Notes: generated by a model from the letters alone, not told the origin. 64,000 nucleotides of DNA from a virus (IMGVR_UViG_3300017917_002605:46471-110470), one strand, 5' to 3'; shown: positions 1 through 64,000, counted from the first letter of the stretch. Translations and numbers: made by a program.

Positions 1-25
1 TTGCTGACGTATTAAGGAAAATTAA

Positions 26-196
26 ATGAGTGATGCAAAATTAAAAGAAGATGCACCCGTTAATGCGGTTGGCGGTGGTCAGATTGCAGGCGCTGGTGTT
101 GGCCCACAAGGTGAACCTGGTGTTAAAAAAGTTAAACGTAAAGTTATGCCATTAATGGCGTTTGTTCGTAGAAAACTACCACAACAGGTGAAATGA
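26..196 (+). CDS. small hypothetical protein (56 aa, Gly-rich)
   Basis: ATG at 26 after AAGGAAAATTAA RBS; stop overlaps next start (ATGA); below the ORF-track size cutoff. Confidence 0.3.
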   Translation: MSDAKLKEDAPVNAVGGGQIAGAGVGPQGEPGVKKVKRKVMPLMAFVRRKLPQQVK

Positions 197-645
197 TGTG
201 GTTACTTAAATTTCTACCTGACTGGTTCTTCTATCTCATATTACTAGGTGGCATACTTGGTAATATTGCTGCATGGGCATTTTCTTTTATACCTTTCATC
301 AGTAAATATTTACTGCCTATAAGAGTTGTTTCTATTGTTGCTGTCGTTGTTGGTTTGTTTATGTCTGGTGCCATATACAACGAAAACGTTTGGCAAGCAA
401 GAGTGAAAGAGCTTGAGTTGAAGGTTGCAGAATCTGAAGCCAAATCAGCAAAAGAAAATGTGAAATTGGTAGAAAAAATTGTAACAAAGACACAAATTGT
501 TCGTGTACAAGGTGAAGAAGTTATTAAGTATATTGACCGTGAAATTGTCAAATATGATGACAAGTTTGCAAAAGGTGGTCAGTGTGAAATACCTTCTGAA
601 TTTTATAAAGCATTAAATAATGCTGCAGAGGATTCACGCAAATGA
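193..645 (+). CDS. i-spanin-like (Rz-like) inner-membrane lysis protein
   Basis: N-terminal hydrophobic segments then coiled-coil periplasmic domain; directly upstream of a lipoprotein ORF and the endolysin. Confidence 0.5.
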   Translation: MMWLLKFLPDWFFYLILLGGILGNIAAWAFSFIPFISKYLLPIRVVSIVAVVVGLFMSGAIYNENVWQARVKELELKVAESEAKSAKENVKLVEKIVTKTQIVRVQGEEVIKYIDREIVKYDDKFAKGGQCEIPSEFYKALNNAAEDSRK

Positions 646-905
646 AAAAACTTCTAGCATTAGTTTTGGTCTTCATGTTCGCTGGTTGCACAAGCGTACC
701 TGTTAAAAGAAAGTTTCCAGAGGTACCTGACACTCTAAAGGTGAAATGTCCTCAATTGAAAAAATTAGATGATGGTGCAAAGTTAAGTGATATATCTAAA
801 AACATAACTGAAAATTATACCACTTATTATGAATGTGCTATTAAAACTGACTCTTGGATTGAATGGTATGACACTCAGAAAAAAATATTTGAAGAGGTCA
901 AGTAA
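642..905 (+). CDS. o-spanin-like outer-membrane lipoprotein
   Basis: Signal peptide with lipobox (LVFMFAGC); ATGA overlap with upstream and downstream genes in the lysis cassette. Confidence 0.55.
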   Translation: MKKLLALVLVFMFAGCTSVPVKRKFPEVPDTLKVKCPQLKKLDDGAKLSDISKNITENYTTYYECAIKTDSWIEWYDTQKKIFEEVK

Positions 906-1528
906 TGGAATTAACATTAGAGCAACTAAAACAGTTGCTACCAAAGAATCCATACGTGGAGCATTGGCATCGTGCATTGGCACAGTTATTGCCAGATTAT
1001 GAAATAAACACACCACAACGTATTGCTGCCTTTGTGGCACAATGCGCTCACGAATCTGGTGGTTTCATGGTTCTAAAAGAGAACCTAAATTACAGAGCAG
1101 AAACGCTTCGTAAAATTTTTCCAAAGTATTTTCCTACTGATGCACTTGCAAGGGAATACGCATCTAAACCAAACAAACAAGAAGCAATCGCAAATCGTGT
1201 CTATGCCAATCGCATGGGTAACGGTCCTGAAGAATCAGGTGACGGTTACAAGTATTGCGGCCGTGGTTTGATTCAATTAACCGGTAAACAAAATTACTCA
1301 TGGTTTGCAGCTTCACTAGAAATCTCAGTGGAAGAAGCATCCGAATACCTTCAAACATTCGAAGGTGCAGCACAGTCTGCATGTTGGTTCTGGGAGACAA
1401 ACAATCTTAACCAGTGGGCCGACAAAGGTGATATTTTAACATTAACCAAACGTATCAATGGTGGTACGATTGGACTTGAGGACAGAATTAAGCACTATCA
1501 GCACGCTTTACACGTATTAGGAGTGTAA
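905..1528 (+). CDS. endolysin, glycoside hydrolase family 19 (chitinase-like)
   Basis: GH19-type motifs (…YANRMGNGPEESGDGYKYCGRGLIQLTGKQNY…); sits in the lysis cassette. Confidence 0.8.
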   Translation: MELTLEQLKQLLPKNPYVEHWHRALAQLLPDYEINTPQRIAAFVAQCAHESGGFMVLKENLNYRAETLRKIFPKYFPTDALAREYASKPNKQEAIANRVYANRMGNGPEESGDGYKYCGRGLIQLTGKQNYSWFAASLEISVEEASEYLQTFEGAAQSACWFWETNNLNQWADKGDILTLTKRINGGTIGLEDRIKHYQHALHVLGV

Positions 1529-1529
1529 A

Positions 1530-1826
1530 ATGAATGATAGAAAACTAGGCAAGTGGTTACTATTGCTGTTGTTGTTACCTCTTGGCTTGGCTTATTTCAG
1601 CGGGGACAGATTCCGTTACCCGTGCCAAGACCCAGCAAACTGGGATAAAGATTTTTGTAAAATGCCTCAATGCGATGTGCGTAGGGAGTGTCCTGAACAC
1701 ATCTTCAAAGGCCAACGTGACCCAAGATTAGGACCCCCAAAAGATGAACCAACTAAAACTACTGTTGTACAAGGTACGCCTGTACCTGCTGGACCTGTTA
1801 ACCAAGGAGCAAACTGTGGAAAATAA
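1530..1826 (+). CDS. secreted Cys-rich small protein
   Basis: N-terminal signal peptide (poly-Leu); 6 Cys. Confidence 0.5.
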   Translation: MNDRKLGKWLLLLLLLPLGLAYFSGDRFRYPCQDPANWDKDFCKMPQCDVRRECPEHIFKGQRDPRLGPPKDEPTKTTVVQGTPVPAGPVNQGANCGK

Positions 1827-1857
1827 AGAAAGCTTCATTTACACAGAAGAACAATTA

Positions 1858-2316
1858 ATGGCTCGCCTGAAGTTCTTCATAGGCATCTGTTTGTCATTGA
1901 CTCTGTTTGGTATTGTATTTGTCGTTTTGTATTCTTTGATTTTCGTTACACAACCTCTTAACGCTATTTCTCCAATCGACCAGAAGTTCTTTGAGTTGAT
2001 TGTTCCTATTGCCACATTCTTGACTGGTACCTTGTCTGGTATCATGTTGGCTGGTGGTGATAAAGAGGCACAGAGAAAAGCACTTGATGCCGCTAATAAA
2101 GGTTGGGATAAACCACCTACACCGCCTGCGCCGGTAATAAATAACACACCAAATTCTTTTGGCACATCTTTCAATTCAACACCTACACCTTCTTTTGGTG
2201 GTGGTTTTAATGGAACGAGTGCTGTTGATTTTGGTACTCCAAGTTTTACACCACAGGTAGTAACAGGTTTTGGTGGTAAACCAATGCCAGTACAACCTCC
2301 GCAACCAGAGTTATAA
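1858..2316 (+). CDS. membrane protein with Pro/Gly-rich C-terminus (holin/antiholin candidate)
   Basis: 2-3 predicted TM helices; start chosen at first ATG after the upstream stop; next to lysis genes. Confidence 0.45.
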   Translation: MARLKFFIGICLSLTLFGIVFVVLYSLIFVTQPLNAISPIDQKFFELIVPIATFLTGTLSGIMLAGGDKEAQRKALDAANKGWDKPPTPPAPVINNTPNSFGTSFNSTPTPSFGGGFNGTSAVDFGTPSFTPQVVTGFGGKPMPVQPPQPEL

Positions 2317-2317
2317 G

Positions 2318-2548
2318 ATGGAATGGATGAGAAGTATGTTTGCAGACGGAGAAGATAACTCCGTTTCAAGCAAGAGAGTAATTACCGCATTGGCGTTTGT
2401 CATGTGCGGTATTGCTTTCATGGTTGATTTGTTTACTGATTATAAAATTACTCCGGCATTGTTTGATTCTATGATGTACATTGTGGTTGCTGGGTTAGGT
2501 TTCACTGCTTCTGAAAAGTTTGCCACAAAAAGGAATAAAAATGACTAA
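2318..2548 (+). CDS. small 2-TM membrane protein (class II holin-like candidate)
   Basis: Two hydrophobic helices and a charged C-terminus; ATG overlaps upstream stop. Confidence 0.45.
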   Translation: MEWMRSMFADGEDNSVSSKRVITALAFVMCGIAFMVDLFTDYKITPALFDSMMYIVVAGLGFTASEKFATKRNKND

Positions 2549-2741
2549 AATACTAGGTGTCCTGCTATTATGTGTTTCATCACTAGCATTTGCTGCTGAA
2601 GAAAAAACCGTGTGTATCGATAGAATTGGTAAAGATGGTAAAGTTGTTGTAGGTAAGGACGGAAAACCACAACAAGACTGTCGTAAAATGAAGGTACACA
2701 AAAAATTAGAAGGTACGCCTGTACCAGAAAAGAAAAAATAA
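2541..2741 (+). CDS. small secreted protein
   Basis: Strong RBS AAAAAGGAATAAAAATG; signal peptide MTKILGVLLLCVSSLAFA. Confidence 0.5.
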   Translation: MTKILGVLLLCVSSLAFAAEEKTVCIDRIGKDGKVVVGKDGKPQQDCRKMKVHKKLEGTPVPEKKK

Positions 2742-3178
2742 TGGCAGACCAGTGCGAAGTTGAGTTGAAGGTAGATGTTGGCGTCCTGAAAACCCAGGTT
2801 GCCGCAGTCACTATGCTGTGTGACAAAATGGATAAGGTTATAGAAAAATTAGTCGAGAACCAACAAAAGATGGCAGACAACATTTACAATGAAATACAAA
2901 AACGTGAAGATGATACGACTAGAGATATCAAGGAATTGCATTCCCGTATCACTACCGTTGACAGAAATCTATCAGATAAGATAGAATTGACTGAACGCCG
3001 TATCATGGAAGAAATTAAAGCATTGCGTAATCAAATCGAAACACACAACAAAAAAGAAGATTCCGAACTTGAGAAGATTCTTAAATGGAAGTGGATGTTG
3101 GTAGGTGGCGCAGTTGCGGTAGGTTGGTTACTATCAAACGTAAATCTCACAGTACTAGGCAAACTTTTCGGCCAGTAA
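2741..3178 (+). CDS. coiled-coil protein with C-terminal TM anchor
   Basis: TAATG overlap; heptad-rich; hydrophobic C-terminus. Confidence 0.55.
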   Translation: MADQCEVELKVDVGVLKTQVAAVTMLCDKMDKVIEKLVENQQKMADNIYNEIQKREDDTTRDIKELHSRITTVDRNLSDKIELTERRIMEEIKALRNQIETHNKKEDSELEKILKWKWMLVGGAVAVGWLLSNVNLTVLGKLFGQ

Positions 3179-3187
3179 TCTTTTGAC

Positions 3188-3216
3188 TTGACACCGCTTC
3201 GGCGGTGTGTTACATT
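3188..3216 (+). promoter_or_regulatory. sigma70-like promoter TTGACA-N17-TACATT overlapping a GC hairpin (CACCGC-TTCG-GCGGTG)
   Basis: Upstream of the primase gene. Confidence 0.45.
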
Positions 3217-3223
3217 ATACATT

Positions 3224-4258
3224 ATGAGTTTATCCCTTGATTTGAAATATACCCATCTTGTCTCTACAAGATTGCCAGGATTCACCCGAAAGGGTGATTA
3301 TCTTTTTAATTGCCGTTGCCCGATTTGTGGAGATTCTAAAAAGAACCTACATAAAATGCGTGGGTTCGTTTACAAGAAAGGCAACGACCTCTTTTACAAA
3401 TGTCACAACTGTGGCGCAGGACTTTCCCTTGGTAATCTCATCAAACAACTCGATTCCTCGTTATATAAAGAATACGTACTTGAACGATACAAGACGGGTG
3501 AAGATGGTGTCGCCAATCGTTCCAATACAGCCATATCAGTCCCAACACCGAGATTCGGTAAGGTCTCAGACGTTCTATCGTTTGAAAACCTCGAGCGATG
3601 TGATAGGTTGCCAGCTGGACATTTTTGTCTAACATATCTGGAATCACGTAAGATTCCAAAAGAGTTTTATTCTAAACTCTATTTCACTGCAAACTACAAA
3701 AAGTTCTGCGATGAAATGAATCCCAATCATGGTAAAGAAAAACTGTCTTCAGATGAAAGACTGGTTATTCCTTACTTTGATGAATACAACGGTCTAATGG
3801 CAGTGTCAGGCCGTGCCTTGCGAACCGCAGATAACAAACTTCGATACATTGTCGTTCGGGCGAATGATAGTGAGGAGAAGTTATATTTTGGTCGTGAAAG
3901 GTTAAATACTAATGAGACAGTTTATATCGTTGAGGGTCAGCTAGATTCGTTGTTCCTCAAGAATTGTATTGCTTCTTGTGATTCATCATTGACATTGACA
4001 GCTGAAAAAATTTCAGCACCTAATAAAATTTTAATCTTTGACAATGAACCACGAAATAAAGAAATCGTGAATTTGATGCAGGATGCAATCAAGATGAACT
4101 ATAATATTGTTATTTGGCCTGATAATGTGGATGGCAAAGACATTAATGAAATGGTTCAGAATGGTTTATCACCCTCTGAAATCCATAACATTATAAGTAG
4201 TAACACATTCAAAGGTCTTGAAGCACAAGCGAAATTTGTTTTTTGGAAGAAAGTATAA
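3224..4258 (+). CDS. 61: DNA primase (T4 gp61-like, zinc-ribbon + TOPRIM)
   Basis: CPICGDSKKN…CHNCG zinc ribbon and TOPRIM-like IVEGQLDSLFL, similar to T4 gp61; start at ATG 3224 after a promoter-like TTGACA-N17-TACATT. Confidence 0.8.
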   Translation: MSLSLDLKYTHLVSTRLPGFTRKGDYLFNCRCPICGDSKKNLHKMRGFVYKKGNDLFYKCHNCGAGLSLGNLIKQLDSSLYKEYVLERYKTGEDGVANRSNTAISVPTPRFGKVSDVLSFENLERCDRLPAGHFCLTYLESRKIPKEFYSKLYFTANYKKFCDEMNPNHGKEKLSSDERLVIPYFDEYNGLMAVSGRALRTADNKLRYIVVRANDSEEKLYFGRERLNTNETVYIVEGQLDSLFLKNCIASCDSSLTLTAEKISAPNKILIFDNEPRNKEIVNLMQDAIKMNYNIVIWPDNVDGKDINEMVQNGLSPSEIHNIISSNTFKGLEAQAKFVFWKKV

Positions 4259-4259
4259 T

Positions 4260-4940
4260 ATGAAAGTGAAATTAGTTAGTTCAAGCAAACCCTCACGTGA
4301 AATGGCCAGTGAAGGTTTATATGATGCACAGGAATTGATTGCGTTCTGTGCTCGTGTTTCAAACCCAAGTAATCAATTCAACACCGACACATCAGAAAAA
4401 CTCATTCGATATCTAATTAAGCATAAACATTGGTCTCCTCTGGAGATGGTTTCTGCTTGTTTGGAAATCGAAACCACCCGTGACATTGCAAGACAAATCT
4501 TGCGTCACCGTTCATTCTCTTTTCAGGAATTCAGCCAACGTTATGCTGACCCTGTTAAGGAACTAGATTTTGTATTACGTGAAGCACGTTTGCAAGATAC
4601 CAAAAATCGCCAAAATAGTATCGATATGGAACCAACTATCGGCAATGCCATGATTCAAGATGAATGGAAGGCACGCCAGTTGGATATTATCAGAGCAGTT
4701 AAAGATACATACGAATGGGCTATGAATCATGGTATCGCCAAAGAACAGGCACGTGCAGTATTGCCAGAGGGTCTTACTGTGTCACGTTTGTACATGAATG
4801 GCACCTTGCGTTCATGGATTCATTTCATTGAACTCCGTAGTGCCAATGGTACCCAGAAAGAACACATGTTGGTTGCTAGGGAGTGTGCAAAGGTAATTGC
4901 AGAAGTCTTCCCTATGGCAGCCGAATTCGTAAACCAATAA
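4260..4940 (+). CDS. thyX: flavin-dependent thymidylate synthase ThyX
   Basis: ThyX signature RHRSFSFQEFSQRY (RHRxxSxxxxSxRY). Confidence 0.85.
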   Translation: MKVKLVSSSKPSREMASEGLYDAQELIAFCARVSNPSNQFNTDTSEKLIRYLIKHKHWSPLEMVSACLEIETTRDIARQILRHRSFSFQEFSQRYADPVKELDFVLREARLQDTKNRQNSIDMEPTIGNAMIQDEWKARQLDIIRAVKDTYEWAMNHGIAKEQARAVLPEGLTVSRLYMNGTLRSWIHFIELRSANGTQKEHMLVARECAKVIAEVFPMAAEFVNQ

Positions 4941-4959
4941 TAAAATTCGGAGTTATTTA

Positions 4960-6750
4960 ATGGAAGATACTGTACATGGTATTAAGGTCGACTATTCCCG
5001 TGATAATTTGTTTGATGAACTGGGAATCAAGCGACTAAAAGAAAGTTATATGAGGGAGGAAGAAACCTCTCCACAGGAAAGATTCGCATATGTATCAAAG
5101 GCGTTCGGGTCGAATGAGGCGCATTCGCAACGTTTGTATGAGTATAGCAGTAAGCATTGGTTGTCATATTCTACTCCTATTCTCTCTTTTGGGCGTAGTC
5201 GCCGTGGCCTTCCTATATCATGTTTCTTACCTTATCTCCACGATAGTGCAGAAGGTCTGGTCGATACTCTCGCTGAAGTAAATTGGCTGTCAATGTTAGG
5301 AGGCGGCGTTGGAATTGGACTTGGTATTCGTTCTGCTGATGATAAATCTACTGGCGTCATGCCTCATCTCCGCACTTATGATGCGTCAAGCCTCGCATAT
5401 CGCCAAGGTCGTACTCGCCGTGGTTCTTATGCCGCTTATCTTGATATCTCTCACCCAGATATTCTTATATTTTTGGAAATGAGAAAACCAACCGGTGACC
5501 CAAACATGAGAGCATTGAACCTGCATCATGGTATCAATATCACCGATGATTTCATGCAACTGGTTGAGAAGTCAATGCTTGACCGTGATGCTGATGATAC
5601 ATGGGAACTAAAAGACCCCCACAGTGGTGAAGTGCGTGACAAAGTATCTGCTCGTGAATTGTGGCAGGCCATCCTCGATATGCGTATGCATACTGGTGAA
5701 CCATACATTCATTTCATCGATACAAGTAATCGCATGATGCCCCAGTTTCAGAAGGACAAAGGCCTGCGTATCAACCAGTCCAATCTCTGTTCTGAAATCA
5801 TTCTGCCAACCGACAAAAACCGTACTGCTGTTTGTTGTTTGTCTTCCGTCAATCTAGAATACTATGATGAATGGAAGAATGACCCGTTGTTCTTGGCTGA
5901 TATGGCTGAAATGTTAGACAACGTTCTACAATACTTCATTGATAATGCACCTGCACCAGTTGCTCGTGCTGTATTCTCTGCAACACAAGAACGTAGTATT
6001 GGTGTTGGTGCTCTAGGTTTCCATGCGTATCTACAGAAGAATGGTATTGCATTTGAAAGCGCAATGGCCAAATCTGCCAACATTCGTATGTTCAAACATG
6101 TTAGAGCAAAATTGGATGAAGCCAATCTGAAACTTGGTGCAGAAAGAGGTGAGGCACCAGATTGTGCAGGTACTGGCCGTAGATTTGCACACGTTATGGC
6201 AGTGGCACCAAATGCATCTAGTTCTATTCTGATGGGTAACACTTCACCATCTATCGAACCTCTACGTGCTAATGCATACAGACAAGATACGTTAAGTGGT
6301 TCTTCACTGAATAAGAACAAGTGGTTAGATAAAATTCTGCGTGAAAGAGTGCAGAAAGAGGAAGAATACCAAGATATCTGGTCATCCATTATTGCAAACG
6401 ATGGCTCCGTACAACATCTAGATATTCTTTCTAATGAAGAAAAAGAAGTGTTCAAAACTTCCATGGAAATTGACCAACGCTGGGTGATTGAACATGCTGC
6501 TGACCGTCAAGAATATATTGACCAGGCACAGTCGTTGAATCTATTCTTCCGTCCTGATGTGCATGTGAAGTATCTACACGCTGTACATTTCTTGGCATGG
6601 AAAAAAGGTTTGAAGACACTTTACTACTGCCGTTCAGAGAAATTGGCAAAGGCAGACAAAGTATCAAAACGCATCGAGCGTGAAGTTATCAAAGAATTGG
6701 ACATGAGCGCCATTGCACAAGGTAACGAATGTTTGGCTTGCGAAGGTTAA
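4960..6750 (+). CDS. nrdA: ribonucleotide reductase class I large subunit (NrdA-like, no obvious ATP cone)
   Basis: Active-site NLCSEIILPT; C-terminal CLACEG redox pair; followed by trx-like and nrdB. Confidence 0.9.
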   Translation: MEDTVHGIKVDYSRDNLFDELGIKRLKESYMREEETSPQERFAYVSKAFGSNEAHSQRLYEYSSKHWLSYSTPILSFGRSRRGLPISCFLPYLHDSAEGLVDTLAEVNWLSMLGGGVGIGLGIRSADDKSTGVMPHLRTYDASSLAYRQGRTRRGSYAAYLDISHPDILIFLEMRKPTGDPNMRALNLHHGINITDDFMQLVEKSMLDRDADDTWELKDPHSGEVRDKVSARELWQAILDMRMHTGEPYIHFIDTSNRMMPQFQKDKGLRINQSNLCSEIILPTDKNRTAVCCLSSVNLEYYDEWKNDPLFLADMAEMLDNVLQYFIDNAPAPVARAVFSATQERSIGVGALGFHAYLQKNGIAFESAMAKSANIRMFKHVRAKLDEANLKLGAERGEAPDCAGTGRRFAHVMAVAPNASSSILMGNTSPSIEPLRANAYRQDTLSGSSLNKNKWLDKILRERVQKEEEYQDIWSSIIANDGSVQHLDILSNEEKEVFKTSMEIDQRWVIEHAADRQEYIDQAQSLNLFFRPDVHVKYLHAVHFLAWKKGLKTLYYCRSEKLAKADKVSKRIEREVIKELDMSAIAQGNECLACEG

Positions 6751-6751
6751 G

Positions 6752-7399
6752 ATGGCCCACATTATTGCCAATTTACCTCCGGTTAAATGTTTTGTAAGAA
6801 AAGAGTTTCTTTATGACTTTGAACACGGTCATGGGGAACTCGTTCCTTGTTGGTGGGTGTCGGTAAAATCTCTAAGGGGTCAAGCTTTTCGTATTGAAGC
6901 CTATCTAAATGAATATGGCGCACTATACGATAAGTTGCCCCTACATGCATTTTGTTGGAAACCTATCGAAGGTGAACCTTTGCCTTTGGATTACTTGCAA
7001 TTGTGGGACTGTTTGAGTTATGATATAACTGTGATAAAGAAAGCACAGTTGCAGTCCATGAAGTGTAAAATTAAACTGAAAGATGGTAATTGGGCATTCG
7101 GTGAGTATATGTTCACTGTAGATTCTGCTCATCCAGATTTTAATATCATAGATACCGGTTTCAGTGAAGACGTTGAAGACCATAAATCTTACAATTTCGT
7201 AAAACTAGATAATGGTCAATTTGCTGCTCAACCAAACAACCGTATGTTGGTTTTGGAACCAAGTAGTAATCCTAAAGAGTTGAAGGTGCCTGATTTCCGT
7301 GTTGCGACAAAACGTTGGTCGGTTGAAACAGAAGCAAAATGGGCTCTAGGTGAAACAAACACCGTAATGTACGAAATAAAAGAAAAAGGAAAGAAATGA
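6752..7399 (+). CDS. hypothetical protein (between nrdA and the trx-like gene)
   Basis: ORF with RBS AAGGTTAAGATG; no recognisable motif. Confidence 0.5.
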   Translation: MAHIIANLPPVKCFVRKEFLYDFEHGHGELVPCWWVSVKSLRGQAFRIEAYLNEYGALYDKLPLHAFCWKPIEGEPLPLDYLQLWDCLSYDITVIKKAQLQSMKCKIKLKDGNWAFGEYMFTVDSAHPDFNIIDTGFSEDVEDHKSYNFVKLDNGQFAAQPNNRMLVLEPSSNPKELKVPDFRVATKRWSVETEAKWALGETNTVMYEIKEKGKK

Positions 7400-7641
7400 G
7401 AGAACTATTAAAATTTTCGGCATCGTGGTGCCAACCTTGCAAGATGCTTGCAAGCAATATGAAAAGTGTGGATTTTGGTGATTTGTCAGTCAAAGAAATC
7501 GATATCGATGAAAACTTTGATGACGCTAAGAGTTATAATATTCGTGGTGTTCCAACACTTGTTTTGTTGGAAGATGGTAAAGAAATCAAAAGACAATCTG
7601 GTGTTATGACTGCTGACAAGATTAAGGAATTCATCAAATGA
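7396..7641 (+). CDS. thioredoxin-like protein
   Basis: WCQPC active site (cf. WCGPC); 81 aa; sits in the nrd operon. Confidence 0.7.
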   Translation: MRELLKFSASWCQPCKMLASNMKSVDFGDLSVKEIDIDENFDDAKSYNIRGVPTLVLLEDGKEIKRQSGVMTADKIKEFIK

Positions 7642-8630
7642 TTAAGAAAGCTTCAACTAAACTAACAGACGAACGAAGCAGTTTTAAACCGTTCGCATAT
7701 CCATGGGCATATGAGGCGTGGCTAAAACACGAACAATCGCATTGGTTACACACTGAGGTGCCAATGTTAGAAGATGTGAAAGATTGGAAGAAGAAACTAA
7801 CTGCTGAAGAAAAGCAATTCCTCACACACATCTTCCGCTTCTTCACACAAGGCGACATTGACGTTGCTGGTGGTTATGTGAAGAACTATCTTCCTTACTT
7901 CCCACAACCAGAGATTCGCATGATGCTTATGGGTTTCGCCGCACGTGAAGCACTTCACATTGCTGCATACTCACATTTGATTGAAACTCTTGGTCTACCA
8001 GAAACCATGTACAATGAATTCTTGGCTTACGAAGAAATGAGAGCCAAACACGATTATGTAACTGACTTATCAGGTAAAAATGGAACAAAAGAAAACACTG
8101 CAAGACATATTGCTGTATTCTCGGCCTTTACTGAGGGTATGCAGCTCTTTAGTTCTTTCATTATGTTGCTTAATTTTCCTCGTCATGGAAAAATGAAAGG
8201 CATGGGTCAGATTGTTACTTGGTCTATCGTTGATGAAACGATGCACGCCGAAAACATGATGAAACTGTTTAAAACATACATACAAGAAAACAATGAAATC
8301 TGGAATGATGACCTAAAGGCATCAATCTATACAATTGCCGAAAGAATGGTGGAATTGGAAGACAAGTTCATCGACCTGGCATTTGGTGTCAATCAGATGG
8401 AAAATCTAACGGCAGAAGATGTTAAGAAGTACATTCGTTACATCGCTGACCGCCGACTGATTGGTTTGGGTATGAAAGGCATCTTTAAAGTCAAGCGTAA
8501 TCCTTTGCCTTGGGTTGAAGAAATGATTAATGCACCTACACATACTAACTTTTTCGAAAATCGTGCTACAGACTATGCCAAGGGTGCATTAAGTGGGTCG
8601 TGGGATGATGTATGGGGTAAAGCCGCATGA
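7638..8630 (+). CDS. nrdB: ribonucleotide reductase class I small subunit (NrdB)
   Basis: Ferritin-like diiron motifs (…AREALHIAAYSHLIE…FTEGMQLFSSF…DETMHAENM). Confidence 0.9.
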   Translation: MIKKASTKLTDERSSFKPFAYPWAYEAWLKHEQSHWLHTEVPMLEDVKDWKKKLTAEEKQFLTHIFRFFTQGDIDVAGGYVKNYLPYFPQPEIRMMLMGFAAREALHIAAYSHLIETLGLPETMYNEFLAYEEMRAKHDYVTDLSGKNGTKENTARHIAVFSAFTEGMQLFSSFIMLLNFPRHGKMKGMGQIVTWSIVDETMHAENMMKLFKTYIQENNEIWNDDLKASIYTIAERMVELEDKFIDLAFGVNQMENLTAEDVKKYIRYIADRRLIGLGMKGIFKVKRNPLPWVEEMINAPTHTNFFENRATDYAKGALSGSWDDVWGKAA

Positions 8631-9061
8631 AAAAACTACTAGCAGTACTGTGCATGTTGCCTTTAATGGCATTTGCACAGAAAACACCACAAGGTGTAAC
8701 GTATGACGCACAAATCGTCCGTGTAAACGATGGCGATACAGTCGTTATCGCTGCACCTTTCCTACCCGCTCCATTGAAACCGGAGTTGGCAGTTCGCATC
8801 TATGGTGTTGATACACCAGAGAAAGGTTTCAGAGCACAATGTCCAGCCGAAGATGCCCGTGGCCAAGCAGCAACCAAGTTCACCAAAGATGCTGTTAATG
8901 CCGCACAAAAACGCCAAGTCACACTATATGCGTGGGACAAATTTGGTGGCCGTGTACTCGGTGACATTGTTCTAAATGGTCAATCATTACGTGCCATGCT
9001 GATTCAAAACGGTTATGCACGTGAATACTTTGGTGATGCCAAACAATCATGGTGTCAATGA
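8627..9061 (+). CDS. secreted staphylococcal-nuclease (SNase)-like nuclease
   Basis: Signal peptide; VNDGDTV…RIYGVDTPE thermonuclease motifs. Confidence 0.7.
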   Translation: MKKLLAVLCMLPLMAFAQKTPQGVTYDAQIVRVNDGDTVVIAAPFLPAPLKPELAVRIYGVDTPEKGFRAQCPAEDARGQAATKFTKDAVNAAQKRQVTLYAWDKFGGRVLGDIVLNGQSLRAMLIQNGYAREYFGDAKQSWCQ

Positions 9062-9198
9062 AACATCACTGTTCTGAGTGTGATTCTAAATTCACAATTC
9101 AGTACAGAGAAGAAGACTGCGAAGATAATCCTCATTACTGTCCCTTCTGTTCAACCTATATACTGGATGAAGAAGTGGAACAGGATGAAGATTATTAA
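9058..9198 (+). CDS. small zinc-ribbon protein (46 aa)
   Basis: CxxC…CxxC; ATGA and TAATG overlaps with flanking genes; below the ORF-track cutoff. Confidence 0.35.
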   Translation: MKHHCSECDSKFTIQYREEDCEDNPHYCPFCSTYILDEEVEQDEDY

Positions 9199-9614
9199 TG
9201 TGGTTTTATCATAATACAGGTGAACAGTTCAAAGAAGAAGACGCAGCCGATTATTTCGGCTTCGTCTATCTCATCACACATTTACCAACTGGTCGAAAAT
9301 ATGTTGGTAAAAAATTCTTTACAAAATCCCAAACAAGACAGGTCAAAGGCAAGAAAAGGAAATCTAGAGTTTCCTCGGATTGGCTCACCTATTGGGGTTC
9401 TAACGAAGAATTAAAAAAAGAAGTCAAAGAGAACGGGGAGGACCAATACACTAGAGAAATTCTGCATTTATGTAAATCAAGGTCCGCATGTAGTTATTGG
9501 GAGACCTGGGAAATATTCAATCGCCATGCACTACTCTCAGAATCCTATTACAATTCATGGGTGACCTGTAAGATTCACAAATCTCATGTTTTAGGGAAAA
9601 TTAATGGCTCGTAA
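9198..9614 (+). CDS. putative GIY-YIG-like endonuclease
   Basis: FVYLITHLPTGRKYVGKK resembles the GIY…YIG motif; size typical of homing-endonuclease-like genes. Confidence 0.4.
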   Translation: MWFYHNTGEQFKEEDAADYFGFVYLITHLPTGRKYVGKKFFTKSQTRQVKGKKRKSRVSSDWLTYWGSNEELKKEVKENGEDQYTREILHLCKSRSACSYWETWEIFNRHALLSESYYNSWVTCKIHKSHVLGKINGS

Positions 9615-10353
9615 AAACCAAGCAAACACTGAAGTAGATATTAAATCAACTGCTTCTAAAGTAAATAATCACCTCAAGTTGAGGATTGATGACTTAAAAA
9701 CTTTCGAACCTCTGACGGACAATCAAAAGAAATTCTTTGATGCCTATAAAAGAGGTGATTACTTTGTAGCACTGCATGGTGTTGCAGGTACAGGTAAAAC
9801 ATTCTGTGCTCTATACAAAGCAATCGAAGAAGTCCTAGACAGAACAAACCCTTTCAATAAAATCATCGTTGTTCGTTCTGCGGTACAATCACGTGAGATT
9901 GGTCACCTGCCTGGTGATATCGATGAAAAGATGGACATTTATCAACAACCATACCGACAAATCTGTGAGACACTATTTGGTCGTAGGGACGCTTGGGATA
10001 GACTAGAGGAACAACACCACATCGAATTCATTTCCACATCGTTCATTCGTGGTATGTCCTTTGATGACGCCATCATTATTGTGGATGAAATGCAGAACAT
10101 GACCTTTGAAGAAATCGACACCGTTATGACACGTGTTGGTTACCGTTCAAAGATTATCTGGTGTGGTGACTATCGCCAAACCGACCTGAACAAGAAAAAG
10201 AATGATGTATCTGGTATTCTAAAATTCTTTGATATTGCCATGCACATGAAGGCGTTTACCCGCATCGAATTCACTGCGGATGATATCGTCCGTTCTAGTT
10301 TGGTTAAAGATTATATCTTGGCCAAGATGCAATTTGAGGATGCCATGAACTAA
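9604..10353 (+). CDS. phoH: PhoH-like ATPase
   Basis: Walker A GVAGTGKTF; PhoH-like length and layout. Confidence 0.85.
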   Translation: MARKNQANTEVDIKSTASKVNNHLKLRIDDLKTFEPLTDNQKKFFDAYKRGDYFVALHGVAGTGKTFCALYKAIEEVLDRTNPFNKIIVVRSAVQSREIGHLPGDIDEKMDIYQQPYRQICETLFGRRDAWDRLEEQHHIEFISTSFIRGMSFDDAIIIVDEMQNMTFEEIDTVMTRVGYRSKIIWCGDYRQTDLNKKKNDVSGILKFFDIAMHMKAFTRIEFTADDIVRSSLVKDYILAKMQFEDAMN

Positions 10354-10449
10354 ATATATGAAACGGTCATCGTGCCGTTTCTTAGTTTTTGACCTTTGTT
10401 CATTCTCCTGTGAGTTAGTTTATGACCTCAACTCACAAGGATAAAAAGA

Positions 10450-10965
10450 ATGAAAAGAGTTATTGCCTCTGTAGCAATGATGGTTTTCGCCACTGTGGTT
10501 GTGGCGGAACCGATTGTTACAGATTCTACAAGCAGAAGTTTTTCCGAAAACACTTCTAACAGTACAACCACAATCAAGTCTCCGCCACCTACAGCTGTGG
10601 CGCCAGCAATTACCACTATTAACAATGACGTTTGTGCCACTGCGGCCTCTGGTGCAGTGCAGACACAAATTCTAGGTCTTTCCATGGGTGGTACTACCCG
10701 TGACATGAATTGCGAAAGAATTAAACTTTCCAAAAATCTATTTGACATGGGTATGAAAGTTGCTGCTGTAGCAACACTATGCCAAGATGACCGTGTTTTC
10801 CAAGCCATGTTAGATGCTGGCACACCATGTCCAGTACAAGGTAAAATTGGTGAACAAGCCAAAGAAATTTGGAAAGCAAGAGGTCGTGTAAAAGAAGAAA
10901 CTGTAGTACAGACCGCAGAAAAGAAAAAAGAAGAACCAATCCGTGAAACCGGAGAGAAGAAGTAA
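10450..10965 (+). CDS. secreted Thr/Ala-rich protein
   Basis: Signal peptide MKRVIASVAMMVFATVVVA; upstream hairpin and RBS AAGGATAAAAAGAATG. Confidence 0.55.
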   Translation: MKRVIASVAMMVFATVVVAEPIVTDSTSRSFSENTSNSTTTIKSPPPTAVAPAITTINNDVCATAASGAVQTQILGLSMGGTTRDMNCERIKLSKNLFDMGMKVAAVATLCQDDRVFQAMLDAGTPCPVQGKIGEQAKEIWKARGRVKEETVVQTAEKKKEEPIRETGEKK

Positions 10966-13178
10966 TGAAACGTTTTCTCCTCGGTCTATTGTTGGTTGTA
11001 AATACTGCCTTGGCTCAGATTGTTCCTGGGTCAACTGGTGTTACAACTCATACAATGGGCGATGATGGATACGTTTCTGTACCACTTCAATTTGGTTTTC
11101 CATTCTATGGAAAAGTGTTCACACACTCTTTCATGTTTGACAATGGTGTTGTTGGTTTGTATGACCCAATTGGTAACATAGGTTGCAATCCACAGAATGG
11201 TTTCTGTGGTGGTAATCAATACAATGCAATAGAACCTAATGTCAATATGGGTTCACAGTTTCATTATATGATTGCGCCACTTTGGGCTGATATTGCACCA
11301 AATCCAAACACCAAATATTATACACAAGGCACCACCACATATCAACGTTATATGTGGGAGAATATACATGAGTACTATTCTGGTGGTTCTCGTCTAAACA
11401 CCTTTGGTCTTGAATTAAAACCGAGTGGTTCGATTGATGCATATTATCAGTTGATAAACATAGAAACATCAAACACTTTTATCGGTACAATAGGTGATGC
11501 ATCAAAGAGTGAATGGAACAAAATTGGTTTTCATCCATACGGAACAATATTAAATCAATTGCCGAATTGGAGCATAACCAGCACAGGACCAAATCTATGT
11601 GCAGTAGACCCATTATCATCACCAAGTTGTCCTGATTATGCAACCGCATATTTCAACCAGCAATGCACAATCAGTCCTTTGTATAATTCACAGTGTCCTG
11701 GTTATGCTGATGCATACTTGTTGCAACAATGCTCTTCAAATCCTCTATACAATCAAAGTTGTCCTGGTTATGCAACCGCATACCTACAACAGCAGTGTTC
11801 TATCAATCCTCTATACTCAACAACATGTGAAGGTTATGAAACAGCATACTACAATCAACAGTGTTCAACAAATCCTCTTTATGCAACTACTTGCCCTGGA
11901 TATGCTGATGCGTATCTGCAACAGCAATGTTCAGTTAATCCGTTATATTCAACGACTTGTTCCGGATACCAGCAAGCATACTACAACCAACAATGTAGTT
12001 TAAATCCACTATACGACAAAGGTTGTCCTGGTTATGCCACTGCCTATTTTAATCAGCAGTGTTCTATCAACCCATTATATGCGACCACTTGCGTAGGGTA
12101 TGAAGCTGCATACTTCAATCAGCAATGTAGTATCAACCCACTATACAATTCACAGTGTCCAGGTTATGGTCAGGCATATTTCAATCAGCAGTGTTCTATC
12201 AATCCACTATACAATCAGAACTGTACTGGTTATGCAAAGGCATATTTTGACCAACAATGTACATTGAATTCATTGTACAGTAAAGATTGTCCAGGATATG
12301 CCACTGCATACTACAATCAGCAATGCAGTCTGAGTGCTCTTTATGATGCACAATGTCCTGGTTACCAACAGGCATACTACAATCAACAATGTTCCATCAA
12401 CCCATTGTATGACAGTGGTTGTCCTGGTTATGCACAGGCATATTTTAACCAACAGTGTTCTTTGAATGGTCTATATAACCAACAATGCCCAAACTATTCA
12501 CAGGCATATGCAACAAAGCAATTACTTGAACAACAATCAGCAAAGACAACCACAACTGTAACAACTACCACGACAACGGTAACAGCTGCGCCAGCAGTTG
12601 ACAGTACAGGCTCAGTAACAGTACCTGTTATTTCCGACCCAGTGGTTAATCAAGTTGTAACTACAACTGCAACATCAGCATCACCTGCACAATCAGCAAC
12701 TGCAACAGTACCATTAGTAACAGTAACACCAGCTGTAACAACCACGACAACTACTAGAGAAGATAAAAAAGATGTTGCTTCGACAGGCGTATCTACAAGT
12801 GGAGTTTCTCAGACTTCTACACAAGATACTAAGACAGAAACAAAACCAACAGTCAGACAAGAGTTACAAGCCAAAAGAGAATCCGCTGCCAGAGCAAAAG
12901 CAGTAGAACAAGGCAAGAATCTTGCTTCAGCCATGGGTCAAGTGGCTGACATTGAAACACAAAAACAAATACAGAATGTAGTAATACAGGCTATGGGTTT
13001 TACGCCTGGTTTTGATTCGTATGCAAAAGTAATTATGATAGATTCTGTTGGTTATAAACCATTCACCGTTTATAACAATCAACGAAATGTTGATAACCAA
13101 CGATTAGGATGGGGTTTATATGGCCCATCGGACAGATTACATAATGAAATGGTACAATCACAATACACAAAGGATTAA
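10965..13178 (+). CDS. large secreted protein with ~19 tandem ~20-aa Cys-containing repeats (NPLY..CPGYA.AY.NQQCS) and a Thr/Val-rich linker
   Basis: Signal peptide; near-perfect periodic repeat seen at both DNA and protein level; C-terminal non-repeat domain. Confidence 0.7.
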   Translation: MKRFLLGLLLVVNTALAQIVPGSTGVTTHTMGDDGYVSVPLQFGFPFYGKVFTHSFMFDNGVVGLYDPIGNIGCNPQNGFCGGNQYNAIEPNVNMGSQFHYMIAPLWADIAPNPNTKYYTQGTTTYQRYMWENIHEYYSGGSRLNTFGLELKPSGSIDAYYQLINIETSNTFIGTIGDASKSEWNKIGFHPYGTILNQLPNWSITSTGPNLCAVDPLSSPSCPDYATAYFNQQCTISPLYNSQCPGYADAYLLQQCSSNPLYNQSCPGYATAYLQQQCSINPLYSTTCEGYETAYYNQQCSTNPLYATTCPGYADAYLQQQCSVNPLYSTTCSGYQQAYYNQQCSLNPLYDKGCPGYATAYFNQQCSINPLYATTCVGYEAAYFNQQCSINPLYNSQCPGYGQAYFNQQCSINPLYNQNCTGYAKAYFDQQCTLNSLYSKDCPGYATAYYNQQCSLSALYDAQCPGYQQAYYNQQCSINPLYDSGCPGYAQAYFNQQCSLNGLYNQQCPNYSQAYATKQLLEQQSAKTTTTVTTTTTTVTAAPAVDSTGSVTVPVISDPVVNQVVTTTATSASPAQSATATVPLVTVTPAVTTTTTTREDKKDVASTGVSTSGVSQTSTQDTKTETKPTVRQELQAKRESAARAKAVEQGKNLASAMGQVADIETQKQIQNVVIQAMGFTPGFDSYAKVIMIDSVGYKPFTVYNNQRNVDNQRLGWGLYGPSDRLHNEMVQSQYTKD
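11611..12495 (+). repeat. ~60-bp tandem repeat array (~15 copies at DNA level) inside CDS 10965-13178
   Basis: Periodic CAGCAATG…CCTGGTTATGC…TATTTCAATCAGCAGTG units. Confidence 0.7.
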
Positions 13179-13185
13179 AAACAAA

Positions 13186-13737
13186 ATGTCAGAAGAAATC
13201 AAGGACGTAAATAAAAAAATTGATGACCTTGAGGCAGCTGCCAAGAAATACGCAAGCAAAGATACTGTAATTTCTATTGGTGGTTATGAATTTACACCGG
13301 CCAAATTAATGGTCGCATTTACTATTGTTTCGTCAGCCTTAGGTGGTCTATATGGAACATTCGAAGTCTATAAAGACTATATGGGTATGAAGAAAAAGAT
13401 TGCAGAATATGTTTCACCAGATTTAACAGAAATCTACAAAAAACTGGATATTGTACAGACACAAGGCGTAGAGTTAAGAACTCAAGCTGATAAGTCAGTA
13501 CAATATACACAAGATATCAAAAATGACCTCAAACAAGACATTCGCCGTCTTGAAGGCACAGTTGAATCTGTAGAACGTTCTGCTAAACAATCTCAACGTG
13601 AAACAGATATCTCAGTCAAAGAAGTACAAACCGAACTACGCCAGACCCGTAAGGAATTAGACATTGCCATTAAAGAAACCAATGCAAATGTTGATAAAAA
13701 GATTCAGCGTGCATTGGATAACCCACTGGCAAAGTAA
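13186..13737 (+). CDS. coiled-coil protein with one TM segment
   Basis: Start at ATG after upstream stop; hydrophobic LMVAFTIVSSALGGLYG; heptad-rich. Confidence 0.55.
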   Translation: MSEEIKDVNKKIDDLEAAAKKYASKDTVISIGGYEFTPAKLMVAFTIVSSALGGLYGTFEVYKDYMGMKKKIAEYVSPDLTEIYKKLDIVQTQGVELRTQADKSVQYTQDIKNDLKQDIRRLEGTVESVERSAKQSQRETDISVKEVQTELRQTRKELDIAIKETNANVDKKIQRALDNPLAK

Positions 13738-13814
13738 TTTCACCAGGTAAAATAGACTGGCAATACTACGAAATCCATACTGCACTGCAACAAAGTATGG
13801 ATATATAAAAGTGT

Positions 13815-13845
13815 AGGTGCTCAAAGAGGCCTACACTTTTTAATC
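13815..13845 (+). terminator. probable intrinsic terminator
   Basis: GTGTAGG…CCTACAC followed by TTTTTAAT. Confidence 0.5.
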
Positions 13846-13862
13846 GTCTAAAGGAGATTTCC

Positions 13863-14114
13863 ATGTTCAATTCTATTATCACCCCTCTATGGTACGCCAA
13901 CTCTTTCGTTGATGCCGTACAAGATGCAAAGAACAAATTTGTTGACACTTTCGTTCCTGACGAAAAGGTTGCCGCAACTCTAAAAGAATTTGTTGAAGCA
14001 CAACGCCAATTCACCAAGACTGTAAACCGCACAGTTAATGATGTTTACACTCAATCTGTAGAATTAACTAAGTCTGCAATTGAGAAGGCATCCAAAGCAA
14101 CCAAGACCAAGTAA
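13863..14114 (+). CDS. hypothetical protein
   Basis: Strong RBS AAAGGAGATTTCCATG; preceded by a terminator hairpin. Confidence 0.5.
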   Translation: MFNSIITPLWYANSFVDAVQDAKNKFVDTFVPDEKVAATLKEFVEAQRQFTKTVNRTVNDVYTQSVELTKSAIEKASKATKTK

Positions 14115-14147
14115 AATAGTGCGCTTCGTGTTTTCCTACATAATAGT

Positions 14148-14408
14148 ATGGAGAACAAATCGAAGCGTATCACTCTTAAATCTTTATTGGTCAAGGACAT
14201 TACGGCCTATCTTATGTCCTTTCAACCTGTTATTCGCAACGGTTGGTTAATCAAGTTTTCCACGCACCGAGACAGTAATATCTTACTGATTTTTACCTCG
14301 GTTTACACGAAACAAACCGTAATCAGGTATTTTACGGATGAACAAGATGCTGTAATGTTCATCAACTACATGATGACCAAAGACCCCCAAGAAGAACACG
14401 AATTATAA
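14148..14408 (+). CDS. hypothetical protein
   Basis: ORF followed by an intrinsic terminator. Confidence 0.45.
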   Translation: MENKSKRITLKSLLVKDITAYLMSFQPVIRNGWLIKFSTHRDSNILLIFTSVYTKQTVIRYFTDEQDAVMFINYMMTKDPQEEHEL

Positions 14409-14433
14409 CCCTGCCTAGTGCAGGGTTTTTTTA
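14407..14433 (+). terminator. rho-independent terminator
   Basis: AACCCTGC-CTAGT-GCAGGGTT followed by TTTTTTT (same stem family as at 63891). Confidence 0.7.
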
Positions 14434-14457
14434 TTGCGGCAATAGTCCACCTGCCGC

Positions 14458-14486
14458 TTGACTTGCCGTTAATCAAACCATATAAT
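14458..14486 (+). promoter_or_regulatory. consensus sigma70 promoter TTGACT-N17-TATAAT
   Basis: Hexamers and spacing. Confidence 0.65.
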
Positions 14487-14505
14487 GTCACAAAGGAGTG
14501 CAAAC

Positions 14506-14781
14506 ATGGACGAAATGACTAAAGAAAAACATTCTAAGCGCATCCAACAAAAGGAAAACTATGTGAAGAAACAGGTAAAGATTGCCAAATCTCACGGTTT
14601 TCCAGTGAAAGTTGGGCAAGAGCACCGATTGGCAAAACACAGTGCTACAACGTGTGGTGACCCTAACTGCTATATGTGCGGCAATCCTCGTAAATTCTTC
14701 AAAGAGAAGACCATCCAAGAAAAACGTTTTGAACAGGAAAAATTACATTATGAGCAACCTTCTGACCCACGCACGGAATGA
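14506..14781 (+). CDS. small Cys-containing protein
   Basis: Consensus promoter TTGACT-N17-TATAAT upstream; RBS AAAGGAGTG. Confidence 0.5.
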   Translation: MDEMTKEKHSKRIQQKENYVKKQVKIAKSHGFPVKVGQEHRLAKHSATTCGDPNCYMCGNPRKFFKEKTIQEKRFEQEKLHYEQPSDPRTE

Positions 14782-15214
14782 ACTAGACCTTATCGGCATG
14801 ACTGCCGATTCTCCCGATGAAATGAACAGGATGATGCGTGAACACATCCTGACCATGATGGAAGTATTCGCCAACGAAGGTCACAGTGGATTCTCCGCAT
14901 CATACGCAGCCAACGCTCTCTCCAAGTTAATGAAGTTTGAACCATTGTCACCACTGACCGGTGCTGATGATGAATGGGTCGAATTGGATTACCATGATGA
15001 CATGAAGTTTCAAAACAAACGATTGTCTAGGGTATTCAAAGGTGCTGATGGCCGTGCATATGATATCGAAGGCCGTGTATTCTGGAGTTGGATGACCGAC
15101 AGTAACGGCGAAAAATTCAAATCTCATTATACTAGCCGTGACAGTCGTGTGTATATTGAATTCCCATATGTACCAACAACCGAATACGTGGAACGTGCAG
15201 ATGGCGATAACTAA
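14750..15214 (+). CDS. hypothetical protein
   Basis: ATG with AGGAAAAA RBS; start uncertain (alternative ATG at 14798). Confidence 0.45.
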   Translation: MSNLLTHARNELDLIGMTADSPDEMNRMMREHILTMMEVFANEGHSGFSASYAANALSKLMKFEPLSPLTGADDEWVELDYHDDMKFQNKRLSRVFKGADGRAYDIEGRVFWSWMTDSNGEKFKSHYTSRDSRVYIEFPYVPTTEYVERADGDN

Positions 15215-15554
15215 TTCACGTTCACCACTGTGGACGCAAAGCACCGACCCTTTGGATATACAGTTTGAAACCACCGATATTCCAATTGGTGGTCACCTCT
15301 TGCAGGCAAAATTAGAGTTATCACAGATAGAACAACTGAACTTCAAAAGTGATGACGATTACAAACAGGCAATTAAGATGAAGATTGCCACCGACCTGGC
15401 AAAGGCAATGATTGAGTACAATCTTGTAGAAGTCACACGTTTGCCGCAACCGGCACAAGGTACTGATATAATCTTTGCTAGGTGTTATCTCGCAAAAAAC
15501 TCAGATGTGAAAATTCTAAGGATGCATTATGCAAAACCCGTTCAATCAGGATGA
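15201..15554 (+). CDS. hypothetical protein
   Basis: ATG in frame after the upstream gene; start uncertain. Confidence 0.4.
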   Translation: MAITNSRSPLWTQSTDPLDIQFETTDIPIGGHLLQAKLELSQIEQLNFKSDDDYKQAIKMKIATDLAKAMIEYNLVEVTRLPQPAQGTDIIFARCYLAKNSDVKILRMHYAKPVQSG

Positions 15555-16101
15555 AGAAAAACGAATCAAACTGGTCAAGGGTCTTTTTGAGGCCAATGTA
15601 CGATTGAAAATTCTGGAACTGCCAGAAGAAGTCGCCACACTGTTGTTGGAAAAAGGTGTAGTTTCTGGTGGTGCCTCAGCATCATTGTTTTGGGGTGAAC
15701 AACCAAAAGACTATGATATCTACCTTGACAGCGATGCAACGGTACAACAATTCAATCAACTGTTGAAACTGCCGCATGTGTTGGACAAGGTCGAAGATGT
15801 GAATGAGAAATATGCCATTGACACCTTGGTTGATGGCAAACTCATTACGTCACGTGCTGTCACATTTCAGAATAAAATTCAGGTCATCACCATGAGTACG
15901 ATTGACCAAAGGCGTACATTTGATTATGTACATTGTATGCCTTACTTCCAGATTTCCAACAATACATATTATATCTCACGTAAACAATTCGATTCCATCA
16001 CCAACAAAAAACTGGTGTTCAATACAGATTATGTTGTGCGTGATAAACTAAATCAACATGCTAGAGAACGCAAATTTTTGGATAGAGGATGGAAACTATG
16101 A
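15529..16101 (+). CDS. hypothetical protein
   Basis: RBS AAGGATG; 190 aa. Confidence 0.55.
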   Translation: MQNPFNQDEEKRIKLVKGLFEANVRLKILELPEEVATLLLEKGVVSGGASASLFWGEQPKDYDIYLDSDATVQQFNQLLKLPHVLDKVEDVNEKYAIDTLVDGKLITSRAVTFQNKIQVITMSTIDQRRTFDYVHCMPYFQISNNTYYISRKQFDSITNKKLVFNTDYVVRDKLNQHARERKFLDRGWKL

Positions 16102-16289
16102 AAGATAAAGAATGTTGCAACGGTGATTGCCGCCAAGGACGTGATTGTCCTTTGAGAGAAAAGGTTGGCGACCATGCCTTTCGGTTTCTAGACCTTCTGA
16201 ATATAATCAGAGATTATTTCTGGATTACAAAACCATTTGTTGTGGTGGGTCTTTTGCTTCTTATTGTTTATGCTGCCTTCCATGTTTAA
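16098..16289 (+). CDS. small Cys-rich protein with C-terminal TM
   Basis: GAGGA RBS; CCNGDCRQGRDC then hydrophobic tail. Confidence 0.35.
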   Translation: MKDKECCNGDCRQGRDCPLREKVGDHAFRFLDLLNIIRDYFWITKPFVVVGLLLLIVYAAFHV

Positions 16290-16461
16290 ATCCGAAACGT
16301 TAGAACTGATTGTTGTGGTGTTGTATAATGCCTTCATTATTTCCGGCGCAACATGGTTAGTCCTCATACATAATTGGAGTAATTGGACGTTTTTGGGTGC
16401 CATATTCTTTATGTGTTCATTGAAAACATCCACTAACAAAGATGAAAATACCGTACAATGA
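16270..16461 (+). CDS. small membrane protein
   Basis: Hydrophobic; overlaps the upstream ORF; weak. Confidence 0.3.
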   Translation: MLPSMFKSETLELIVVVLYNAFIISGATWLVLIHNWSNWTFLGAIFFMCSLKTSTNKDENTVQ

Positions 16462-16765
16462 TTTAAATATTGTTTGGGTGTCTAACTACTATGATTACCC
16501 AATAGAAGGTATCTGCCGTCAAAAAGGTGAACTGATGAAGTTTACCGTTGACGATAATGACTATTTGTACAATCTGGAAAGTTTGACACCTTGGCAGAAA
16601 TTCAAATGGTTATTCAACAAAAAGATGTTTGAGATATGTGTTGGATATCATTGGTCTTACCAGAACAACGCACGACAATCATTCTTTTATTATCGGAAAC
16701 CTGAGTGGTTGTTCCGATTCCTGTTTAAGGCTTATTTTAAATTTACTGATTGGTTTATAAAATGA
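16442..16765 (+). CDS. hypothetical Trp/Tyr-rich protein
   Basis: ORF; ATGA overlap with the vWA gene. Confidence 0.5.
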   Translation: MKIPYNDLNIVWVSNYYDYPIEGICRQKGELMKFTVDDNDYLYNLESLTPWQKFKWLFNKKMFEICVGYHWSYQNNARQSFFYYRKPEWLFRFLFKAYFKFTDWFIK

Positions 16766-17352
16766 ACGTATATATTCTCCTTGACCGTAGTGGTTCAATG
16801 CAAACTCTGTGGTCTGAAGCCATTGGCTCTATTAACGCATATGTTAAGAAACTGAAAAAGAACGATAAGGTCTTTCTTGCTGCATTCGATAATGAATATG
16901 AGGTTGTCCGTAATTGCAAAGTGGATGAATGGAAAGATATCACCAACGAAGATTGTGAACCCCGTGGTGTAACTGCTCTGTATGATTCTTGTGGTAAGAT
17001 TATGACCAGAGCCAATGAAGATGATGCTCGCAAGACTGTATTGGTTGTTATGACCGATGGTTATGAAAATGCATCCAAAGAATACACACAAGCAGCAATC
17101 AAGGCCAAGATTAAGGCATTCGAAGAAAAGAAATGGGAAGTTATTTTCTTGGGCGCCAACTTTGATGCTGTTGAATCTGTGTCTGGTTCTCTTGGTGTTA
17201 TGGCATCCAAGTCTATGAACTACGGTGCTGGTAATTTCATGCGTGGTATGGATATTCTTGCAACATCCACCGCTGCATATTCCGCAACTGGCGCAGCAAT
17301 GAACTTCAGTGAAGATGTAAAGAATAGTCTAAAGACTAATGCCACAACCTAA
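16762..17352 (+). CDS. von Willebrand factor A (vWA) domain protein
   Basis: MIDAS motif LLDRSGSM near the N-terminus; vWA-like length. Confidence 0.7.
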   Translation: MNVYILLDRSGSMQTLWSEAIGSINAYVKKLKKNDKVFLAAFDNEYEVVRNCKVDEWKDITNEDCEPRGVTALYDSCGKIMTRANEDDARKTVLVVMTDGYENASKEYTQAAIKAKIKAFEEKKWEVIFLGANFDAVESVSGSLGVMASKSMNYGAGNFMRGMDILATSTAAYSATGAAMNFSEDVKNSLKTNATT

Positions 17353-17656
17353 GACCTGTCCTCGTTGCGGTAAACAACACACGAAACGTGGACCATATTG
17401 TTCCCGTTCGTGTGGTAATGTACGTGAGCACACCGAAGAAGACAAAGAGAAACGCCGTATAGCGGCAAAGAAATATTATGAGACACCAGAGGGGCAGGCA
17501 ACTGCCCAAAAGTCTTCCCGTAAGGCAACCATTGTCAACCAAGGACTTACATGGGAAGAAGTCGGTGCGGAAGACTTTGCGGTAGATATACCAGAATTGC
17601 CTGACTTTGACCTCATAGACCGTTATAATGGATGGGATAAAACTGACAACTGGTAA
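17339..17656 (+). CDS. zinc-finger protein
   Basis: CPRCG…CSRSCG motifs. Confidence 0.5.
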   Translation: MPQPKTCPRCGKQHTKRGPYCSRSCGNVREHTEEDKEKRRIAAKKYYETPEGQATAQKSSRKATIVNQGLTWEEVGAEDFAVDIPELPDFDLIDRYNGWDKTDNW

Positions 17657-17665
17657 GGATATATT

Positions 17666-18037
17666 ATGTTTGGTAATTGGAAGATTGAAATCTCTGACCT
17701 CAAGGTCAAAATTGAAGAACTGCGAAAAGAAAACCTGGAATTGAAGCTTCGGGTTGAATCTGCCGATAAAGTTATTGAGAGAATTAACAATAGTGTTCGT
17801 GAGGCAGAATACATTGTTGATTGGGCCAAGATGGATGCATTCTCCATCGAACGCAACGTAAACGACAATAAGCCAGTGACCATCATTGGTTATTACCTTG
17901 AAGAACCCGTTTTGTCTAGTGATGGTGAAATGGTTGTCATGCGTAAGACTGTTAAAGAATGGTATATGTACTGTTCTGAAACAAGGCACCAAGAACTGGT
18001 TGATTCATTCAAGGCATTCCGCAAAGGTGCCAAGTAA
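17666..18037 (+). CDS. coiled-coil hypothetical protein
   Basis: ORF with RBS AAGGATATATTATG. Confidence 0.5.
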   Translation: MFGNWKIEISDLKVKIEELRKENLELKLRVESADKVIERINNSVREAEYIVDWAKMDAFSIERNVNDNKPVTIIGYYLEEPVLSSDGEMVVMRKTVKEWYMYCSETRHQELVDSFKAFRKGAK

Positions 18038-18639
18038 TGTTTATCTTTGACGTTGAAACCCTAGGTAAACGCAGCAACTCGGTCATACTATCGATGGCCT
18101 GTATCTATTTTAATCCTGATGATTCACCATCATACCAACAGATGTATGATGATGCATTCTTTGCCAAGTTTGATGCACAAGACCAGATGAAGCGCCTTGG
18201 TCGTGAAGCAAACAAATCGACCATTGAATGGTGGGCAAAGCAATGTCATAATGTTAAAGTCAAATCATTCAAACCAAACCCAGCCATTGATGAACGATTC
18301 GAAGATGGTTATGAACGTATGCGTGAATGGGCCAAGTCCAAGAATGATGATAAGTGCTGGGTATGGGCACGTGGCAACCTTGACCAGTTAGTGATGGATG
18401 ATATTGAAGAACAAATTGGTCTGACACCAATCTTTCCTTATGCCCGTTGGCGTGATGTTCGTACCGCTGTTGATTTCCTGTATGGTACAACGCAAGGATA
18501 TGTTGATGTTGAAGTGCCACCATGGGTAGATTCATTCGACCCGGCAATTCACGTGACCAAGCATAACCCAATTGATGATTGTTGTTATGATGCCATGATG
18601 ATGATGTACGGGAAGAAACAAGATGACGCAAAAGTTTAA
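18037..18639 (+). CDS. dexA: 3'-5' exonuclease (T4 DexA-like, DEDD family)
   Basis: MFIFDVETLG exo motif I and STIEWW match T4 exonuclease A. Confidence 0.75.
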   Translation: MFIFDVETLGKRSNSVILSMACIYFNPDDSPSYQQMYDDAFFAKFDAQDQMKRLGREANKSTIEWWAKQCHNVKVKSFKPNPAIDERFEDGYERMREWAKSKNDDKCWVWARGNLDQLVMDDIEEQIGLTPIFPYARWRDVRTAVDFLYGTTQGYVDVEVPPWVDSFDPAIHVTKHNPIDDCCYDAMMMMYGKKQDDAKV

Positions 18640-18865
18640 CTATTGTATTGGTCACTACTGGGATAGTAATACTAAAGAATCAATCGGTTGTTACATGATA
18701 CATGGGCAAGAAGTCTTTTATGGCTCTTGCCAAGAGGCGCAGGATACGTTACAATATGTGAAGTGGCAATCACCAGACAAAGATTGGCAAATCTTTGCGG
18801 TTGTGCCTAAAGATGAATTTGATAAACTATCCGAAAAAGCCTGGATGTATGACGAATTACAATGA
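18623..18865 (+). CDS. hypothetical protein
   Basis: ORF overlapping flanking genes by a few codons. Confidence 0.45.
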   Translation: MTQKFNYCIGHYWDSNTKESIGCYMIHGQEVFYGSCQEAQDTLQYVKWQSPDKDWQIFAVVPKDEFDKLSEKAWMYDELQ

Positions 18866-20156
18866 ACTGTTGATGGCACTGGCGGCAGATGATGGCCGCA
18901 ATTATAAAATTGACCTGTTGATGAAACACAAGGATGATAAAGTCCTGCGTGAGATTGTGCGTCTTGCTCTAGACCCAATGACACAGTTTTATCAACGTAA
19001 GATTCCCACCTATGTGCCCGAGGATGAACCTTGGCACACCATTGAATCGGCTCTGCCTAAGTTGGCAAAACTGTACAACCGTGAGGTTACAGGCAATGCA
19101 GCCATCGAATATCTCCGACTGTTGCTCACCGAAGTATCGGCTGCCGATGCTTATGTGCTTGAACGCATCATTCAAAAAGACCTGAAGTGTGGTGTATCTG
19201 TATCAACCGCCAACAAGGTGTGGCCTGGTTTGGTCATGAATTATCCATGTATGCTCTGCTCACAGTTTGAACAGAAGTTGGTCGATAAGATTAAATTCCC
19301 TGCCTATGTTCAGATGAAGATGGACGGTATGCGGTTCAACGCCATTGTCCGTAATGGTGGTGTTGAGTTTCGCTCACGTAATGGCAAAGAACTGCACCTG
19401 CTTGGTGAACTAGAACAAGAGTTTCTGGCATTGGCCAATGGTGTTGATTGTGTGTTTGATGGTGAACTGATGGTCATGTTTGATGGTGACATTCAGTTTG
19501 CTGACCGACAGACAGGCAATGGCATTCTGAATAAGGCCAACAAAGGCACCATTAGTCTCAAAGAGGCCAAGATGGTACATGCCTCGTTGTGGGATGTTAT
19601 TCCGTATAATGATTTTGTGAAAGGTGTTTGCAATGTTCCTTATGAAACCCGTTGGTCAACGGTCGAACGGTTGGTTTCCCAACAACCAAGTAAAGGCAAA
19701 AGAATCTGGCCAGTCTGGCACAAAGAAGTCAGTACCATTGACGAAGCCAACACCATATTCCAGGAGTTACTGGCCGATGGGTACGAAGGTATCATTCTGA
19801 AAGACCGTAACGGCAAATGGGAAGACAAGCGTACCAAATCACAAATCAAATTCAAAGGTGAGTTGGAATGTGACCTGAGGGTTGTCGGTATCACAATGGG
19901 AACTGGCAAGTATGAAGGTATGATGGGTTCATTGGAATGTGAATCGGCCGATGGTGTCATAAAGGTATCGGTTGGTTCTGGATTTAATGATGAACACCGT
20001 CAAACAATGGGATTGAATGTGTTGGACCGTATCATTGCGGTCAAGTACAATGCAAGAATCACCAACAAGCAAGGCGAGCAGTCACTGTTTCTGCCTATTT
20101 TCGTAGAATTGCGTGAAGACAAGGACATTGCCGACACGTCCAATGATATCAAGTGA
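18849..20156 (+). CDS. ATP-dependent DNA ligase
   Basis: Adenylation motif I KMDGMR (KxDG) and downstream ligase motifs; start set at ATG 18849 (track start is upstream and overlapping). Confidence 0.85.
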   Translation: MTNYNELLMALAADDGRNYKIDLLMKHKDDKVLREIVRLALDPMTQFYQRKIPTYVPEDEPWHTIESALPKLAKLYNREVTGNAAIEYLRLLLTEVSAADAYVLERIIQKDLKCGVSVSTANKVWPGLVMNYPCMLCSQFEQKLVDKIKFPAYVQMKMDGMRFNAIVRNGGVEFRSRNGKELHLLGELEQEFLALANGVDCVFDGELMVMFDGDIQFADRQTGNGILNKANKGTISLKEAKMVHASLWDVIPYNDFVKGVCNVPYETRWSTVERLVSQQPSKGKRIWPVWHKEVSTIDEANTIFQELLADGYEGIILKDRNGKWEDKRTKSQIKFKGELECDLRVVGITMGTGKYEGMMGSLECESADGVIKVSVGSGFNDEHRQTMGLNVLDRIIAVKYNARITNKQGEQSLFLPIFVELREDKDIADTSNDIK

Positions 20157-20163
20157 GATAAAA

Positions 20164-20319
20164 ATGGAATTTGAAGAACTATCAATCGAGGCATTGATTG
20201 CCAACATGCAGTATCACCAAGCACTGGCTCAGAGAGCCATGAATGAAGCAAAGTTTAACATCGAGCGTGCTGAACTTTATGAAAAAGAACTGAAACGCCG
20301 TGGCCACAAGGTAGAATAA
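20164..20319 (+). CDS. small coiled-coil protein
   Basis: ATG after the ligase stop; 51 aa. Confidence 0.4.
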   Translation: MEFEELSIEALIANMQYHQALAQRAMNEAKFNIERAELYEKELKRRGHKVE

Positions 20320-20320
20320 C

Positions 20321-20485
20321 ATGAATCAATACTATATCGAAGAACTGAGACTGTCCCGTGAGTTGGCCAATGCCATCGCCGAAGAATTTCAATCATACGG
20401 ACAGGTCGTACCACATTCTGTATTTGAGGCCTACAAACGATTGGTCGAACACTACAAGAAAGAACAGGAAGAAGGGGTGCAATGA
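20321..20485 (+). CDS. small hypothetical protein (54 aa)
   Basis: ATG right after the upstream stop; stop overlaps next start; below the ORF-track cutoff. Confidence 0.35.
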   Translation: MNQYYIEELRLSRELANAIAEEFQSYGQVVPHSVFEAYKRLVEHYKKEQEEGVQ

Positions 20486-20694
20486 TGGCAACAAAGAAAA
20501 AGATTGTATATCCTCAGGTCACCAAAGGTTCACACCTGACCGTAACCACCTATGAGGACGGTCGTACCACCCTTGAGTGGGACGATGAACAACTATTGAA
20601 AGATGTTCAAGATGCCATCCGAGCACATGAGGCAACCGAACTGGTTGGTAGTATTGCACTAGGTGGAAAGCCAAAGACACGTGCCCGTAAATGA
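20482..20694 (+). CDS. hypothetical protein
   Basis: ORF; ATGA overlaps. Confidence 0.45.
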   Translation: MMATKKKIVYPQVTKGSHLTVTTYEDGRTTLEWDDEQLLKDVQDAIRAHEATELVGSIALGGKPKTRARK

Positions 20695-21212
20695 GTGACA
20701 AGATTTTTGTTGTTGCTGGTACCTATGACCAATTCCGTTACTTCATTAAAAAGAAGTCTGATGAAATATGGCAGAAAGGTGGACAAGTATCACTGTCTGA
20801 TTATGTGTATGTGAGTGGACCTGAAGTCTTACGTGGTCACAATAAGGTGCATGGGTATTTCTATGGCAACTTTCGTGAAAGAAAAGATTTACCTGAAATT
20901 GTACACCTGTTGCGTGTAATCAATAATATTCCGCCAGGTACAGAAATCATACCTCCGGCACCAGTCGTACAACGCAAAAAACTACAATCATCATGGAAAC
21001 CATGCAACAATCAAATCATCGTTGCGATTGATGGTGTGACACTATCGAGCACAAGTTTTGTTGCGGTGACCGATGGAAATACCATAGAGGTTGAATTGCC
21101 GGGTGCACCAATGACCGATGCAATTTTACATTTTCAAACAATACACGGTAAACAACGATTCTTTGGTGACGGTCAAACCAAAAAATTCAGTATTTCATTA
21201 ACAATCGTATGA
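20691..21212 (+). CDS. hypothetical protein
   Basis: ORF, 173 aa. Confidence 0.55.
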   Translation: MSDKIFVVAGTYDQFRYFIKKKSDEIWQKGGQVSLSDYVYVSGPEVLRGHNKVHGYFYGNFRERKDLPEIVHLLRVINNIPPGTEIIPPAPVVQRKKLQSSWKPCNNQIIVAIDGVTLSSTSFVAVTDGNTIEVELPGAPMTDAILHFQTIHGKQRFFGDGQTKKFSISLTIV

Positions 21213-21559
21213 GAACCATCATAGCAGGCAGTCGAGATTTCCACGATTATCAAACGGTCGTGGATGCCATTGAAGAATCCAGATTCACCATCACCACTGT
21301 TATCTCTGGTGGTGCCAAGGGTGTGGATGCCTTGGGTGAACGGTATGCCGAGGAAATGAATATCAATCTAAAGATATTCCGTGCCGATTGGGAAAAGAAT
21401 GGCCGTGCTGCTGGGCCCATACGTAACCGCAAGATGGCCGAGAATGCTGATGCTCTGATTGCCGTATGGGATGGTCAGTCAAGAGGCACCAAGAACATGA
21501 TTGAAACGGCAACCAAACTAGGATTGATGGTCTATGTCAAAGTACCAACCATACGGTAA
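21209..21559 (+). CDS. SLOG/DprA-like Rossmann-fold protein (DUF2493-like)
   Basis: IIAGSRD…ISGGAKGVD pattern. Confidence 0.45.
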   Translation: MRTIIAGSRDFHDYQTVVDAIEESRFTITTVISGGAKGVDALGERYAEEMNINLKIFRADWEKNGRAAGPIRNRKMAENADALIAVWDGQSRGTKNMIETATKLGLMVYVKVPTIR

Positions 21560-21566
21560 TGTTAAG

Positions 21567-21755
21567 ATGAAGGGCAAGTTAACCAAGAGACTTGCCTGCG
21601 GTTGTTGTGAGGCAACCAATGCCAAACGGCAATACTCTGAGCAATATGATGCCTACTATTGCCAACAATGTCGCAAATGGTTAGAATCCATGTGTGATGA
21701 CCCTAACTGTGAATTTTGTAATGAACGCCCTGAAACTGCCCCTCTTGATGATTAA
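21567..21755 (+). CDS. small Cys-rich (zinc-binding) protein
   Basis: CGCC…CQQC…CDDPNCEFC. Confidence 0.4.
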   Translation: MKGKLTKRLACGCCEATNAKRQYSEQYDAYYCQQCRKWLESMCDDPNCEFCNERPETAPLDD

Positions 21756-21918
21756 ACAGGTATTGCACCTGATTCCCCTTGTACACTTCTATGGCCGATG
21801 GTCTGATACGTCCGAATGTACCGGTTATGCCGGTGATGAACGGCAGCAAAGGTTCTGTACGGTCTGCAACAAGAAACAATACCGAACCGTGAACAACTAT
21901 TCATTTCTGGACAAATAA
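21748..21918 (+). CDS. small hypothetical protein
   Basis: Weak; overlaps upstream; Cys pairs. Confidence 0.3.
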   Translation: MIKQVLHLIPLVHFYGRWSDTSECTGYAGDERQQRFCTVCNKKQYRTVNNYSFLDK

Positions 21919-22679
21919 TGGAACACCGTAAGAAGTGGTACGAACTGTACCTGCCCTCCGATTATACTCATTGGACACTATCATATTGTGTGCCGTCTGA
22001 TGACTGCGATTCATGGAACTGGAAGACCAGTGGCTCATACGGCGAGAAACCAATTCACCGTGCATGGTTGGTTATTGGCATTCACCGAATGTTTTTGAAG
22101 TTGTACCTGTGGAAGGTCAAACCATATAAGGGTGAGTTTGGCCAAGACCCCTCGAAACGATACGGCATTACATTCTTTGAACGTGGTGTCCACCTGCATT
22201 GGGGTGATACGTGGGTGTATTCTTTGCCATGGGATTGGGAATGCGTGAGGCATGACCTGTTGTACCCTAACGGTGATGTGTATTGGCACAATAAGTTTCC
22301 ACGATATAGACTAGGTGAGAAGTCCAAGAGTTATACCTGGCATGATATCTTTGATGGCCGAACACCATACAAAAAAACCGATGTTGATGTTGAGGTCGCC
22401 AGATTTATTGACCTGGTACATTACACCAAAGATGGCCGTAAACAAACTGCCAGAATCCGATTGGCAGGTGAAGAAAGAGAGTGGCGTTACCGTTGGTTCA
22501 AATGGTTGCCGTGGCCGAATATCAAACGCCGAGTGGTTGATTGCTGGTCTGATAATGAACTTGGTGAAAAGGCAGGTTCATGGAAAGGTGGCATGATGGG
22601 CTGGTCGGTAGAATGGCGTAAGGGTGAATCTATGGAAGGTGCATTCTGGCGCTGGTACAAAGAATGGGATGGCCGATGA
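21918..22679 (+). CDS. Trp-rich hypothetical protein
   Basis: 253-aa ORF; TAATG overlap. Confidence 0.55.
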   Translation: MEHRKKWYELYLPSDYTHWTLSYCVPSDDCDSWNWKTSGSYGEKPIHRAWLVIGIHRMFLKLYLWKVKPYKGEFGQDPSKRYGITFFERGVHLHWGDTWVYSLPWDWECVRHDLLYPNGDVYWHNKFPRYRLGEKSKSYTWHDIFDGRTPYKKTDVDVEVARFIDLVHYTKDGRKQTARIRLAGEEREWRYRWFKWLPWPNIKRRVVDCWSDNELGEKAGSWKGGMMGWSVEWRKGESMEGAFWRWYKEWDGR

Positions 22680-22903
22680 AATACTGGACGATTGCATTTC
22701 CTGGTGAGTGTGGCCAACATGTACAGGAGACCTGGTCCGAAGACCAGATTATCAAGTCATACTACACCTATTGGTATGGCAAGATGGTACAGGCCAATAA
22801 GCATGACCTAATCAGTAAAGAAAGATGTATTGAAGACTGGTGCACCGTGCATTGGGCAGTGGAGACTGACAAGTGGGGTAAGAAAATTGAAACGAGTAAC
22901 TAA
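22664..22903 (+). CDS. hypothetical protein
   Basis: ORF. Confidence 0.45.
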   Translation: MGWPMKYWTIAFPGECGQHVQETWSEDQIIKSYYTYWYGKMVQANKHDLISKERCIEDWCTVHWAVETDKWGKKIETSN

Positions 22904-23138
22904 GATTGTTACGTTCTATGATGATGGTACGTTTACTGAGTCGGTACCTTATGTCGGTGCGCCGGTGCCATCGATTCCATTAAACCCAACATTACCTACA
23001 TTTCCAAACGTAGAAATCAAACAGTCTTGCCCAAAGTGCGGTCTAAAGTTAGAAGGTGTCATGGGATATAGTTGCCCACATAGTCAATGTCCAACTGGTC
23101 TTGGCGGTGTATGGTGTTCAACTGGAGATTGTGCATAA
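22830..23138 (+). CDS. Cys-rich protein (start uncertain; the track start is TTG)
   Basis: C-terminal CPKCG…CPHSQCP…CSTGDC; no in-frame ATG near the 5' end. Confidence 0.3.
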   Translation: MKTGAPCIGQWRLTSGVRKLKRVTKIVTFYDDGTFTESVPYVGAPVPSIPLNPTLPTFPNVEIKQSCPKCGLKLEGVMGYSCPHSQCPTGLGGVWCSTGDCA

Positions 23139-23329
23139 TGGAAAATGAAGAATACGATGTGGTGCTGGACGTACTGCAAAAGCACCATGATAAACTGTGG
23201 GAAATGACCAAGCGAAACATGAATTCCGAGTATATCGGTATGAATATCATGGACGATATACGTCTTGAGCAAATGGGCAAACTGAAGCTTGCCATGAAGG
23301 TATGGAAAGAGTATAATGCTGTTAAGTAA
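23138..23329 (+). CDS. hypothetical protein
   Basis: ATG overlapping the upstream stop. Confidence 0.45.
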   Translation: MENEEYDVVLDVLQKHHDKLWEMTKRNMNSEYIGMNIMDDIRLEQMGKLKLAMKVWKEYNAVK

Positions 23330-23519
23330 GAGTGATATTGAACGGGTGAACCAGTACCTGGAAGAAAATCCAGAGGTACAGTTTTTCAACCTAGTCCGTG
23401 ATGATAGTAGTGGCATTGGCTATACACTATCCCTTGAGTATGAAACCGTGCAGAAATTAAGAACTGCCAATTACCAGACCACCGTTAGGGTAGAACTGGT
23501 AGGTGTTGAGGAGTGGTAA
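23316..23519 (+). CDS. hypothetical protein
   Basis: ORF. Confidence 0.45.
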   Translation: MLLSKSDIERVNQYLEENPEVQFFNLVRDDSSGIGYTLSLEYETVQKLRTANYQTTVRVELVGVEEW

Positions 23520-23818
23520 TGCATTATACAAACACTAATAATCCGATAGATTTTCCCAAGTCTCGCAAAGAACACATTAAAGACCTAATGAACCTTGCCG
23601 GTACTGATACGTCCGGTAAGTGGATGTCCGTGGATAATGCCAGTACCTTTGCTGAACTTATTGTCCGTGAATGTGCCAATATCGCCAGAAACAATACTAG
23701 AACCGACAGTAAGGTTAACCAGATGATATTGAAACATTTCAACCTAACCGAAGAATATGAATTAACCACCCATGAGGAACAAGCCATATTCGATAAGAAT
23801 AGGAACTATCCATTATGA
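23519..23818 (+). CDS. paralog-family protein (N-extended member; FAELIVREC core)
   Basis: Shares the …STFAELIVRECANIA… core with five downstream paralogs. Confidence 0.5.
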   Translation: MHYTNTNNPIDFPKSRKEHIKDLMNLAGTDTSGKWMSVDNASTFAELIVRECANIARNNTRTDSKVNQMILKHFNLTEEYELTTHEEQAIFDKNRNYPL

Positions 23819-24018
23819 ACGAACAAATCAAAAACATTCTAAAGGCCAGTGGTGGTTTCTACCATGATGACGATGGTGGAGAAATGACACCATGCCTAGT
23901 TGGCCAAGATATTGAGAAGTTTGCCGAGTTGATTGTTCGGGAATGTATCAAAGTAATTGATGACAAGCCTATTTTTGGTTCACAACCTATCAAAGAACAT
24001 TTCGGAGTTGAAGAATGA
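23815..24018 (+). CDS. paralog-family small protein (MNE.I…KFAELIVREC…HFGVEE)
   Basis: Family member 2; ~67 aa. Confidence 0.55.
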   Translation: MNEQIKNILKASGGFYHDDDGGEMTPCLVGQDIEKFAELIVRECIKVIDDKPIFGSQPIKEHFGVEE

Positions 24019-24088
24019 AGGAGTGGTTAGTTGAGTGGTATCTGTTCCTGAAAAAAGAACTACAAATTTTATGTTGGGATTTGCATTG

Positions 24089-24337
24089 ATGAACGACCGA
24101 ATTAGAGAACTTGTCAAACAGGCTGGTGGACATTTTTCTACGCACAACCTAATGAGCAACCCAGTACAACACCGAGAATCTATTGAGTTGTGGGATGATA
24201 AAATTGAGAAGTTCGCCGAGTTGATTGTAGAAGAATGTGGAGAAATTGCCTACAAAGCCTATTGGGACAATCCTCAAACAGTTAGAGGTATACACATTAA
24301 AGAAAAGATTAAAAAACATTTCGGAGTTAAAGAATGA
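24089..24337 (+). CDS. paralog-family small protein
   Basis: MNDRIRELVKQAGG…KFAELIVEEC…HFGVKE. Confidence 0.5.
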   Translation: MNDRIRELVKQAGGHFSTHNLMSNPVQHRESIELWDDKIEKFAELIVEECGEIAYKAYWDNPQTVRGIHIKEKIKKHFGVKE

Positions 24338-24432
24338 GCATAAGCGAAACTATCGTCATACTTGCTATAATTTCACTGTTTGCCTTGGTTGTAGTGGGTG
24401 TATATAAGTTGATTGTAAAAGGTTTTCTATGA
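24334..24432 (+). CDS. 32-aa single-TM peptide
   Basis: ATGA-coupled at both ends; entirely hydrophobic; below the ORF-track cutoff. Confidence 0.3.
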   Translation: MSISETIVILAIISLFALVVVGVYKLIVKGFL

Positions 24433-24650
24433 ACGAACGAATTCAAGAACTCGCTGAACAGGCTGGACTGAAAGTAAATGCCGATGGTGAAATTGGTCCT
24501 GCTTTCTTTGGTTCTGTAGATGCTGGATACAAAAAATTCGCCGAGTTGATTGTTAGAGAATGTATGGGTATTGCAGAAGAAAATCAACCGAGAGATGTGG
24601 ATTGGAATGTTTCCGATATTATCAGGGTACATTTCGGAGTCCAAAAATGA
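24429..24650 (+). CDS. paralog-family small protein
   Basis: MNERIQELAEQAG…KFAELIVREC…HFGVQK. Confidence 0.55.
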   Translation: MNERIQELAEQAGLKVNADGEIGPAFFGSVDAGYKKFAELIVRECMGIAEENQPRDVDWNVSDIIRVHFGVQK

Positions 24651-24808
24651 AAGATATTGAGATTGAATTGTACTGTGACGGATGGACAGTCATAGTGGAT
24701 GGTAAACGATTCCGCTGGGACCATAATGATGAAGATATGGGAACCGAAGGTATCAAACAACTGTTAGAATATCTCGGCCATAAGGTTACCATTGAGGAGT
24801 GTTATTGA
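24647..24808 (+). CDS. small hypothetical protein (53 aa)
   Basis: ATGA-coupled. Confidence 0.4.
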   Translation: MKDIEIELYCDGWTVIVDGKRFRWDHNDEDMGTEGIKQLLEYLGHKVTIEECY

Positions 24809-25014
24809 TGAATGACCGTATTAAAGACCTATGGGAAGAGGCCACAGTATCCACATGGCCGAGACCTGGTAAGTTTACTGCTGGTGAGTATGACCATCAC
24901 CTAATAAAGTTTGCCGAATCAATCATCCGTGAATGTATGGAGATTGGTGATAAGGCACTACAGGATGGTAAATGGCCAGGTGACGTATTGAGTGAACATT
25001 TCGGAATAGAATAA
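24808..25014 (+). CDS. paralog-family small protein
   Basis: MNDRIKDLWEE…KFAESIIREC…HFGIE; RBS GAGGAG. Confidence 0.5.
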   Translation: MNDRIKDLWEEATVSTWPRPGKFTAGEYDHHLIKFAESIIRECMEIGDKALQDGKWPGDVLSEHFGIE

Positions 25015-25322
25015 TGATTGATTACCATGAAGCCCTGAGAGAAATGCACCGGGGTAATGTTGTAAAGTATGTTGGTACCGTAAATGGTAACGTAATGAGT
25101 GCCAATGGTGCTAGTTTCTGTATGTGCCGTGGATGCGTCTTTATGTTCGATAATGGTATACAGTGGAATAAACTAGGCTACATGGTATATGACCCAGACT
25201 TTCGATATGAACTTACTGGTGAAACAGTTGACCCAAGAGCATGGAAACCAGAGAAGAATAAAGACCGTAAAGAGATTAAATCAACATTGGGTTATAGTAG
25301 GGTAGGATTGGATAATGTATAA
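25014..25322 (+). CDS. hypothetical protein
   Basis: ORF; TAATG overlap. Confidence 0.5.
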   Translation: MIDYHEALREMHRGNVVKYVGTVNGNVMSANGASFCMCRGCVFMFDNGIQWNKLGYMVYDPDFRYELTGETVDPRAWKPEKNKDRKEIKSTLGYSRVGLDNV

Positions 25323-25493
25323 GACTGCCTGTGAATAAACCAGTGGATAACCGGTGTATAATAGTGCAATAAAGTGTGAAATTGTGTGATGCAAACGCAC
25401 CTGTGAATTCCAGGCAATCCGGCGAGTGAGCCTTTAAACCAGTGCCGGCGCAGAGAGGCAACCAAATCGCCGAGGTCCCGTGTAAACCTTCTA

Positions 25494-25577
25494 TTATAAC
25501 ACGTTTTCCGGCCCGTGGCAAGCCTCTGCGGCCCACTGTAACCCACCATTATATCACATTTTTCCGCACCTGGCAAG
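25494..25577 (-). promoter_or_regulatory. two tandem minus-strand sigma70 promoters (TTGCCA-N17-TATAAT each) firing leftward into the antisense of the paralog cluster
   Basis: Reverse complement of GGCTTGCCA at 25517-25525 and 25572-25580 with TATAAT (rc of ATTATA) exactly 17 nt away (25494-25499, 25549-25554). Confidence 0.45.
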
Positions 25578-25698
25578 CCCTTGATGTTGCGAAAATACAA
25601 CGCCACTTTCGCCTGACAGGACGGCTTGACTGGTGTACACTCCAGGTGTTGGGTTTGAGAGTTAAATTACCTTTATAAATCAACAGCTTACCTGCTGG

Positions 25699-25726
25699 TT
25701 GCCAAACCTACCTGGACCTGTATAAT
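25699..25726 (+). promoter_or_regulatory. promoter-family member TTGCCA-N16-(C)TGTATAAT
   Basis: Extended -10; one of ~14 copies. Confidence 0.55.
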
Positions 25727-25733
25727 CCAAGGT

Positions 25734-26000
25734 ATGGTAAGAAAAGAAAATAAGTTGAGTGAGTTAGCCGGATGGCTTGGAATGGTCCTGATACATAGTG
25801 CCACCCTACCAGTAACCATTAAGAATATAATGGGTGTTAATGCTGCATTACCGCCTATTGAAATGGTATTACTGGTATGGACTGGATTATTCCTGTTTCT
25901 AATCCGTGCTGTTGGTAATAACGATAAACTGTATATTATCAGTAATGCGGTTGGATTTTTCTTTAATTCGATTCTCTTGGCATTAATCGTATTCAAATGA
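25734..26000 (+). CDS. membrane protein (2-3 TM)
   Basis: Promoter CCTGTATAAT upstream; hydrophobic. Confidence 0.5.
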   Translation: MVRKENKLSELAGWLGMVLIHSATLPVTIKNIMGVNAALPPIEMVLLVWTGLFLFLIRAVGNNDKLYIISNAVGFFFNSILLALIVFK

Positions 26001-26146
26001 ATTATACTCTGATTACCAAAACTGGCCGTATTATGACCTTTTATATTGAGGGTGTGGCCAATCTATATCAATCGATTTATGGTGGTGTTGTAATTACGCA
26101 ACAGGTGCTGGCGGAGGGCTTGCCGGGGGTGGTGGAGTCTGTATAA
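25997..26146 (+). CDS. small hypothetical protein (49 aa)
   Basis: ATGA overlap; its 3' end overlaps the next promoter. Confidence 0.3.
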   Translation: MNYTLITKTGRIMTFYIEGVANLYQSIYGGVVITQQVLAEGLPGVVESV

Positions 26147-26147
26147 T
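26120..26147 (+). promoter_or_regulatory. promoter-family member TTGCCG-N16-TGTATAAT
   Basis: Family consensus. Confidence 0.55.
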
Positions 26148-26154
26148 AGGCACT

Positions 26155-26466
26155 ATGTTGAGAAAAAAGCGTAGCGACCGAAACCATGTCATCTATCGTA
26201 TGACCATGGGGACCGGTGATGAATACATTGGTTTGACTGTGGCCGATGGACAGGCCTTCCTGCGGTCCGTGAAGGTGCGGGTTCAGAAGCACCTGTCCCG
26301 TGCTCGCCGTGAGAATAAGGAATGGGCTCTGTACCAATTCCTGCGTGAAAACGAAGGTACTACAGTTGAATATGAGGTCCTAGAGGTGGTGCGTGGACGT
26401 AAGCCTGCACACCAACGGGAACGTGAACTAATTGGTGAATATTCACCTACACTGAATACTTTTTGA
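26155..26466 (+). CDS. GIY-YIG domain nuclease-like protein
   Basis: VIYRMT…(10)…YIGLT, then R/E residues spaced as in the GIY-YIG fold. Confidence 0.45.
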   Translation: MLRKKRSDRNHVIYRMTMGTGDEYIGLTVADGQAFLRSVKVRVQKHLSRARRENKEWALYQFLRENEGTTVEYEVLEVVRGRKPAHQRERELIGEYSPTLNTF

Positions 26467-26567
26467 TTACAGGAGAATCCGAGTTGGCTTTGCCAGACCC
26501 CACGGGGCGTAAGGATTCTCCTGTTGTTTTTTCGCAACAAATAGTTGACCGGTGGGATGGACAATGG

Positions 26568-26595
26568 TTGCCGAAACCACCAAAACCTGTATAAT
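26568..26595 (+). promoter_or_regulatory. promoter-family member TTGCCG-N16-TGTATAAT
   Basis: Family consensus. Confidence 0.55.
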
Positions 26596-26602
26596 TGGAC
26601 AC

Positions 26603-26791
26603 ATGATGAAAAACGAAATTGAAACCACCAAGGGCACCGTGACCTTCACGGCTACTGGTCTTATCTTCCGTGCTCGTCCGGTTGACCCGGATGCACCCAC
26701 CCCTGCGGCACCTGTGTTTGATACCACTGCACTGTGCCGTCCTGTGGTGTTGCCGGAATACAACGGTCCTCGCCGTGTGGTAAAATTCTGA
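26603..26791 (+). CDS. small hypothetical protein (possibly leaderless)
   Basis: ATG ~7 nt downstream of the TGTATAAT -10; the track start (GTG) lies upstream of that promoter. Confidence 0.4.
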   Translation: MMKNEIETTKGTVTFTATGLIFRARPVDPDAPTPAAPVFDTTALCRPVVLPEYNGPRRVVKF

Positions 26792-26838
26792 TTGCCAAAC
26801 CTGCCCAAACCTGTATAATTGGTTCTGTTGAGTTGATA
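26792..26838 (+). promoter_or_regulatory. promoter-family member plus conserved leader GTTGAGTTGATAAG
   Basis: TTGCCA-N16-TGTATAAT then the conserved 5'UTR. Confidence 0.6.
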
Positions 26839-26852
26839 AGCAAAGGCAAAAA

Positions 26853-27077
26853 ATGTCCCGACTGATTCCTGTCTATGAAGCGAAAGCGATGTTTGATGAA
26901 TTCCTGGATGAGGTCAATGGTGAAGTTTCCATTGGCACCCTCCGTTACGCCGCTTCGGATGTTCTGAAATCGGTGGACCCGGTGCTGTATGATATGGAAT
27001 TCTCCGAATACACCGACCGCCTGGTTGAGGACGGTGTATATGTGGAAGGATACACTGATGAATTGCTGGAGAACTAA
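26853..27077 (+). CDS. acidic hypothetical protein
   Basis: Promoter plus conserved leader GTTGAGTTGATAAGCAAAGG upstream. Confidence 0.5.
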   Translation: MSRLIPVYEAKAMFDEFLDEVNGEVSIGTLRYAASDVLKSVDPVLYDMEFSEYTDRLVEDGVYVEGYTDELLEN

Positions 27078-27086
27078 AGTATTAGG

Positions 27087-27138
27087 TTGCCATTCCCACC
27101 CAAACCTGTATAATTGGTTCTGTTGAGTTGATAAACGA
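27087..27138 (+). promoter_or_regulatory. promoter-family member plus conserved leader
   Basis: CCACCCAAACCTGTATAATTGGTTCTGTTGAGTTGATAA, near-identical to 26801-26838. Confidence 0.6.
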
Positions 27139-27153
27139 TTGAAAGGAAACACT

Positions 27154-27462
27154 ATGTCCAAGTCTGCTAATGTTCTGGCCCTTGAAGCTGCCAAAGCTGA
27201 GGTTGCTCGTCTGCGTGAGGTTGTCCGTGTTGAGCGTGCCAATGCCAAGCAAGCACGTGCTGACCGTAAGGCCGCTCGTGAAGCCGAAAAGACTGCCAAG
27301 GCCACTGCTCGTGCCGAAAAGAAAGCTGCGAAAATCGCCGCTCTGGAAGCTAAACTGTCTGCTCTCCGTAATCCGGTCGGATCCGCAGCACGTAAGGCTG
27401 CGAAGCGTCCGTCCAAGGTTACTGTGACCAAGGGTTCTGCTGCTCGCAAGGCTGTTGCCTAA
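27154..27462 (+). CDS. Lys/Ala-rich histone-H1-like DNA-binding protein
   Basis: KAAK/AKAA low-complexity repeats; promoter and conserved leader; RBS GAAAGGAAAC. Confidence 0.55.
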   Translation: MSKSANVLALEAAKAEVARLREVVRVERANAKQARADRKAAREAEKTAKATARAEKKAAKIAALEAKLSALRNPVGSAARKAAKRPSKVTVTKGSAARKAVA

Positions 27463-27475
27463 AAACAACGACTGG

Positions 27476-27503
27476 TTGCCCACCGCACCAATACCTGTAT
27501 AAT
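27476..27503 (+). promoter_or_regulatory. promoter-family member TTGCCC-N16-TGTATAAT
   Basis: Family consensus. Confidence 0.55.
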
Positions 27504-27526
27504 TGATTCCATACTAAGGAGAAAAG

Positions 27527-27676
27527 ATGATTCGCTTTATGATTGGTCTGCTGATGGTGATGGGTGCGGTTGGTGGTATGGAAGACCCCGCCAATAGTCT
27601 GTTGGTTGGTGTTGTCCTTGCCGTGTGTGGTCTGGCCATTATGGCTGCTGGTGTGAATAAGGTGGTGTACCAATGA
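27527..27676 (+). CDS. small 2-TM membrane protein (49 aa)
   Basis: Promoter at 27476-27503 plus perfect RBS TAAGGAGAAAAG; below the ORF-track cutoff. Confidence 0.5.
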   Translation: MIRFMIGLLMVMGAVGGMEDPANSLLVGVVLAVCGLAIMAAGVNKVVYQ

Positions 27677-27921
27677 ACCTGATTGTCCAAACCGTGGTAT
27701 ATGAGTGTGAGGATGGCCAGTGGTACCGTGGTGAAAACAAGGTGTACCGTGTGACCGATGTACCATATGGCCTGTCCAATGAAGCACTGAACCAACTGGC
27801 CATGACCTTTGAACGTGGTACCGCCTATACAGTGGAACAGCTGGTGGACTGGACTGTATCGTATGAGGTACAAACCTGCACCTATGAGGACGTGGTTAAT
27901 TCCCTGATGGAGGAAGTATGA
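27673..27921 (+). CDS. hypothetical protein
   Basis: ATGA-coupled. Confidence 0.5.
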   Translation: MNLIVQTVVYECEDGQWYRGENKVYRVTDVPYGLSNEALNQLAMTFERGTAYTVEQLVDWTVSYEVQTCTYEDVVNSLMEEV

Positions 27922-28160
27922 GCAAGATTGGCAACCTGATGATTGACCTACAGGATGAAATTGAGCGTGGTGAGCTGACCTTCAGGCAGATAGCCGCAAA
28001 GTATGAGGTGCCACTATCATGGGTGGATGAGGCTGCGGCGGAACTTGCCGAGCAATACAATGACGAAATGGATGGAGATGCCGCTTCGGCACTGGCGTCC
28101 TGTGGGTGGGGCGTGGATGAAGACTATGTGGTGGAGAATGATTATTTTGATGACTTTTGA
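27918..28160 (+). CDS. acidic hypothetical protein
   Basis: ORF. Confidence 0.5.
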   Translation: MSKIGNLMIDLQDEIERGELTFRQIAAKYEVPLSWVDEAAAELAEQYNDEMDGDAASALASCGWGVDEDYVVENDYFDDF

Positions 28161-28168
28161 CTGACTGG

Positions 28169-28210
28169 TTGCCAAGTCATGGTGAGCTGTGTTACAATGG
28201 TGTAGCTCAC
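28169..28210 (+). promoter_or_regulatory. promoter TTGCCA-N17/18-TTACAAT with the -10 embedded in a hairpin GTGAGCT…AGCTCAC, followed by a ~200-nt leader
   Basis: 7-bp inverted repeat brackets the -10; long untranslated leader before 28402. Confidence 0.45.
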
Positions 28211-28401
28211 TGAAATCAAAATTCACTTTCCTATAAGAAAAAAGGAGTCCTCTACGATTGATATCTTATGAGAAGGATTCTTTGGTGTGCTTGTGTTTTA
28301 ACTGCGGATTATCTGTGGTTCCTCTGTGGTCAAAAAACGGTAAACCAAAGGAATTTTCCTAAAAATTTTTTCCGGTAGGAAATGAGTCTCGGAGTTTTTG
28401 T

Positions 28402-28686
28402 ATGAATATGGGTGTTTGTCCTGTCTGTAATGGTTCTGGTCGGCGTGATGCCGGACTGGAGAGGTATCGTACCGTCTATGCGGGTTATGATGCTTCCTCT
28501 AATACACTTCCCTGTAATAACTGTGGTGGACAGAGGATGTATGGTAGTCCCACTGGTCGTGTGAACCTACGTTCCGATGGTACTCCGTGTAAGCATGAAT
28601 ACACTTCACAATCCCGTGGTCGGTGTTATACTGTGTACACCTGTAAGCACTGTGGTTATTCATATGATATTGATAGTGGTGATTGA
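28402..28686 (+). CDS. DnaJ-type Cys-rich zinc-finger protein
   Basis: CPVCNGSG / CNNCGG / CKHCG CxxCxGxG-like repeats. Confidence 0.5.
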   Translation: MNMGVCPVCNGSGRRDAGLERYRTVYAGYDASSNTLPCNNCGGQRMYGSPTGRVNLRSDGTPCKHEYTSQSRGRCYTVYTCKHCGYSYDIDSGD

Positions 28687-28901
28687 TAATGAACGAACGA
28701 ATTCGAGAGCTTGCTGAACAGGTTGGTATCAAAATTACTCCTATGATTGTTGATGGCATTGAGTATGAGTATGAAGATGTTGATATGGATGGTTCAGAAG
28801 ACTTAGCAAAGTTCGCCGAGTTGATTGTTCGGGAATGTGCTGACGTTTGTTCTAATGTGCTGGATTACCATGCCATATTGGAGAAATTCGGAGTTGAATG
28901 A
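28683..28901 (+). CDS. paralog-family small protein (6th copy, displaced)
   Basis: MNERIRELAEQVG…KFAELIVREC…KFGVE. Confidence 0.55.
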   Translation: MIMNERIRELAEQVGIKITPMIVDGIEYEYEDVDMDGSEDLAKFAELIVRECADVCSNVLDYHAILEKFGVE

Positions 28902-29020
28902 TGCTTAGAGACATTCTGTGGTCTATACAGGACATGGGTTGGAAGAACCTGGTTGTGGTATTGACTATGGGTGTCCTTGAGTTGTCTTTTGTTGGTTTTA
29001 TTGTTTGGACTTTGATTTAA
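28901..29020 (+). CDS. 39-aa TM peptide
   Basis: Coupled to the upstream paralog, as at 24334; hydrophobic. Confidence 0.3.
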   Translation: MLRDILWSIQDMGWKNLVVVLTMGVLELSFVGFIVWTLI

Positions 29021-29334
29021 ATTGGTTACTAGAAAAAGAACCACCACGAAAACTGGTAACTTTAGCCAGAAAACCTTGACTATTGGTAGTGAAGGTAAAA
29101 CGGAATCTTTTTCTAGTAAACCCCCAGGAAGTCGGACTCGCCGAACGGTTTCTTTTAAAAACGGACGAATGAGAACCACTTATTCGACCAAACTCGGTGG
29201 TGGTTTTAACAGAATTACTTCCAAGTCGAACACTCTGGTATCGAGGCGTAGAGGTCGAACCCGTAAATCCTCTATAAGTATCTGGCAGATAGTTTTGCTG
29301 GTAATCCTTTTGATTTGGTTGTTTGGAGAATAAA

Positions 29335-29673
29335 ATGAAAGTTGTGATTAATTCTTGCCATGGTGGATTCGGTCTGTCTGATGAAGCCATCGAATTGTAT
29401 CTGGTAAAATCTGGTCTGGAATTCCGTAAGGAGAAAGGTGAGTATTTCTCCCTTGTTGGGTATGAGTATTATGTTGATGGAGAATACTGGTCTGACCGTG
29501 AAATCTCCCGTTCCGACCCGTTACTGGTTGAAGTTGTGGAAGAACTTGGTGAGAAAGCCAATGGTCGTTGCGCTGAGTTGACCATCGTGGAAATACCTGA
29601 TGATGTTGAATGGCACGTTGCCGAATATGACGGTTATGAACATATTGCGGAAAATCATCGGACTTGGCCGTAA
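29335..29673 (+). CDS. hypothetical protein
   Basis: RBS GGAGAATAAAATG. Confidence 0.5.
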   Translation: MKVVINSCHGGFGLSDEAIELYLVKSGLEFRKEKGEYFSLVGYEYYVDGEYWSDREISRSDPLLVEVVEELGEKANGRCAELTIVEIPDDVEWHVAEYDGYEHIAENHRTWP

Positions 29674-29730
29674 GCCCTCCGGAAGCGCTGGAAGGCAATG
29701 AAGGGTAAGAAAGTAATACTAAAGACTGAC

Positions 29731-29780
29731 TTGCCTTTTGTGTGGTTTCTGATATAATGGAACCATAGTTGATAAGGAGA
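29731..29780 (+). promoter_or_regulatory. promoter TTGCCT-N17-TATAAT plus GTTGATAAGGAG leader
   Basis: Consensus spacing. Confidence 0.6.
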
Positions 29781-29785
29781 GTGTG

Positions 29786-29971
29786 ATGGCTGAAGTTAAA
29801 CTGACCGGACTCTGGAAAGTAACCATGCGTGAATATGAGCGTGGTTATGGTCAACGTGATATGGGTACCAAGTTTTTTGATAATGAGGAAGAAGCCAAGC
29901 GATTCTGTGAAGAATATTTCTCTGGTGATTCTGAATGCTTTTACCGTGCTGAATATACGAAAGTAAATTAA
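29786..29971 (+). CDS. hypothetical protein
   Basis: Promoter TTGCCT-N17-TATAAT plus GTTGATAAGGAG leader. Confidence 0.5.
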   Translation: MAEVKLTGLWKVTMREYERGYGQRDMGTKFFDNEEEAKRFCEEYFSGDSECFYRAEYTKVN

Positions 29972-30397
29972 ATGTTTGAACATGATGAAGATTATGGCGG
30001 GTTTGTCGTTAACTGCGCCGAAGTGGTAAAAAGTAAGGAATGCCTTGCGGTAACTCGGTTGCTGGCTGCGGACCTGTTGAAGAATCCTTACCTGACGGTT
30101 GGTGATTTTCTGAAAAACGTTTCTGATACCGACCTGCAAACTCTGGTACTGGCGTCAGAACCGGATGAAAACGATGAAGTCCAACTGGATGACATTATGC
30201 TCATTAGTATGATGCTGATGCAGGCCGAAGGTCTACCGCCTATTCAAGTGGATGAAGAAGGTCAACAAATCATTCAAAAAATGATTATGTTCCTGGTTTG
30301 TGAATCTCTGTATCGTAAAGGTCTGGTCAATATCTTCCGCAAGAATATGTCCTTTGGTGATGAAATGAACGACAAGGTGATTGTGGAGAAGAAATAA
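29972..30397 (+). CDS. acidic hypothetical protein
   Basis: ORF. Confidence 0.5.
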   Translation: MFEHDEDYGGFVVNCAEVVKSKECLAVTRLLAADLLKNPYLTVGDFLKNVSDTDLQTLVLASEPDENDEVQLDDIMLISMMLMQAEGLPPIQVDEEGQQIIQKMIMFLVCESLYRKGLVNIFRKNMSFGDEMNDKVIVEKK

Positions 30398-30552
30398 TGG
30401 AAATCTTTTGGCTTGCCTTGAATATTGTTTTTGCATGGCTTGGTTGGAAATGGGCAGGTGATGAATTTCAGGCAGGCCGAAATTTGATGGGTTGGGTTTA
30501 TATCTTTATTTCGGCTTGGAATGCAGCGGCCGCTCTTAATGTGGTGACATGA
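30397..30552 (+). CDS. 51-aa TM protein
   Basis: ATGA-coupled at both ends; below the ORF-track cutoff. Confidence 0.4.
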   Translation: MEIFWLALNIVFAWLGWKWAGDEFQAGRNLMGWVYIFISAWNAAAALNVVT

Positions 30553-30809
30553 TGTTTGATATCAATGACTATGAAAATCGGTTGTACCTTTCAGAACGTA
30601 ACCTGAGGGTCTTGCTGTCCAAACTGGAACGATACAAGGCAGGTGATAAAACTGCTTGTACGATTATCAAGCATTCGAATCCTCTGGACCCTTATTGTTC
30701 TACGATTGATGAAATTGCCGTGATTGCGATACCTGATGAAAAGTATTATGCTGCTCGTGAAGCTGGTGAAATGCTCGAGCAGGATGTTGAAAATGGAAAG
30801 AAATTCTAA
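30549..30809 (+). CDS. hypothetical protein
   Basis: ORF. Confidence 0.5.
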   Translation: MMFDINDYENRLYLSERNLRVLLSKLERYKAGDKTACTIIKHSNPLDPYCSTIDEIAVIAIPDEKYYAAREAGEMLEQDVENGKKF

Positions 30810-31306
30810 TGATTCGTTGGATTGAAAATTGCAGCATGAGTGATATCCACCTCGGTCACCACAGCGACCTTGGTGAGAATGTTTTGCTCATTCGCATTCA
30901 AGACCCAGCCACCGAATTCAAGCCGACCAAGTATAACTTTAAGGAAGTGTATTGCTTTGAGTTCCTGGATGCCGAAGACGAAGACGGTTTTGATGAAGAC
31001 TTCAAAATCTCGGATGACCAGGCACAACAAATCGTAAGTTTGTTGGAACATGCATTGACCAACTCTATGAATGTTTTGGTACACTGCCATGCTGGTATCT
31101 GCCGGTCTGGTGCCGTGACTGAGGTTGGTACAATGATGGGTTTTACTGCTACTGAGCGATTCCGTCAACCTAATCTCCGTGTCAAACACAAGATGATGAA
31201 GGCGTTGGGATGGACTTACGATAGTGATGAACCAAAGACCTCTGTTGGCGGATGGATTTCCGATGGAGGTATTTGGCTGCCAGATGGGTTTGGAAATAAT
31301 GACTGA
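30809..31306 (+). CDS. dual-specificity / tyrosine protein phosphatase-like (CX5R)
   Basis: HCHAGICRSG active-site signature. Confidence 0.6.
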   Translation: MIRWIENCSMSDIHLGHHSDLGENVLLIRIQDPATEFKPTKYNFKEVYCFEFLDAEDEDGFDEDFKISDDQAQQIVSLLEHALTNSMNVLVHCHAGICRSGAVTEVGTMMGFTATERFRQPNLRVKHKMMKALGWTYDSDEPKTSVGGWISDGGIWLPDGFGNND

Positions 31307-31436
31307 TGAAGAAATTCTAAAGATGTATGAAGAAATGTGCGAATACTATGGTGATGATATGCCAAATCCTGAGCAAGAACCACTTAGGTTCGCACATTAT
31401 GTGAAACTGTGGAAATACTACAAGCAGAGGACGTAA
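31299..31436 (+). CDS. small hypothetical protein
   Basis: Weak. Confidence 0.35.
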   Translation: MTDEEILKMYEEMCEYYGDDMPNPEQEPLRFAHYVKLWKYYKQRT

Positions 31437-31612
31437 TGGGTAAAGCAATAATCTTTTTTGTCATTTTTACGGCACTGATTGCTGCCATAATACTTTTGTT
31501 CCAAAGTGCCACCGGCAAACAAAAAATTGATGCCGTAAAAGTGCTTGCCTTCTCGGCCGGTTGTAGTATAATCTCCCTATTGATTCTCTTTGGTATTGTT
31601 GTTCTTTTTTAA
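31436..31612 (+). CDS. small membrane protein
   Basis: Hydrophobic; TAATG overlap. Confidence 0.4.
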   Translation: MGKAIIFFVIFTALIAAIILLFQSATGKQKIDAVKVLAFSAGCSIISLLILFGIVVLF

Positions 31613-31625
31613 AGGAAAATTTGTA

Positions 31626-32420
31626 ATGCGTAAAATTTTTACTCTGTCTGTTCTGGCTGCCGCTGTTGCTCTGACCGGTTGTACCCGTATCGAAACTGGT
31701 GAGGTTGGTGTCCGTGTCGGCTTTGATAAACAGGTGAAACCTGGTGAACTTATGCCTGGTTCCTTTAATCAGGTTCTGATTGGTGATGTTCTGACCTTCC
31801 CTGTCAAGGACGTTAATGTGATACTGGACAATATGACTCCGGTTGCCAAGGATAACTCTACGATGGCTGACCTTGATGCCGTTGTGGTCTATAACATTAA
31901 TCCGCAACAAGTCGCTGAATTGTATTCTAGCAAGAACCGTAGTTTTCACACCGAACACAAAGGTGATGTGTATCTGATGTATAATTACATCGTTCAAAAT
32001 GCTCGTAATGCAATCTACAAGGCTGCTCGCAAGTACGAAGCACTGGACATGGCTGATAACCGTAGTGATATGGAATCCTTTATCAAGGATGAAATGGTTC
32101 GAAATCTTGCAGAAGAAAAACTGGACGGTTCGGTTACCATTACTCAAGTGATGATTCGTAATGTGGTGCCCGCTGAAAGTGTTGTTCGTAGTGCCAACGA
32201 CCTGGTCCGTGCCAAGAATGAGTTGAAGCAGAAAGAAATCGAAGTGAAAACTGCTGAAGCTGAAGCACGCCGAATGGCTGCTCTTGCAAACAACAGCGCA
32301 AGTTCTATTGCTTTCATGCAAGCACAGGCTGCACTGAATATCTCTGAAGGTATCAAGAATGGTAAAGTTCAGACCATTGTGGTGCCTGCTAACTTCAATG
32401 CACTGATGATGCCTAAGTGA
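31626..32420 (+). CDS. lipoprotein with SPFH/band-7-like domain
   Basis: Lipobox LTGC; RBS AAAGGAAAA; SPFH-like core, a call from sequence similarity I could not verify here. Confidence 0.45.
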   Translation: MRKIFTLSVLAAAVALTGCTRIETGEVGVRVGFDKQVKPGELMPGSFNQVLIGDVLTFPVKDVNVILDNMTPVAKDNSTMADLDAVVVYNINPQQVAELYSSKNRSFHTEHKGDVYLMYNYIVQNARNAIYKAARKYEALDMADNRSDMESFIKDEMVRNLAEEKLDGSVTITQVMIRNVVPAESVVRSANDLVRAKNELKQKEIEVKTAEAEARRMAALANNSASSIAFMQAQAALNISEGIKNGKVQTIVVPANFNALMMPK

Positions 32421-32427
32421 GAATAAA

Positions 32428-32661
32428 ATGTCCCGCTGGAAATATGTTACTGTTGAGGCGGAAGTTGACCTTGCGGAATTCGATACCGATGATTTGATTG
32501 AGGAATTGGAATCCCGAGGTCACGACTACAACACCAGATTTGTTGATGGTGAAGATATGCGTATGGTTTTGCAAAAAATCTTTGAAAAACGCCGTCTTGG
32601 CCAAAAATATGATGAAGACCTAGATACCCTTATATACGGAGTTCTTGGGAGATTCATTTGA
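32428..32661 (+). CDS. hypothetical protein
   Basis: ORF. Confidence 0.5.
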   Translation: MSRWKYVTVEAEVDLAEFDTDDLIEELESRGHDYNTRFVDGEDMRMVLQKIFEKRRLGQKYDEDLDTLIYGVLGRFI

Positions 32662-32876
32662 ACGAAAGAGATGAACAAAATTTACGATTTTTGATGAGCC
32701 TAAAGAAGGAAGACATAAAGGAATGGCTTGCTTCTGTGCCGCCAGATGACGTTGATTATGCTTTTGCGCTGTTGACCACAGCTGCTCTTGACGAATTTGA
32801 TAAAGAGAACGAAAATTTAGACTGTTCCGATGCAAAATTAGTACTTTCTAAGTACATGCTTGCCGGCAAACATTGA
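32658..32876 (+). CDS. hypothetical protein
   Basis: ORF. Confidence 0.5.
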   Translation: MNERDEQNLRFLMSLKKEDIKEWLASVPPDDVDYAFALLTTAALDEFDKENENLDCSDAKLVLSKYMLAGKH

Positions 32877-32944
32877 TTTTGAGCTTGCCAAGCGCTAATT
32901 TTCGTGATAAACTATAGGTATATTATGAAAAAGGTGATTTTAAC

Positions 32945-33181
32945 ATGAAAAAACTTGCTATTTTTAGCGTTTTGGCTGTTGCATTGTTGTCCGGTTGCGC
33001 TTCAAATCGTGAAGCTCAGATTAAAGAGCTTCAAAATCGTGAAAATGAGTACAGGACGCAGATTGCTGAAATGCAAAAAGCGCAGGAAAAGCGTGAATTG
33101 ATGTTCCGGCTCGAAAAACTTGAAGCTCGCACACAAACTCCTGCTCCTCGGAATCAAGAATGTAAAATTTTCTGCTTTTAA
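32945..33181 (+). CDS. small lipoprotein
   Basis: MKKLAIFSVLAVALLSGCAS lipobox. Confidence 0.5.
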   Translation: MKKLAIFSVLAVALLSGCASNREAQIKELQNRENEYRTQIAEMQKAQEKRELMFRLEKLEARTQTPAPRNQECKIFCF

Positions 33182-33313
33182 AAATGAAAAAACCTAAAAA
33201 ACGTAATCCGGTCGCTAAAGACTTGCTTACTCCTAAGTATAGGATGCGTGTTGTTGTGTCTGTGAAGACATATGACCGCAACAAATCAAAATCCGAGCTT
33301 AGGAAGCAGTTAG

Positions 33314-33706
33314 ATGAGCGATAAAACAGAATTCGATGGGCTATTCTTTTTGCCAAGTGGCGAAGAAGGCGAACTAGAGATTTCCTTTTTCAGTTTTAAT
33401 GATGAAAAGTATAAGGGTAGTCCCATCGAAAACACAAAAATTGGCGATATGTTTCATGTTGCACTATTCAAGCAAAACGAAGATGGTGAAGTTGAGTTTG
33501 ATGAAACATTTGAAGCCATTTTTGCTGACCCGTTGACCTACATTAAAAACTTAGCGCCAATGGGCATTTATGGTACGTTTGTTAGAAAAACGGAAAAGTC
33601 CAAACCTTGGTTTGACAATTACCTCGAAAGAGCACTGAATAATGTTATGCTAGCCAACAAGAAAAAAGTTGTTGAATATGCAAACACAATTGCTAACTTG
33701 AAATGA
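33314..33706 (+). CDS. hypothetical protein
   Basis: ORF. Confidence 0.5.
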   Translation: MSDKTEFDGLFFLPSGEEGELEISFFSFNDEKYKGSPIENTKIGDMFHVALFKQNEDGEVEFDETFEAIFADPLTYIKNLAPMGIYGTFVRKTEKSKPWFDNYLERALNNVMLANKKKVVEYANTIANLK

Positions 33707-34020
33707 ATAGGATATTGGTTATGAATACTGGTGTGAAACATGCTTTTGATGAGCAAGAAGGTCGTGATTGGCTCAAGAGTCTCCTGAAAGACTTGGTGGT
33801 TGAAGTTGTCTTCACCAAGAAAGATGGAACAGAACGAACCATGAAGGCCACGTTGAAGGAAGACATTCTTCCTTTCGTGCAACAAGATTTTGGTGATGTA
33901 GATGCACCTGTTCGTGCAAAGTCTAAGGATTCTCTGTCCGTTTGGGATGTTGAAGCCAATGGATGGCGCAGTTTCCGTTGGGACTCTATCAAGTCCGTAC
34001 ATTTTACTCTTGGTGAATAA
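33703..34020 (+). CDS. hypothetical protein
   Basis: ORF. Confidence 0.5.
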   Translation: MNRILVMNTGVKHAFDEQEGRDWLKSLLKDLVVEVVFTKKDGTERTMKATLKEDILPFVQQDFGDVDAPVRAKSKDSLSVWDVEANGWRSFRWDSIKSVHFTLGE

Positions 34021-34021
34021 T

Positions 34022-34213
34022 ATGAAAACCTCTAATGTGATTCTTTTCGTTGCTCTGATTGCGGCAGTCGTTATACTTGCACCATTTCTTACGATTTGGT
34101 CATTGAACGTTCTGTTTCCTTCTTTGGCGATTCCTTATAGTCTTGAAACTTGGGCTGCGGTCATTCTGTTGTCTGCTGCTGTTCGTTCGAACGTCACAAT
34201 GAAGAAAGACTGA
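34022..34213 (+). CDS. small 2-TM membrane protein
   Basis: ATG after the upstream stop; hydrophobic. Confidence 0.45.
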   Translation: MKTSNVILFVALIAAVVILAPFLTIWSLNVLFPSLAIPYSLETWAAVILLSAAVRSNVTMKKD

Positions 34214-34214
34214 T

Positions 34215-34493
34215 ATGGGTATTCGTGTTATCAAGTCTGAATGGCACCAAGTTGAAAAACGATATGGTGCCGAGATTGATGAATCTTTTCTGAGTGAAGT
34301 TTATCCTGACCTAGGCGAAGGTGAGATTGCTCACCTGTTGCAAAACATCGAAGAAGGTATTGCTGACGTTGAAGACGTTTTGCAAGATGCCTATGATGCT
34401 GATGTTGAGCTCGATTGGGATTGGCTCGATGAAGATGATTGGTGGACCGACCGTAAAGGCGGTTATGATGTAACATATTCAATTGAGGAATAA
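34215..34493 (+). CDS. acidic hypothetical protein
   Basis: ORF. Confidence 0.5.
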   Translation: MGIRVIKSEWHQVEKRYGAEIDESFLSEVYPDLGEGEIAHLLQNIEEGIADVEDVLQDAYDADVELDWDWLDEDDWWTDRKGGYDVTYSIEE

Positions 34494-34495
34494 TC

Positions 34496-34873
34496 ATGGC
34501 AGTCTGGTCAGTTAAACCACTTTGGAAAAAATCTATCGTTGAACGTCAATACTGGACGAAAGATGGTAACACATTCATGTACGAAACCGGTTGGCGCTGG
34601 GGTGAATTCACAGTAGAAACCGAAGATGACGAACCGCCGGTTTTGGAACCAGGCGTTGATATTTACAACTGTGATTATCCTTCTGAGCTCGTAGAGACCG
34701 AAGATGGTTGTTGGGACGATTACGATTTTGATGATTGTGATGATGAAACCCGTGAATGGCTAGAAGAATACTTGGAAGAAAACTCTGTGTTCGACCTTGA
34801 AGAAGAAGGTTGGTATAACAGTGACACCGAAATGATTATTGATTGTGAAATGGAAATCACAAGGATTGAATGA
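34496..34873 (+). CDS. acidic hypothetical protein
   Basis: ORF. Confidence 0.5.
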   Translation: MAVWSVKPLWKKSIVERQYWTKDGNTFMYETGWRWGEFTVETEDDEPPVLEPGVDIYNCDYPSELVETEDGCWDDYDFDDCDDETREWLEEYLEENSVFDLEEEGWYNSDTEMIIDCEMEITRIE

Positions 34874-35160
34874 TGAAATATATTGTTGAAACTATTGGCG
34901 TCTTCCGCATGGTGCATGTGGTCGAGGCTCCGAATGAAGATGAAGCTTTTGCTGTTGCTCGTTCTGCTGATGACAATTGGCAAGAACACCTTGGTGAAAT
35001 GAAGGTTGATATTCAGCCTTACACCGATGAACACATCAAACGATTCAAAGAAAAAGATTTCTTTTGGGATGGAGTTGCTTATCGTACCGAAAATGGTACC
35101 GTTGGATACATTCATCCAAATGGAAGCATTGTTGAAGCCAATGATACGCCGGTAAGATAA
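34870..35160 (+). CDS. hypothetical protein
   Basis: ORF. Confidence 0.5.
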   Translation: MMKYIVETIGVFRMVHVVEAPNEDEAFAVARSADDNWQEHLGEMKVDIQPYTDEHIKRFKEKDFFWDGVAYRTENGTVGYIHPNGSIVEANDTPVR

Positions 35161-35191
35161 AAATATTTTTAAAAATTTGCCGAAAAACCTC

Positions 35192-35220
35192 TTGACAGGG
35201 GTTTAGAAAGCATATATAAT
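35192..35220 (+). promoter_or_regulatory. consensus sigma70 promoter TTGACA-N17-TATAAT (drives a short RNA)
   Basis: -35 at 35192-35197, -10 at 35215-35220. Confidence 0.65.
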
Positions 35221-35226
35221 CCTACT

Positions 35227-35420
35227 ATGATGAAAAACATACACACCTCTCTCGTTAGCCCATTGTGTTCCATGTTAGCCACAGCGACATGGCAGGGAGA
35301 GTATCGCTCAATTAATAGCGATAAAGGCTTTTCACCTGGGAAAGGGTTTGTGTAAGTCGCCATAGTTAAAAGATAACTATATCACACAAACCCTAGAACC
35401 TAAAAAGTCTAGGGTTTTTT
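35227..35420 (+). ncRNA. candidate small stable RNA (~190 nt) bounded by promoter and intrinsic terminator
   Basis: Strong promoter, no convincing ORF (only a 17-codon frame), internal hairpins (TATCGCT…AGCGATA), ends in a terminator. Confidence 0.4.
35388..35420 (+). terminator. rho-independent terminator
   Basis: CCCTAG…CTAGGG stem followed by TTTTTT. Confidence 0.65.
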
Positions 35421-35460
35421 GTTATGTGTTGTACGAAAACAACATATACCAAAAAATTTC

Positions 35461-35489
35461 TTGACAAGATGCTCGTAACACTGTAGAAT
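35461..35489 (+). promoter_or_regulatory. sigma70 promoter TTGACA-N17-TAGAAT at the head of the tRNA array
   Basis: Consensus spacing; followed by the conserved leader GTTCTTTAAAAATTTGAATGAC. Confidence 0.65.
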
Positions 35490-35496
35490 CTTGTTT

Positions 35497-35518
35497 GTTC
35501 TTTAAAAATTTGAATGAC
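35497..35518 (+). repeat. conserved 22-mer GTTCTTTAAAAATTTGAATGAC (tRNA-operon leader element), copy 1
   Basis: Identical copy at 37703-37724; inverted copy at 43294-43312. Confidence 0.55.
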
Positions 35519-35524
35519 TTCTTT

Positions 35525-35600
35525 TGGGGTTTCGCCAAGTTGGTAAGGCATCGGATTTTGATTCCGACATGCGGTGGTTCGAATCCATCAACCCCAGCCA
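35525..35600 (+). tRNA. tRNA-Gln (anticodon TTG)
   Basis: Hand-folded cloverleaf; GGTTCGAATCC T-loop; CCA encoded. Confidence 0.7.
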
Positions 35601-35733
35601 TTTTTGAAGTGCATTAATTGAAAAGTATCCTTGACCAGAAGTGACTACCTGATGGGACGCTTGGAGAGTAACGTAAAATGACCCCGCTTGTCACGGTTGT
35701 TACAGTGCATTTCAAAAATGGTTAAAAGAATAT

Positions 35734-35825
35734 GGAAGCGTGGCAGAGCCCGGTTTATTGCAACGGTCTTGAAAACCGTCGGCCTAGAAATAGGTCCGTG
35801 AGTTCGAATCTCACCGCTTCCACCA
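35734..35825 (+). tRNA. tRNA-Ser (TGA), type II
   Basis: Acceptor GGAAGCG/CGCTTCC; long variable arm; loop CTTGAAA. Confidence 0.8.
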
Positions 35826-35830
35826 ATTTT

Positions 35831-35957
35831 GGAGTCGTGATGTAATGGTAGCATAGCAATGCAAAAAACCAATTCTGACAAGAATTGTTCCAGCAACAAC
35901 TATAGCTTCCCTCTGTGAAAGGGCTTGTGCGTGGTTCGAATCCCGCCGACTCCACCA
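35831..35957 (+). tRNA. atypical 127-nt tRNA-like gene (His-like GTG anticodon arm) with a ~54-nt insertion between D-arm and anticodon arm
   Basis: Perfect 7-bp acceptor GGAGTCG/CGACTCC plus CCA, canonical D-arm and T-loop, but the inserted segment carries its own hairpin CAATTC-TGACAA-GAATTG. Confidence 0.4.
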
Positions 35958-35966
35958 AAATTTTAT

Positions 35967-36045
35967 TCCGCAGAATCCGAGCTAGGTGCACGGACTTGAC
36001 TGTTAATCAATGATTAGCTGGGTTCGAACCCCAGATGCGGAGCCA
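35967..36045 (+). tRNA. tRNA-Asn (GTT)
   Basis: Loop CTGTTAA; T-arm CTGGG/CCCAG; one acceptor mismatch. Confidence 0.65.
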
Positions 36046-36051
36046 GATTGT

Positions 36052-36130
36052 TGGGGCGTAGTGTATTTCGGTAATAGCACATTAGTCTTTGAAACTAATA
36101 GATTGGGTTCGACTCCCAACGCCTCTGCCA
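36052..36130 (+). tRNA. tRNA-Gln-like (TTG), second copy
   Basis: Anticodon arm TTAGT-CTTTGAA-ACTAA; U1·U72 mismatch. Confidence 0.55.
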
Positions 36131-36131
36131 A

Positions 36132-36250
36132 GTTTTAGGATAGTTACAGCAAAAAACGATTATTCGTAGCTCAAAGGATGAGCATTTGCCTTCTAAGCAA
36201 ACTGTTGCAGGTTCGATTCCTGTCGAAAAAAAAAACTATCCTGTTGTTTA
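36132..36250 (+). repeat. spacer hairpin cassette (TTTTAGGATAGTT…AACTATCCTGTTGTTTA) enclosing tRNA-Arg
   Basis: 9-bp terminal inverted repeat flanks the tRNA; member of a 6-copy family. Confidence 0.6.
36160..36231 (+). tRNA. tRNA-Arg (TCT)
   Basis: Anticodon arm TTTGC-CTTCTAA-GCAAA; no encoded CCA; A3·A70 mismatch. Confidence 0.6.
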
Positions 36251-36269
36251 ATGTAAAAAGGAGAAACTT

Positions 36270-36836
36270 ATGCCTAGTGTGTTCCTTGTAAGCGATACGC
36301 ATTTTGGTCACGCAGGTGTTTGTAGATTCTTGCGTGAAGATGGAACGAAACTTAGACCATGGGACAATCCAGATGAAATGGATGAATACATGGTGAAAGT
36401 TTGGAACGAAACAGTAAAACCAACTGATAAAGTTTATCATTTGGGTGATGTTGTGATTAACCGCAAAGCACTTAACATTCTTCATCGTTTGAACGGTGAC
36501 AAAGTGTTGATTCGTGGTAACCATGATATTTTTCGTGATGATGAATATAGAAAGTTCTTTAGAGAGCTTCGTGCTTATCATGTGATGAACGGTATGATTC
36601 TTAGTCATATTCCGTTGCATCCAGAAAGTCTTGGCCGTTTTGGTGTAAACATTCACGGACACCTTCATGCTCAAAGAGTTATGGTGGACAATGGTTATGG
36701 TGGTCGTGTTATTGACCCCCGTTATCATTGTGTCTGTGTTGAACAAACTGATTTTAGGCCAATCTTGTTTGAAGATGTGCTCAAGCGTATCAACGAAGAA
36801 GGTGGTCAGATAGGTTTCAAAAACGGAAACAGATAA
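36270..36836 (+). CDS. Ser/Thr metallophosphatase (calcineurin-like phosphoesterase)
   Basis: DTHFGH…GDVV…RGNHD metallophosphoesterase motifs; embedded in the tRNA array. Confidence 0.75.
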   Translation: MPSVFLVSDTHFGHAGVCRFLREDGTKLRPWDNPDEMDEYMVKVWNETVKPTDKVYHLGDVVINRKALNILHRLNGDKVLIRGNHDIFRDDEYRKFFRELRAYHVMNGMILSHIPLHPESLGRFGVNIHGHLHAQRVMVDNGYGGRVIDPRYHCVCVEQTDFRPILFEDVLKRINEEGGQIGFKNGNR

Positions 36837-36837
36837 T

Positions 36838-36929
36838 GGAAGGTTGGTCGAGAGGCTGAAGACAACGGTTTGCTAAACCGTCCACCGTTAAAAGACGGTG
36901 CGTGGGTTCGAATCCCACACCTTCCACCA
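36838..36929 (+). tRNA. tRNA-Ser (GCT), type II
   Basis: ACGGT-TTGCTAA-ACCGT; variable-arm hairpin; CCA encoded. Confidence 0.8.
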
Positions 36930-36930
36930 T

Positions 36931-37023
36931 GCCTCGGTAGTTTAATGGTAGAACGCCGGCCTTATACACCGTTTATCGCCAGATTAGCGAGTAGTGGGGG
37001 TTCGAATCCCTCCCGAGGTACCA
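36931..37023 (+). tRNA. type II tRNA, isotype uncertain (anticodon region reads TAT; weak anticodon stem)
   Basis: Good acceptor, D, variable-arm hairpin and T-arm; anticodon stem has only 3 clean pairs. Confidence 0.45.
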
Positions 37024-37127
37024 ATAAATTCTTGCAAGAAGAAAACACTGCGTCCTGAGCCTCACCGGGCGGTATGTCAGTTACAAAACAGTAGGGTAAG
37101 AGCCCCTAGGAGAGGCACGAATTTTAT

Positions 37128-37217
37128 AGTGAGATGGATGAGTGGTTTAAGTCGCCACCCTGGAAAGGTGGTTTATCTGCAAAGGTAACGTGGGTTCGAA
37201 TCCCACTCTCACTGCCA
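37128..37217 (+). tRNA. tRNA-Ser (GGA), type II
   Basis: CCACC-CTGGAAA-GGTGG; acceptor AGTGAGA/TCTCACT. Confidence 0.75.
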
Positions 37218-37218
37218 A

Positions 37219-37295
37219 GCCCAAGTAGCGCAATAGGTAGAGGCAACAGATTCAAAACCTGTACAGTGTGAGTTCGAATCTCACCTTGGGCACCA
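37219..37295 (+). tRNA. tRNA, isotype uncertain (loop TTCAAAA reads CAA)
   Basis: Acceptor GCCCAAG/CTTGGGC, good T-arm; weak D-stem. Confidence 0.5.
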
Positions 37296-37379
37296 TATTG
37301 AAACATACTTAACACTAAGAGGACTTAAGCTGGTAGTGCAGTTGTAGTCGCCGTGTGAGCACCTAGTGTGTTTCAATAT

Positions 37380-37454
37380 GGGTTGTAAACTTTGATGATG
37401 AAGTCCTGCCTCTTAAGCAGAGAGAAGACAGTTTGAATCTGTCACGACCCACCA
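37380..37454 (+). tRNA. tRNA-Lys (CTT)
   Basis: Acceptor GGGTTGT/ACGACCC; loop CTCTTAA. Confidence 0.6.
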
Positions 37455-37461
37455 GGTTTAT

Positions 37462-37539
37462 GTGCGTGTGTAGCTGAATTGGTTAGGCAGCGGATTGCAA
37501 ATCCGTATCATGCAGGTTCAAGTCCTGTCACGCACTCCA
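37462..37539 (+). tRNA. tRNA-Cys (GCA)
   Basis: Anticodon arm GCGGATTGCAAATCCGT identical to E. coli tRNA-Cys. Confidence 0.8.
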
Positions 37540-37576
37540 GACAGTGTTGTTTTTCGGCAACAGTCTAAAATAATGC

Positions 37577-37604
37577 TTGACTTCTGAACCGGTTCATGTA
37601 CAAT
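37577..37604 (+). promoter_or_regulatory. sigma70-like promoter TTGACT-N16-TACAAT
   Basis: Internal to the tRNA array. Confidence 0.5.
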
Positions 37605-37665
37605 ACACGTATCGATTGAGATATCAAGTTAAACGTGATGTTGTTAAAAAGAAACAACAAAACGC

Positions 37666-37694
37666 TTGACAAGAGACTTGAGTTGTGTTATAAT
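37666..37694 (+). promoter_or_regulatory. consensus sigma70 promoter TTGACA-N17-TATAAT
   Basis: Followed by the same conserved leader as at 35497. Confidence 0.65.
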
Positions 37695-37702
37695 TCTAGT
37701 CT

Positions 37703-37724
37703 GTTCTTTAAAAATTTGAATGAC
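37703..37724 (+). repeat. conserved 22-mer leader element, copy 2
   Basis: Begins ~8 nt after the -10, as copy 1 does. Confidence 0.55.
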
Positions 37725-37728
37725 AAAT

Positions 37729-37805
37729 GCACCTATCGTCTAATTGGTTAGGACGCTAGACTTTCAATCTGGAAACGTGGGGTTCGAATCCCCCTAGGTG
37801 TACCA
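37729..37805 (+). tRNA. tRNA-Glu (TTC)
   Basis: CTAGA-CTTTCAA-TCTGG. Confidence 0.75.
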
Positions 37806-37896
37806 TATAAAAACACATTCTAAAACATAAAGATTTAGTATTGTCAAGGGGTACTTTCAGCACATCCCTGAATGTGTTTCTATATGGTAAGTTTAT

Positions 37897-37983
37897 GGAG
37901 GTGTGGCAGAGCGGTCGATTGCGGCAGACTGTAAATCTGTTTCCCAAAAGGACACGGTGGTTCAAATCCATCCGCCTCCACCA
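37897..37983 (+). tRNA. tRNA-Tyr (GTA), type II
   Basis: Anticodon arm GCAGACTGTAAATCTG as in E. coli tRNA-Tyr. Confidence 0.85.
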
Positions 37984-38114
37984 ATTCGCACGGCCTCGCA
38001 GCGTGTGTCAATCCTGAAATAGGTTCAGGCGTGTAAAGTTCGTGGCAACGTCAGTTGTCATTTTCGGTACCTACGAAAAAGGTACGGCTAAAGTTCGTAA
38101 TGCCAATGAATTCT

Positions 38115-38189
38115 GCCTCGTTAATATAGTGGCTATTATATCCGACTGTCCATCGGAAGATAGGGGTTCGATTCCCCTACGGGGCGCCA
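38115..38189 (+). tRNA. tRNA-Asp (GTC)
   Basis: TCCGA-CTGTCCA-TCGGA. Confidence 0.75.
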
Positions 38190-38247
38190 ATTTTAAAGGA
38201 AACAAAATGAAACGAAAACGTAAATCTGAAAAGACCCGAAAACTTAT

Positions 38248-38322
38248 GGGGGTATAACTTAACGGCTAAAGTAGTAGGCTTTTAACCTATTAATCAGAGT
38301 TCGATTCTCTGTGCCCCTACCA
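38248..38322 (+). tRNA. tRNA-Lys (TTT)
   Basis: GTAGG-CTTTTAA-CCTAT. Confidence 0.75.
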
Positions 38323-38345
38323 ATATTTTTCACTAAAGGATCCAT

Positions 38346-38840
38346 ATGAAAACTGTTAATTATGATTTTAGTAAAGACTTGCCGATTGCTAAGAAAACCG
38401 AAGCACAAATCGCCAAGTATTTGATTGATACACAAGACATGAGTTTTATCGGTACGTCCGATACACTGCCAAATGTCAAGCGCTCTGATTTTGATATTCG
38501 AATGAAATTCAATAAGAGTGGCAAGGTTGTTGATATTGAAATTAAAGAAGACTTTAGTTGTGCTAGGACCGGTAATATCGGTGTTGAGTGTGAAAGTTGG
38601 GGTCGTAAGTCTGGTATTGAAATTTCAAAAGCAGATTTCTATCTTTACAAAATTCATATGTCTGATGGTAAGATTGGTGCATACATCATTCCTACCAAAA
38701 AGTTGAAACAGTTGATTACTGATGAAAAGTATCATCGCATCGTTGTTGGTGGTGACCCTGGTTCCTTCAGTAAGAATTATTTGTTTAAGTTGAGTGTGGT
38801 GTTTGAGAATTTTAAATTTCTTGGAAACCTCACAGAATAA
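38346..38840 (+). CDS. hypothetical protein (possible PD-(D/E)XK-like nuclease) inside the tRNA array
   Basis: RBS AAAGGATCCATATG; …SDFDI…VVDIEIKED motif. Confidence 0.45.
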   Translation: MKTVNYDFSKDLPIAKKTEAQIAKYLIDTQDMSFIGTSDTLPNVKRSDFDIRMKFNKSGKVVDIEIKEDFSCARTGNIGVECESWGRKSGIEISKADFYLYKIHMSDGKIGAYIIPTKKLKQLITDEKYHRIVVGGDPGSFSKNYLFKLSVVFENFKFLGNLTE

Positions 38841-38845
38841 TTTAT

Positions 38846-38922
38846 TCCCCAGTAGCACAGATGGTAGTTGCGTCTGACTGTTAATCAGAATGTCCGTGGT
38901 TCGAACCCACGCTGGGGAGCCA
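38846..38922 (+). tRNA. tRNA-Asn (GTT), second copy
   Basis: TCTGA-CTGTTAA-TCAGA; ends …GAGCCA. Confidence 0.7.
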
Positions 38923-38929
38923 AGTTAAT

Positions 38930-39005
38930 GCCGGTGTAGCTCAGTTGGTAGAGCAGCGCTCTTGTAAAGCGAAGGTCGAGGGTTCAAATCCTTTCTCCGG
39001 CACCA
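38930..39005 (+). tRNA. tRNA-Thr (TGT)
   Basis: Loop CTTGTAA. Confidence 0.75.
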
Positions 39006-39076
39006 GTTTTAGGATGCATTCAGCAAATCTTTTAAATTTCACTGTTAATGAAACTAAAAGCGCATCCTGTTGTTTA
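39006..39076 (+). repeat. spacer hairpin cassette with anticodon-stem-loop-like cargo (TTTCA-CTGTTAA-TGAAA)
   Basis: TTTTAGGATGC…GCATCCTGTTGTTTA. Confidence 0.55.
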
Positions 39077-39080
39077 ATAA

Positions 39081-39158
39081 CCGAGTATAGGCTAGCCCGG
39101 TCAAGTCACTTGCTTTGGGAGCAAGATATCGCAGGTTCGAATCCTGCTACTCGGACCA
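39081..39158 (+). tRNA. tRNA-Pro (TGG)
   Basis: CTTGC-TTTGGGA-GCAAG. Confidence 0.75.
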
Positions 39159-39164
39159 ATTCAT

Positions 39165-39240
39165 GGGGGATTGGTGCTAATTGGGAACACACGGCCCTTG
39201 CAAGGCTGAGTAAGCGGTTCGAATCCGCTATCCTCCACCA
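39165..39240 (+). tRNA. tRNA-Ala (TGC)
   Basis: G3·U70 present; loop CTTGCAA. Confidence 0.8.
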
Positions 39241-39310
39241 GTTTTAGGATTCTTTCAGCAAATAAAAAAAACTTTACTGGAAATAAAGCAAAACGGAATC
39301 CTGTTGTTTA
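39241..39310 (+). repeat. spacer hairpin cassette with ASL-like cargo (CTTTA-CTGGAAA-TAAAG)
   Basis: TTTTAGGATTC…GGAATCCTGTTGTTTA. Confidence 0.55.
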
Positions 39311-39311
39311 T

Positions 39312-39387
39312 GCCGATATAGCTCAGGTGGTAGAGCAGCGGATTGAAAATCCGTGTGTCCCAAGTTCGACTCTTGGTATCGGCACCA
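39312..39387 (+). tRNA. tRNA-Phe (GAA)
   Basis: GCGGA-TTGAAAA-TCCGT. Confidence 0.85.
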
Positions 39388-39588
39388 TAAGAATGATAAC
39401 TGAATGTCAGATGTTGTGAAAGTGTGTTGGGGCACCGATGCATGAGTTGTGAATCTCCGAGAATGAGGCTAAACTATACAAGCAACAAGTAATGACTACA
39501 ACTGATGTACCCTACCGAGTGGCGCCAAAATTACTCGATAATGTGGTTGATGTATGTGGCAACCAAATTTAGTTATCATTCTTATGGT
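39386..39588 (+). repeat. ~200-nt non-coding segment closed by a perfect 15-bp inverted repeat (ATAAGAATGATAACT / AGTTATCATTCTTAT)
   Basis: Long-range stem; no tRNA fold inside; candidate structured RNA. Confidence 0.45.
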
Positions 39589-39661
39589 GATGTAGTTCAG
39601 TTGGTAGAACACCTCCTTCATACGGAGATTGTCGGGAGTTCGAATCTCTCCATCACTACCA
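39586..39661 (+). tRNA. tRNA-Met (CAT), copy 1
   Basis: Loop TTCATAC. Confidence 0.7.
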
Positions 39662-39669
39662 AATTCAAT

Positions 39670-39746
39670 ACGCCGTTAGCTCAACTGAATAGAGCACCTG
39701 GCTACGAACCAGGAGGTTGGGGGTTTGAATCCCTCATGGCGTGCCA
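39670..39746 (+). tRNA. tRNA-Arg (ACG)
   Basis: CCTGG-CTACGAA-CCAGG. Confidence 0.75.
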
Positions 39747-39751
39747 ATTTT

Positions 39752-39826
39752 AGCCGTGTAGCTCAGAGGAAGAGCAATCGCTTGATAAGCGATAGGTCGA
39801 CATTTCGAAACTGTCCATGGCTACCA
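39752..39826 (+). tRNA. tRNA-Ile (GAT)
   Basis: ATCGC-TTGATAA-GCGAT; unusual T-stem (53-61 U·C). Confidence 0.65.
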
Positions 39827-39830
39827 TTTA

Positions 39831-39900
39831 AAGGTTAGGTTCAGCAAATAAAATGCATTCAACTTGTAATTGAAAAACGCAAAAAACTAACCTGTTGTCT
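39831..39900 (+). repeat. spacer hairpin cassette with ASL-like cargo (TTCAA-CTTGTAA-TTGAA)
   Basis: GGTTAGGTTCAGCAAA…CTAACCTGTTGTCTG. Confidence 0.5.
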
Positions 39901-39902
39901 GT

Positions 39903-39976
39903 ATCTCGCTGGTGTAACGGCAGCATGTCGGTCTCCAAAACCGTTGGTCGGGGTTCGAATCCCTGGCGGGATGCCA
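39903..39976 (+). tRNA. tRNA-Trp (CCA)
   Basis: CGGT-CTCCAAA-ACCG as in E. coli tRNA-Trp. Confidence 0.7.
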
Positions 39977-39998
39977 TTTTTAAAAGAAGGTGTGAATT

Positions 39999-40481
39999 AT
40001 GAGAAAGTTAAATTTACAAGAAGTCAAAGCATTCATCGATGCACAATCACCAGATACGAAAGTTTATCTTGGTGCCGACTCCGAACGATTTAATCTGAAC
40101 GGAGTGTGGTACGCTGACTACACTCTAGCTATTGTGGTTCACATCAACGGTAATAACGGTTGTAAGATTTTCGGTGAAGTGCAACGTGAAAGAGATTATG
40201 ACCAAAGAAAAGATAAACCGTCAATGAGATTGATGAACGAAGTGTACAAAGTTGCGGAACTATTCCAGGAACTTTCAGATGTTCTAGAAGATAGACATGT
40301 TGAAGTCCACCTAGATATTAACCCTAACGAAATGCACGGTAGTTCATGCGTTATTTCACAAGCGGTTGGTTATATCAGAGGTACATGTAATGTGATTCCT
40401 TTGGTGAAACCACAAGCATTTGCGGCTTCTTACGCAGCAGACAGACTAAAGTTTGTTTTGTCTCACAAGAAAGCAGCTTAA
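39999..40481 (+). CDS. hypothetical protein (possibly RNase-H-like fold) inside the tRNA array
   Basis: RBS AAAGAAGGTG; 160 aa. Confidence 0.5.
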   Translation: MRKLNLQEVKAFIDAQSPDTKVYLGADSERFNLNGVWYADYTLAIVVHINGNNGCKIFGEVQRERDYDQRKDKPSMRLMNEVYKVAELFQELSDVLEDRHVEVHLDINPNEMHGSSCVISQAVGYIRGTCNVIPLVKPQAFAASYAADRLKFVLSHKKAA

Positions 40482-40488
40482 TCAACAT

Positions 40489-40561
40489 GCGGGTATTCTC
40501 CTGGGAGAGGACTCTGCCTTCCAAGCAGATGAAGCCGGTTCGAATCCGACTACCCGCTCCA
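40489..40561 (+). tRNA. tRNA-Gly (TCC)
   Basis: TCTGC-CTTCCAA-GCAGA. Confidence 0.75.
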
Positions 40562-40562
40562 T

Positions 40563-40680
40563 GTTTTAGGTTACTTACAGCAACTCTAACATAAACGTTA
40601 GGTAACTGGTTCGATTCCAGTTTTACGCTCATGCGTGAATAGCTCATTTGGTAGAGCAGACGAAGAAAGTAACCTGTTGT
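40563..40680 (+). ncRNA. candidate Y-RNA-like (YrlA-like) RNA: 9-bp terminal stem enclosing a circularly permuted tRNA-like module (T-arm, acceptor 3', 4-nt loop, acceptor 5', D-arm) with no anticodon arm
   Basis: AGGTTACTT…AAGTAACCT terminal stem; CTGG-TTCGATT-CCAG T-arm; TTTTACGC / GCGTGAA pairs 7/7; canonical D-arm TAGCTCATTTGGTAGAGCA; ~270 nt upstream of a Ro60/TROVE-like gene. Confidence 0.45.
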
Positions 40681-40704
40681 GTGCCACGTTTGCCTGAAAA
40701 TGAC

Positions 40705-40733
40705 TTGACAGGCAAACGCAAATACTGTAGAAT
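40705..40733 (+). promoter_or_regulatory. consensus sigma70 promoter TTGACA-N17-TAGAAT, with the -35 inside a hairpin GTTTGCCTG…CAGGCAAAC
   Basis: Hexamers and spacing; flanking inverted repeat. Confidence 0.6.
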
Positions 40734-40747
40734 ACACAGTATTGAAA

Positions 40748-40877
40748 GTTCTAGGATAGTTACAGCAAACATCATACTAACGGCTAATACCCGTATCAAG
40801 ATGGTCTGGTTCGCCGGACGAAGTGTGTTTCGAATTTCACACTCTAAAGAAAAAGTAGAAAGCTATCCTGTTGTTTT
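40748..40877 (+). repeat. spacer hairpin cassette carrying tRNA-fragment-like sequences (GGTTCGCC, TTTCGAATTTCACAC) and duplicated GACGAAG
   Basis: CTAGGATAGTT…AGCTATCCTGTTGTTTT terminal repeat. Confidence 0.45.
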
Positions 40878-40950
40878 AAAATTTGGGTTCAGTTCAGCAA
40901 TCGAAATTTCTATTATATCGGAAAAGATGAACCCGTTGAAAGGAAAAATT

Positions 40951-42378
40951 ATGAATACTTTTGTTAATGCAGTAGTAAATCAAGAAGCACGTACCACCAA
41001 CGGCATGATGGCTCGTAAGGGTACTGCTAATGCAGTTGTAGACCTGTTCTACAAGATTGGTGGTTCCCGTGGTAAGGATATCACAAAGGATTTCGTTGCA
41101 GCTCTGGTTGAAAACGAAGACCTTGCATTGCGTGTTGCTCTATGGGCTCGTGATGCACGTGGTGGTGCCGGTGAACGTCAATTGTTCCGTGATATTTTGA
41201 AGTATCTGGAAAAGAATCGTCCTGACCTAGCAGAACGTGTGCTGGCCAAGGTCCCTGAATTGGGTCGTTGGGACGATGTGTTTGTCTTTGAAACCAAGGA
41301 ATTGAAGTCAAAGGCTTACACCATGTTGGGTGATGCTCTACGTGCTAAGAATGGTCTAGCAGCAAAATGGACCCCACGTAAAGGCCAAATCGCACGTGAA
41401 ATTCGTGAGTTCTTTGGTATGTCACCCAAGTTCTATCGTAAGTCGCTGGTTGAATTGACCAACGTTGTAGAACAAAAAATGTGTGCTAAGGATTGGAATG
41501 ATATCAACTTTAGCCATGTACCTTCTGTAGCGTCTGCTCGCTACAAGAAAGCATTCTACCGTAACGCAACTGAAGCATACTCTGCCTACGTTGCATCACT
41601 GGTAAAGGGTGATAACCCTAAAGTGAAGGTAAATGCAGGTGCAGTGTTCCCATACGATGTGCTGAAAGGCGTAATCGGTTCATACAACATGAACTACAAT
41701 AAGACCGAATTGGACTTGTTGACCAAACAATGGGAATCTCTGGAAAACTTTGTTGGTGATGCAAACGTATTGCCACTGGTTGACGTTTCTGGTTCTATGA
41801 CTTGTCCTACCGGCGGTTATGGTTCTAAGAGCAAGACCACTTGTCTAGATGTTGCAGTATCTTTGGGTCTGTACTTGGCTGACAAGAACAAAGGTAAGTT
41901 CAAGGATACGTTCCTGACTTTCTCTGGTTCTCCAGAACTGTTGCACCTAAAAGGTAACATTGTTCAGAAGGTTCAACAAATGGTGTCCTCTACTTGGGGC
42001 ATGAATACTGACCTAGTGAAAGCTATGGACAAGATTCTGAAGACTGCTGTACAAGGTGGTGTTCCTCAAGAAGAAATGCCAGAAATTCTTCTGATTCTGT
42101 CAGACATGCAGTTTGACCAATGTGCCCGTTTCGATGACTCTGCAATGAAGATGATTCAACGCAAGTTCACCGATGCAGGTTATGAAGTACCAAAACTGGT
42201 ATTCTGGAACCTGAATGCACATGACAATGTGCCTGTGAAGTACGATACCCGTGGCGTAGCCCTTGTATCTGGCTTCTCACCAACTTTGATGACTGCTGTT
42301 CTTGGTGGTGATACTGAAAAGTTTACCCCAGAAGCCATCATGTTGAAAGCAATTATGGTTGACCGTTACAACGTTTGA
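40951..42378 (+). CDS. TROVE/Ro60-like (Rsr-like) protein with C-terminal vWA domain
   Basis: MIDAS LPLVDVSGSM; C-terminal segment follows the Ro60 pattern (…ILLILSDMQFD…KLVFWNLNAHDNVPV…GVALVSGFSPTLMTAV); RBS GAAAGGAAAAATTATG; this 475 aa ORF is the same size class as bacterial Rsr (I believe roughly 500-530 aa). The call rests on sequence similarity I could not verify by search here. Confidence 0.55.
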   Translation: MNTFVNAVVNQEARTTNGMMARKGTANAVVDLFYKIGGSRGKDITKDFVAALVENEDLALRVALWARDARGGAGERQLFRDILKYLEKNRPDLAERVLAKVPELGRWDDVFVFETKELKSKAYTMLGDALRAKNGLAAKWTPRKGQIAREIREFFGMSPKFYRKSLVELTNVVEQKMCAKDWNDINFSHVPSVASARYKKAFYRNATEAYSAYVASLVKGDNPKVKVNAGAVFPYDVLKGVIGSYNMNYNKTELDLLTKQWESLENFVGDANVLPLVDVSGSMTCPTGGYGSKSKTTCLDVAVSLGLYLADKNKGKFKDTFLTFSGSPELLHLKGNIVQKVQQMVSSTWGMNTDLVKAMDKILKTAVQGGVPQEEMPEILLILSDMQFDQCARFDDSAMKMIQRKFTDAGYEVPKLVFWNLNAHDNVPVKYDTRGVALVSGFSPTLMTAVLGGDTEKFTPEAIMLKAIMVDRYNV

Positions 42379-42611
42379 CTATATAATAAACTCGTATTAT
42401 GATTTGTACGTTAAGGAAATCAGGTAATTGCCAAACCATAAGAGCACGGTTCGCACGATGAAGATTCTGTTAGCTACAGTGACCGCAAGGCCCGCTTTAC
42501 ATGGGCGACTTGAGAGAATCGTGGGTTGAGAATAGTCTTTTCCAAAAAGAGAATCTGGACAGGGTAACAACTCAGTTAGGGGCGAGGTAGTTCCGTAGCC
42601 TAACAACTTAT
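42379..42611 (+). other. 230-nt non-coding region downstream of the Ro60-like gene (possible second small RNA)
   Basis: No ORF with a start/RBS; hairpins GTTAGG…CCTAAC; position matches where many bacterial Y RNAs lie. Confidence 0.25.
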
Positions 42612-42688
42612 GCGGATATGGTGTTTAACGGTTAGCACGTGACCTTGCCAAGGTTGAAGTTCCAGTTCGAATCTGGATATCCGCTCCA
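42612..42688 (+). tRNA. tRNA-Gly (GCC)
   Basis: TGACC-TTGCCAA-GGTTG. Confidence 0.8.
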
Positions 42689-42699
42689 GTTCCCTTAGG

Positions 42700-42772
42700 G
42701 GTGTCATTAGTGTAGTGGTCTGCACGCCATGTTGTGACCGTGGCAGTATGAGTTCAATCCTCATATGACACC
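42700..42772 (+). tRNA. tRNA-His (GTG) with encoded G-1
   Basis: G-1:C73 extra pair; CCATG-TTGTGAC-CGTGG. Confidence 0.8.
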
Positions 42773-42786
42773 CCTAAGTGAATTAT

Positions 42787-42861
42787 GCTTCGATAGCTCA
42801 GCGGTAGAGCAACGCCCTTACAAGGCGAAGGTCCAAGGTTCAATCCCTTGTCGAAGCACCA
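42787..42861 (+). tRNA. tRNA-Val (TAC)
   Basis: Loop CTTACAA. Confidence 0.8.
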
Positions 42862-42868
42862 AGATTAT

Positions 42869-42944
42869 TGCGGAGTGGAGAATTGGTATCTCGTCAGTCT
42901 CATAAGCTGAAGACAGTTGGTTCGATTCCAACCTCACGCAACCA
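42869..42944 (+). tRNA. tRNA-Met/fMet-like (CAT), copy 2, with a bulged A in the acceptor stem
   Basis: TCAGT-CTCATAA-GCTGA; acceptor TGCGGAG / CTC(A)CGCA. Confidence 0.5.
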
Positions 42945-42950
42945 AATTAT

Positions 42951-43030
42951 GTGCGTTTGGTCTAAATGTTAGGGCACCATGACATGGGGCTAGAAACCTC
43001 AAGATGCGGGTTCGAATCCCGTAACGCACA
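42951..43030 (+). tRNA. atypical tRNA-like gene (long D region; anticodon loop CTAGAAA)
   Basis: Acceptor GTGCGTT/AACGCAC and T-arm are good; the anticodon cannot be assigned cleanly; no CCA. Confidence 0.35.
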
Positions 43031-43039
43031 CCGAAATAT

Positions 43040-43123
43040 GCCCTGGTGGTGGAATGGTAGACACGCTGGTCTTAGAAACCAGTGCCGCAAGGCGTGGGAG
43101 TTCGAGTCTCCCCTGGGGCACCA
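43040..43123 (+). tRNA. tRNA-Leu (TAG), type II
   Basis: CTGGT-CTTAGAA-ACCAG; variable hairpin. Confidence 0.8.
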
Positions 43124-43129
43124 TCTTTA

Positions 43130-43204
43130 GCTCTTATAGTATAATGGTTATTACACATCCTTGGTAAGGCTGAGACACAAGTTCGATTCTTGTTAAGAGC
43201 ACCA
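43130..43204 (+). tRNA. tRNA-Thr (GGT)
   Basis: Loop TTGGTAA. Confidence 0.75.
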
Positions 43205-43207
43205 AAT

Positions 43208-43284
43208 CTCGCCGTGGTCTAATGGATTAAGGCAACGCTCTTCTAAAGCGTCCGATGGGGGTTCGAATCCCTCCGGCGAGGCCA
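43208..43284 (+). tRNA. tRNA-Arg (TCT), second copy
   Basis: ACGCT-CTTCTAA-AGCGT. Confidence 0.75.
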
Positions 43285-43293
43285 AATTTTAAA

Positions 43294-43312
43294 GTCATTC
43301 AAATTTTTAAAG
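43294..43312 (-). repeat. inverted copy of the conserved leader element (GTCATTCAAATTTTTAAAG)
   Basis: Reverse complement of CTTTAAAAATTTGAATGAC, lying between tRNA-Arg and tRNA-Leu. Confidence 0.5.
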
Positions 43313-43317
43313 TACAT

Positions 43318-43401
43318 GCGAGTGTGGTGGAACGGTATACACAGCAGACTTAAAATCTGCCGCCGCAAGGCTTGAGGGTTCGAATCCCTCCTCTCGCACC
43401 A
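43318..43401 (+). tRNA. tRNA-Leu (TAA), type II
   Basis: GCAGA-CTTAAAA-TCTGC. Confidence 0.8.
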
Positions 43402-43406
43402 TTTAT

Positions 43407-43483
<77 letters not shown>

Positions 43484-43538
43484 CTCCCCTACGATGTTGT
43501 AAAAATACAACACTCTCCCCTGCAAGTTTACCTAGGGC

Positions 43539-43566
43539 TTGCCATTCCCACCCAAACCTGTATAAT
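43539..43566 (+). promoter_or_regulatory. promoter-family member (GGCTTGCCA…CCTGTATAAT)
   Basis: Family consensus. Confidence 0.55.
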
Positions 43567-43593
43567 TACCTTATAAATTGATGAGGTAACGAA

Positions 43594-43797
43594 ATGTCTT
43601 GGAATCTTGAAGGTCAAAAAGTAGAAGGAAAGTATCTAAATTCGGATGCATACTTTTTTACTGGTACCGTGATTGAATCCCGTGTTAAGTACGGCGGCAA
43701 GGTTTGTAATACTATCGTTTTAGATAATCCCATCGAAGTTTTTGGTTCTGTTCGGAATACGATTTTGATGGATTCCGAGGAACTGGTTGTTGTTTAA
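43594..43797 (+). CDS. hypothetical protein
   Basis: Promoter cassette upstream. Confidence 0.5.
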   Translation: MSWNLEGQKVEGKYLNSDAYFFTGTVIESRVKYGGKVCNTIVLDNPIEVFGSVRNTILMDSEELVVV

Positions 43798-43879
43798 AAA
43801 CAACAGCTTACGGACTGGTTGCCAAACCTGCCGGAACCTGTATAATAGTACCTGTTGAGTTGATAAGGACACTGAAATG
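43797..43879 (+). promoter_or_regulatory. promoter-family member with upstream conserved element (AACAGCTTAC…CTGGTTGCCA) and conserved leader
   Basis: ~50 nt near-identical to 25678-25728; leader TTGAGTTGATAAGGACACTGAAATG. Confidence 0.6.
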
Positions 43880-44149
43880 ACTGCCATGACCGAATATACC
43901 CTTGAAGTTTACAAGATTGACCGCCGCACTAAAGCTGGTCGCCGTTTGATTGCAAAAGAAGAATTTGCTCCTGTAACCAAGGCTTATATTGAAGCTGTCG
44001 CAAATAAAAAGCGTAAGCTTGGTTTTGTTGTGGAAGTTTTTGAAACCTGGGTTACCAAAAAGAATATGATGACTGGAAAAGAATTTAAGGAAAAATATGA
44101 TACTCCTTATTTCTGCTCTCCCTCCTCTGAATCTTTTTGGTCAATGTAA
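43877..44149 (+). CDS. hypothetical protein
   Basis: Promoter plus conserved leader TTGAGTTGATAAGGACACTGAAATG. Confidence 0.55.
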   Translation: MTAMTEYTLEVYKIDRRTKAGRRLIAKEEFAPVTKAYIEAVANKKRKLGFVVEVFETWVTKKNMMTGKEFKEKYDTPYFCSPSSESFWSM

Positions 44150-44164
44150 TTAAAGGAATATATC

Positions 44165-44596
44165 ATGGCTTATATGTCTCAAGAAAAGAAAGCGAAAATC
44201 GTTGCTGCTGTTAAACCCATTCTGAAAAAGTATGGCATTAAAGGCACTTTCGCCGTTCGTAATCATTCTACCATTGTTCTGAATATTAAATCTGGTAAGA
44301 TTGACTTTATCGAAAATTATATTAAGACCGATAAAGAAAAACCTTACGCAAAATATATGTCGGATGACCAAGTCGCTTATATTCGCAAAAATAAAACTCT
44401 TGATGTTAATCCTTATTGGTATCAAGACCACTTTTCTGGTGTTGCCAAAAAGTTTCTGAGTGAAGTCCTGCCGACCATGAAGTCTGCTGGCGATTGGTAC
44501 GATAATTCGGATATTCAAACCGATTATTTTGATACCGCATTTTATGTTGATGTGAATATCGGTTCTTGGAAAAAGCCTTATGAGGTGACCGAATGA
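44165..44596 (+). CDS. hypothetical protein
   Basis: RBS AAAGGAATATATCATG. Confidence 0.55.
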   Translation: MAYMSQEKKAKIVAAVKPILKKYGIKGTFAVRNHSTIVLNIKSGKIDFIENYIKTDKEKPYAKYMSDDQVAYIRKNKTLDVNPYWYQDHFSGVAKKFLSEVLPTMKSAGDWYDNSDIQTDYFDTAFYVDVNIGSWKKPYEVTE

Positions 44597-44811
44597 TTCG
44601 GAATAAAGTTGAAAATAATGGACCTGTGGTGATTGATATTACCGGTCCTGACGGCAACGCTTTCGCTCTGATGGGTTATGCTAGCAGATTTGCCCGCCAA
44701 TTGGGCCTGGATGGTAGTAAAATAACCAAAGAAATGCGGTCAGGCGATTATGAAAACCTGTTGCAAGTTTTTGATAAGTATTTTGGTGATTATGTAATTC
44801 TGGAAAGATGA
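44593..44811 (+). CDS. hypothetical protein
   Basis: ATGA-coupled. Confidence 0.5.
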   Translation: MIRNKVENNGPVVIDITGPDGNAFALMGYASRFARQLGLDGSKITKEMRSGDYENLLQVFDKYFGDYVILER

Positions 44812-44812
44812 T

Positions 44813-45106
44813 ATGAGCAATGGTGTATATGTTCTAGTTACTAAAGATGGATACCGTGTGTCATACAGCGACAATTATGATGCCATGTTTGGTCCCTTTA
44901 TTGACGAAGGATTTAATTACCTACCAGAGCGTGATGAAATGAACCGTATTTTCGGTAAAAGTGAAGTGTATTCGACCGAAGATGCGGCTTTAAAAGTTGC
45001 CAATGACATAAGTAAGTTTTTTAACGAACTTGACGATGGTGTTATGTTCATTAACAATTATCCAGAATATACTTTTGAGGAATTGATAAGTGGCAACAAG
45101 ACGTAA
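44813..45106 (+). CDS. hypothetical protein
   Basis: ORF. Confidence 0.5.
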   Translation: MSNGVYVLVTKDGYRVSYSDNYDAMFGPFIDEGFNYLPERDEMNRIFGKSEVYSTEDAALKVANDISKFFNELDDGVMFINNYPEYTFEELISGNKT

Positions 45107-46178
45107 ATCTCTTGAGGAAATCGAAAAACAAATTACAGGCGGTGAACCACGTTTCACCGATTCTGTCGTTTCCGAAAGTGAAATGGCTCAGGCTTTGAAT
45201 TGGTATAGCCAAAACCGTGATTCGAAGCAGGCAACAAAATACATTAACGATTATCTCAAAAAACAAAAAATTAAATGTGGTGCTGAGGCAGTAAATAAAC
45301 AAATTACCACATTTGGTTTCCTTTGCCGTATGAAAAACAACGGCGCAAAGTTTTCGGAAAAGCATGATGCCAAATTCAAGGAATACCTTGATGATATGCT
45401 TGCTCTGAAAGAGAAACCAGTTAAAGTTGTAGAAGAAAAGAAACCGACCGTTTCAATTCAAGACCGTGTTGCCGAAAAAGTGGCAGAAATGTGCGGTGAA
45501 TTGGAAGGTTCAATTGATGATTACATACTGAGCGGTTTCAAAAACAATCCTTCACCTTACGGCATAATGCATGGCATGAATGTAAAAGCTATGCACGCCA
45601 AGGCTATTGCAGAATGGTTTAAAAAGCGCCGTGCTGAATTTGATGAAGTTTTAACGACCAGCGATAAGCAGTTGATTGAAGGATATTCCAATTTCAAAAA
45701 GACTGAGCTCAAAAAATTGGTTGCCTGGTGTGACCAGGTTCTTACCGATTGCGTTAAAATCACAGGTGAAGCCAAGGTCACACGCAAGCCAAGGAAACGC
45801 AAGGAGAAGTCTCCAGACCAGTTGGTTGCCAATGTTAAGTACCTGGAATCCGATGACACTTATAAATTGAAGTCGGTTGCCCCACGTGATATCATTGGTG
45901 CCATGCAGGTTTGGGTATTCAACGTGAAATACAAACGCCTGTCGGTTTATAATGCGGAAGATGCAATGGGTTTTTCTATCAAGGGAACCACTTTGCAGAA
46001 TTTCAGTGAATCGAAATCTATTACCAAAACATTGAGAAAACCTGAAGTGACATTGCCAGAAGTTTTAAAAGGCGGCAAGGTTGTGTTGCGTAATCTCATG
46101 GACAATCTGACCACAAAGCCTATGGAAGCAAATGGTCGTTTGAACAATGAAACTATTATTTTGAGGATTGTAAAATGA
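45090..46178 (+). CDS. hypothetical protein (362 aa; GTG start after a GAGGA RBS)
   Basis: Long ORF; first in-frame ATG would be at 45186. Confidence 0.5.
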   Translation: MATRRKSLEEIEKQITGGEPRFTDSVVSESEMAQALNWYSQNRDSKQATKYINDYLKKQKIKCGAEAVNKQITTFGFLCRMKNNGAKFSEKHDAKFKEYLDDMLALKEKPVKVVEEKKPTVSIQDRVAEKVAEMCGELEGSIDDYILSGFKNNPSPYGIMHGMNVKAMHAKAIAEWFKKRRAEFDEVLTTSDKQLIEGYSNFKKTELKKLVAWCDQVLTDCVKITGEAKVTRKPRKRKEKSPDQLVANVKYLESDDTYKLKSVAPRDIIGAMQVWVFNVKYKRLSVYNAEDAMGFSIKGTTLQNFSESKSITKTLRKPEVTLPEVLKGGKVVLRNLMDNLTTKPMEANGRLNNETIILRIVK

Positions 46179-46618
46179 GTTACGAATATGATTATGGTCG
46201 GTATGAAGAAATGCTGCTTAAGCACTTAGAGAGCATGTGGCGTGACCCTGATTACCTACAGATTGGTGAAAACATTTCAGACACACCAGAAATCAAAATC
46301 ATTTTTGATGGGTATGCTGATTTGGAAACCGAAGATGAATATATCGAAGGTGGCGACAAGAATCTAGAATCGTATGCTATCTTTATTCACAAAGATTCCG
46401 GCCAAGAAGGTTTTCAATTTCCCGAGCATGAATTGACACCTTGGGCACTGATTCACCGTCCTAAGGAAGAAGTTTGTATTTACGCTTGGTATAATGTCGA
46501 AGAAGATGAATGGGACATTATGATGTTGGAAAATACCAGCGAGCATGAAATGTCCGATGAACAGGTTATGGAAATTCTTGAAATCCTGGACAAACGATAT
46601 TCAGGTGAACAAGACTGA
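46175..46618 (+). CDS. acidic hypothetical protein
   Basis: ATGA-coupled. Confidence 0.5.
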   Translation: MSYEYDYGRYEEMLLKHLESMWRDPDYLQIGENISDTPEIKIIFDGYADLETEDEYIEGGDKNLESYAIFIHKDSGQEGFQFPEHELTPWALIHRPKEEVCIYAWYNVEEDEWDIMMLENTSEHEMSDEQVMEILEILDKRYSGEQD

Positions 46619-46621
46619 TTA

Positions 46622-46653
46622 TTGCCGCACCTTACAACTTTTTGTGATATAAT
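46622..46653 (+). promoter_or_regulatory. possible promoter TTGCCG…GATATAAT upstream of rnh
   Basis: Non-optimal spacing. Confidence 0.3.
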
Positions 46654-46659
46654 GATATT

Positions 46660-47502
46660 ATGATTATTTTTGACTTTAACCAAATTGTTATTGCCAACCT
46701 GATGGAACAGATTGGTTCATCCAAGGCGCCTGTTGAAGAATCGTTGGTTCGCCATATGATTCTAAACAGCATTCGTGCTAATGTGAAAAAGTTTCGTGAG
46801 TTTGGCGATGTGGTCATTGCTTGCGACAACAAACGTTATTGGCGCCGTGAAGTATTTCCTCCATACAAAGCACACCGCAAGAAAAACCGTGATTCTTCCG
46901 GCCATGATTGGGCATCCATTTTTGAATGCCTTGCCAAGGTGAAAGAAGAACTGAAAAACAATTCGCCTTACAAGGTGATTGATGTTGATGGTGCTGAGGC
47001 AGACGATATCATTGGTGTGTTGACCAAACTGTATTCACCACACGAAAAGATTATGATTCTGTCCTCTGATAAGGACTTTGTTCAACTGCAAGTCAATCCA
47101 AACGTTGTACAATATTCTCCTACATTGAAGAAGTACATTAAGACGGATGATGCGAAAAAGCAACTCAAACAATTGATTCTTGATGGCGATAAAGGTGATG
47201 GCATTCCCAACATCCTTTCACCTGATAATTGTATTGTTGAAGGTGTTCGCCAGAAACCACTGACACAAAAACGACTTGATGAATTGATGAATATGGTTGT
47301 GCCTAACGAAGGCACAGATGAACTCAAACGTAATTGGGCTCGTAACGAATCTTTGATTGACCTATCATTTATTCCTGAGAAGATTGTGGAAAGTATCATA
47401 GATACATATAACAATACAAAGCCTGCCACAAGGCAGCAATTTATGAACTACATGATTGCTAATCGATTGAAAAATCTGTTGGAAGTCATCGATGAATTTT
47501 AA
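46660..47502 (+). CDS. rnh: RNase H / 5'-3' exonuclease (T4 rnh-like flap endonuclease)
   Basis: Collinear with T4 RNase H (…ILNSI…NVKK…D…DD…SSDKDF…). Confidence 0.85.
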   Translation: MIIFDFNQIVIANLMEQIGSSKAPVEESLVRHMILNSIRANVKKFREFGDVVIACDNKRYWRREVFPPYKAHRKKNRDSSGHDWASIFECLAKVKEELKNNSPYKVIDVDGAEADDIIGVLTKLYSPHEKIMILSSDKDFVQLQVNPNVVQYSPTLKKYIKTDDAKKQLKQLILDGDKGDGIPNILSPDNCIVEGVRQKPLTQKRLDELMNMVVPNEGTDELKRNWARNESLIDLSFIPEKIVESIIDTYNNTKPATRQQFMNYMIANRLKNLLEVIDEF

Positions 47503-47513
47503 AATGGAAAATT

Positions 47514-47948
47514 ATGGGTGCATTTAAATTATATTCCGAAATCCTTGAAGATTTCGAAGAAGCTCCAACACGTACCGAAAAAATGGCCGTGCTTCGCAAG
47601 CATGACCATTTCTTTTTTCGGGAATTTTTGACGATTGCATTTCATCCAGAGATTAAAATTGATGTTGAGATACCCGAGTATCGACCTTCAATTGAACCTG
47701 CTGGATTGAATCACACGTATCTTGACCAAGAAATGAAAAAGATGTATATCTACATGGTTGGTCACCCTAAACGTCCTGCCGGACTCACACCAGAAAAACA
47801 ATCACGACAATTGTTGGTCACACTTGAATCTTTGCATCGTGATGAAGCTGCATTGCTCGTTAAGATGTTAAAGAAAAATTTGGATGTTAAATTTCTAACA
47901 CCAAAATTAATTCAAGAGGCCTTGCCAGGTATCAATCTAGGAGTTTGA
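47514..47948 (+). CDS. hypothetical protein
   Basis: ORF. Confidence 0.5.
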   Translation: MGAFKLYSEILEDFEEAPTRTEKMAVLRKHDHFFFREFLTIAFHPEIKIDVEIPEYRPSIEPAGLNHTYLDQEMKKMYIYMVGHPKRPAGLTPEKQSRQLLVTLESLHRDEAALLVKMLKKNLDVKFLTPKLIQEALPGINLGV

Positions 47949-47949
47949 T

Positions 47950-48705
47950 ATGAAGGTTGTTGTGGTCTCTGGCGGTTTCGACCCAATACACTCCGGACAC
48001 ATCGAGTTGCTTCACCGTGCTAAAGCACTAGGTGATTATCTCATTGTGGGTGTTAATTCTGATGATTGGTTGACCAGGAAAAAAGGTCGACCATTCATGC
48101 GTTGGAACGACCGAGCAGGTATCATTTACAACCTAAAAATGGTTGATGAAGTCTATCATATCAACGATGAAGATGGTACCGCTTGCGATGTTATTCAATA
48201 TGCACAAACAAAATTTCCATCGTCAGAAATAATTTTTGCTAACGGTGGTGACCGAACACAAGATAACATTCCAGAAATGAAAATGCGTGGAGTGAAATTT
48301 GTGTTTGGTGTCGGTGGTGATTATAAGATGAATTCAAGCTCTTGGATTCTTGACCAGTGGACACATCCGAAAACCTATAGGACTTGGGGTTACTATCGTG
48401 TGTTACATGAGATTCCAGGAATGAAAGTCAAAGAATTGACCGTTGACCCTGGTGCAGCATTGAGTATGCAGAGACATTCTGGTAGAAATGAATTTTGGAT
48501 TGTTTCTGAAGGTGAATGTATTGTACACCGAGCAATGACAAGTGGTTATACGATGCCTTCAGCTGTACTGAAGAAACACGACCAATTAAATATTCCTGTT
48601 GGTGAATGGCACCAACTTGTAAATCCGCACGATGAACCTTGCAAAATTGTTGAGGTTCAATTCGGTGATTATTGTAAAGAAGATGATATAGAAAGAAAGA
48701 TATGA
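47950..48705 (+). CDS. nucleotidyltransferase (cytidylyl/adenylyl-transferase HIGH motif) fused to a C-terminal cupin domain
   Basis: GGFDPIHSGH…; C-terminal cupin-like β-barrel motifs. Confidence 0.6.
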   Translation: MKVVVVSGGFDPIHSGHIELLHRAKALGDYLIVGVNSDDWLTRKKGRPFMRWNDRAGIIYNLKMVDEVYHINDEDGTACDVIQYAQTKFPSSEIIFANGGDRTQDNIPEMKMRGVKFVFGVGGDYKMNSSSWILDQWTHPKTYRTWGYYRVLHEIPGMKVKELTVDPGAALSMQRHSGRNEFWIVSEGECIVHRAMTSGYTMPSAVLKKHDQLNIPVGEWHQLVNPHDEPCKIVEVQFGDYCKEDDIERKI

Positions 48706-48887
48706 CCAAAGCACACTGGGAAGGCGGAACTGGTGGCAAAGGAAGTGCCCCACGCCGAATGGAAATTTCACAAGATGAATGGGCTAACAGATGGGATGCC
48801 ATCTTCCAACGTGACCTAAAAGAGGAAAATAAAGATAATGAAAGTAGCAGTGATAACACCGACAATCGGAAGTCCTCTACTGAGTGA
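48702..48887 (+). CDS. small hypothetical protein (overlaps the start of the GT gene)
   Basis: ATGA-coupled, but 50-nt out-of-frame overlap. Confidence 0.3.
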   Translation: MTKAHWEGGTGGKGSAPRRMEISQDEWANRWDAIFQRDLKEENKDNESSSDNTDNRKSSTE

Positions 48888-49593
48888 TTGCCTCCGTTCG
48901 GTTGATAAACAAACTTACAAAGATTTAACTCATTACATTTTTGTCGATGGTATCACCAACAACAAAAAAGTTTCTGAACAAATTGAAGGTGCCACTAAGG
49001 TAAAAACTATTACCTTAGAGGAGAACATTGGTAAAGGATGGTATGGGCATAGAGTTTACGCAGCTTGTTCATTTCTTGTCAATGCTGACATTATCGTTTA
49101 TCTTGACGAAGACAATTGGTTTGAACCATGCCATGTTGAAAAACTTGTTGGTAAGATTCGTGAAGGAAATGATTGGGCGTATTCGTTAAGGAAAATTTAT
49201 GATAAAGAAGGAAACTTTCTCTGTGAAGACAATTGTGAATCGTTGGGTAAATGGCCTACGTATTTTGACGCTAACACATTTCACGTTGATACATCAAGTT
49301 TTGCAATACGCCGTGATATTGCTGTTCGGATTGGTCATGCTTGGTACGGCCAATGGGGCGCCGATAGACAATTCTTTCATGCGCTAAAACACCACTTTCC
49401 AAAGTTTGATTGTACCTATGCACATACAATGTGTTATCGATTGGATGGAAATCCAAATTCGGTGACAAAGCAATTCTTCGATGAAGGTAACGCAATCAAT
49501 TCACGTAAATACAACAACGAATTTCCATGGAAAAAACAGCACTTATTACAGGCGGCTCCGGATACCTCGGGAGTCATCTATCTAAAGACCTAA
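48838..49593 (+). CDS. family 2 glycosyltransferase
   Basis: VITPT…N-terminal GT-A fold; DxD-like YLDEDN. Confidence 0.65.
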   Translation: MKVAVITPTIGSPLLSDCLRSVDKQTYKDLTHYIFVDGITNNKKVSEQIEGATKVKTITLEENIGKGWYGHRVYAACSFLVNADIIVYLDEDNWFEPCHVEKLVGKIREGNDWAYSLRKIYDKEGNFLCEDNCESLGKWPTYFDANTFHVDTSSFAIRRDIAVRIGHAWYGQWGADRQFFHALKHHFPKFDCTYAHTMCYRLDGNPNSVTKQFFDEGNAINSRKYNNEFPWKKQHLLQAAPDTSGVIYLKT

Positions 49594-50468
49594 AGAAACA
49601 GGGATGGAATGTTGTAAACTACGACATTAAACAACCCGAACACAAGTTTTACGATATCTATTATCCTGGTGACATTCGTGACCGTGGCCGAGTGAATGAT
49701 GTACTAAGCCGACACAAGTACGACCTGGTAATTCATTGTGCTTCACGTATTGAGGTTGGTGAGTCCATGAAGAACCCAACCGAATTCCATGAAGTGAATG
49801 TTGGTGGCACTGCCATCCTTTTGAATGCTATGAAGAAGAACAAGATTGATACAATTCTTTTTAGTTCTACGGCAGCGGTGTATCTGACCGGACCTTTTCC
49901 TATTCCTGAAGATGAATGCACCACACCAGACAATTCTGTTTATGGTTCTACAAAAATTGCTTGTGAGAACATGATTATGGAGTCTGGTCTTAAATACGGT
50001 ATCTTCCGCTACTTCAATCTTGCTGGTGCTCATCCTGACGGTGATATAGGAGAGAATCACGACCCCGAAACACACCTGATACCATGCATTCTAGGAAATC
50101 TAAATAATTTCAAGATTTTCGGTAATGACTATAATACCGAGGATGGAACTTGTGTTCGTGATTATGTTCATGTTTGTGATGTTGCTGAAGCACATCTACT
50201 GGCCATAGAACACTTGAAAGAACACGATTCATTTATTGTTAATTTAGGAACAGGAACAGGTTATTCAATTTTACAGATTGTGAAGTTGATTCAGTATGAT
50301 TTGGGCAAAACGGTAAATTACCAGTTTGCCGAAAGACGGGCAGGTGACCCCGATAAGTTAGTTGCCGACATAACTCTTGCCAAAAAACTGTTGAATTACC
50401 GACCAAAGCATGATATACTCTCCATTCTCAGGACAGCTAACCAATGGCAAGAAAGAAATGAAAGATAA
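49527..50468 (+). CDS. NAD-dependent sugar epimerase/dehydratase (GalE-like)
   Basis: TGGSGYLGSHL Rossmann motif; YGSTK catalytic YxxxK. Confidence 0.8.
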   Translation: MEKTALITGGSGYLGSHLSKDLKKQGWNVVNYDIKQPEHKFYDIYYPGDIRDRGRVNDVLSRHKYDLVIHCASRIEVGESMKNPTEFHEVNVGGTAILLNAMKKNKIDTILFSSTAAVYLTGPFPIPEDECTTPDNSVYGSTKIACENMIMESGLKYGIFRYFNLAGAHPDGDIGENHDPETHLIPCILGNLNNFKIFGNDYNTEDGTCVRDYVHVCDVAEAHLLAIEHLKEHDSFIVNLGTGTGYSILQIVKLIQYDLGKTVNYQFAERRAGDPDKLVADITLAKKLLNYRPKHDILSILRTANQWQERNER

Positions 50469-51030
50469 CCTCTTAGATTTGGATTTGGGTGGTGCTCAGG
50501 AAAAGATTCAACTTAAATTTCTTGACAACCACATACATTTTATTACCGGCGAAATCGATGAGGACAATATTCGTGATGCAATTCAGTGGATTCTTTACGA
50601 AAACCTAGACAAGTCGAAACCCAAACTTTTACAACTTTACATCAACAGCACCGGCGGCAATCTATACGATGCGTTCGGTCTGATTGATATTATGAAACGA
50701 AGCTATCATCCAATCCGTACAATCGGGTTAGGTTCAATTATGTCAGCTGCCTTCCTTATTTTTGCTTCAGGTAAAAAAGGCGAAAGGTATGTTGCACCAA
50801 ATACAGGCATCATGTGCCATCAGTTTTCAAACGAGCAAGAAGGTAAGTATCACGATATTAAAGCTCAAGTGAAAGAGAACGAAAACTGTAACCAACGAAT
50901 GGTGAATATTTTGCGTGAGGCAACTGGTCTGGAAACACGCATCATTAAATCAAAACTCCTTCCGGCATCCGATGTATGGTTGACGGCAGAAGAATTGATT
51001 GAACTAAACATTGCAGACCACATTCTTTAA
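50458..51030 (+). CDS. ClpP-like serine protease
   Basis: Collinear with ClpP (…YINS.GG….D.M……GL..S..A..L.AG.KG.R….N….HQ…). Confidence 0.7.
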   Translation: MKDNLLDLDLGGAQEKIQLKFLDNHIHFITGEIDEDNIRDAIQWILYENLDKSKPKLLQLYINSTGGNLYDAFGLIDIMKRSYHPIRTIGLGSIMSAAFLIFASGKKGERYVAPNTGIMCHQFSNEQEGKYHDIKAQVKENENCNQRMVNILREATGLETRIIKSKLLPASDVWLTAEELIELNIADHIL

Positions 51031-51180
51031 CCTAACCCACTAAAATGATTAGCAACAAATTTGTTGAGAAATTCAGCAAAAAGAAGAACCGCAACTATGA
51101 CGAAGACGATGGTCCGATGACCGTTAAGAAGTTCAAGTCAAAAAATAAAAAACCACAAAGGTTCAATGACGAGGAAGACT

Positions 51181-51348
51181 ATGAGTATCCAAGAAACACT
51201 AAGAAAACAAATCGCCGAGATTGAGCGAAGAATTTCTGAGGATAAGGAAGATGTTGAGTCCTTGAAAAGAGTCCTGCAGCAATTGAGAATGCAGGAGTTT
51301 GAGGAAGACCTCCGTGAGAGTGATAACCGTCAATTCCTAAGAGACTAA
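51181..51348 (+). CDS. small coiled-coil protein
   Basis: RBS GAGGAAG; overlaps an alternative 59-aa basic ORF at 51045-51224. Confidence 0.4.
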   Translation: MSIQETLRKQIAEIERRISEDKEDVESLKRVLQQLRMQEFEEDLRESDNRQFLRD

Positions 51349-51417
51349 AAAGCTCTTTAAAATCAAGAGCTTACGGAGGGCTTGCCAGACTGGCCCGTTT
51401 GTGTTAGGATACGTATT

Positions 51418-51831
51418 ATGTATCAAATACTCAAAGAAATTACAGTCTGGAATACCGACTATTCGGTATGTAACCACACTTACCTTCTGGACGGTGACCG
51501 AATTATTGCCTACATTAAAGACGGCGATGATTCGGAAACCGTTAATCTTATTCCTTCCCGTATGCGGATTGACAAGCGCTACCGAAAATTCGTGCCTGTC
51601 AAAAACGCCGCACTACAAAAACTAATACCCAAACAAGTTAATACTAACGTTCGCATTTTCAAAGTAAAATCTAATACTAAAGAATACATTGTCGAACTAA
51701 AAGACAATACAAAGTATTCATGTACCTGTACAGGATTTACTTTCCGTGGAAAATGTAAACATATTACTGCTGTTGCACAAAAACAACAAGCGGTTCAAGG
51801 GGGCTTGCCGTCCTCACCGGTACCTGTATAA
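51418..51831 (+). CDS. SWIM-type zinc-finger protein
   Basis: CTCTGFTFRGKCKHI (CxC…CxH). Confidence 0.5.
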   Translation: MYQILKEITVWNTDYSVCNHTYLLDGDRIIAYIKDGDDSETVNLIPSRMRIDKRYRKFVPVKNAALQKLIPKQVNTNVRIFKVKSNTKEYIVELKDNTKYSCTCTGFTFRGKCKHITAVAQKQQAVQGGLPSSPVPV

Positions 51832-51865
51832 TTGAATTTATTGAGTTGATAAGGACATTGAAATG
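51805..51865 (+). promoter_or_regulatory. promoter-family member plus conserved leader
   Basis: GGGCTTGCCG-N16-TGTATAAT then TTGAGTTGATAAGGACATTGAAATG. Confidence 0.6.
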
Positions 51866-52120
51866 ACTGAATTTGAGCAAAAGTGTTATGGTATGACCGA
51901 AGCTGACATCCGTGAAGAATACATGGAATCCATTACTGCTCGTTTTTCAGGAATGGAAATGGTTGTGATGGGTATTTTGTCTGACTGTCAAGAAATGATG
52001 GCGATGAAAAATCCCACGATTCCTTCTCCGAATACCGATGAGCGCATTCGCAAGCAGCTGAATGTCGCCAAGTTTATCCTGTCTGAAATGATGGACGAAA
52101 AGCGTAAGGAACTGGCATGA
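51863..52120 (+). CDS. hypothetical protein
   Basis: Promoter plus conserved leader TTGAGTTGATAAGGACATTGAAATG. Confidence 0.55.
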   Translation: MTEFEQKCYGMTEADIREEYMESITARFSGMEMVVMGILSDCQEMMAMKNPTIPSPNTDERIRKQLNVAKFILSEMMDEKRKELA

Positions 52121-52443
52121 AATTTGTTTCTGTAATTCCCACCAATGGCAAAGGCCTTTGGTCTGATGTTGCCAAAAATGTTAAGACCACCAGTATTGAT
52201 GTACCTTATATTAATGAGGAACAATCCTTTGGTGAGCTTCGTGTGTATTTTGACACAAAAACATGGGACACCAATGAAGACGGTTTGATTTATACCGACC
52301 CATTATTTTTGTCGGAACTCAAGCTTTTGCTGAATAATGAAAGTCTTGCTGGTTCGGATGTAACATATTCTGAGCAAGGAATGCAAGGCGATGATTATGT
52401 TAGTTTTGATGTTGGTGCCGATTTTATCAAGTCATGGCTATAA
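52117..52443 (+). CDS. hypothetical protein
   Basis: ATGA-coupled. Confidence 0.5.
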   Translation: MKFVSVIPTNGKGLWSDVAKNVKTTSIDVPYINEEQSFGELRVYFDTKTWDTNEDGLIYTDPLFLSELKLLLNNESLAGSDVTYSEQGMQGDDYVSFDVGADFIKSWL

Positions 52444-52778
52444 TCTATACAAATCAACGGTCGAAGAAAAAGTCTAAGACTAAAAAAGAAATTGCAGAAT
52501 ACCAGGCTTGGCTTGATTCTGTAAAATCTCAAACCACAAATTTTTCTGGTCGATACGGTAAAGTGAAAGCTGTTAATCCGTTGAAGGCACCAGAACCATA
52601 TCGCCGTGAAACACCACATTATCCTAGTTTGAATTCTGGTTATCACGATACTACAAAGAAAGCTGCGCCGGTTTATACTGGCGACAAAATGATTGGTATT
52701 GGTACGTTGCACAAGTCTAACGCTGTGCCGATTTTCAATACCGAAGATGCTCAAGAGCAAGCAAAGATGCGGAGATAA
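52434..52778 (+). CDS. basic hypothetical protein
   Basis: ORF. Confidence 0.5.
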   Translation: MAIIYTNQRSKKKSKTKKEIAEYQAWLDSVKSQTTNFSGRYGKVKAVNPLKAPEPYRRETPHYPSLNSGYHDTTKKAAPVYTGDKMIGIGTLHKSNAVPIFNTEDAQEQAKMRR

Positions 52779-52780
52779 TT

Positions 52781-53815
52781 ATGCGTAAAATGGCAAGTAT
52801 TCGTAAAATTGATGCAATTGGTCCTATTGAAGGTGCCGATGCAATTGAAGTAGCCACTGTTGGTGGCTGGAAAGTTGTTGTAAAGAAAAATGAATTTAAC
52901 GTTAATGACCTTGCGGTCTATTTTGAAATCGATAGTTGGGTTCCTACAGAGTTGGCGCCGTTTCTTAGCAAAGGTAAAGAGCCGAGGGAATTTCACGGAG
53001 TAAAAGGTGAACGCCTGCGTACCGTTAAACTGCGTGGTCAATTGAGCCAAGGTTTGCTTCTGCCTCTAGAACCGACTTGCGCTAATATTGTAAGTGAATT
53101 GTTCGAAGGCCTTGATGTGAGCATTCCTCTGAATGTTCAGAAATGGGAAATGGAAGTTCCTGCACAATTGGCTGGCCAAGTTAAAGGTAATTTTCCGAGC
53201 CTGGTTCCTAAAACCGACCAAGAACGTGTTCAAAATCTGGTTGAAGAAATCAAGGGTGCAATTGAAAGTGAAATGGCTTTCGAAATCACCGAAAAACTGG
53301 AAGGTAGCAGCATGACCTGTTACCTGATTGATGGTGAATTCGGTGTTTGCAGTCGTAACTTGGACCTGAAGCGTGATGAAAATAACGCATTTTGGGCTAC
53401 TGCTATTGCTGAAGACATTGAAGCAAAGATGCGAGCTGTTCCTACTGGTGGTGATTTTGCCATTCAAGGTGAACTGATTGGTCCTGGTATTCAAGGAAAC
53501 ATTTACAAACTGAGCAAACCACAATTCTTTGTGTTTGATGTTTACAACATTACGCTAGGTGAGTACATGCGTCCGAATGCTCGGCGTGAATTGGTTGAAA
53601 AGTTCCTTGGACTGAACCATGTTCCTGTTGTTGCTCATACCGCAAAACTGACTGACACCCTAGGTATTAAAGATATTGAAGGTGTTCTGAAATTTGCTGA
53701 AGGCAAGAGCACACTGAATCCTGCTCAAGAACGTGAAGGAATCGTGTTCAAGGAATGCAATGGTGGCATGACTTTCAAGGCAATTTCCAACAAGTACCTA
53801 CTGGCGGAAAAGTAA
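52781..53815 (+). CDS. putative RNA-ligase-like nucleotidyltransferase
   Basis: Candidate lysine-nucleotidylation motif …ITEKLEGSSM… (KxEG); N-terminal OB-like domain; RBS GGAGATAATTATG. Confidence 0.45.
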   Translation: MRKMASIRKIDAIGPIEGADAIEVATVGGWKVVVKKNEFNVNDLAVYFEIDSWVPTELAPFLSKGKEPREFHGVKGERLRTVKLRGQLSQGLLLPLEPTCANIVSELFEGLDVSIPLNVQKWEMEVPAQLAGQVKGNFPSLVPKTDQERVQNLVEEIKGAIESEMAFEITEKLEGSSMTCYLIDGEFGVCSRNLDLKRDENNAFWATAIAEDIEAKMRAVPTGGDFAIQGELIGPGIQGNIYKLSKPQFFVFDVYNITLGEYMRPNARRELVEKFLGLNHVPVVAHTAKLTDTLGIKDIEGVLKFAEGKSTLNPAQEREGIVFKECNGGMTFKAISNKYLLAEK

Positions 53816-53916
53816 TACTTTTTGACTAAGAAAAAGTGTTAAAAATCAACAACTTACCGCTGTTGTTTCCACGCAACAAAACCTTGTTGTATTTTTGCAA
53901 CACCAGGGGGTGGGGC

Positions 53917-53979
53917 TTGCCTTCCCCACCCATACCTGTATAATTGGTTATGTTGAGTTGATAAGGACACATTGAAATG
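53917..53979 (+). promoter_or_regulatory. promoter-family member plus conserved leader
   Basis: GGGCTTGCCT-N16-TGTATAAT then TTGAGTTGATAAGGACACATTGAAATG. Confidence 0.6.
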
Positions 53980-54726
53980 AAACTGCTTAGTACTGGTAAT
54001 CCGAAGGTTCTGAAAGGTCTTAGCCAAGGCTTCAACACCTACATTCTGCACCTCGCTCCTGCAAACCTGAGCGGTTATGAAACCTGTGCTAAGCGTACCG
54101 CTGGTTGTACCGCTGCTTGTTTGAATACCGCCGGTCGTGGTGGTATGTTTAAGCGTGGTGAAAATACCAACGTGATTCAGCAAGCTCGTATTCGCAAAAC
54201 CAAAATGTTTTTCGAAAATCGTGCTGAGTTTATGTCCTTGCTTGTTAAAGATATTGAATTAGGTATCAAGCAGTCCAAAAAACTTGGTTTGATTCCTGTT
54301 TTTCGTTTGAATGGTACCAGCGATATTGCTTTTGAAAAATATGAAGTGGTTCGCAACGGTAAATTGTTCCGCAATATTTTCGCTGCGTTTCCCGAAGTGA
54401 CGTTTTACGATTATACCAAAATTCTTGGTCGTAAAATTGCAAATATTGCTAACTATTCGCTGACCTTTTCTGCCGCTGATGGCAATGATGCTGATGTTGC
54501 CAAGGCAATTCAACAAGGTTATAATGTCGCTGTTGTGTTCGGTATCAAAAAGACTTTGCCGATGCCTGAATCTTACATGGGTCTGCCTGTGTTTAATGGT
54601 GATGAATCTGACCTGCGCTTTCTTGACCCGAAAGGTGTTGTGGTTGGTCTGTATGCTAAAGGCAAAGCCAAAAAAGATGAAACTGGTTTTGTGAAGTATC
54701 CCACGATTATGTTGAAAGCTGCTTAA
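53977..54726 (+). CDS. hypothetical protein with N-terminal 3-Cys motif (C..x6..GC…C)
   Basis: Promoter plus conserved leader; 249 aa. Confidence 0.55.
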   Translation: MKLLSTGNPKVLKGLSQGFNTYILHLAPANLSGYETCAKRTAGCTAACLNTAGRGGMFKRGENTNVIQQARIRKTKMFFENRAEFMSLLVKDIELGIKQSKKLGLIPVFRLNGTSDIAFEKYEVVRNGKLFRNIFAAFPEVTFYDYTKILGRKIANIANYSLTFSAADGNDADVAKAIQQGYNVAVVFGIKKTLPMPESYMGLPVFNGDESDLRFLDPKGVVVGLYAKGKAKKDETGFVKYPTIMLKAA

Positions 54727-54727
54727 T

Positions 54728-54940
54728 ATGTCACCATTTGATGTTTATCGTAAATCGAAAGTCTGTGCGGTTTTTCACCGGGTGCCGATTGAATATCTTG
54801 AAATGTTTCGAAGTGAAAATCCTGGAAAATATCGAATTCGATATCGTGGTCCCCGTAAAGGTGATAATCGTTCACCAGCCACACGGCAATCCAGTTGTTT
54901 AAAAAATCGGGCTGTTTGTTTTTCTGCTTATTTGTATTGA
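54728..54940 (+). CDS. small hypothetical protein
   Basis: No RBS; weak. Confidence 0.3.
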   Translation: MSPFDVYRKSKVCAVFHRVPIEYLEMFRSENPGKYRIRYRGPRKGDNRSPATRQSSCLKNRAVCFSAYLY

Positions 54941-54952
54941 GAGGATTTTGAA

Positions 54953-55342
54953 ATGGGAACTCGTTGTCTGACTTTTGTTTATGATGGTAACCAACCTATC
55001 GTTAACATGTATCGCCAATTTGATGGATATCCTGAAGGTCATGGCCAAGAACTGGCCGATTTTCTGACCTCGTTTGATGAAATCGTCAATGGTTATTCTC
55101 CTGGCGATAAGCGCAAAATTGCCAATGGCATGGGTTGCCTTGCAGCTCAAATGATTGCGAATTTTAAAACCAGTGTTGGCGGTTTCTACATTCATGCCGT
55201 GACCGATACCGATTGCTGGCAAGATTATGAGTACCACGTTTATGAAAATAAAGTGGTTGTGAAGAATCCTGACGAAGTGATTTTTGAGGGCACTTGGTCA
55301 GCGTTTGCCGAATTCTGCAAAGAACCGGCAACCGAGGCATAA
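54953..55342 (+). CDS. hypothetical protein
   Basis: RBS GAGAGGATTTTGAAATG. Confidence 0.55.
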   Translation: MGTRCLTFVYDGNQPIVNMYRQFDGYPEGHGQELADFLTSFDEIVNGYSPGDKRKIANGMGCLAAQMIANFKTSVGGFYIHAVTDTDCWQDYEYHVYENKVVVKNPDEVIFEGTWSAFAEFCKEPATEA

Positions 55343-55357
55343 TTGCCCAAATTATGC

Positions 55358-55386
55358 TTGCCAAGGCATGTGTCTTGTGTTATACT
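55358..55386 (+). promoter_or_regulatory. promoter TTGCCA-N17-TATACT
   Basis: Upstream of 55421. Confidence 0.5.
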
Positions 55387-55420
55387 GTAACCTCATTTGA
55401 ACTTGTGAAGGAAATTTATT

Positions 55421-55825
55421 ATGTCTAAGAAAACCGTGAAATCCCAAAAGAAACTCAAGCCTTTCGAGAAACTGCTGACCATTATGATTAGTGGTAAACC
55501 TGTTACCAAGGAAGAAATGAATGCCTTGCTTGGCAAGGAAATTTTCATGTATCGAATCTCCACTTACATGTGGCACATTAAGACTATCGCCAATGGCGTT
55601 GTGAAGCCTGTTAAAGATGGTCGCAAAGTCATCGGTTACCAAATCTGTAACGTTGACGAAGTGAAAGATTACATGAAGCGCAACGATGTTCCTATGACCT
55701 ATGTTGGCAAACTGGCTGACCTGAAGGCTGAACCTGTTGCAAAACCTGTGGTCGAAAAAGTGAAGGCAACCAAAACTGAAGTTGCTGAAGAACTTGAAGT
55801 GACCGAAATTACTGGTCAAGAATAA
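55421..55825 (+). CDS. hypothetical protein (possibly DNA-binding)
   Basis: Promoter TTGCCA-N17-TATACT; RBS GAAGGAAAT. Confidence 0.55.
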   Translation: MSKKTVKSQKKLKPFEKLLTIMISGKPVTKEEMNALLGKEIFMYRISTYMWHIKTIANGVVKPVKDGRKVIGYQICNVDEVKDYMKRNDVPMTYVGKLADLKAEPVAKPVVEKVKATKTEVAEELEVTEITGQE

Positions 55826-55940
55826 TTTATTTTGATAAGGGGTTGCTGCGAATTCAGACCCTGACGCTCGCAATTAAACGACAGCACAGCTCGTTGCGAA
55901 ACGCCTGACTGTGCCCCTTATCAATCAATATGAGGACCAT

Positions 55941-56198
55941 ATGAACAACACACAAACAGATTATTACAAAAACTGGAAACTCAGCCATCACATTTGGCAA
56001 AAACGTCCGTTCGATGCAACAAGCAAAACCGACCTAAAAGAGTACCAGTATTTCCTTACGAATAGTCGGTGGCGTCAAAATTGTCCTTTCATCCTGGAAT
56101 GGCCGTATCTTACCATCGCCGATATGATGAAAGATAAAGTTATCAAACAACACCTAGAAATGGTTATCAATAATGCAGCTGACAGCACCACAGAATGA
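55941..56198 (+). CDS. hypothetical protein
   Basis: First in-frame ATG after a GAGGACC RBS (the track start is GTG). Confidence 0.45.
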   Translation: MNNTQTDYYKNWKLSHHIWQKRPFDATSKTDLKEYQYFLTNSRWRQNCPFILEWPYLTIADMMKDKVIKQHLEMVINNAADSTTE

Positions 56199-56202
56199 AA
56201 TT

Positions 56203-56460
56203 ATGGCCATTGCACAGGAAGAATGTGCAGAAGTGGTCCAAGCCATCAGCAAGATTAATCGTTTTGGTATTGATGCAGAACACCTCCAACGCACCAATCG
56301 TTCCCGTTTGACCGAAGAAACTGGTGACCTTTTGTGTATGATTGAATTGATGGTGGAATATAAATTGATTGACCGTAATGAAATGATGACCGCATCGGCC
56401 AACAAACGAAAGAAGTTGGTACAATGGTCAAATATCTTCAAGGAAAAAAACAGTGTTTGA
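56203..56460 (+). CDS. mazG: MazG-like nucleotide pyrophosphohydrolase
   Basis: EECAEVVQAI…EETGDLLCMIEL all-alpha NTP-PPase motifs. Confidence 0.5.
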   Translation: MAIAQEECAEVVQAISKINRFGIDAEHLQRTNRSRLTEETGDLLCMIELMVEYKLIDRNEMMTASANKRKKLVQWSNIFKEKNSV

Positions 56461-56619
56461 CTATTTAAAGTATAGTGCTTTTAACATCACGTTGAAATTG
56501 AATCCTTTCCACTGGCGATTCGCTTTTAATTCTGAGGTTGATATTATTGATGGTAAAGTTTATATTGCAGAACTGGCAATGTTTACTATCAAAATTTGTA
56601 TTGATAATGGAGATTGGTA

Positions 56620-56916
56620 ATGAAATATTGGAATGAGCTGACTGCTGTTGAAAGTGAATCTATTCGACTTGAATGTTTGCTTTCGTTGTTGCGTACCGTA
56701 GCACACGGTGCCGAAAATGTTGACAAAGAAACTTTGGTTGATTGTATCTGGCATATGGAAGGTACCCTTGAAGATATCAACGGTAAACTCCGTGCGGCAT
56801 TTAATCAAACGTGGGATGCCGTGGCTGAAGATGAAACGCTTGCCACAGACGAAGATGTGGTGTATAATTTTGAACCACTAGAAACAGTAATGTCCCAATG
56901 GACACGTAAACAATGA
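56620..56916 (+). CDS. hypothetical protein
   Basis: RBS GGAGATTGGTAATG (the track start is TTG). Confidence 0.5.
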   Translation: MKYWNELTAVESESIRLECLLSLLRTVAHGAENVDKETLVDCIWHMEGTLEDINGKLRAAFNQTWDAVAEDETLATDEDVVYNFEPLETVMSQWTRKQ

Positions 56917-57458
56917 ATATCTTCTACCTCGACCATGATGTGACCAAATGTGCTGAATATCACAATGACAAGCACGTGGTCAAAATGATTTTAGAATATG
57001 CTCAACTTCTTTCTACTGCTCATCGTGTTCTTGATGGCGTTGAATCTACTCGCCTCTCTAAAACTGGTCGAAAGCAAAAGTGGTACGGTCTTTCTGACAA
57101 CCGTGAATATCTGCTTTATAATGCTACTCATCTCAACCATCCTTCAGCTAAATGGTGTAGAGATTCAGCTGAAAACTATCTTTGGCTCTATCATCTCTTT
57201 TGTGCAGTCTGTGATGAATACACCTATCGATACGGCAAAGTACATTTGACTGACCAAAAGTTGAGGCATGTTCTGTCCCATGTACCACACAATATCAATA
57301 AAAAACCTTTCGAACAACCATGGCGTGCTATGCCTGACGAAGTGAAAATTGGCAACGATTCTCTGGCATCTTATCGTAACTACTATATAAACAATAAGAC
57401 GCACCTGGCGTCATGGAAAAAGCGAAACATCCCGGAGTGGTATAGTGCCAACGTATGA
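56913..57458 (+). CDS. hypothetical protein
   Basis: ORF, 181 aa. Confidence 0.55.
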   Translation: MNIFYLDHDVTKCAEYHNDKHVVKMILEYAQLLSTAHRVLDGVESTRLSKTGRKQKWYGLSDNREYLLYNATHLNHPSAKWCRDSAENYLWLYHLFCAVCDEYTYRYGKVHLTDQKLRHVLSHVPHNINKKPFEQPWRAMPDEVKIGNDSLASYRNYYINNKTHLASWKKRNIPEWYSANV

Positions 57459-57774
57459 ATTTTTAGATACTGAGACTAACGAATATTTTGAAGTCGTTAT
57501 GAAAATCTCCGAACGTGAGGAGTTCCTACAAGCGAACCCACACGTTCAACCCGTTATATCCGCACCAAACATTGTGTCTGGTGTTTCAACATCCAACGGT
57601 ACAGGCAACCGAGTACCTGATGGATTCAAAGAAGTGCTTTCTAAAATTGGTGAAGCACACCCAAACAGTAAAGTCGGCATGGAATACGGCGACAAATCTA
57701 TCAAGGCAGTTAAGACCCGTGAAGTGGTTCGAAGACACATTGATAAAGTAACAAAACGATTGACCAATACATGA
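57445..57774 (+). CDS. hypothetical protein
   Basis: ORF. Confidence 0.5.
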   Translation: MPTYEFLDTETNEYFEVVMKISEREEFLQANPHVQPVISAPNIVSGVSTSNGTGNRVPDGFKEVLSKIGEAHPNSKVGMEYGDKSIKAVKTREVVRRHIDKVTKRLTNT

Positions 57775-58457
57775 TGTTTGAATTTGTAAAACTGCCTGAG
57801 TTGCAATTTGACCTGAAAGCAGAAACAACCAGTGACGGAAGAAAGTATGTAACGCCACACGGCAAGAAATACCCTTCCGTCACTACTATTTTGCAACCAT
57901 ATTCCATCGCAAAGGTTATGGAGTGGCGCCAACGTGTTGGTGATGAAGTTGCAAACAAAGTTGCAGCAAAGGCCTCTCGCCGTGGTACAAATCTTCATTC
58001 AATCTGTGAAAAGTACCTGTTGAATGAAATGACCGATATGCAGTACAAGATGATGATGCCGCATATCAAGCAATTGTTTGTTCAACTGAAGCCGCAACTC
58101 GACCAACATATTGGTAAGATTTACTGCCTTGAACAAGCACTGTACTGTGACAATCTAAGAATCGCTGGTCGTGTGGATTGTATTGCAGAATGGAAAGGCA
58201 AACTGTCGGTGATTGACTTTAAATCTTCCACTCGCATGAAGCAGGAAGAAAACATTGGCAATTATTTTATGCAGTGTGCCGCATATGCTCAAATGTTTGA
58301 AGGCATCACAGGTCAACCGATTAATGATTTGGTCGTTGCTATTGGTGTTGAAGAAGGTGAAGGCCAGATTTTTGAGGTGCAAAAGGATAAATATTTGCCC
58401 GAATTGCATAAGTACGTGAAGAAATATTACCGCAAAAATCCGGTGGTTGAGTTATAA
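57771..58457 (+). CDS. PD-(D/E)XK nuclease superfamily protein (Cas4/RecB-like)
   Basis: GRVD…EWKGKLSVIDFKSS motifs II-III. Confidence 0.55.
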   Translation: MMFEFVKLPELQFDLKAETTSDGRKYVTPHGKKYPSVTTILQPYSIAKVMEWRQRVGDEVANKVAAKASRRGTNLHSICEKYLLNEMTDMQYKMMMPHIKQLFVQLKPQLDQHIGKIYCLEQALYCDNLRIAGRVDCIAEWKGKLSVIDFKSSTRMKQEENIGNYFMQCAAYAQMFEGITGQPINDLVVAIGVEEGEGQIFEVQKDKYLPELHKYVKKYYRKNPVVEL

Positions 58458-58479
58458 TTAGTTTTATGGTTGTATGAAG

Positions 58480-58772
58480 CAACTAGAAAAGTGTTCTGGA
58501 CGTGGGTTCGACTCCCACCATCTCCACCGAAACACATTGCGGCACTAGGAGCGCATTTAAACTTAACCTAGTGTGGCTACTTGGGCAGTGTGTTTCGGTG
58601 GGGATGCCATGGTTTCGACAGGGCAAAGAGTACAGAAGTGGACAACTCGACACAGATAGTCGTTAAAAGTAAATTAAGTAAATGCAAACGATGAAAAGTT
58701 CCGCATTGCTGCCTAATTAAAGGCTGCTAGGGTTTCGGTGGGTTCCTCGTAACAGAATACCCACCACTAATT
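58480..58772 (+). ncRNA. ssrA: circularly permuted (two-piece) tmRNA gene: acceptor piece (T-arm plus CATCTCC-A-CC) upstream, structured intervening segment, then coding piece (GGGGATG…TTTCGACAGGG, tag ORF GCA AAC GAT GAA AAG TTC CGC ATT GCT GCC TAA = ANDEKFRIAA, 3' hairpin)
   Basis: T-arm GTGGG-TTCGACT-CCCAC at 58502-58518; acceptor 3' CATCTCC (58519-58525) pairs 7/7 with GGGGATG (58600-58606), giving G3·U70 and A73 (alanine identity); tag reading frame 58684-58716 starts with GCA and ends …IAA-TAA; no T-arm downstream of the tag, so the order is permuted. Confidence 0.6.
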
Positions 58773-58782
58773 TTATGGTGAA

Positions 58783-59502
58783 GTGATGAAAGTTTATCTA
58801 GGCAAACCACGATATCATTGGATATCTCCATACAAGATTATCGAACACGTTTTCTTTTGGACTGATTGGTCTAAATGTGGTCGTAGCAAGGATTTTATCC
58901 CTGATGAAAAGTATGTTGACCATCCGAAGTGGGTAGATAAACTTGCTGACAAGATTGAACCTCTATCTGTACTGATTCAGAAGGTTCTTGACAAAATTCA
59001 TCCTGAGGTCAATTATGTGAAGATTGATTACTGGGATGTTTGGTCTATGGACCACACCTTGTCACCAATCATTTTACCGATGTTGATTCAGTTGAAGAAG
59101 GTCAAACACGGTTCTGGTTATGTTGACCTTGAGGATGTGCCTGAACACCTGCGATACACTACGCACGAAGATTGGGACGATAATCACCAGTTTGATTTTT
59201 ATAAAAATTATGAAGGTCCTAAAATTGATTGTGATGTTCACACTCGTTACGAATGGTTGCTTGACGAATTGATTTGGACATTCACGCAACTATCCGATGA
59301 TAACAACGGTGAGAACCAATTCTGGCATGACCACGGTGAGATTGATTTCTCCGAACATCCAGAAGATGTTGGCAAAAAGACAAGACCTCTACGTTGGTTG
59401 AGAGAATCCAAGGTAGACTGGGAAGGATTGCGAGCACACCAAGCTCGTATTCAGAATGGCTTGAAGTTGTTCGGTAAATATTACCAAACTCTTTGGGACT
59501 AA
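58783..59502 (+). CDS. hypothetical Trp/Asp-rich protein
   Basis: ORF, 239 aa. Confidence 0.55.
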   Translation: MMKVYLGKPRYHWISPYKIIEHVFFWTDWSKCGRSKDFIPDEKYVDHPKWVDKLADKIEPLSVLIQKVLDKIHPEVNYVKIDYWDVWSMDHTLSPIILPMLIQLKKVKHGSGYVDLEDVPEHLRYTTHEDWDDNHQFDFYKNYEGPKIDCDVHTRYEWLLDELIWTFTQLSDDNNGENQFWHDHGEIDFSEHPEDVGKKTRPLRWLRESKVDWEGLRAHQARIQNGLKLFGKYYQTLWD

Positions 59503-59554
59503 ATAGGAAGTCGGATTCGTCCGACTCACACACTTCACAACACAGGAGAAAACT

Positions 59555-59830
59555 ATGTCAAATATGACACCGTTCGAAATTCGCCTTGAACTTTTAAAAA
59601 TGGCGAAAGACATGCTTGAGCAAGATTACTACGCTCAACGTGAGAAAGTCAGCAATGAATGGTCTATCAAGGCCGATGTTGCTAGACAACATGGACAAGC
59701 TGTTCCAGAACATCCTGGATTTCCAGCTTACCCTAGCGAAACCGATGTGATTAAAAAGGCCACAGAGCTAAACGGTTTCGTTTCACAAATCCCAACTACA
59801 CAAGAAAAGACTAGCAAAAAGTCCACCTGA
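59555..59830 (+). CDS. hypothetical protein
   Basis: RBS AGGAGAAAACTATG. Confidence 0.55.
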   Translation: MSNMTPFEIRLELLKMAKDMLEQDYYAQREKVSNEWSIKADVARQHGQAVPEHPGFPAYPSETDVIKKATELNGFVSQIPTTQEKTSKKST

Positions 59831-59886
59831 TACGGGATTGGATTGGTGCATTCGTGCGCCAATCCTTAACTAATTAAGGAGAAAAT

Positions 59887-60462
59887 ATGCGAAGTAAAAT
59901 CTTCATTACGACCGCATTTCTATGCCTCACATTTTTATTGATGGCATTTAGTACTAGAAGTGAGAACACGTTACTGTTTGACAATGTTCCCTTCACCGCA
60001 TTATCCAAACCTGCACAGAAACAGGCAGAATGTTTGGCAGAAAATATGTATTTTGAAGCAGCGCATGAACCACACGATGGTAAAGTTGCCGTTGCACTCG
60101 TCACACTAAACAGACTTGCATCAGGCAATTACGCTGGTGATATTTGTGGTGTCGTTAAGCAAAAATTGAATGTTGATGGTAGAACAGTTTGTCAATTTTC
60201 ATGGTACTGTGACCACAAGTTTACCTCAAGACGCTTGACAATCAAAGACACTCCGTTATATAATGAGATTCGTGACATTGCTGTTTATGTTTTGTTAAAT
60301 TATGAAAGGATGACTGACTTCACCGGTGGAGCAACTTATTATCATGCCGACTATGTGAATCCAGGTTGGAAGTTACCGAAGACAACCAAAATTGGAAGAC
60401 ACATATTTTACCGCAGTAAAAAAGACTACATCACAGAAGACAGAAAGGAAATCAGAATATGA
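59887..60462 (+). CDS. SleB/CwlJ-family cell-wall hydrolase with N-terminal signal/anchor
   Basis: ENMYFEAAHEPHDGKVAVALVTLNR… Hydrolase_2 signature; RBS TAAGGAGAAAATATG. Confidence 0.65.
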   Translation: MRSKIFITTAFLCLTFLLMAFSTRSENTLLFDNVPFTALSKPAQKQAECLAENMYFEAAHEPHDGKVAVALVTLNRLASGNYAGDICGVVKQKLNVDGRTVCQFSWYCDHKFTSRRLTIKDTPLYNEIRDIAVYVLLNYERMTDFTGGATYYHADYVNPGWKLPKTTKIGRHIFYRSKKDYITEDRKEIRI

Positions 60463-60710
60463 TTCAAGAATTGAAAAATAACATCACGCAATTAATCATT
60501 GCTTCGACCATTGTATTGGTAACTGGCATCATTTCTTTGGCCGTTTACCACTACAATGAACGTGTGCTGATGGCAAAGAACATCGAAATGGCAATGCAAA
60601 AGAGTATCGACCCGCTTTCGGTACGTTGCTCTTATGCCTCACATGTTGATGCTGTTTGTGTAACATATACAGTGCAGACTACAACAGTTTCCGCAACCAA
60701 CCGAAAGTAA
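60459..60710 (+). CDS. small membrane protein
   Basis: One TM; ATGA-coupled. Confidence 0.45.
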   Translation: MIQELKNNITQLIIASTIVLVTGIISLAVYHYNERVLMAKNIEMAMQKSIDPLSVRCSYASHVDAVCVTYTVQTTTVSATNRK

Positions 60711-60725
60711 TTCAAGGAGTTTATT

Positions 60726-60998
60726 ATGGCAGTTATGCAGTTGGCAATTAATCAGATTTCTAATCCCGCTGACCGTGAAAAGTTGTTCAAGGTTCTACAG
60801 GAATGTTCAGGTGCTATGACCCGAATGGAAGGTGAGAAAGACTATATCAAAGAGTCTGTCACCCAAATTTGTAATGACCTGAAACTTCCAAAGAAGATTG
60901 TTTCTCGCCTAGTCAAGGTCTATCATAAACAAAATTATGATGAAGAAGTTGCTGTGCATGAACAGTTTGAACAACTTTATGAAACTATTGTAAAGTGA
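60726..60998 (+). CDS. hypothetical protein
   Basis: RBS AAGGAGTTTATTATG. Confidence 0.55.
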   Translation: MAVMQLAINQISNPADREKLFKVLQECSGAMTRMEGEKDYIKESVTQICNDLKLPKKIVSRLVKVYHKQNYDEEVAVHEQFEQLYETIVK

Positions 60999-61002
60999 AA
61001 TT

Positions 61003-61335
61003 ATGCCTAAATTTACTTTTATTTGTGACCACAATGATACAGACGGTCGAGGTCCAGTTCTGACATATGAGACTGACCGTTTGTTTTTAGATGACGTTCT
61101 GTTTGACCTTCAAGACTTTTTGAAGGGTGCAGGTTTTGTGTTTAACGGAGAATTGCAAATCGTTCCTACAGAGGTGATTTATGGGCAAGCAATTGATGAG
61201 ACTGTTACAGAATCCGAGTGTTGTCAAAACGGATGTGGTTGCAAAAACCAATCAAGAATCTATGAAAGTCCAGATAAAGGACAAACTGTGTATTCTCGTC
61301 CTTTCGGAGGAACAGAGAAGGAGCAAGTTCGATAA
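61003..61335 (+). CDS. hypothetical protein
   Basis: ORF. Confidence 0.5.
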   Translation: MPKFTFICDHNDTDGRGPVLTYETDRLFLDDVLFDLQDFLKGAGFVFNGELQIVPTEVIYGQAIDETVTESECCQNGCGCKNQSRIYESPDKGQTVYSRPFGGTEKEQVR

Positions 61336-61556
61336 TGCCAACAAAGGACGAAATGCTAAAGTTTGCCAGAGCAATTGAAAAGATTGTATCTGAGACAGAC
61401 TATAATCATATCGAAGCCATTGTTGAGTACTGCAAAGAAACCGGACTTGAGATTGAAGTTGCCTCAAGTCTGGTGAATGCAAACCTCAAGGCTAAGATTG
61501 AATTGGATGCCCAAGAGTGCAACATGTTGCCTAAGTCTGCCCGACTTCCTATTTGA
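61335..61556 (+). CDS. hypothetical protein
   Basis: ATG overlapping the upstream stop. Confidence 0.45.
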   Translation: MPTKDEMLKFARAIEKIVSETDYNHIEAIVEYCKETGLEIEVASSLVNANLKAKIELDAQECNMLPKSARLPI

Positions 61557-61575
61557 CATGTGATATAATTTTGTT

Positions 61576-62163
61576 ATGACTGGTTATGAAGCGTTCTCAC
61601 TTTACAACTCACTGAAACTCCACTTTTCCTCTGATACGTATGATTATTTCAAGTATCATGGTAAGAGCAACATTTCAGTGGACTCTTTTGAAAAGAGAAA
61701 AGACAAATATCATTTCTACAAACTCTCCCGCAGAAATGAAGCAGAGGACTACATTCAGTTTTTGGTCTCCAATTTCCTAAACAATGACAAGTGTTGGGCA
61801 GGAGACCTTCTTCAAGATGAAGCTCTAACCGCTTATCGTGACCGTATGAAGGTGATACAATCGCTGACATACATGTTCACGGAAGATTGTAGAAAATTGA
61901 AGGATGTTTGTGAAAATCCTAATGACTTGTTGAAAACAGATGGTGACTATCCTGTTTTGTTGACGATGACTTTGAGGAAAGAAATTCAATTCGAAACACT
62001 CTGTATTATGAATTCAATCATGGGTTTTCTTCCAATGTGGCGAAGAAAAATTACAGACACTATTCGGTTTCCAGAAGTGCATCGTAAAATTGTGAAATAC
62101 ACACCATTCATTCCTTTCGACAAGGAAAAAATGAAAACAATACTGATTAAGGAATTGCTATGA
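61576..62163 (+). CDS. hypothetical protein
   Basis: ORF, 195 aa. Confidence 0.55.
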   Translation: MTGYEAFSLYNSLKLHFSSDTYDYFKYHGKSNISVDSFEKRKDKYHFYKLSRRNEAEDYIQFLVSNFLNNDKCWAGDLLQDEALTAYRDRMKVIQSLTYMFTEDCRKLKDVCENPNDLLKTDGDYPVLLTMTLRKEIQFETLCIMNSIMGFLPMWRRKITDTIRFPEVHRKIVKYTPFIPFDKEKMKTILIKELL

Positions 62164-62402
62164 AACTTGCCAACGAAAAATATCCAGGTGAGTTGAATGA
62201 ACTTAGAGAAATGGTCAATCGTTACCGAACCATCTTCAGGCATTCGCTCGCCGACAAAACAGGATATTATTTCATTTGTGGTGAGGCAGGCAAAAAGGAT
62301 GAATTAGGACTTCCTGAAGCAGTATTGATTTGCCCTCAACATGGTGCAGATGGTTTTGCTATCTACACCAAAACTACGGAATATTCCGCACCAGAGTATT
62401 AA
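62160..62402 (+). CDS. hypothetical protein
   Basis: ATGA-coupled. Confidence 0.5.
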   Translation: MKLANEKYPGELNELREMVNRYRTIFRHSLADKTGYYFICGEAGKKDELGLPEAVLICPQHGADGFAIYTKTTEYSAPEY

Positions 62403-62403
62403 C

Positions 62404-62907
62404 ATGGTAAGAAAAATTTATTTAGATATGGATGGCGTTATCGCCAATTTTGAAAAAAGGTATTTCGAACGATACAACGAAATGCCAGGTACATCACGTG
62501 ACAGGAAAGAATGGTCTAATAATTGGACTGACTTTGTTACCACAAGACAATTTGAAACACTTGAGTATTGGCCTGAGGCTGAACAGTTGCTTGAATATCT
62601 TGCTGAGGTTAACAAAAAAGTTCCGATTGAAATTCTAACTTCAAGTGGTGGACCAAAATACCACGACCTAGTTGCCGAACAGAAAGTTATCTGGTTGTGC
62701 AACAAAGGAATTCCCTACAAACCTAACGTTGTACCAGGTAGGGCAAGAAAATCATCATGGGCTGAACCAGATTTCGTATTGATTGACGATACCGCAGATG
62801 TTATCGAAGGTTGGGTACGCAAGGGTGGTACCGGCATTCTTTACAGAAATTTTGATGACTGTAGGAAAATGTTGGAGTTTTTCTTGACAGACCGCATATA
62901 TACATGA
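62404..62907 (+). CDS. 5'(3')-deoxyribonucleotidase (HAD superfamily)
   Basis: IYLDMDGVIANF HAD motif I; start at the ATG giving MVRKIYLDMDGV. Confidence 0.7.
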   Translation: MVRKIYLDMDGVIANFEKRYFERYNEMPGTSRDRKEWSNNWTDFVTTRQFETLEYWPEAEQLLEYLAEVNKKVPIEILTSSGGPKYHDLVAEQKVIWLCNKGIPYKPNVVPGRARKSSWAEPDFVLIDDTADVIEGWVRKGGTGILYRNFDDCRKMLEFFLTDRIYT

Positions 62908-62973
62908 TATACTATGCATATTGTGGATAAGACGTTTATACATCGACATACTTTTTAATACAAGGAAATACAT

Positions 62974-63870
62974 ATGAGTTCATTTGCAAATCTTAAGCGT
63001 AACCGTTCTTCCCTGGACAAACTAACCAAGGCAATCGAACAATCTACGCAAACTGCCGAAGCAGGTTCTAAAGACGATAATCGTTTCTGGCAACCTGAAG
63101 TTGACAAGGCAGGTAACGGCATGGCAATCATCCGTTTTCTCCCAGCTCCTTCCATTGATGGTGACGATGCTCTTCCTTGGGCACGTACATTCTCCCATGG
63201 CTTCCAAGGACCTGGTGGTTGGTTCATTGATAACTGCTTGACTACCATTAACGAAAAGTGTCCTGTGTGCGAACACAACAACACTCTTTGGAATTCTGGT
63301 ATCGAAGCGAACAAGGACATTGCACGTAAACAGAAGCGTAAACTTCAATACGTTGCAAACGTTCTGATTGTTTCTGACCCTAAGCATCCAGAAAACGAAG
63401 GTCAAATCAAACTGTTCAAGTTTGGTAAGAAGATTTTCGACAAGATTTCTGAAGCGATGAATCCTGAGTTTGAGGATGAAACACCTCTGAACCCATTCGA
63501 CTTCTGGGAAGGTGCCAACTTCAAGTTGAAGATTCGTAATGTTGAAGGTTATCGCAACTACGACAAGTCTGAATTTGATTCACAAACAGCACTGTTCGGT
63601 GGTGATGATGAAAAACTTGAAGAAATCTGGAAGAAAGAATATTCTCTGAAGGAATTCACCGACAAGAAGAACTACAAACCTTACGAACAACTCAAGGGTC
63701 GCCTTGACAAGGTTCTTGGTTTTGATGGTACTGCTGTCAACCTAAAGTCTAAGGCTGCTGATGCACCTGCTTTTGTTGAAGATGATGTTTCATTCGACAC
63801 AACTAGCAAAGCTGCTGATTCTGGCGATGATGATATGGATTATTTCAAGTCTCTCGCTGAGCAAGACTAA
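62974..63870 (+). CDS. 32: single-stranded DNA-binding protein (T4 gp32-like)
   Basis: VDKAGNGMAIIRFLP and LFKFGKKIFDKI match T4 gp32 blocks; acidic C-terminal tail. Confidence 0.85.
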   Translation: MSSFANLKRNRSSLDKLTKAIEQSTQTAEAGSKDDNRFWQPEVDKAGNGMAIIRFLPAPSIDGDDALPWARTFSHGFQGPGGWFIDNCLTTINEKCPVCEHNNTLWNSGIEANKDIARKQKRKLQYVANVLIVSDPKHPENEGQIKLFKFGKKIFDKISEAMNPEFEDETPLNPFDFWEGANFKLKIRNVEGYRNYDKSEFDSQTALFGGDDEKLEEIWKKEYSLKEFTDKKNYKPYEQLKGRLDKVLGFDGTAVNLKSKAADAPAFVEDDVSFDTTSKAADSGDDDMDYFKSLAEQD

Positions 63871-63890
63871 AATCTAATCAAATGATTTTG

Positions 63891-63915
63891 AACCCCGCCT
63901 AGTGCGGGGTTTTTT
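63891..63915 (+). terminator. rho-independent terminator
   Basis: AACCCCGC-CTAGT-GCGGGGTT followed by TTTTT. Confidence 0.75.
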
Positions 63916-64000
63916 ATGCGTTTCTGGTAACCAATCTACCTAGAACATCACGTTCACAGGATATAACACTATTTTTTGTAGTGTTGACAACGGTAGTTGA

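Follow-up and report, generated by a model that had tools for sequence, protein, structure and literature searches.

The locus under study resides in a stretch of viral DNA of 64,000 nucleotides (IMGVR_UViG_3300017917_002605:46471-110470), hereafter referred to as the window; the tmRNA gene described below and the two genes that flank it are located on its plus strand. A gene for a PD-(D/E)XK exonuclease of the Cas4/RecB-like type occupies positions 57771-58457 (phrog_298, E 7e-70; Pfam PDDEXK_1), and an ORF that matches phrog_11543 (E 1.7e-42) and has no Pfam match is found at 58783-59502. The 325-nt gap between these two genes, in which no overlapping ORF exceeds 56 amino acids, holds a gene for a two-piece, circularly permuted tmRNA. 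The -10-like element of the tmRNA gene encloses the stop codon of the exonuclease gene, and the downstream ORF starts about 15 nt past the 3' hairpin of the tmRNA. The long ORFs in the vicinity are all encoded on the plus strand and match T4-type functions; they include an RNA ligase (52781-53815), a DenV-like glycosylase (56913-57458), an endolysin-like cell-wall hydrolase (59887-60462), a DsbA-type regulator (60726-60998), a gp59-type helicase loader (61576-62163) and a gp32-type SSB (62974-63870). Both subunits of ribonucleotide reductase, an ATP-dependent DNA ligase and T4 RNase H are encoded in the window as well, and an array of 32-33 tRNA genes at 35.5-43.5 kb (ARAGORN, Rfam) serves all 20 amino acids. 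The nearest deposited relatives of the SSB stem from cyanomyoviruses, at about 55% amino-acid identity, and a megablast search with 14 kb retrieved no close deposited genome. The window thus comes from a T4-like myovirus that is uncultured and fairly divergent.

ARAGORN calls a permuted tmRNA (tmRNA*) at 58437-58807 and assigns it the tag ANDEKFRIAA. The Rfam model beta_tmRNA (RF01850; gathering score 84 bits) matches with 135.1 bits (E 4.8e-41; model positions 1-331 of 331), and the model tmRNA_permuted (RF04321; gathering score 47 bits) with 126.3 bits (E 2.6e-24; model positions 1-213). RF01850 is the top match within clan CL00001, ahead of the alpha and cyano models; the same scan of the window returned no match to the standard tmRNA (RF00023) and no riboswitch family at its gathering score. 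The MFE z-score of the tmRNA region is -4.1, a value that beats 100 of 100 shuffles. The gene order is that of the permuted type, with the T-arm, the acceptor 3' strand and CC preceding an intervening segment and the acceptor 5' strand following it, and the gene is complete from the 5' extension to the 3' hairpin. The initial annotation had proposed a permuted ssrA gene in a phage genome, made as a precursor in need of cutting, and had named ARAGORN and the Rfam/Infernal tmRNA models as suitable checks. This proposal is well borne out by the ARAGORN call with the identical tag, by the scores of two Rfam models above gathering, and by the covariation described below, while the cleavage itself is a step that we infer; every sequence element that had been listed is present in its place.

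According to the Rfam alignments and the covariation, the acceptor piece spans 58468-58528, that is about 61 nt, to which a post-transcriptionally added A76 would bring about 62 nt. Its extension carries the 5' strands of two P2 helices, GGUUG (58468-58472) and UGUUCUG (58492-58498; Rfam, covariation). As both strands belong to the gene, the start initially set at 58480 has to be moved about 12 nt upstream. There follow the T-arm GUGGG/UUCGACU/CCCAC (58502-58518) with its 5-bp stem and 7-nt loop, the acceptor 3' strand CAUCUCC (58519-58525), the discriminator A73 (58526) and CC (58527-58528), all of which can be read directly from the sequence. The next base is a G, and the terminal A of CCA is consequently not encoded in the window; this ACC-G is unique to the window among the 19 genes that we aligned, the 18 relatives all possessing ACCA.

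The coding piece of about 169 nt extends from 58600 to 58768, with an approximate 3' end, as judged from Rfam and covariation. It opens with the acceptor 5' strand GGGGAUG (58600-58606), whose perfect pairing with CAUCUCC had rightly been noticed from the sequence and provides, in a helix that covaries, the G3·U70 wobble (G58602·U58523) along with A73. Located further downstream are the D-loop analogue GGUUUCGAC (Rfam), the P2 3' strands CAGGGCA (58619-58625) and CAACU (58643-58647), which pair with UGUUCUG and GGUUG of the acceptor piece, respectively, and the hairpin CGAC/GUCG (58648-58662; Rfam), three of whose four pairs are compensated. The 3' hairpin GGUGGG/CCCACC with its conserved loop CCUCGUAACAGAAUA (58737-58765; Rfam), which shows compensated pairs as well, resembles the end of the alpha_tmRNA consensus. 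With the boundaries mapped in this way, the sizes of about 62 nt and about 169 nt are close to those predicted for the two pieces. By eye, we found no convincing second stem of PK1; only the hairpin CGAC/GUCG is supported, and the Rfam beta model likewise contains a hairpin only. A candidate H-type pseudoknot past the tag (UAGGG 58728-58732 / CCUCG 58745-58749) consists of mostly invariant pairs, one of which is usually mismatched. Since the hairpin with the loop CCUCGUAACAGAAUA fits the very end of the alpha_tmRNA consensus (…CCuGGCAACAGAAacCucCACU), the mature 3' end is likely to lie near position 58768. Downstream of this hairpin there is only UUUU, with no strong terminator before the next ORF at 58783, and termination may thus be leaky.

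At the other end of the gene, a putative -10 element, TATAAT (58454-58459), aligns to the UAuAAU block of RF01850 and is positioned 8 nt 5' of G58468, where pairing in the acceptor piece begins. In L054 and L053, the closest relatives, this site reads TGnTATAAT, and a T4-late-type motif (TATAAATA) replaces the -10 element in five others (L063, L070, L075, L076 and L085). No convincing -35 element was found upstream of TATAAT, and a generic promoter scan also did not call the site. We regard TATAAT as a candidate promoter element of the tmRNA gene.

Orthologues of the exonuclease served as the anchor for our comparative analysis, which comprises 42 related IMG/VR loci with 72-39% protein identity. 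ARAGORN detected a permuted tmRNA immediately 3' of the exonuclease gene in 28 of these 42 loci. Rfam confirmed all 18 non-redundant ARAGORN-positive loci that were run, which stand for 27 of the 28 (L056 was not included), and added seven loci that ARAGORN had missed, so that the total amounts to 35 of 42. Nineteen non-redundant genes were aligned (MAFFT columns), and six Rfam-derived helices were mapped onto the alignment. In these helices, 89.0% of the cells are paired, compared to 40-53% when the partners are slid by 1-3 columns. Changes on both sides are present in 23 of the 34 pairs, a number that none of 500 shuffles (mean 13.8) reaches, and the covariation score of 0.416 stands against 0.076-0.132 in the slid controls. 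The helices that are possible only between the two pieces, with 88-95% of their cells paired, rank among those with the strongest support. In the outer P2 helix (helix 1), every one of the five pairs is compensated; P2a (helix 2) is 90% paired and has four of its seven pairs changed on both sides; and the acceptor helix (helix 4) is 94.7% paired with three of seven pairs compensated, its positions 4-6 switching among CG, GC, UA and AU. The T-arm is paired throughout (100%), with four of five pairs compensated. G3·U70 is kept in 18 of the 19 genes, and TCCACC is invariant. Judged from the alignment, this comparison shows a gene under structural selection that is syntenically conserved across a broad T4-like clade. 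We conclude with high confidence that the locus is a true phage gene, kept by selection, that encodes a two-piece, circularly permuted tmRNA of the beta type and has been inherited within a clade of aquatic T4-like myoviruses; the window's two-piece tmRNA is probably functional.

The tag reading frame runs from the resume codon GCA at 58684 to the stop codon TAA at 58714-58716 (58684-58716; GCA AAC GAT GAA AAG TTC CGC ATT GCT GCC TAA, ANDEKFRIAA*). Both ARAGORN and a column-by-column comparison with the relatives support it, and the reading of a GCA-opened ANDEKFRIAA-TAA frame offered at the outset was correct. The accompanying likeness to the gamma-proteobacterial tag ANDENYALAA can stand as a resemblance, but not as an exclusive one, since the ANDExFAMAA-like, beta-type consensus of RF01850 is no more distant from the tag. 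The tags of the relatives, among them ANDEKFALAA, ANDSQFALAA, ANESVYKLAA and ANEERFALAA, have degron-like ends of the form ANxx…(L/I)AA, and the frame is intact in every copy. At the end of the tag, the relatives have TTC GCA TTG GCT GCC TAA (FALAA), whereas the window has TTC CGC ATT GCT GCC TAA (FRIAA), a compensated frameshift (+C/-G), its two changes placed six bases apart, that turns AL into RI. As the frame is restored and the C-terminal Ala-Ala is kept, the tag probably still works. The two indels behind the Arg-Ile replacement could reflect relaxed constraint or be an artefact of the assembly. In Stenotrophomonas phage Marzo, the tag independently ends in …VRIAA (GTC CGC ATC GCG GCT).

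The unusual tag end bears on an alternative according to which the gene product is a tmRNA mimic that interferes with trans-translation, either because it titrates the host's SmpB or AlaRS or because the RIAA degron is handled differently by proteases or adaptors. Rescue without normal degradation, or a block of host rescue, would be the consequence. RIAA in place of the near-universal LAA, and its recurrence in Stenotrophomonas phages, would be in keeping with such a role, as would the presence of beta-type genes in phages whose hosts are generally known to use a one-piece tmRNA. There is also a precedent for inhibition: a tmRNA that consists of the tRNA-like domain only, like that of mycobacteriophage DS6A, inhibits the endogenous tmRNA (PMC11915505; PMC4131195). 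Against this, the gene in the window possesses a full mRNA-like domain, and both the resume context UAAAUGCA and the canonical AND… N-terminal half of the tag are conserved among the relatives. Furthermore, 18 of the 19 clade members have retained LAA, which marks RIAA as a variant local to the window and not as the design of the clade, and Ile-Ala-Ala is a conservative C-terminal change. We therefore consider interference with trans-translation to be an improbable purpose of this gene.

The slot behind the exonuclease gene is home to more than one type of permuted tmRNA. For the closer relatives, the beta model gives the highest score (106-158 bits), and for five more distant ones (L077, L082, L083, L085 and L086) the alpha model does, their genes showing alpha hallmarks such as a GCGAUAC T-loop. 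A further alternative is that a host ssrA gene, or a piece of it, was picked up by the phage, for instance when it integrated at a tmRNA gene or was excised from one, and is now decaying as a non-functional relic. tmRNA genes are common integration sites, and fragments of them are found in prophages (PMC9004378). The two indels that set the window's tag apart from those of its relatives and its incomplete CCA could be viewed as signs of decay. Furthermore, a 25-nt string from the T-arm/acceptor part of the window's gene is shared by 47 viral contigs, about 28 of which have a permuted tmRNA, and 12-14 lack a full tmRNA call. However, a gene that is complete at both ends, that is found at the same place in 35 of the 42 related T4-like contigs of the lytic type with exonucleases of 72-39% identity, and that has accumulated abundant compensatory changes while its tag frame stayed intact in every copy does not look like a remnant; even in the window, the frame lost with the first indel is regained within 6 nt. 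There is likewise no sign of recent capture, since a search of reference genomes from 185,579 species met the exact 35-nt acceptor string on no more than two contigs, both of them MAG contigs, one with a standard tmRNA and the other with a beta-type permuted gene that may belong to a phage or to a bacterium. The covariation largely refutes decay as far as the sequence comparison can tell, and we rate it as very improbable.

The intervening segment that separates the two pieces, presumably excised, comprises 71 nt (58529-58599) and adopts a long hairpin in the MFE fold. It had been described as a segment of about 70 nt closed by an inverted repeat, and this description is accurate: its ends, together with CC 58527-58528, form a stem of 14 positions that includes one U·G pair. 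In the MFE fold, this closing stem continues the acceptor stem, with U58599 opposite A73, GG 58597-58598 opposite CC 58527-58528 and GAAACACAUUGC opposite GCAGUGUGUUUC, so that the precursor contains one continuous helix of more than 20 bp. Across the 19 genes that we compared, the spacer varies between 17 and 120 nt and is only 4-29% identical to that of the window. Relative to its closest relative L054, the acceptor piece is 84% identical, the coding piece 82% and the spacer about 20%. Nevertheless, the closing stem is kept in nearly all relatives despite the unconserved sequence. Hypervariable content combined with a conserved closing stem fits an excised spacer and argues against two independent transcripts. 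The excision would in fact be unavoidable because the CCA end, which has to be free for alanylation, sits upstream of the 5' half. That the two halves derive from separate transcripts, with a second promoter inside a spacer that is indeed long (71 nt here and up to 120 nt in relatives) and has an AT-rich center (TTTAAACTTAAC), is hardly credible, given that the pairing of the spacer ends in a stack on the acceptor stem makes sense only for a single precursor, that the 17-nt spacers of L089 and L090 are too short for a terminator plus a promoter, that the promoter scan called no site inside the spacer, and that bacterial two-piece tmRNAs are described as processed from a single precursor (PMC11915505).

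The preferred reading, a two-piece tmRNA matured from one permuted transcript, lends itself to the following scheme. Transcription would start at or near G58468, driven by the TATAAT element (58454-58459), or would read through from the exonuclease gene. Sequence and fold suggest that CAUCUCC (58519-58525) of the precursor would pair with GGGGAUG (58600-58606), with the 71-nt spacer hairpin stacked on this stem. By analogy with the maturation of tRNAs and tmRNAs, the RNase P of the host would then cut 5' of G58600, and a 3' processing activity would trim after C58528. As the gene encodes ACC-G, A76 would have to be supplied by the CCA-adding enzyme of the host; none was found among the 26 ORFs of the phage that we scanned. 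Two RNAs are predicted to result, the acceptor piece (about 62 nt) and the coding piece (about 169 nt), joined by the acceptor stem and two P2 helices; this pairing is backed by the covariation, and the cleavages that would release the pieces are extrapolated from known maturation. If the gene product behaves like its homologs, the AlaRS of the host would charge it by virtue of G3·U70 and A73, and SmpB and EF-Tu of the host would bring it to ribosomes that have stalled on broken mRNAs, where translation would resume at GCA 58684 and add ANDEKFRIAA. A phmmer search of the ORFs of at least 80 amino acids in the 64-kb window, with E. coli SmpB as the query, yielded nothing for smpB below E 0.3, and function would thus depend on compatibility with the SmpB of the host. 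The RNA may serve to keep ribosomes available while, in the course of infection, the mRNA of the host is destroyed and its RNA synthesis shut down, thereby complementing the full tRNA set of the phage.

With respect to known systems, the closest match is the beta-proteobacterial two-piece tmRNA represented by RF01850, for which a lineage of permuted ssrA genes was reportedly described by Sharkady and Williams in 2004. The order of elements is the same in both, consisting of 5' extension, T-arm, acceptor 3' strand, spacer, GGGG strand, P2, hairpin, tag and 3' hairpin; moreover, the window's -10-like TATAAT coincides with the promoter block of the model, and its tag is of the ANDE.F..AA type. 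The two differ in the length of the spacer, 71 nt in the window versus about 16 nt in the consensus, in the terminal hairpin of the model (positions ~307-328), which is unmatched in the window, and in the RIAA end of the tag. They also differ in their location, since the window's gene is not the ssrA of a cell on a beta-proteobacterial chromosome but is surrounded by the genes of a lytic-type, T4-like phage. The phage carries a copy that is homologous to the beta type and, judging from this homology, expected to work like it.

The initial annotation had considered a phage-borne permuted ssrA to be possibly new. This view cannot be upheld, as such genes have already been published, are annotated in GenBank and are present in many viral contigs. 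A two-piece ssrA has been described in the Methylophilales phage Melnitz (Buchholz et al., 2022; PMC9004378). In the same study, a survey of 18,146 phage genomes yielded 133 unique tmRNA structures, 53 of which were two-piece according to ARAGORN, mostly from aquatic phages, and permuted tmRNAs were present in 17 of 47 Melnitz-related contigs; Table S1 lists the Stenotrophomonas phages Mendera, Moby and YB07 among those labeled 'Permuted' (PMC9004378). A tmRNA database paper from 2025, the source of RF04321, counts 79 bacteriophage sequences, and its database comprises 11,946 permuted ones (PMC11915505). The phage genes listed in the tmRNA census of 2014 were all one-piece (PMC4131195), which may explain the earlier impression of novelty.

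Like the virus of the window, Melnitz and the pelagimyophages are aquatic T4-like myoviruses with a permuted tmRNA among genes for replication and late transcription, in a phage group in which the tmRNA is 'common but not defining' and an integrase is not involved (PMC9004378). In contrast, the tmRNA of Melnitz is alpha-type, with a glutamine riboswitch reported in its 3' domain, whereas that of the window is beta-type and has no riboswitch at gathering score. Our blastn search of the Melnitz and pelagiphage isolates with the divergent gene of L089 found nothing, and Phage C48C1, which has the best deposited relative of the exonuclease, has no tmRNA after its exonuclease gene. The exonuclease protein of the window itself is recorded solely on a 1.1-kb Logan contig from SRR5831666. 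As to cultured phages, GenBank annotates a permuted tmRNA in the Stenotrophomonas phages Marzo, Bhz51, Yut2 and Yut3, and with ARAGORN and Rfam we found permuted genes in Marzo, Synechococcus phage BUCT-ZZ01, the Xanthomonas phages Rb1, JGB6 and XacN1, and Pseudomonas phage SM1. These genes all pass RF04321, and all but that of Rb1 pass RF01850. The genes of the Stenotrophomonas Menderavirus group (Marzo, Moby, Mendera, Bhz51 and others), SM1, XacN1, Rb1, JGB6 and BUCT-ZZ01 have the ARAGORN tmRNA* type in common with the window; they often lie beside tRNA genes. They differ in that they share about 78-83% identity with the window over 65-100 nt, reside in other genome types, hosts and neighborhoods, and score lower with the beta model (94-111 bits). 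Three unannotated 'Listeria phage' fragments share a 33-nt identity that probably reflects tmRNA or tRNA-like ends (short T-arm/acceptor matches). The one-piece tmRNAs of the mycobacteriophage Bxz1 group and of Bacillus phage G are likewise phage homologs of ssrA presumed to act with the SmpB of the host; those genes are not permuted, and that of DS6A is without a tag frame (PMC4131195), in contrast to the permuted gene with a complete tag frame in the window. The window's gene is thus a further example of the known two-piece phage tmRNAs and not a new category.

Catalogues of two-piece phage tmRNAs go back to at least 2022, and the gene described here adds an uncultured T4-like lineage to those phages that carry a ribosome-rescue RNA of their own. 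Our analysis is also of value for annotation, as in several deposited phage genomes the gene is unannotated or overlaid by a spurious protein, and it provides a clean comparative data set for studying the function of phage tmRNAs. The hosts Pseudomonas, Xanthomonas and Stenotrophomonas have the standard one-piece form as their own tmRNA. Together with the single slot kept across a deep clade, the mixture of alpha- and beta-like genes in it and the rarity of the 35-nt acceptor string, the occurrence of permuted genes in phages of such one-piece hosts leaves room for a long independent history in phages. One may speculate, as an unlikely reading at present, that the beta-like permuted tmRNA constitutes a phage-maintained lineage, inherited vertically in one T4-like slot in alpha- and beta-like forms and spread across unrelated phages. 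If this were true, the reservoir of the permuted ssrA genes of some bacterial lineages could lie in phages and not in bacteria, and phages might possibly also have delivered them. Variant degrons such as RIAA, which occurs in two phage groups, might in that case have evolved in phages as a means of altering what happens to tagged proteins. The structural selection on the gene and its syntenic conservation speak for a benefit that these phages draw from additional trans-translation, next to their full set of tRNAs.

The permuted tmRNA gene of the window departs from its relatives in two places. At 58700-58712, within the tag-coding region, a frameshift caused by an inserted C and compensated by the loss of a G, relative to all relatives of the clade, puts RI in the tag in place of AL. 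The resulting RIAA ending is shared with Stenotrophomonas phage Marzo (about 1745-1760 of locus L001). At the acceptor end (58526-58529), the window gene reads ACC-G where 18 of the 18 aligned relatives possess ACCA; the terminal A of its CCA would have to be added post-transcriptionally.

The slot downstream of the exonuclease gene is occupied by genes of more than one model type. Closer relatives in this syntenic position score best with the Rfam model beta_tmRNA, while in the more distant viral loci L077, L082, L083, L085 and L086 the permuted tmRNA that follows the exonuclease orthologue has its best score with alpha_tmRNA. The 3' loop motif AACAGAA is common to both groups. The intervening segment of a further related viral locus, L068, contains a second T-arm-like string, GGGTTCGATTCCCACC, at about 3925-3945, which may be a scar of duplication or recombination.

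On a 46-kb contig assigned to an 'uncultured Alteromonadales' MAG (L096; CALMJT010000228.1), positions 583-1031 hold a permuted tmRNA of the beta type, with 139 bits and the tag ANDSTYALAA, that shares the 35-nt acceptor string of the window gene. The contig also harbors an endolysin-like gene; it may belong to a bacterium, represent a prophage or be phage DNA binned in error. Three short records that lack annotation, all 'Listeria phage LM' fragments (OR847240.1, OR848174.1 and OR848209.1), match 33 nt of the window T-arm/acceptor region with 100% identity right at their beginning (positions 39-71). Such a match is odd for Listeria phages and may reflect contamination or a conserved tmRNA end.

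Permuted tmRNA genes have been overlooked in several deposited phage genomes: they are unannotated in BUCT-ZZ01 (L003, 1289-1707), Rb1 (L004, 1472-1900), JGB6 (L005, 1479-1887), SM1 (L099, 776-1196) and XacN1 (L100, 781-1201). An opposite-strand CDS labelled 'hypothetical protein' overlaps the JGB6 gene, and 'hypothetical protein' annotations likewise cover the matches found in two Pseudomonas phages, UF_RH6 and PA_L9. ARAGORN additionally reported spurious standard-form tmRNAs in L001 (1249-1566), L004 (1224-1564), L099 (615-868) and the related viral locus L064 (3519-3721); these calls borrow the T-arm/acceptor that really belongs to the permuted gene, and their tags are implausible. ARAGORN without further support is insufficient evidence for a tmRNA.

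The window tmRNA lies outside, and 15 kb distant from, a dense plus-strand array of 32 ARAGORN-predicted tRNA genes (35525-43483), to which Rfam alone adds one (42951-43030, plus strand). Combined, these genes cover 20 of the 20 amino acids; Gln(ttg) and Arg(tct) are duplicated and Met(cat) occurs three times. The length of the ARAGORN-called 'tRNA-Ile(tat)' (36931-37023, plus strand; 93 nt) implies a long variable arm, and since this is unusual for Ile, the assignment is in doubt: the gene could encode a lysidine-type tRNA or a mis-assigned class II tRNA. The window further encodes, on the plus strand at 47950-50468, a sugar-nucleotide gene cluster comprising a mannose-6-phosphate isomerase/cytidylyltransferase fusion, a family-2 glycosyltransferase and a nucleotide-sugar epimerase, which could serve the phage in modifying DNA or surface glycans.
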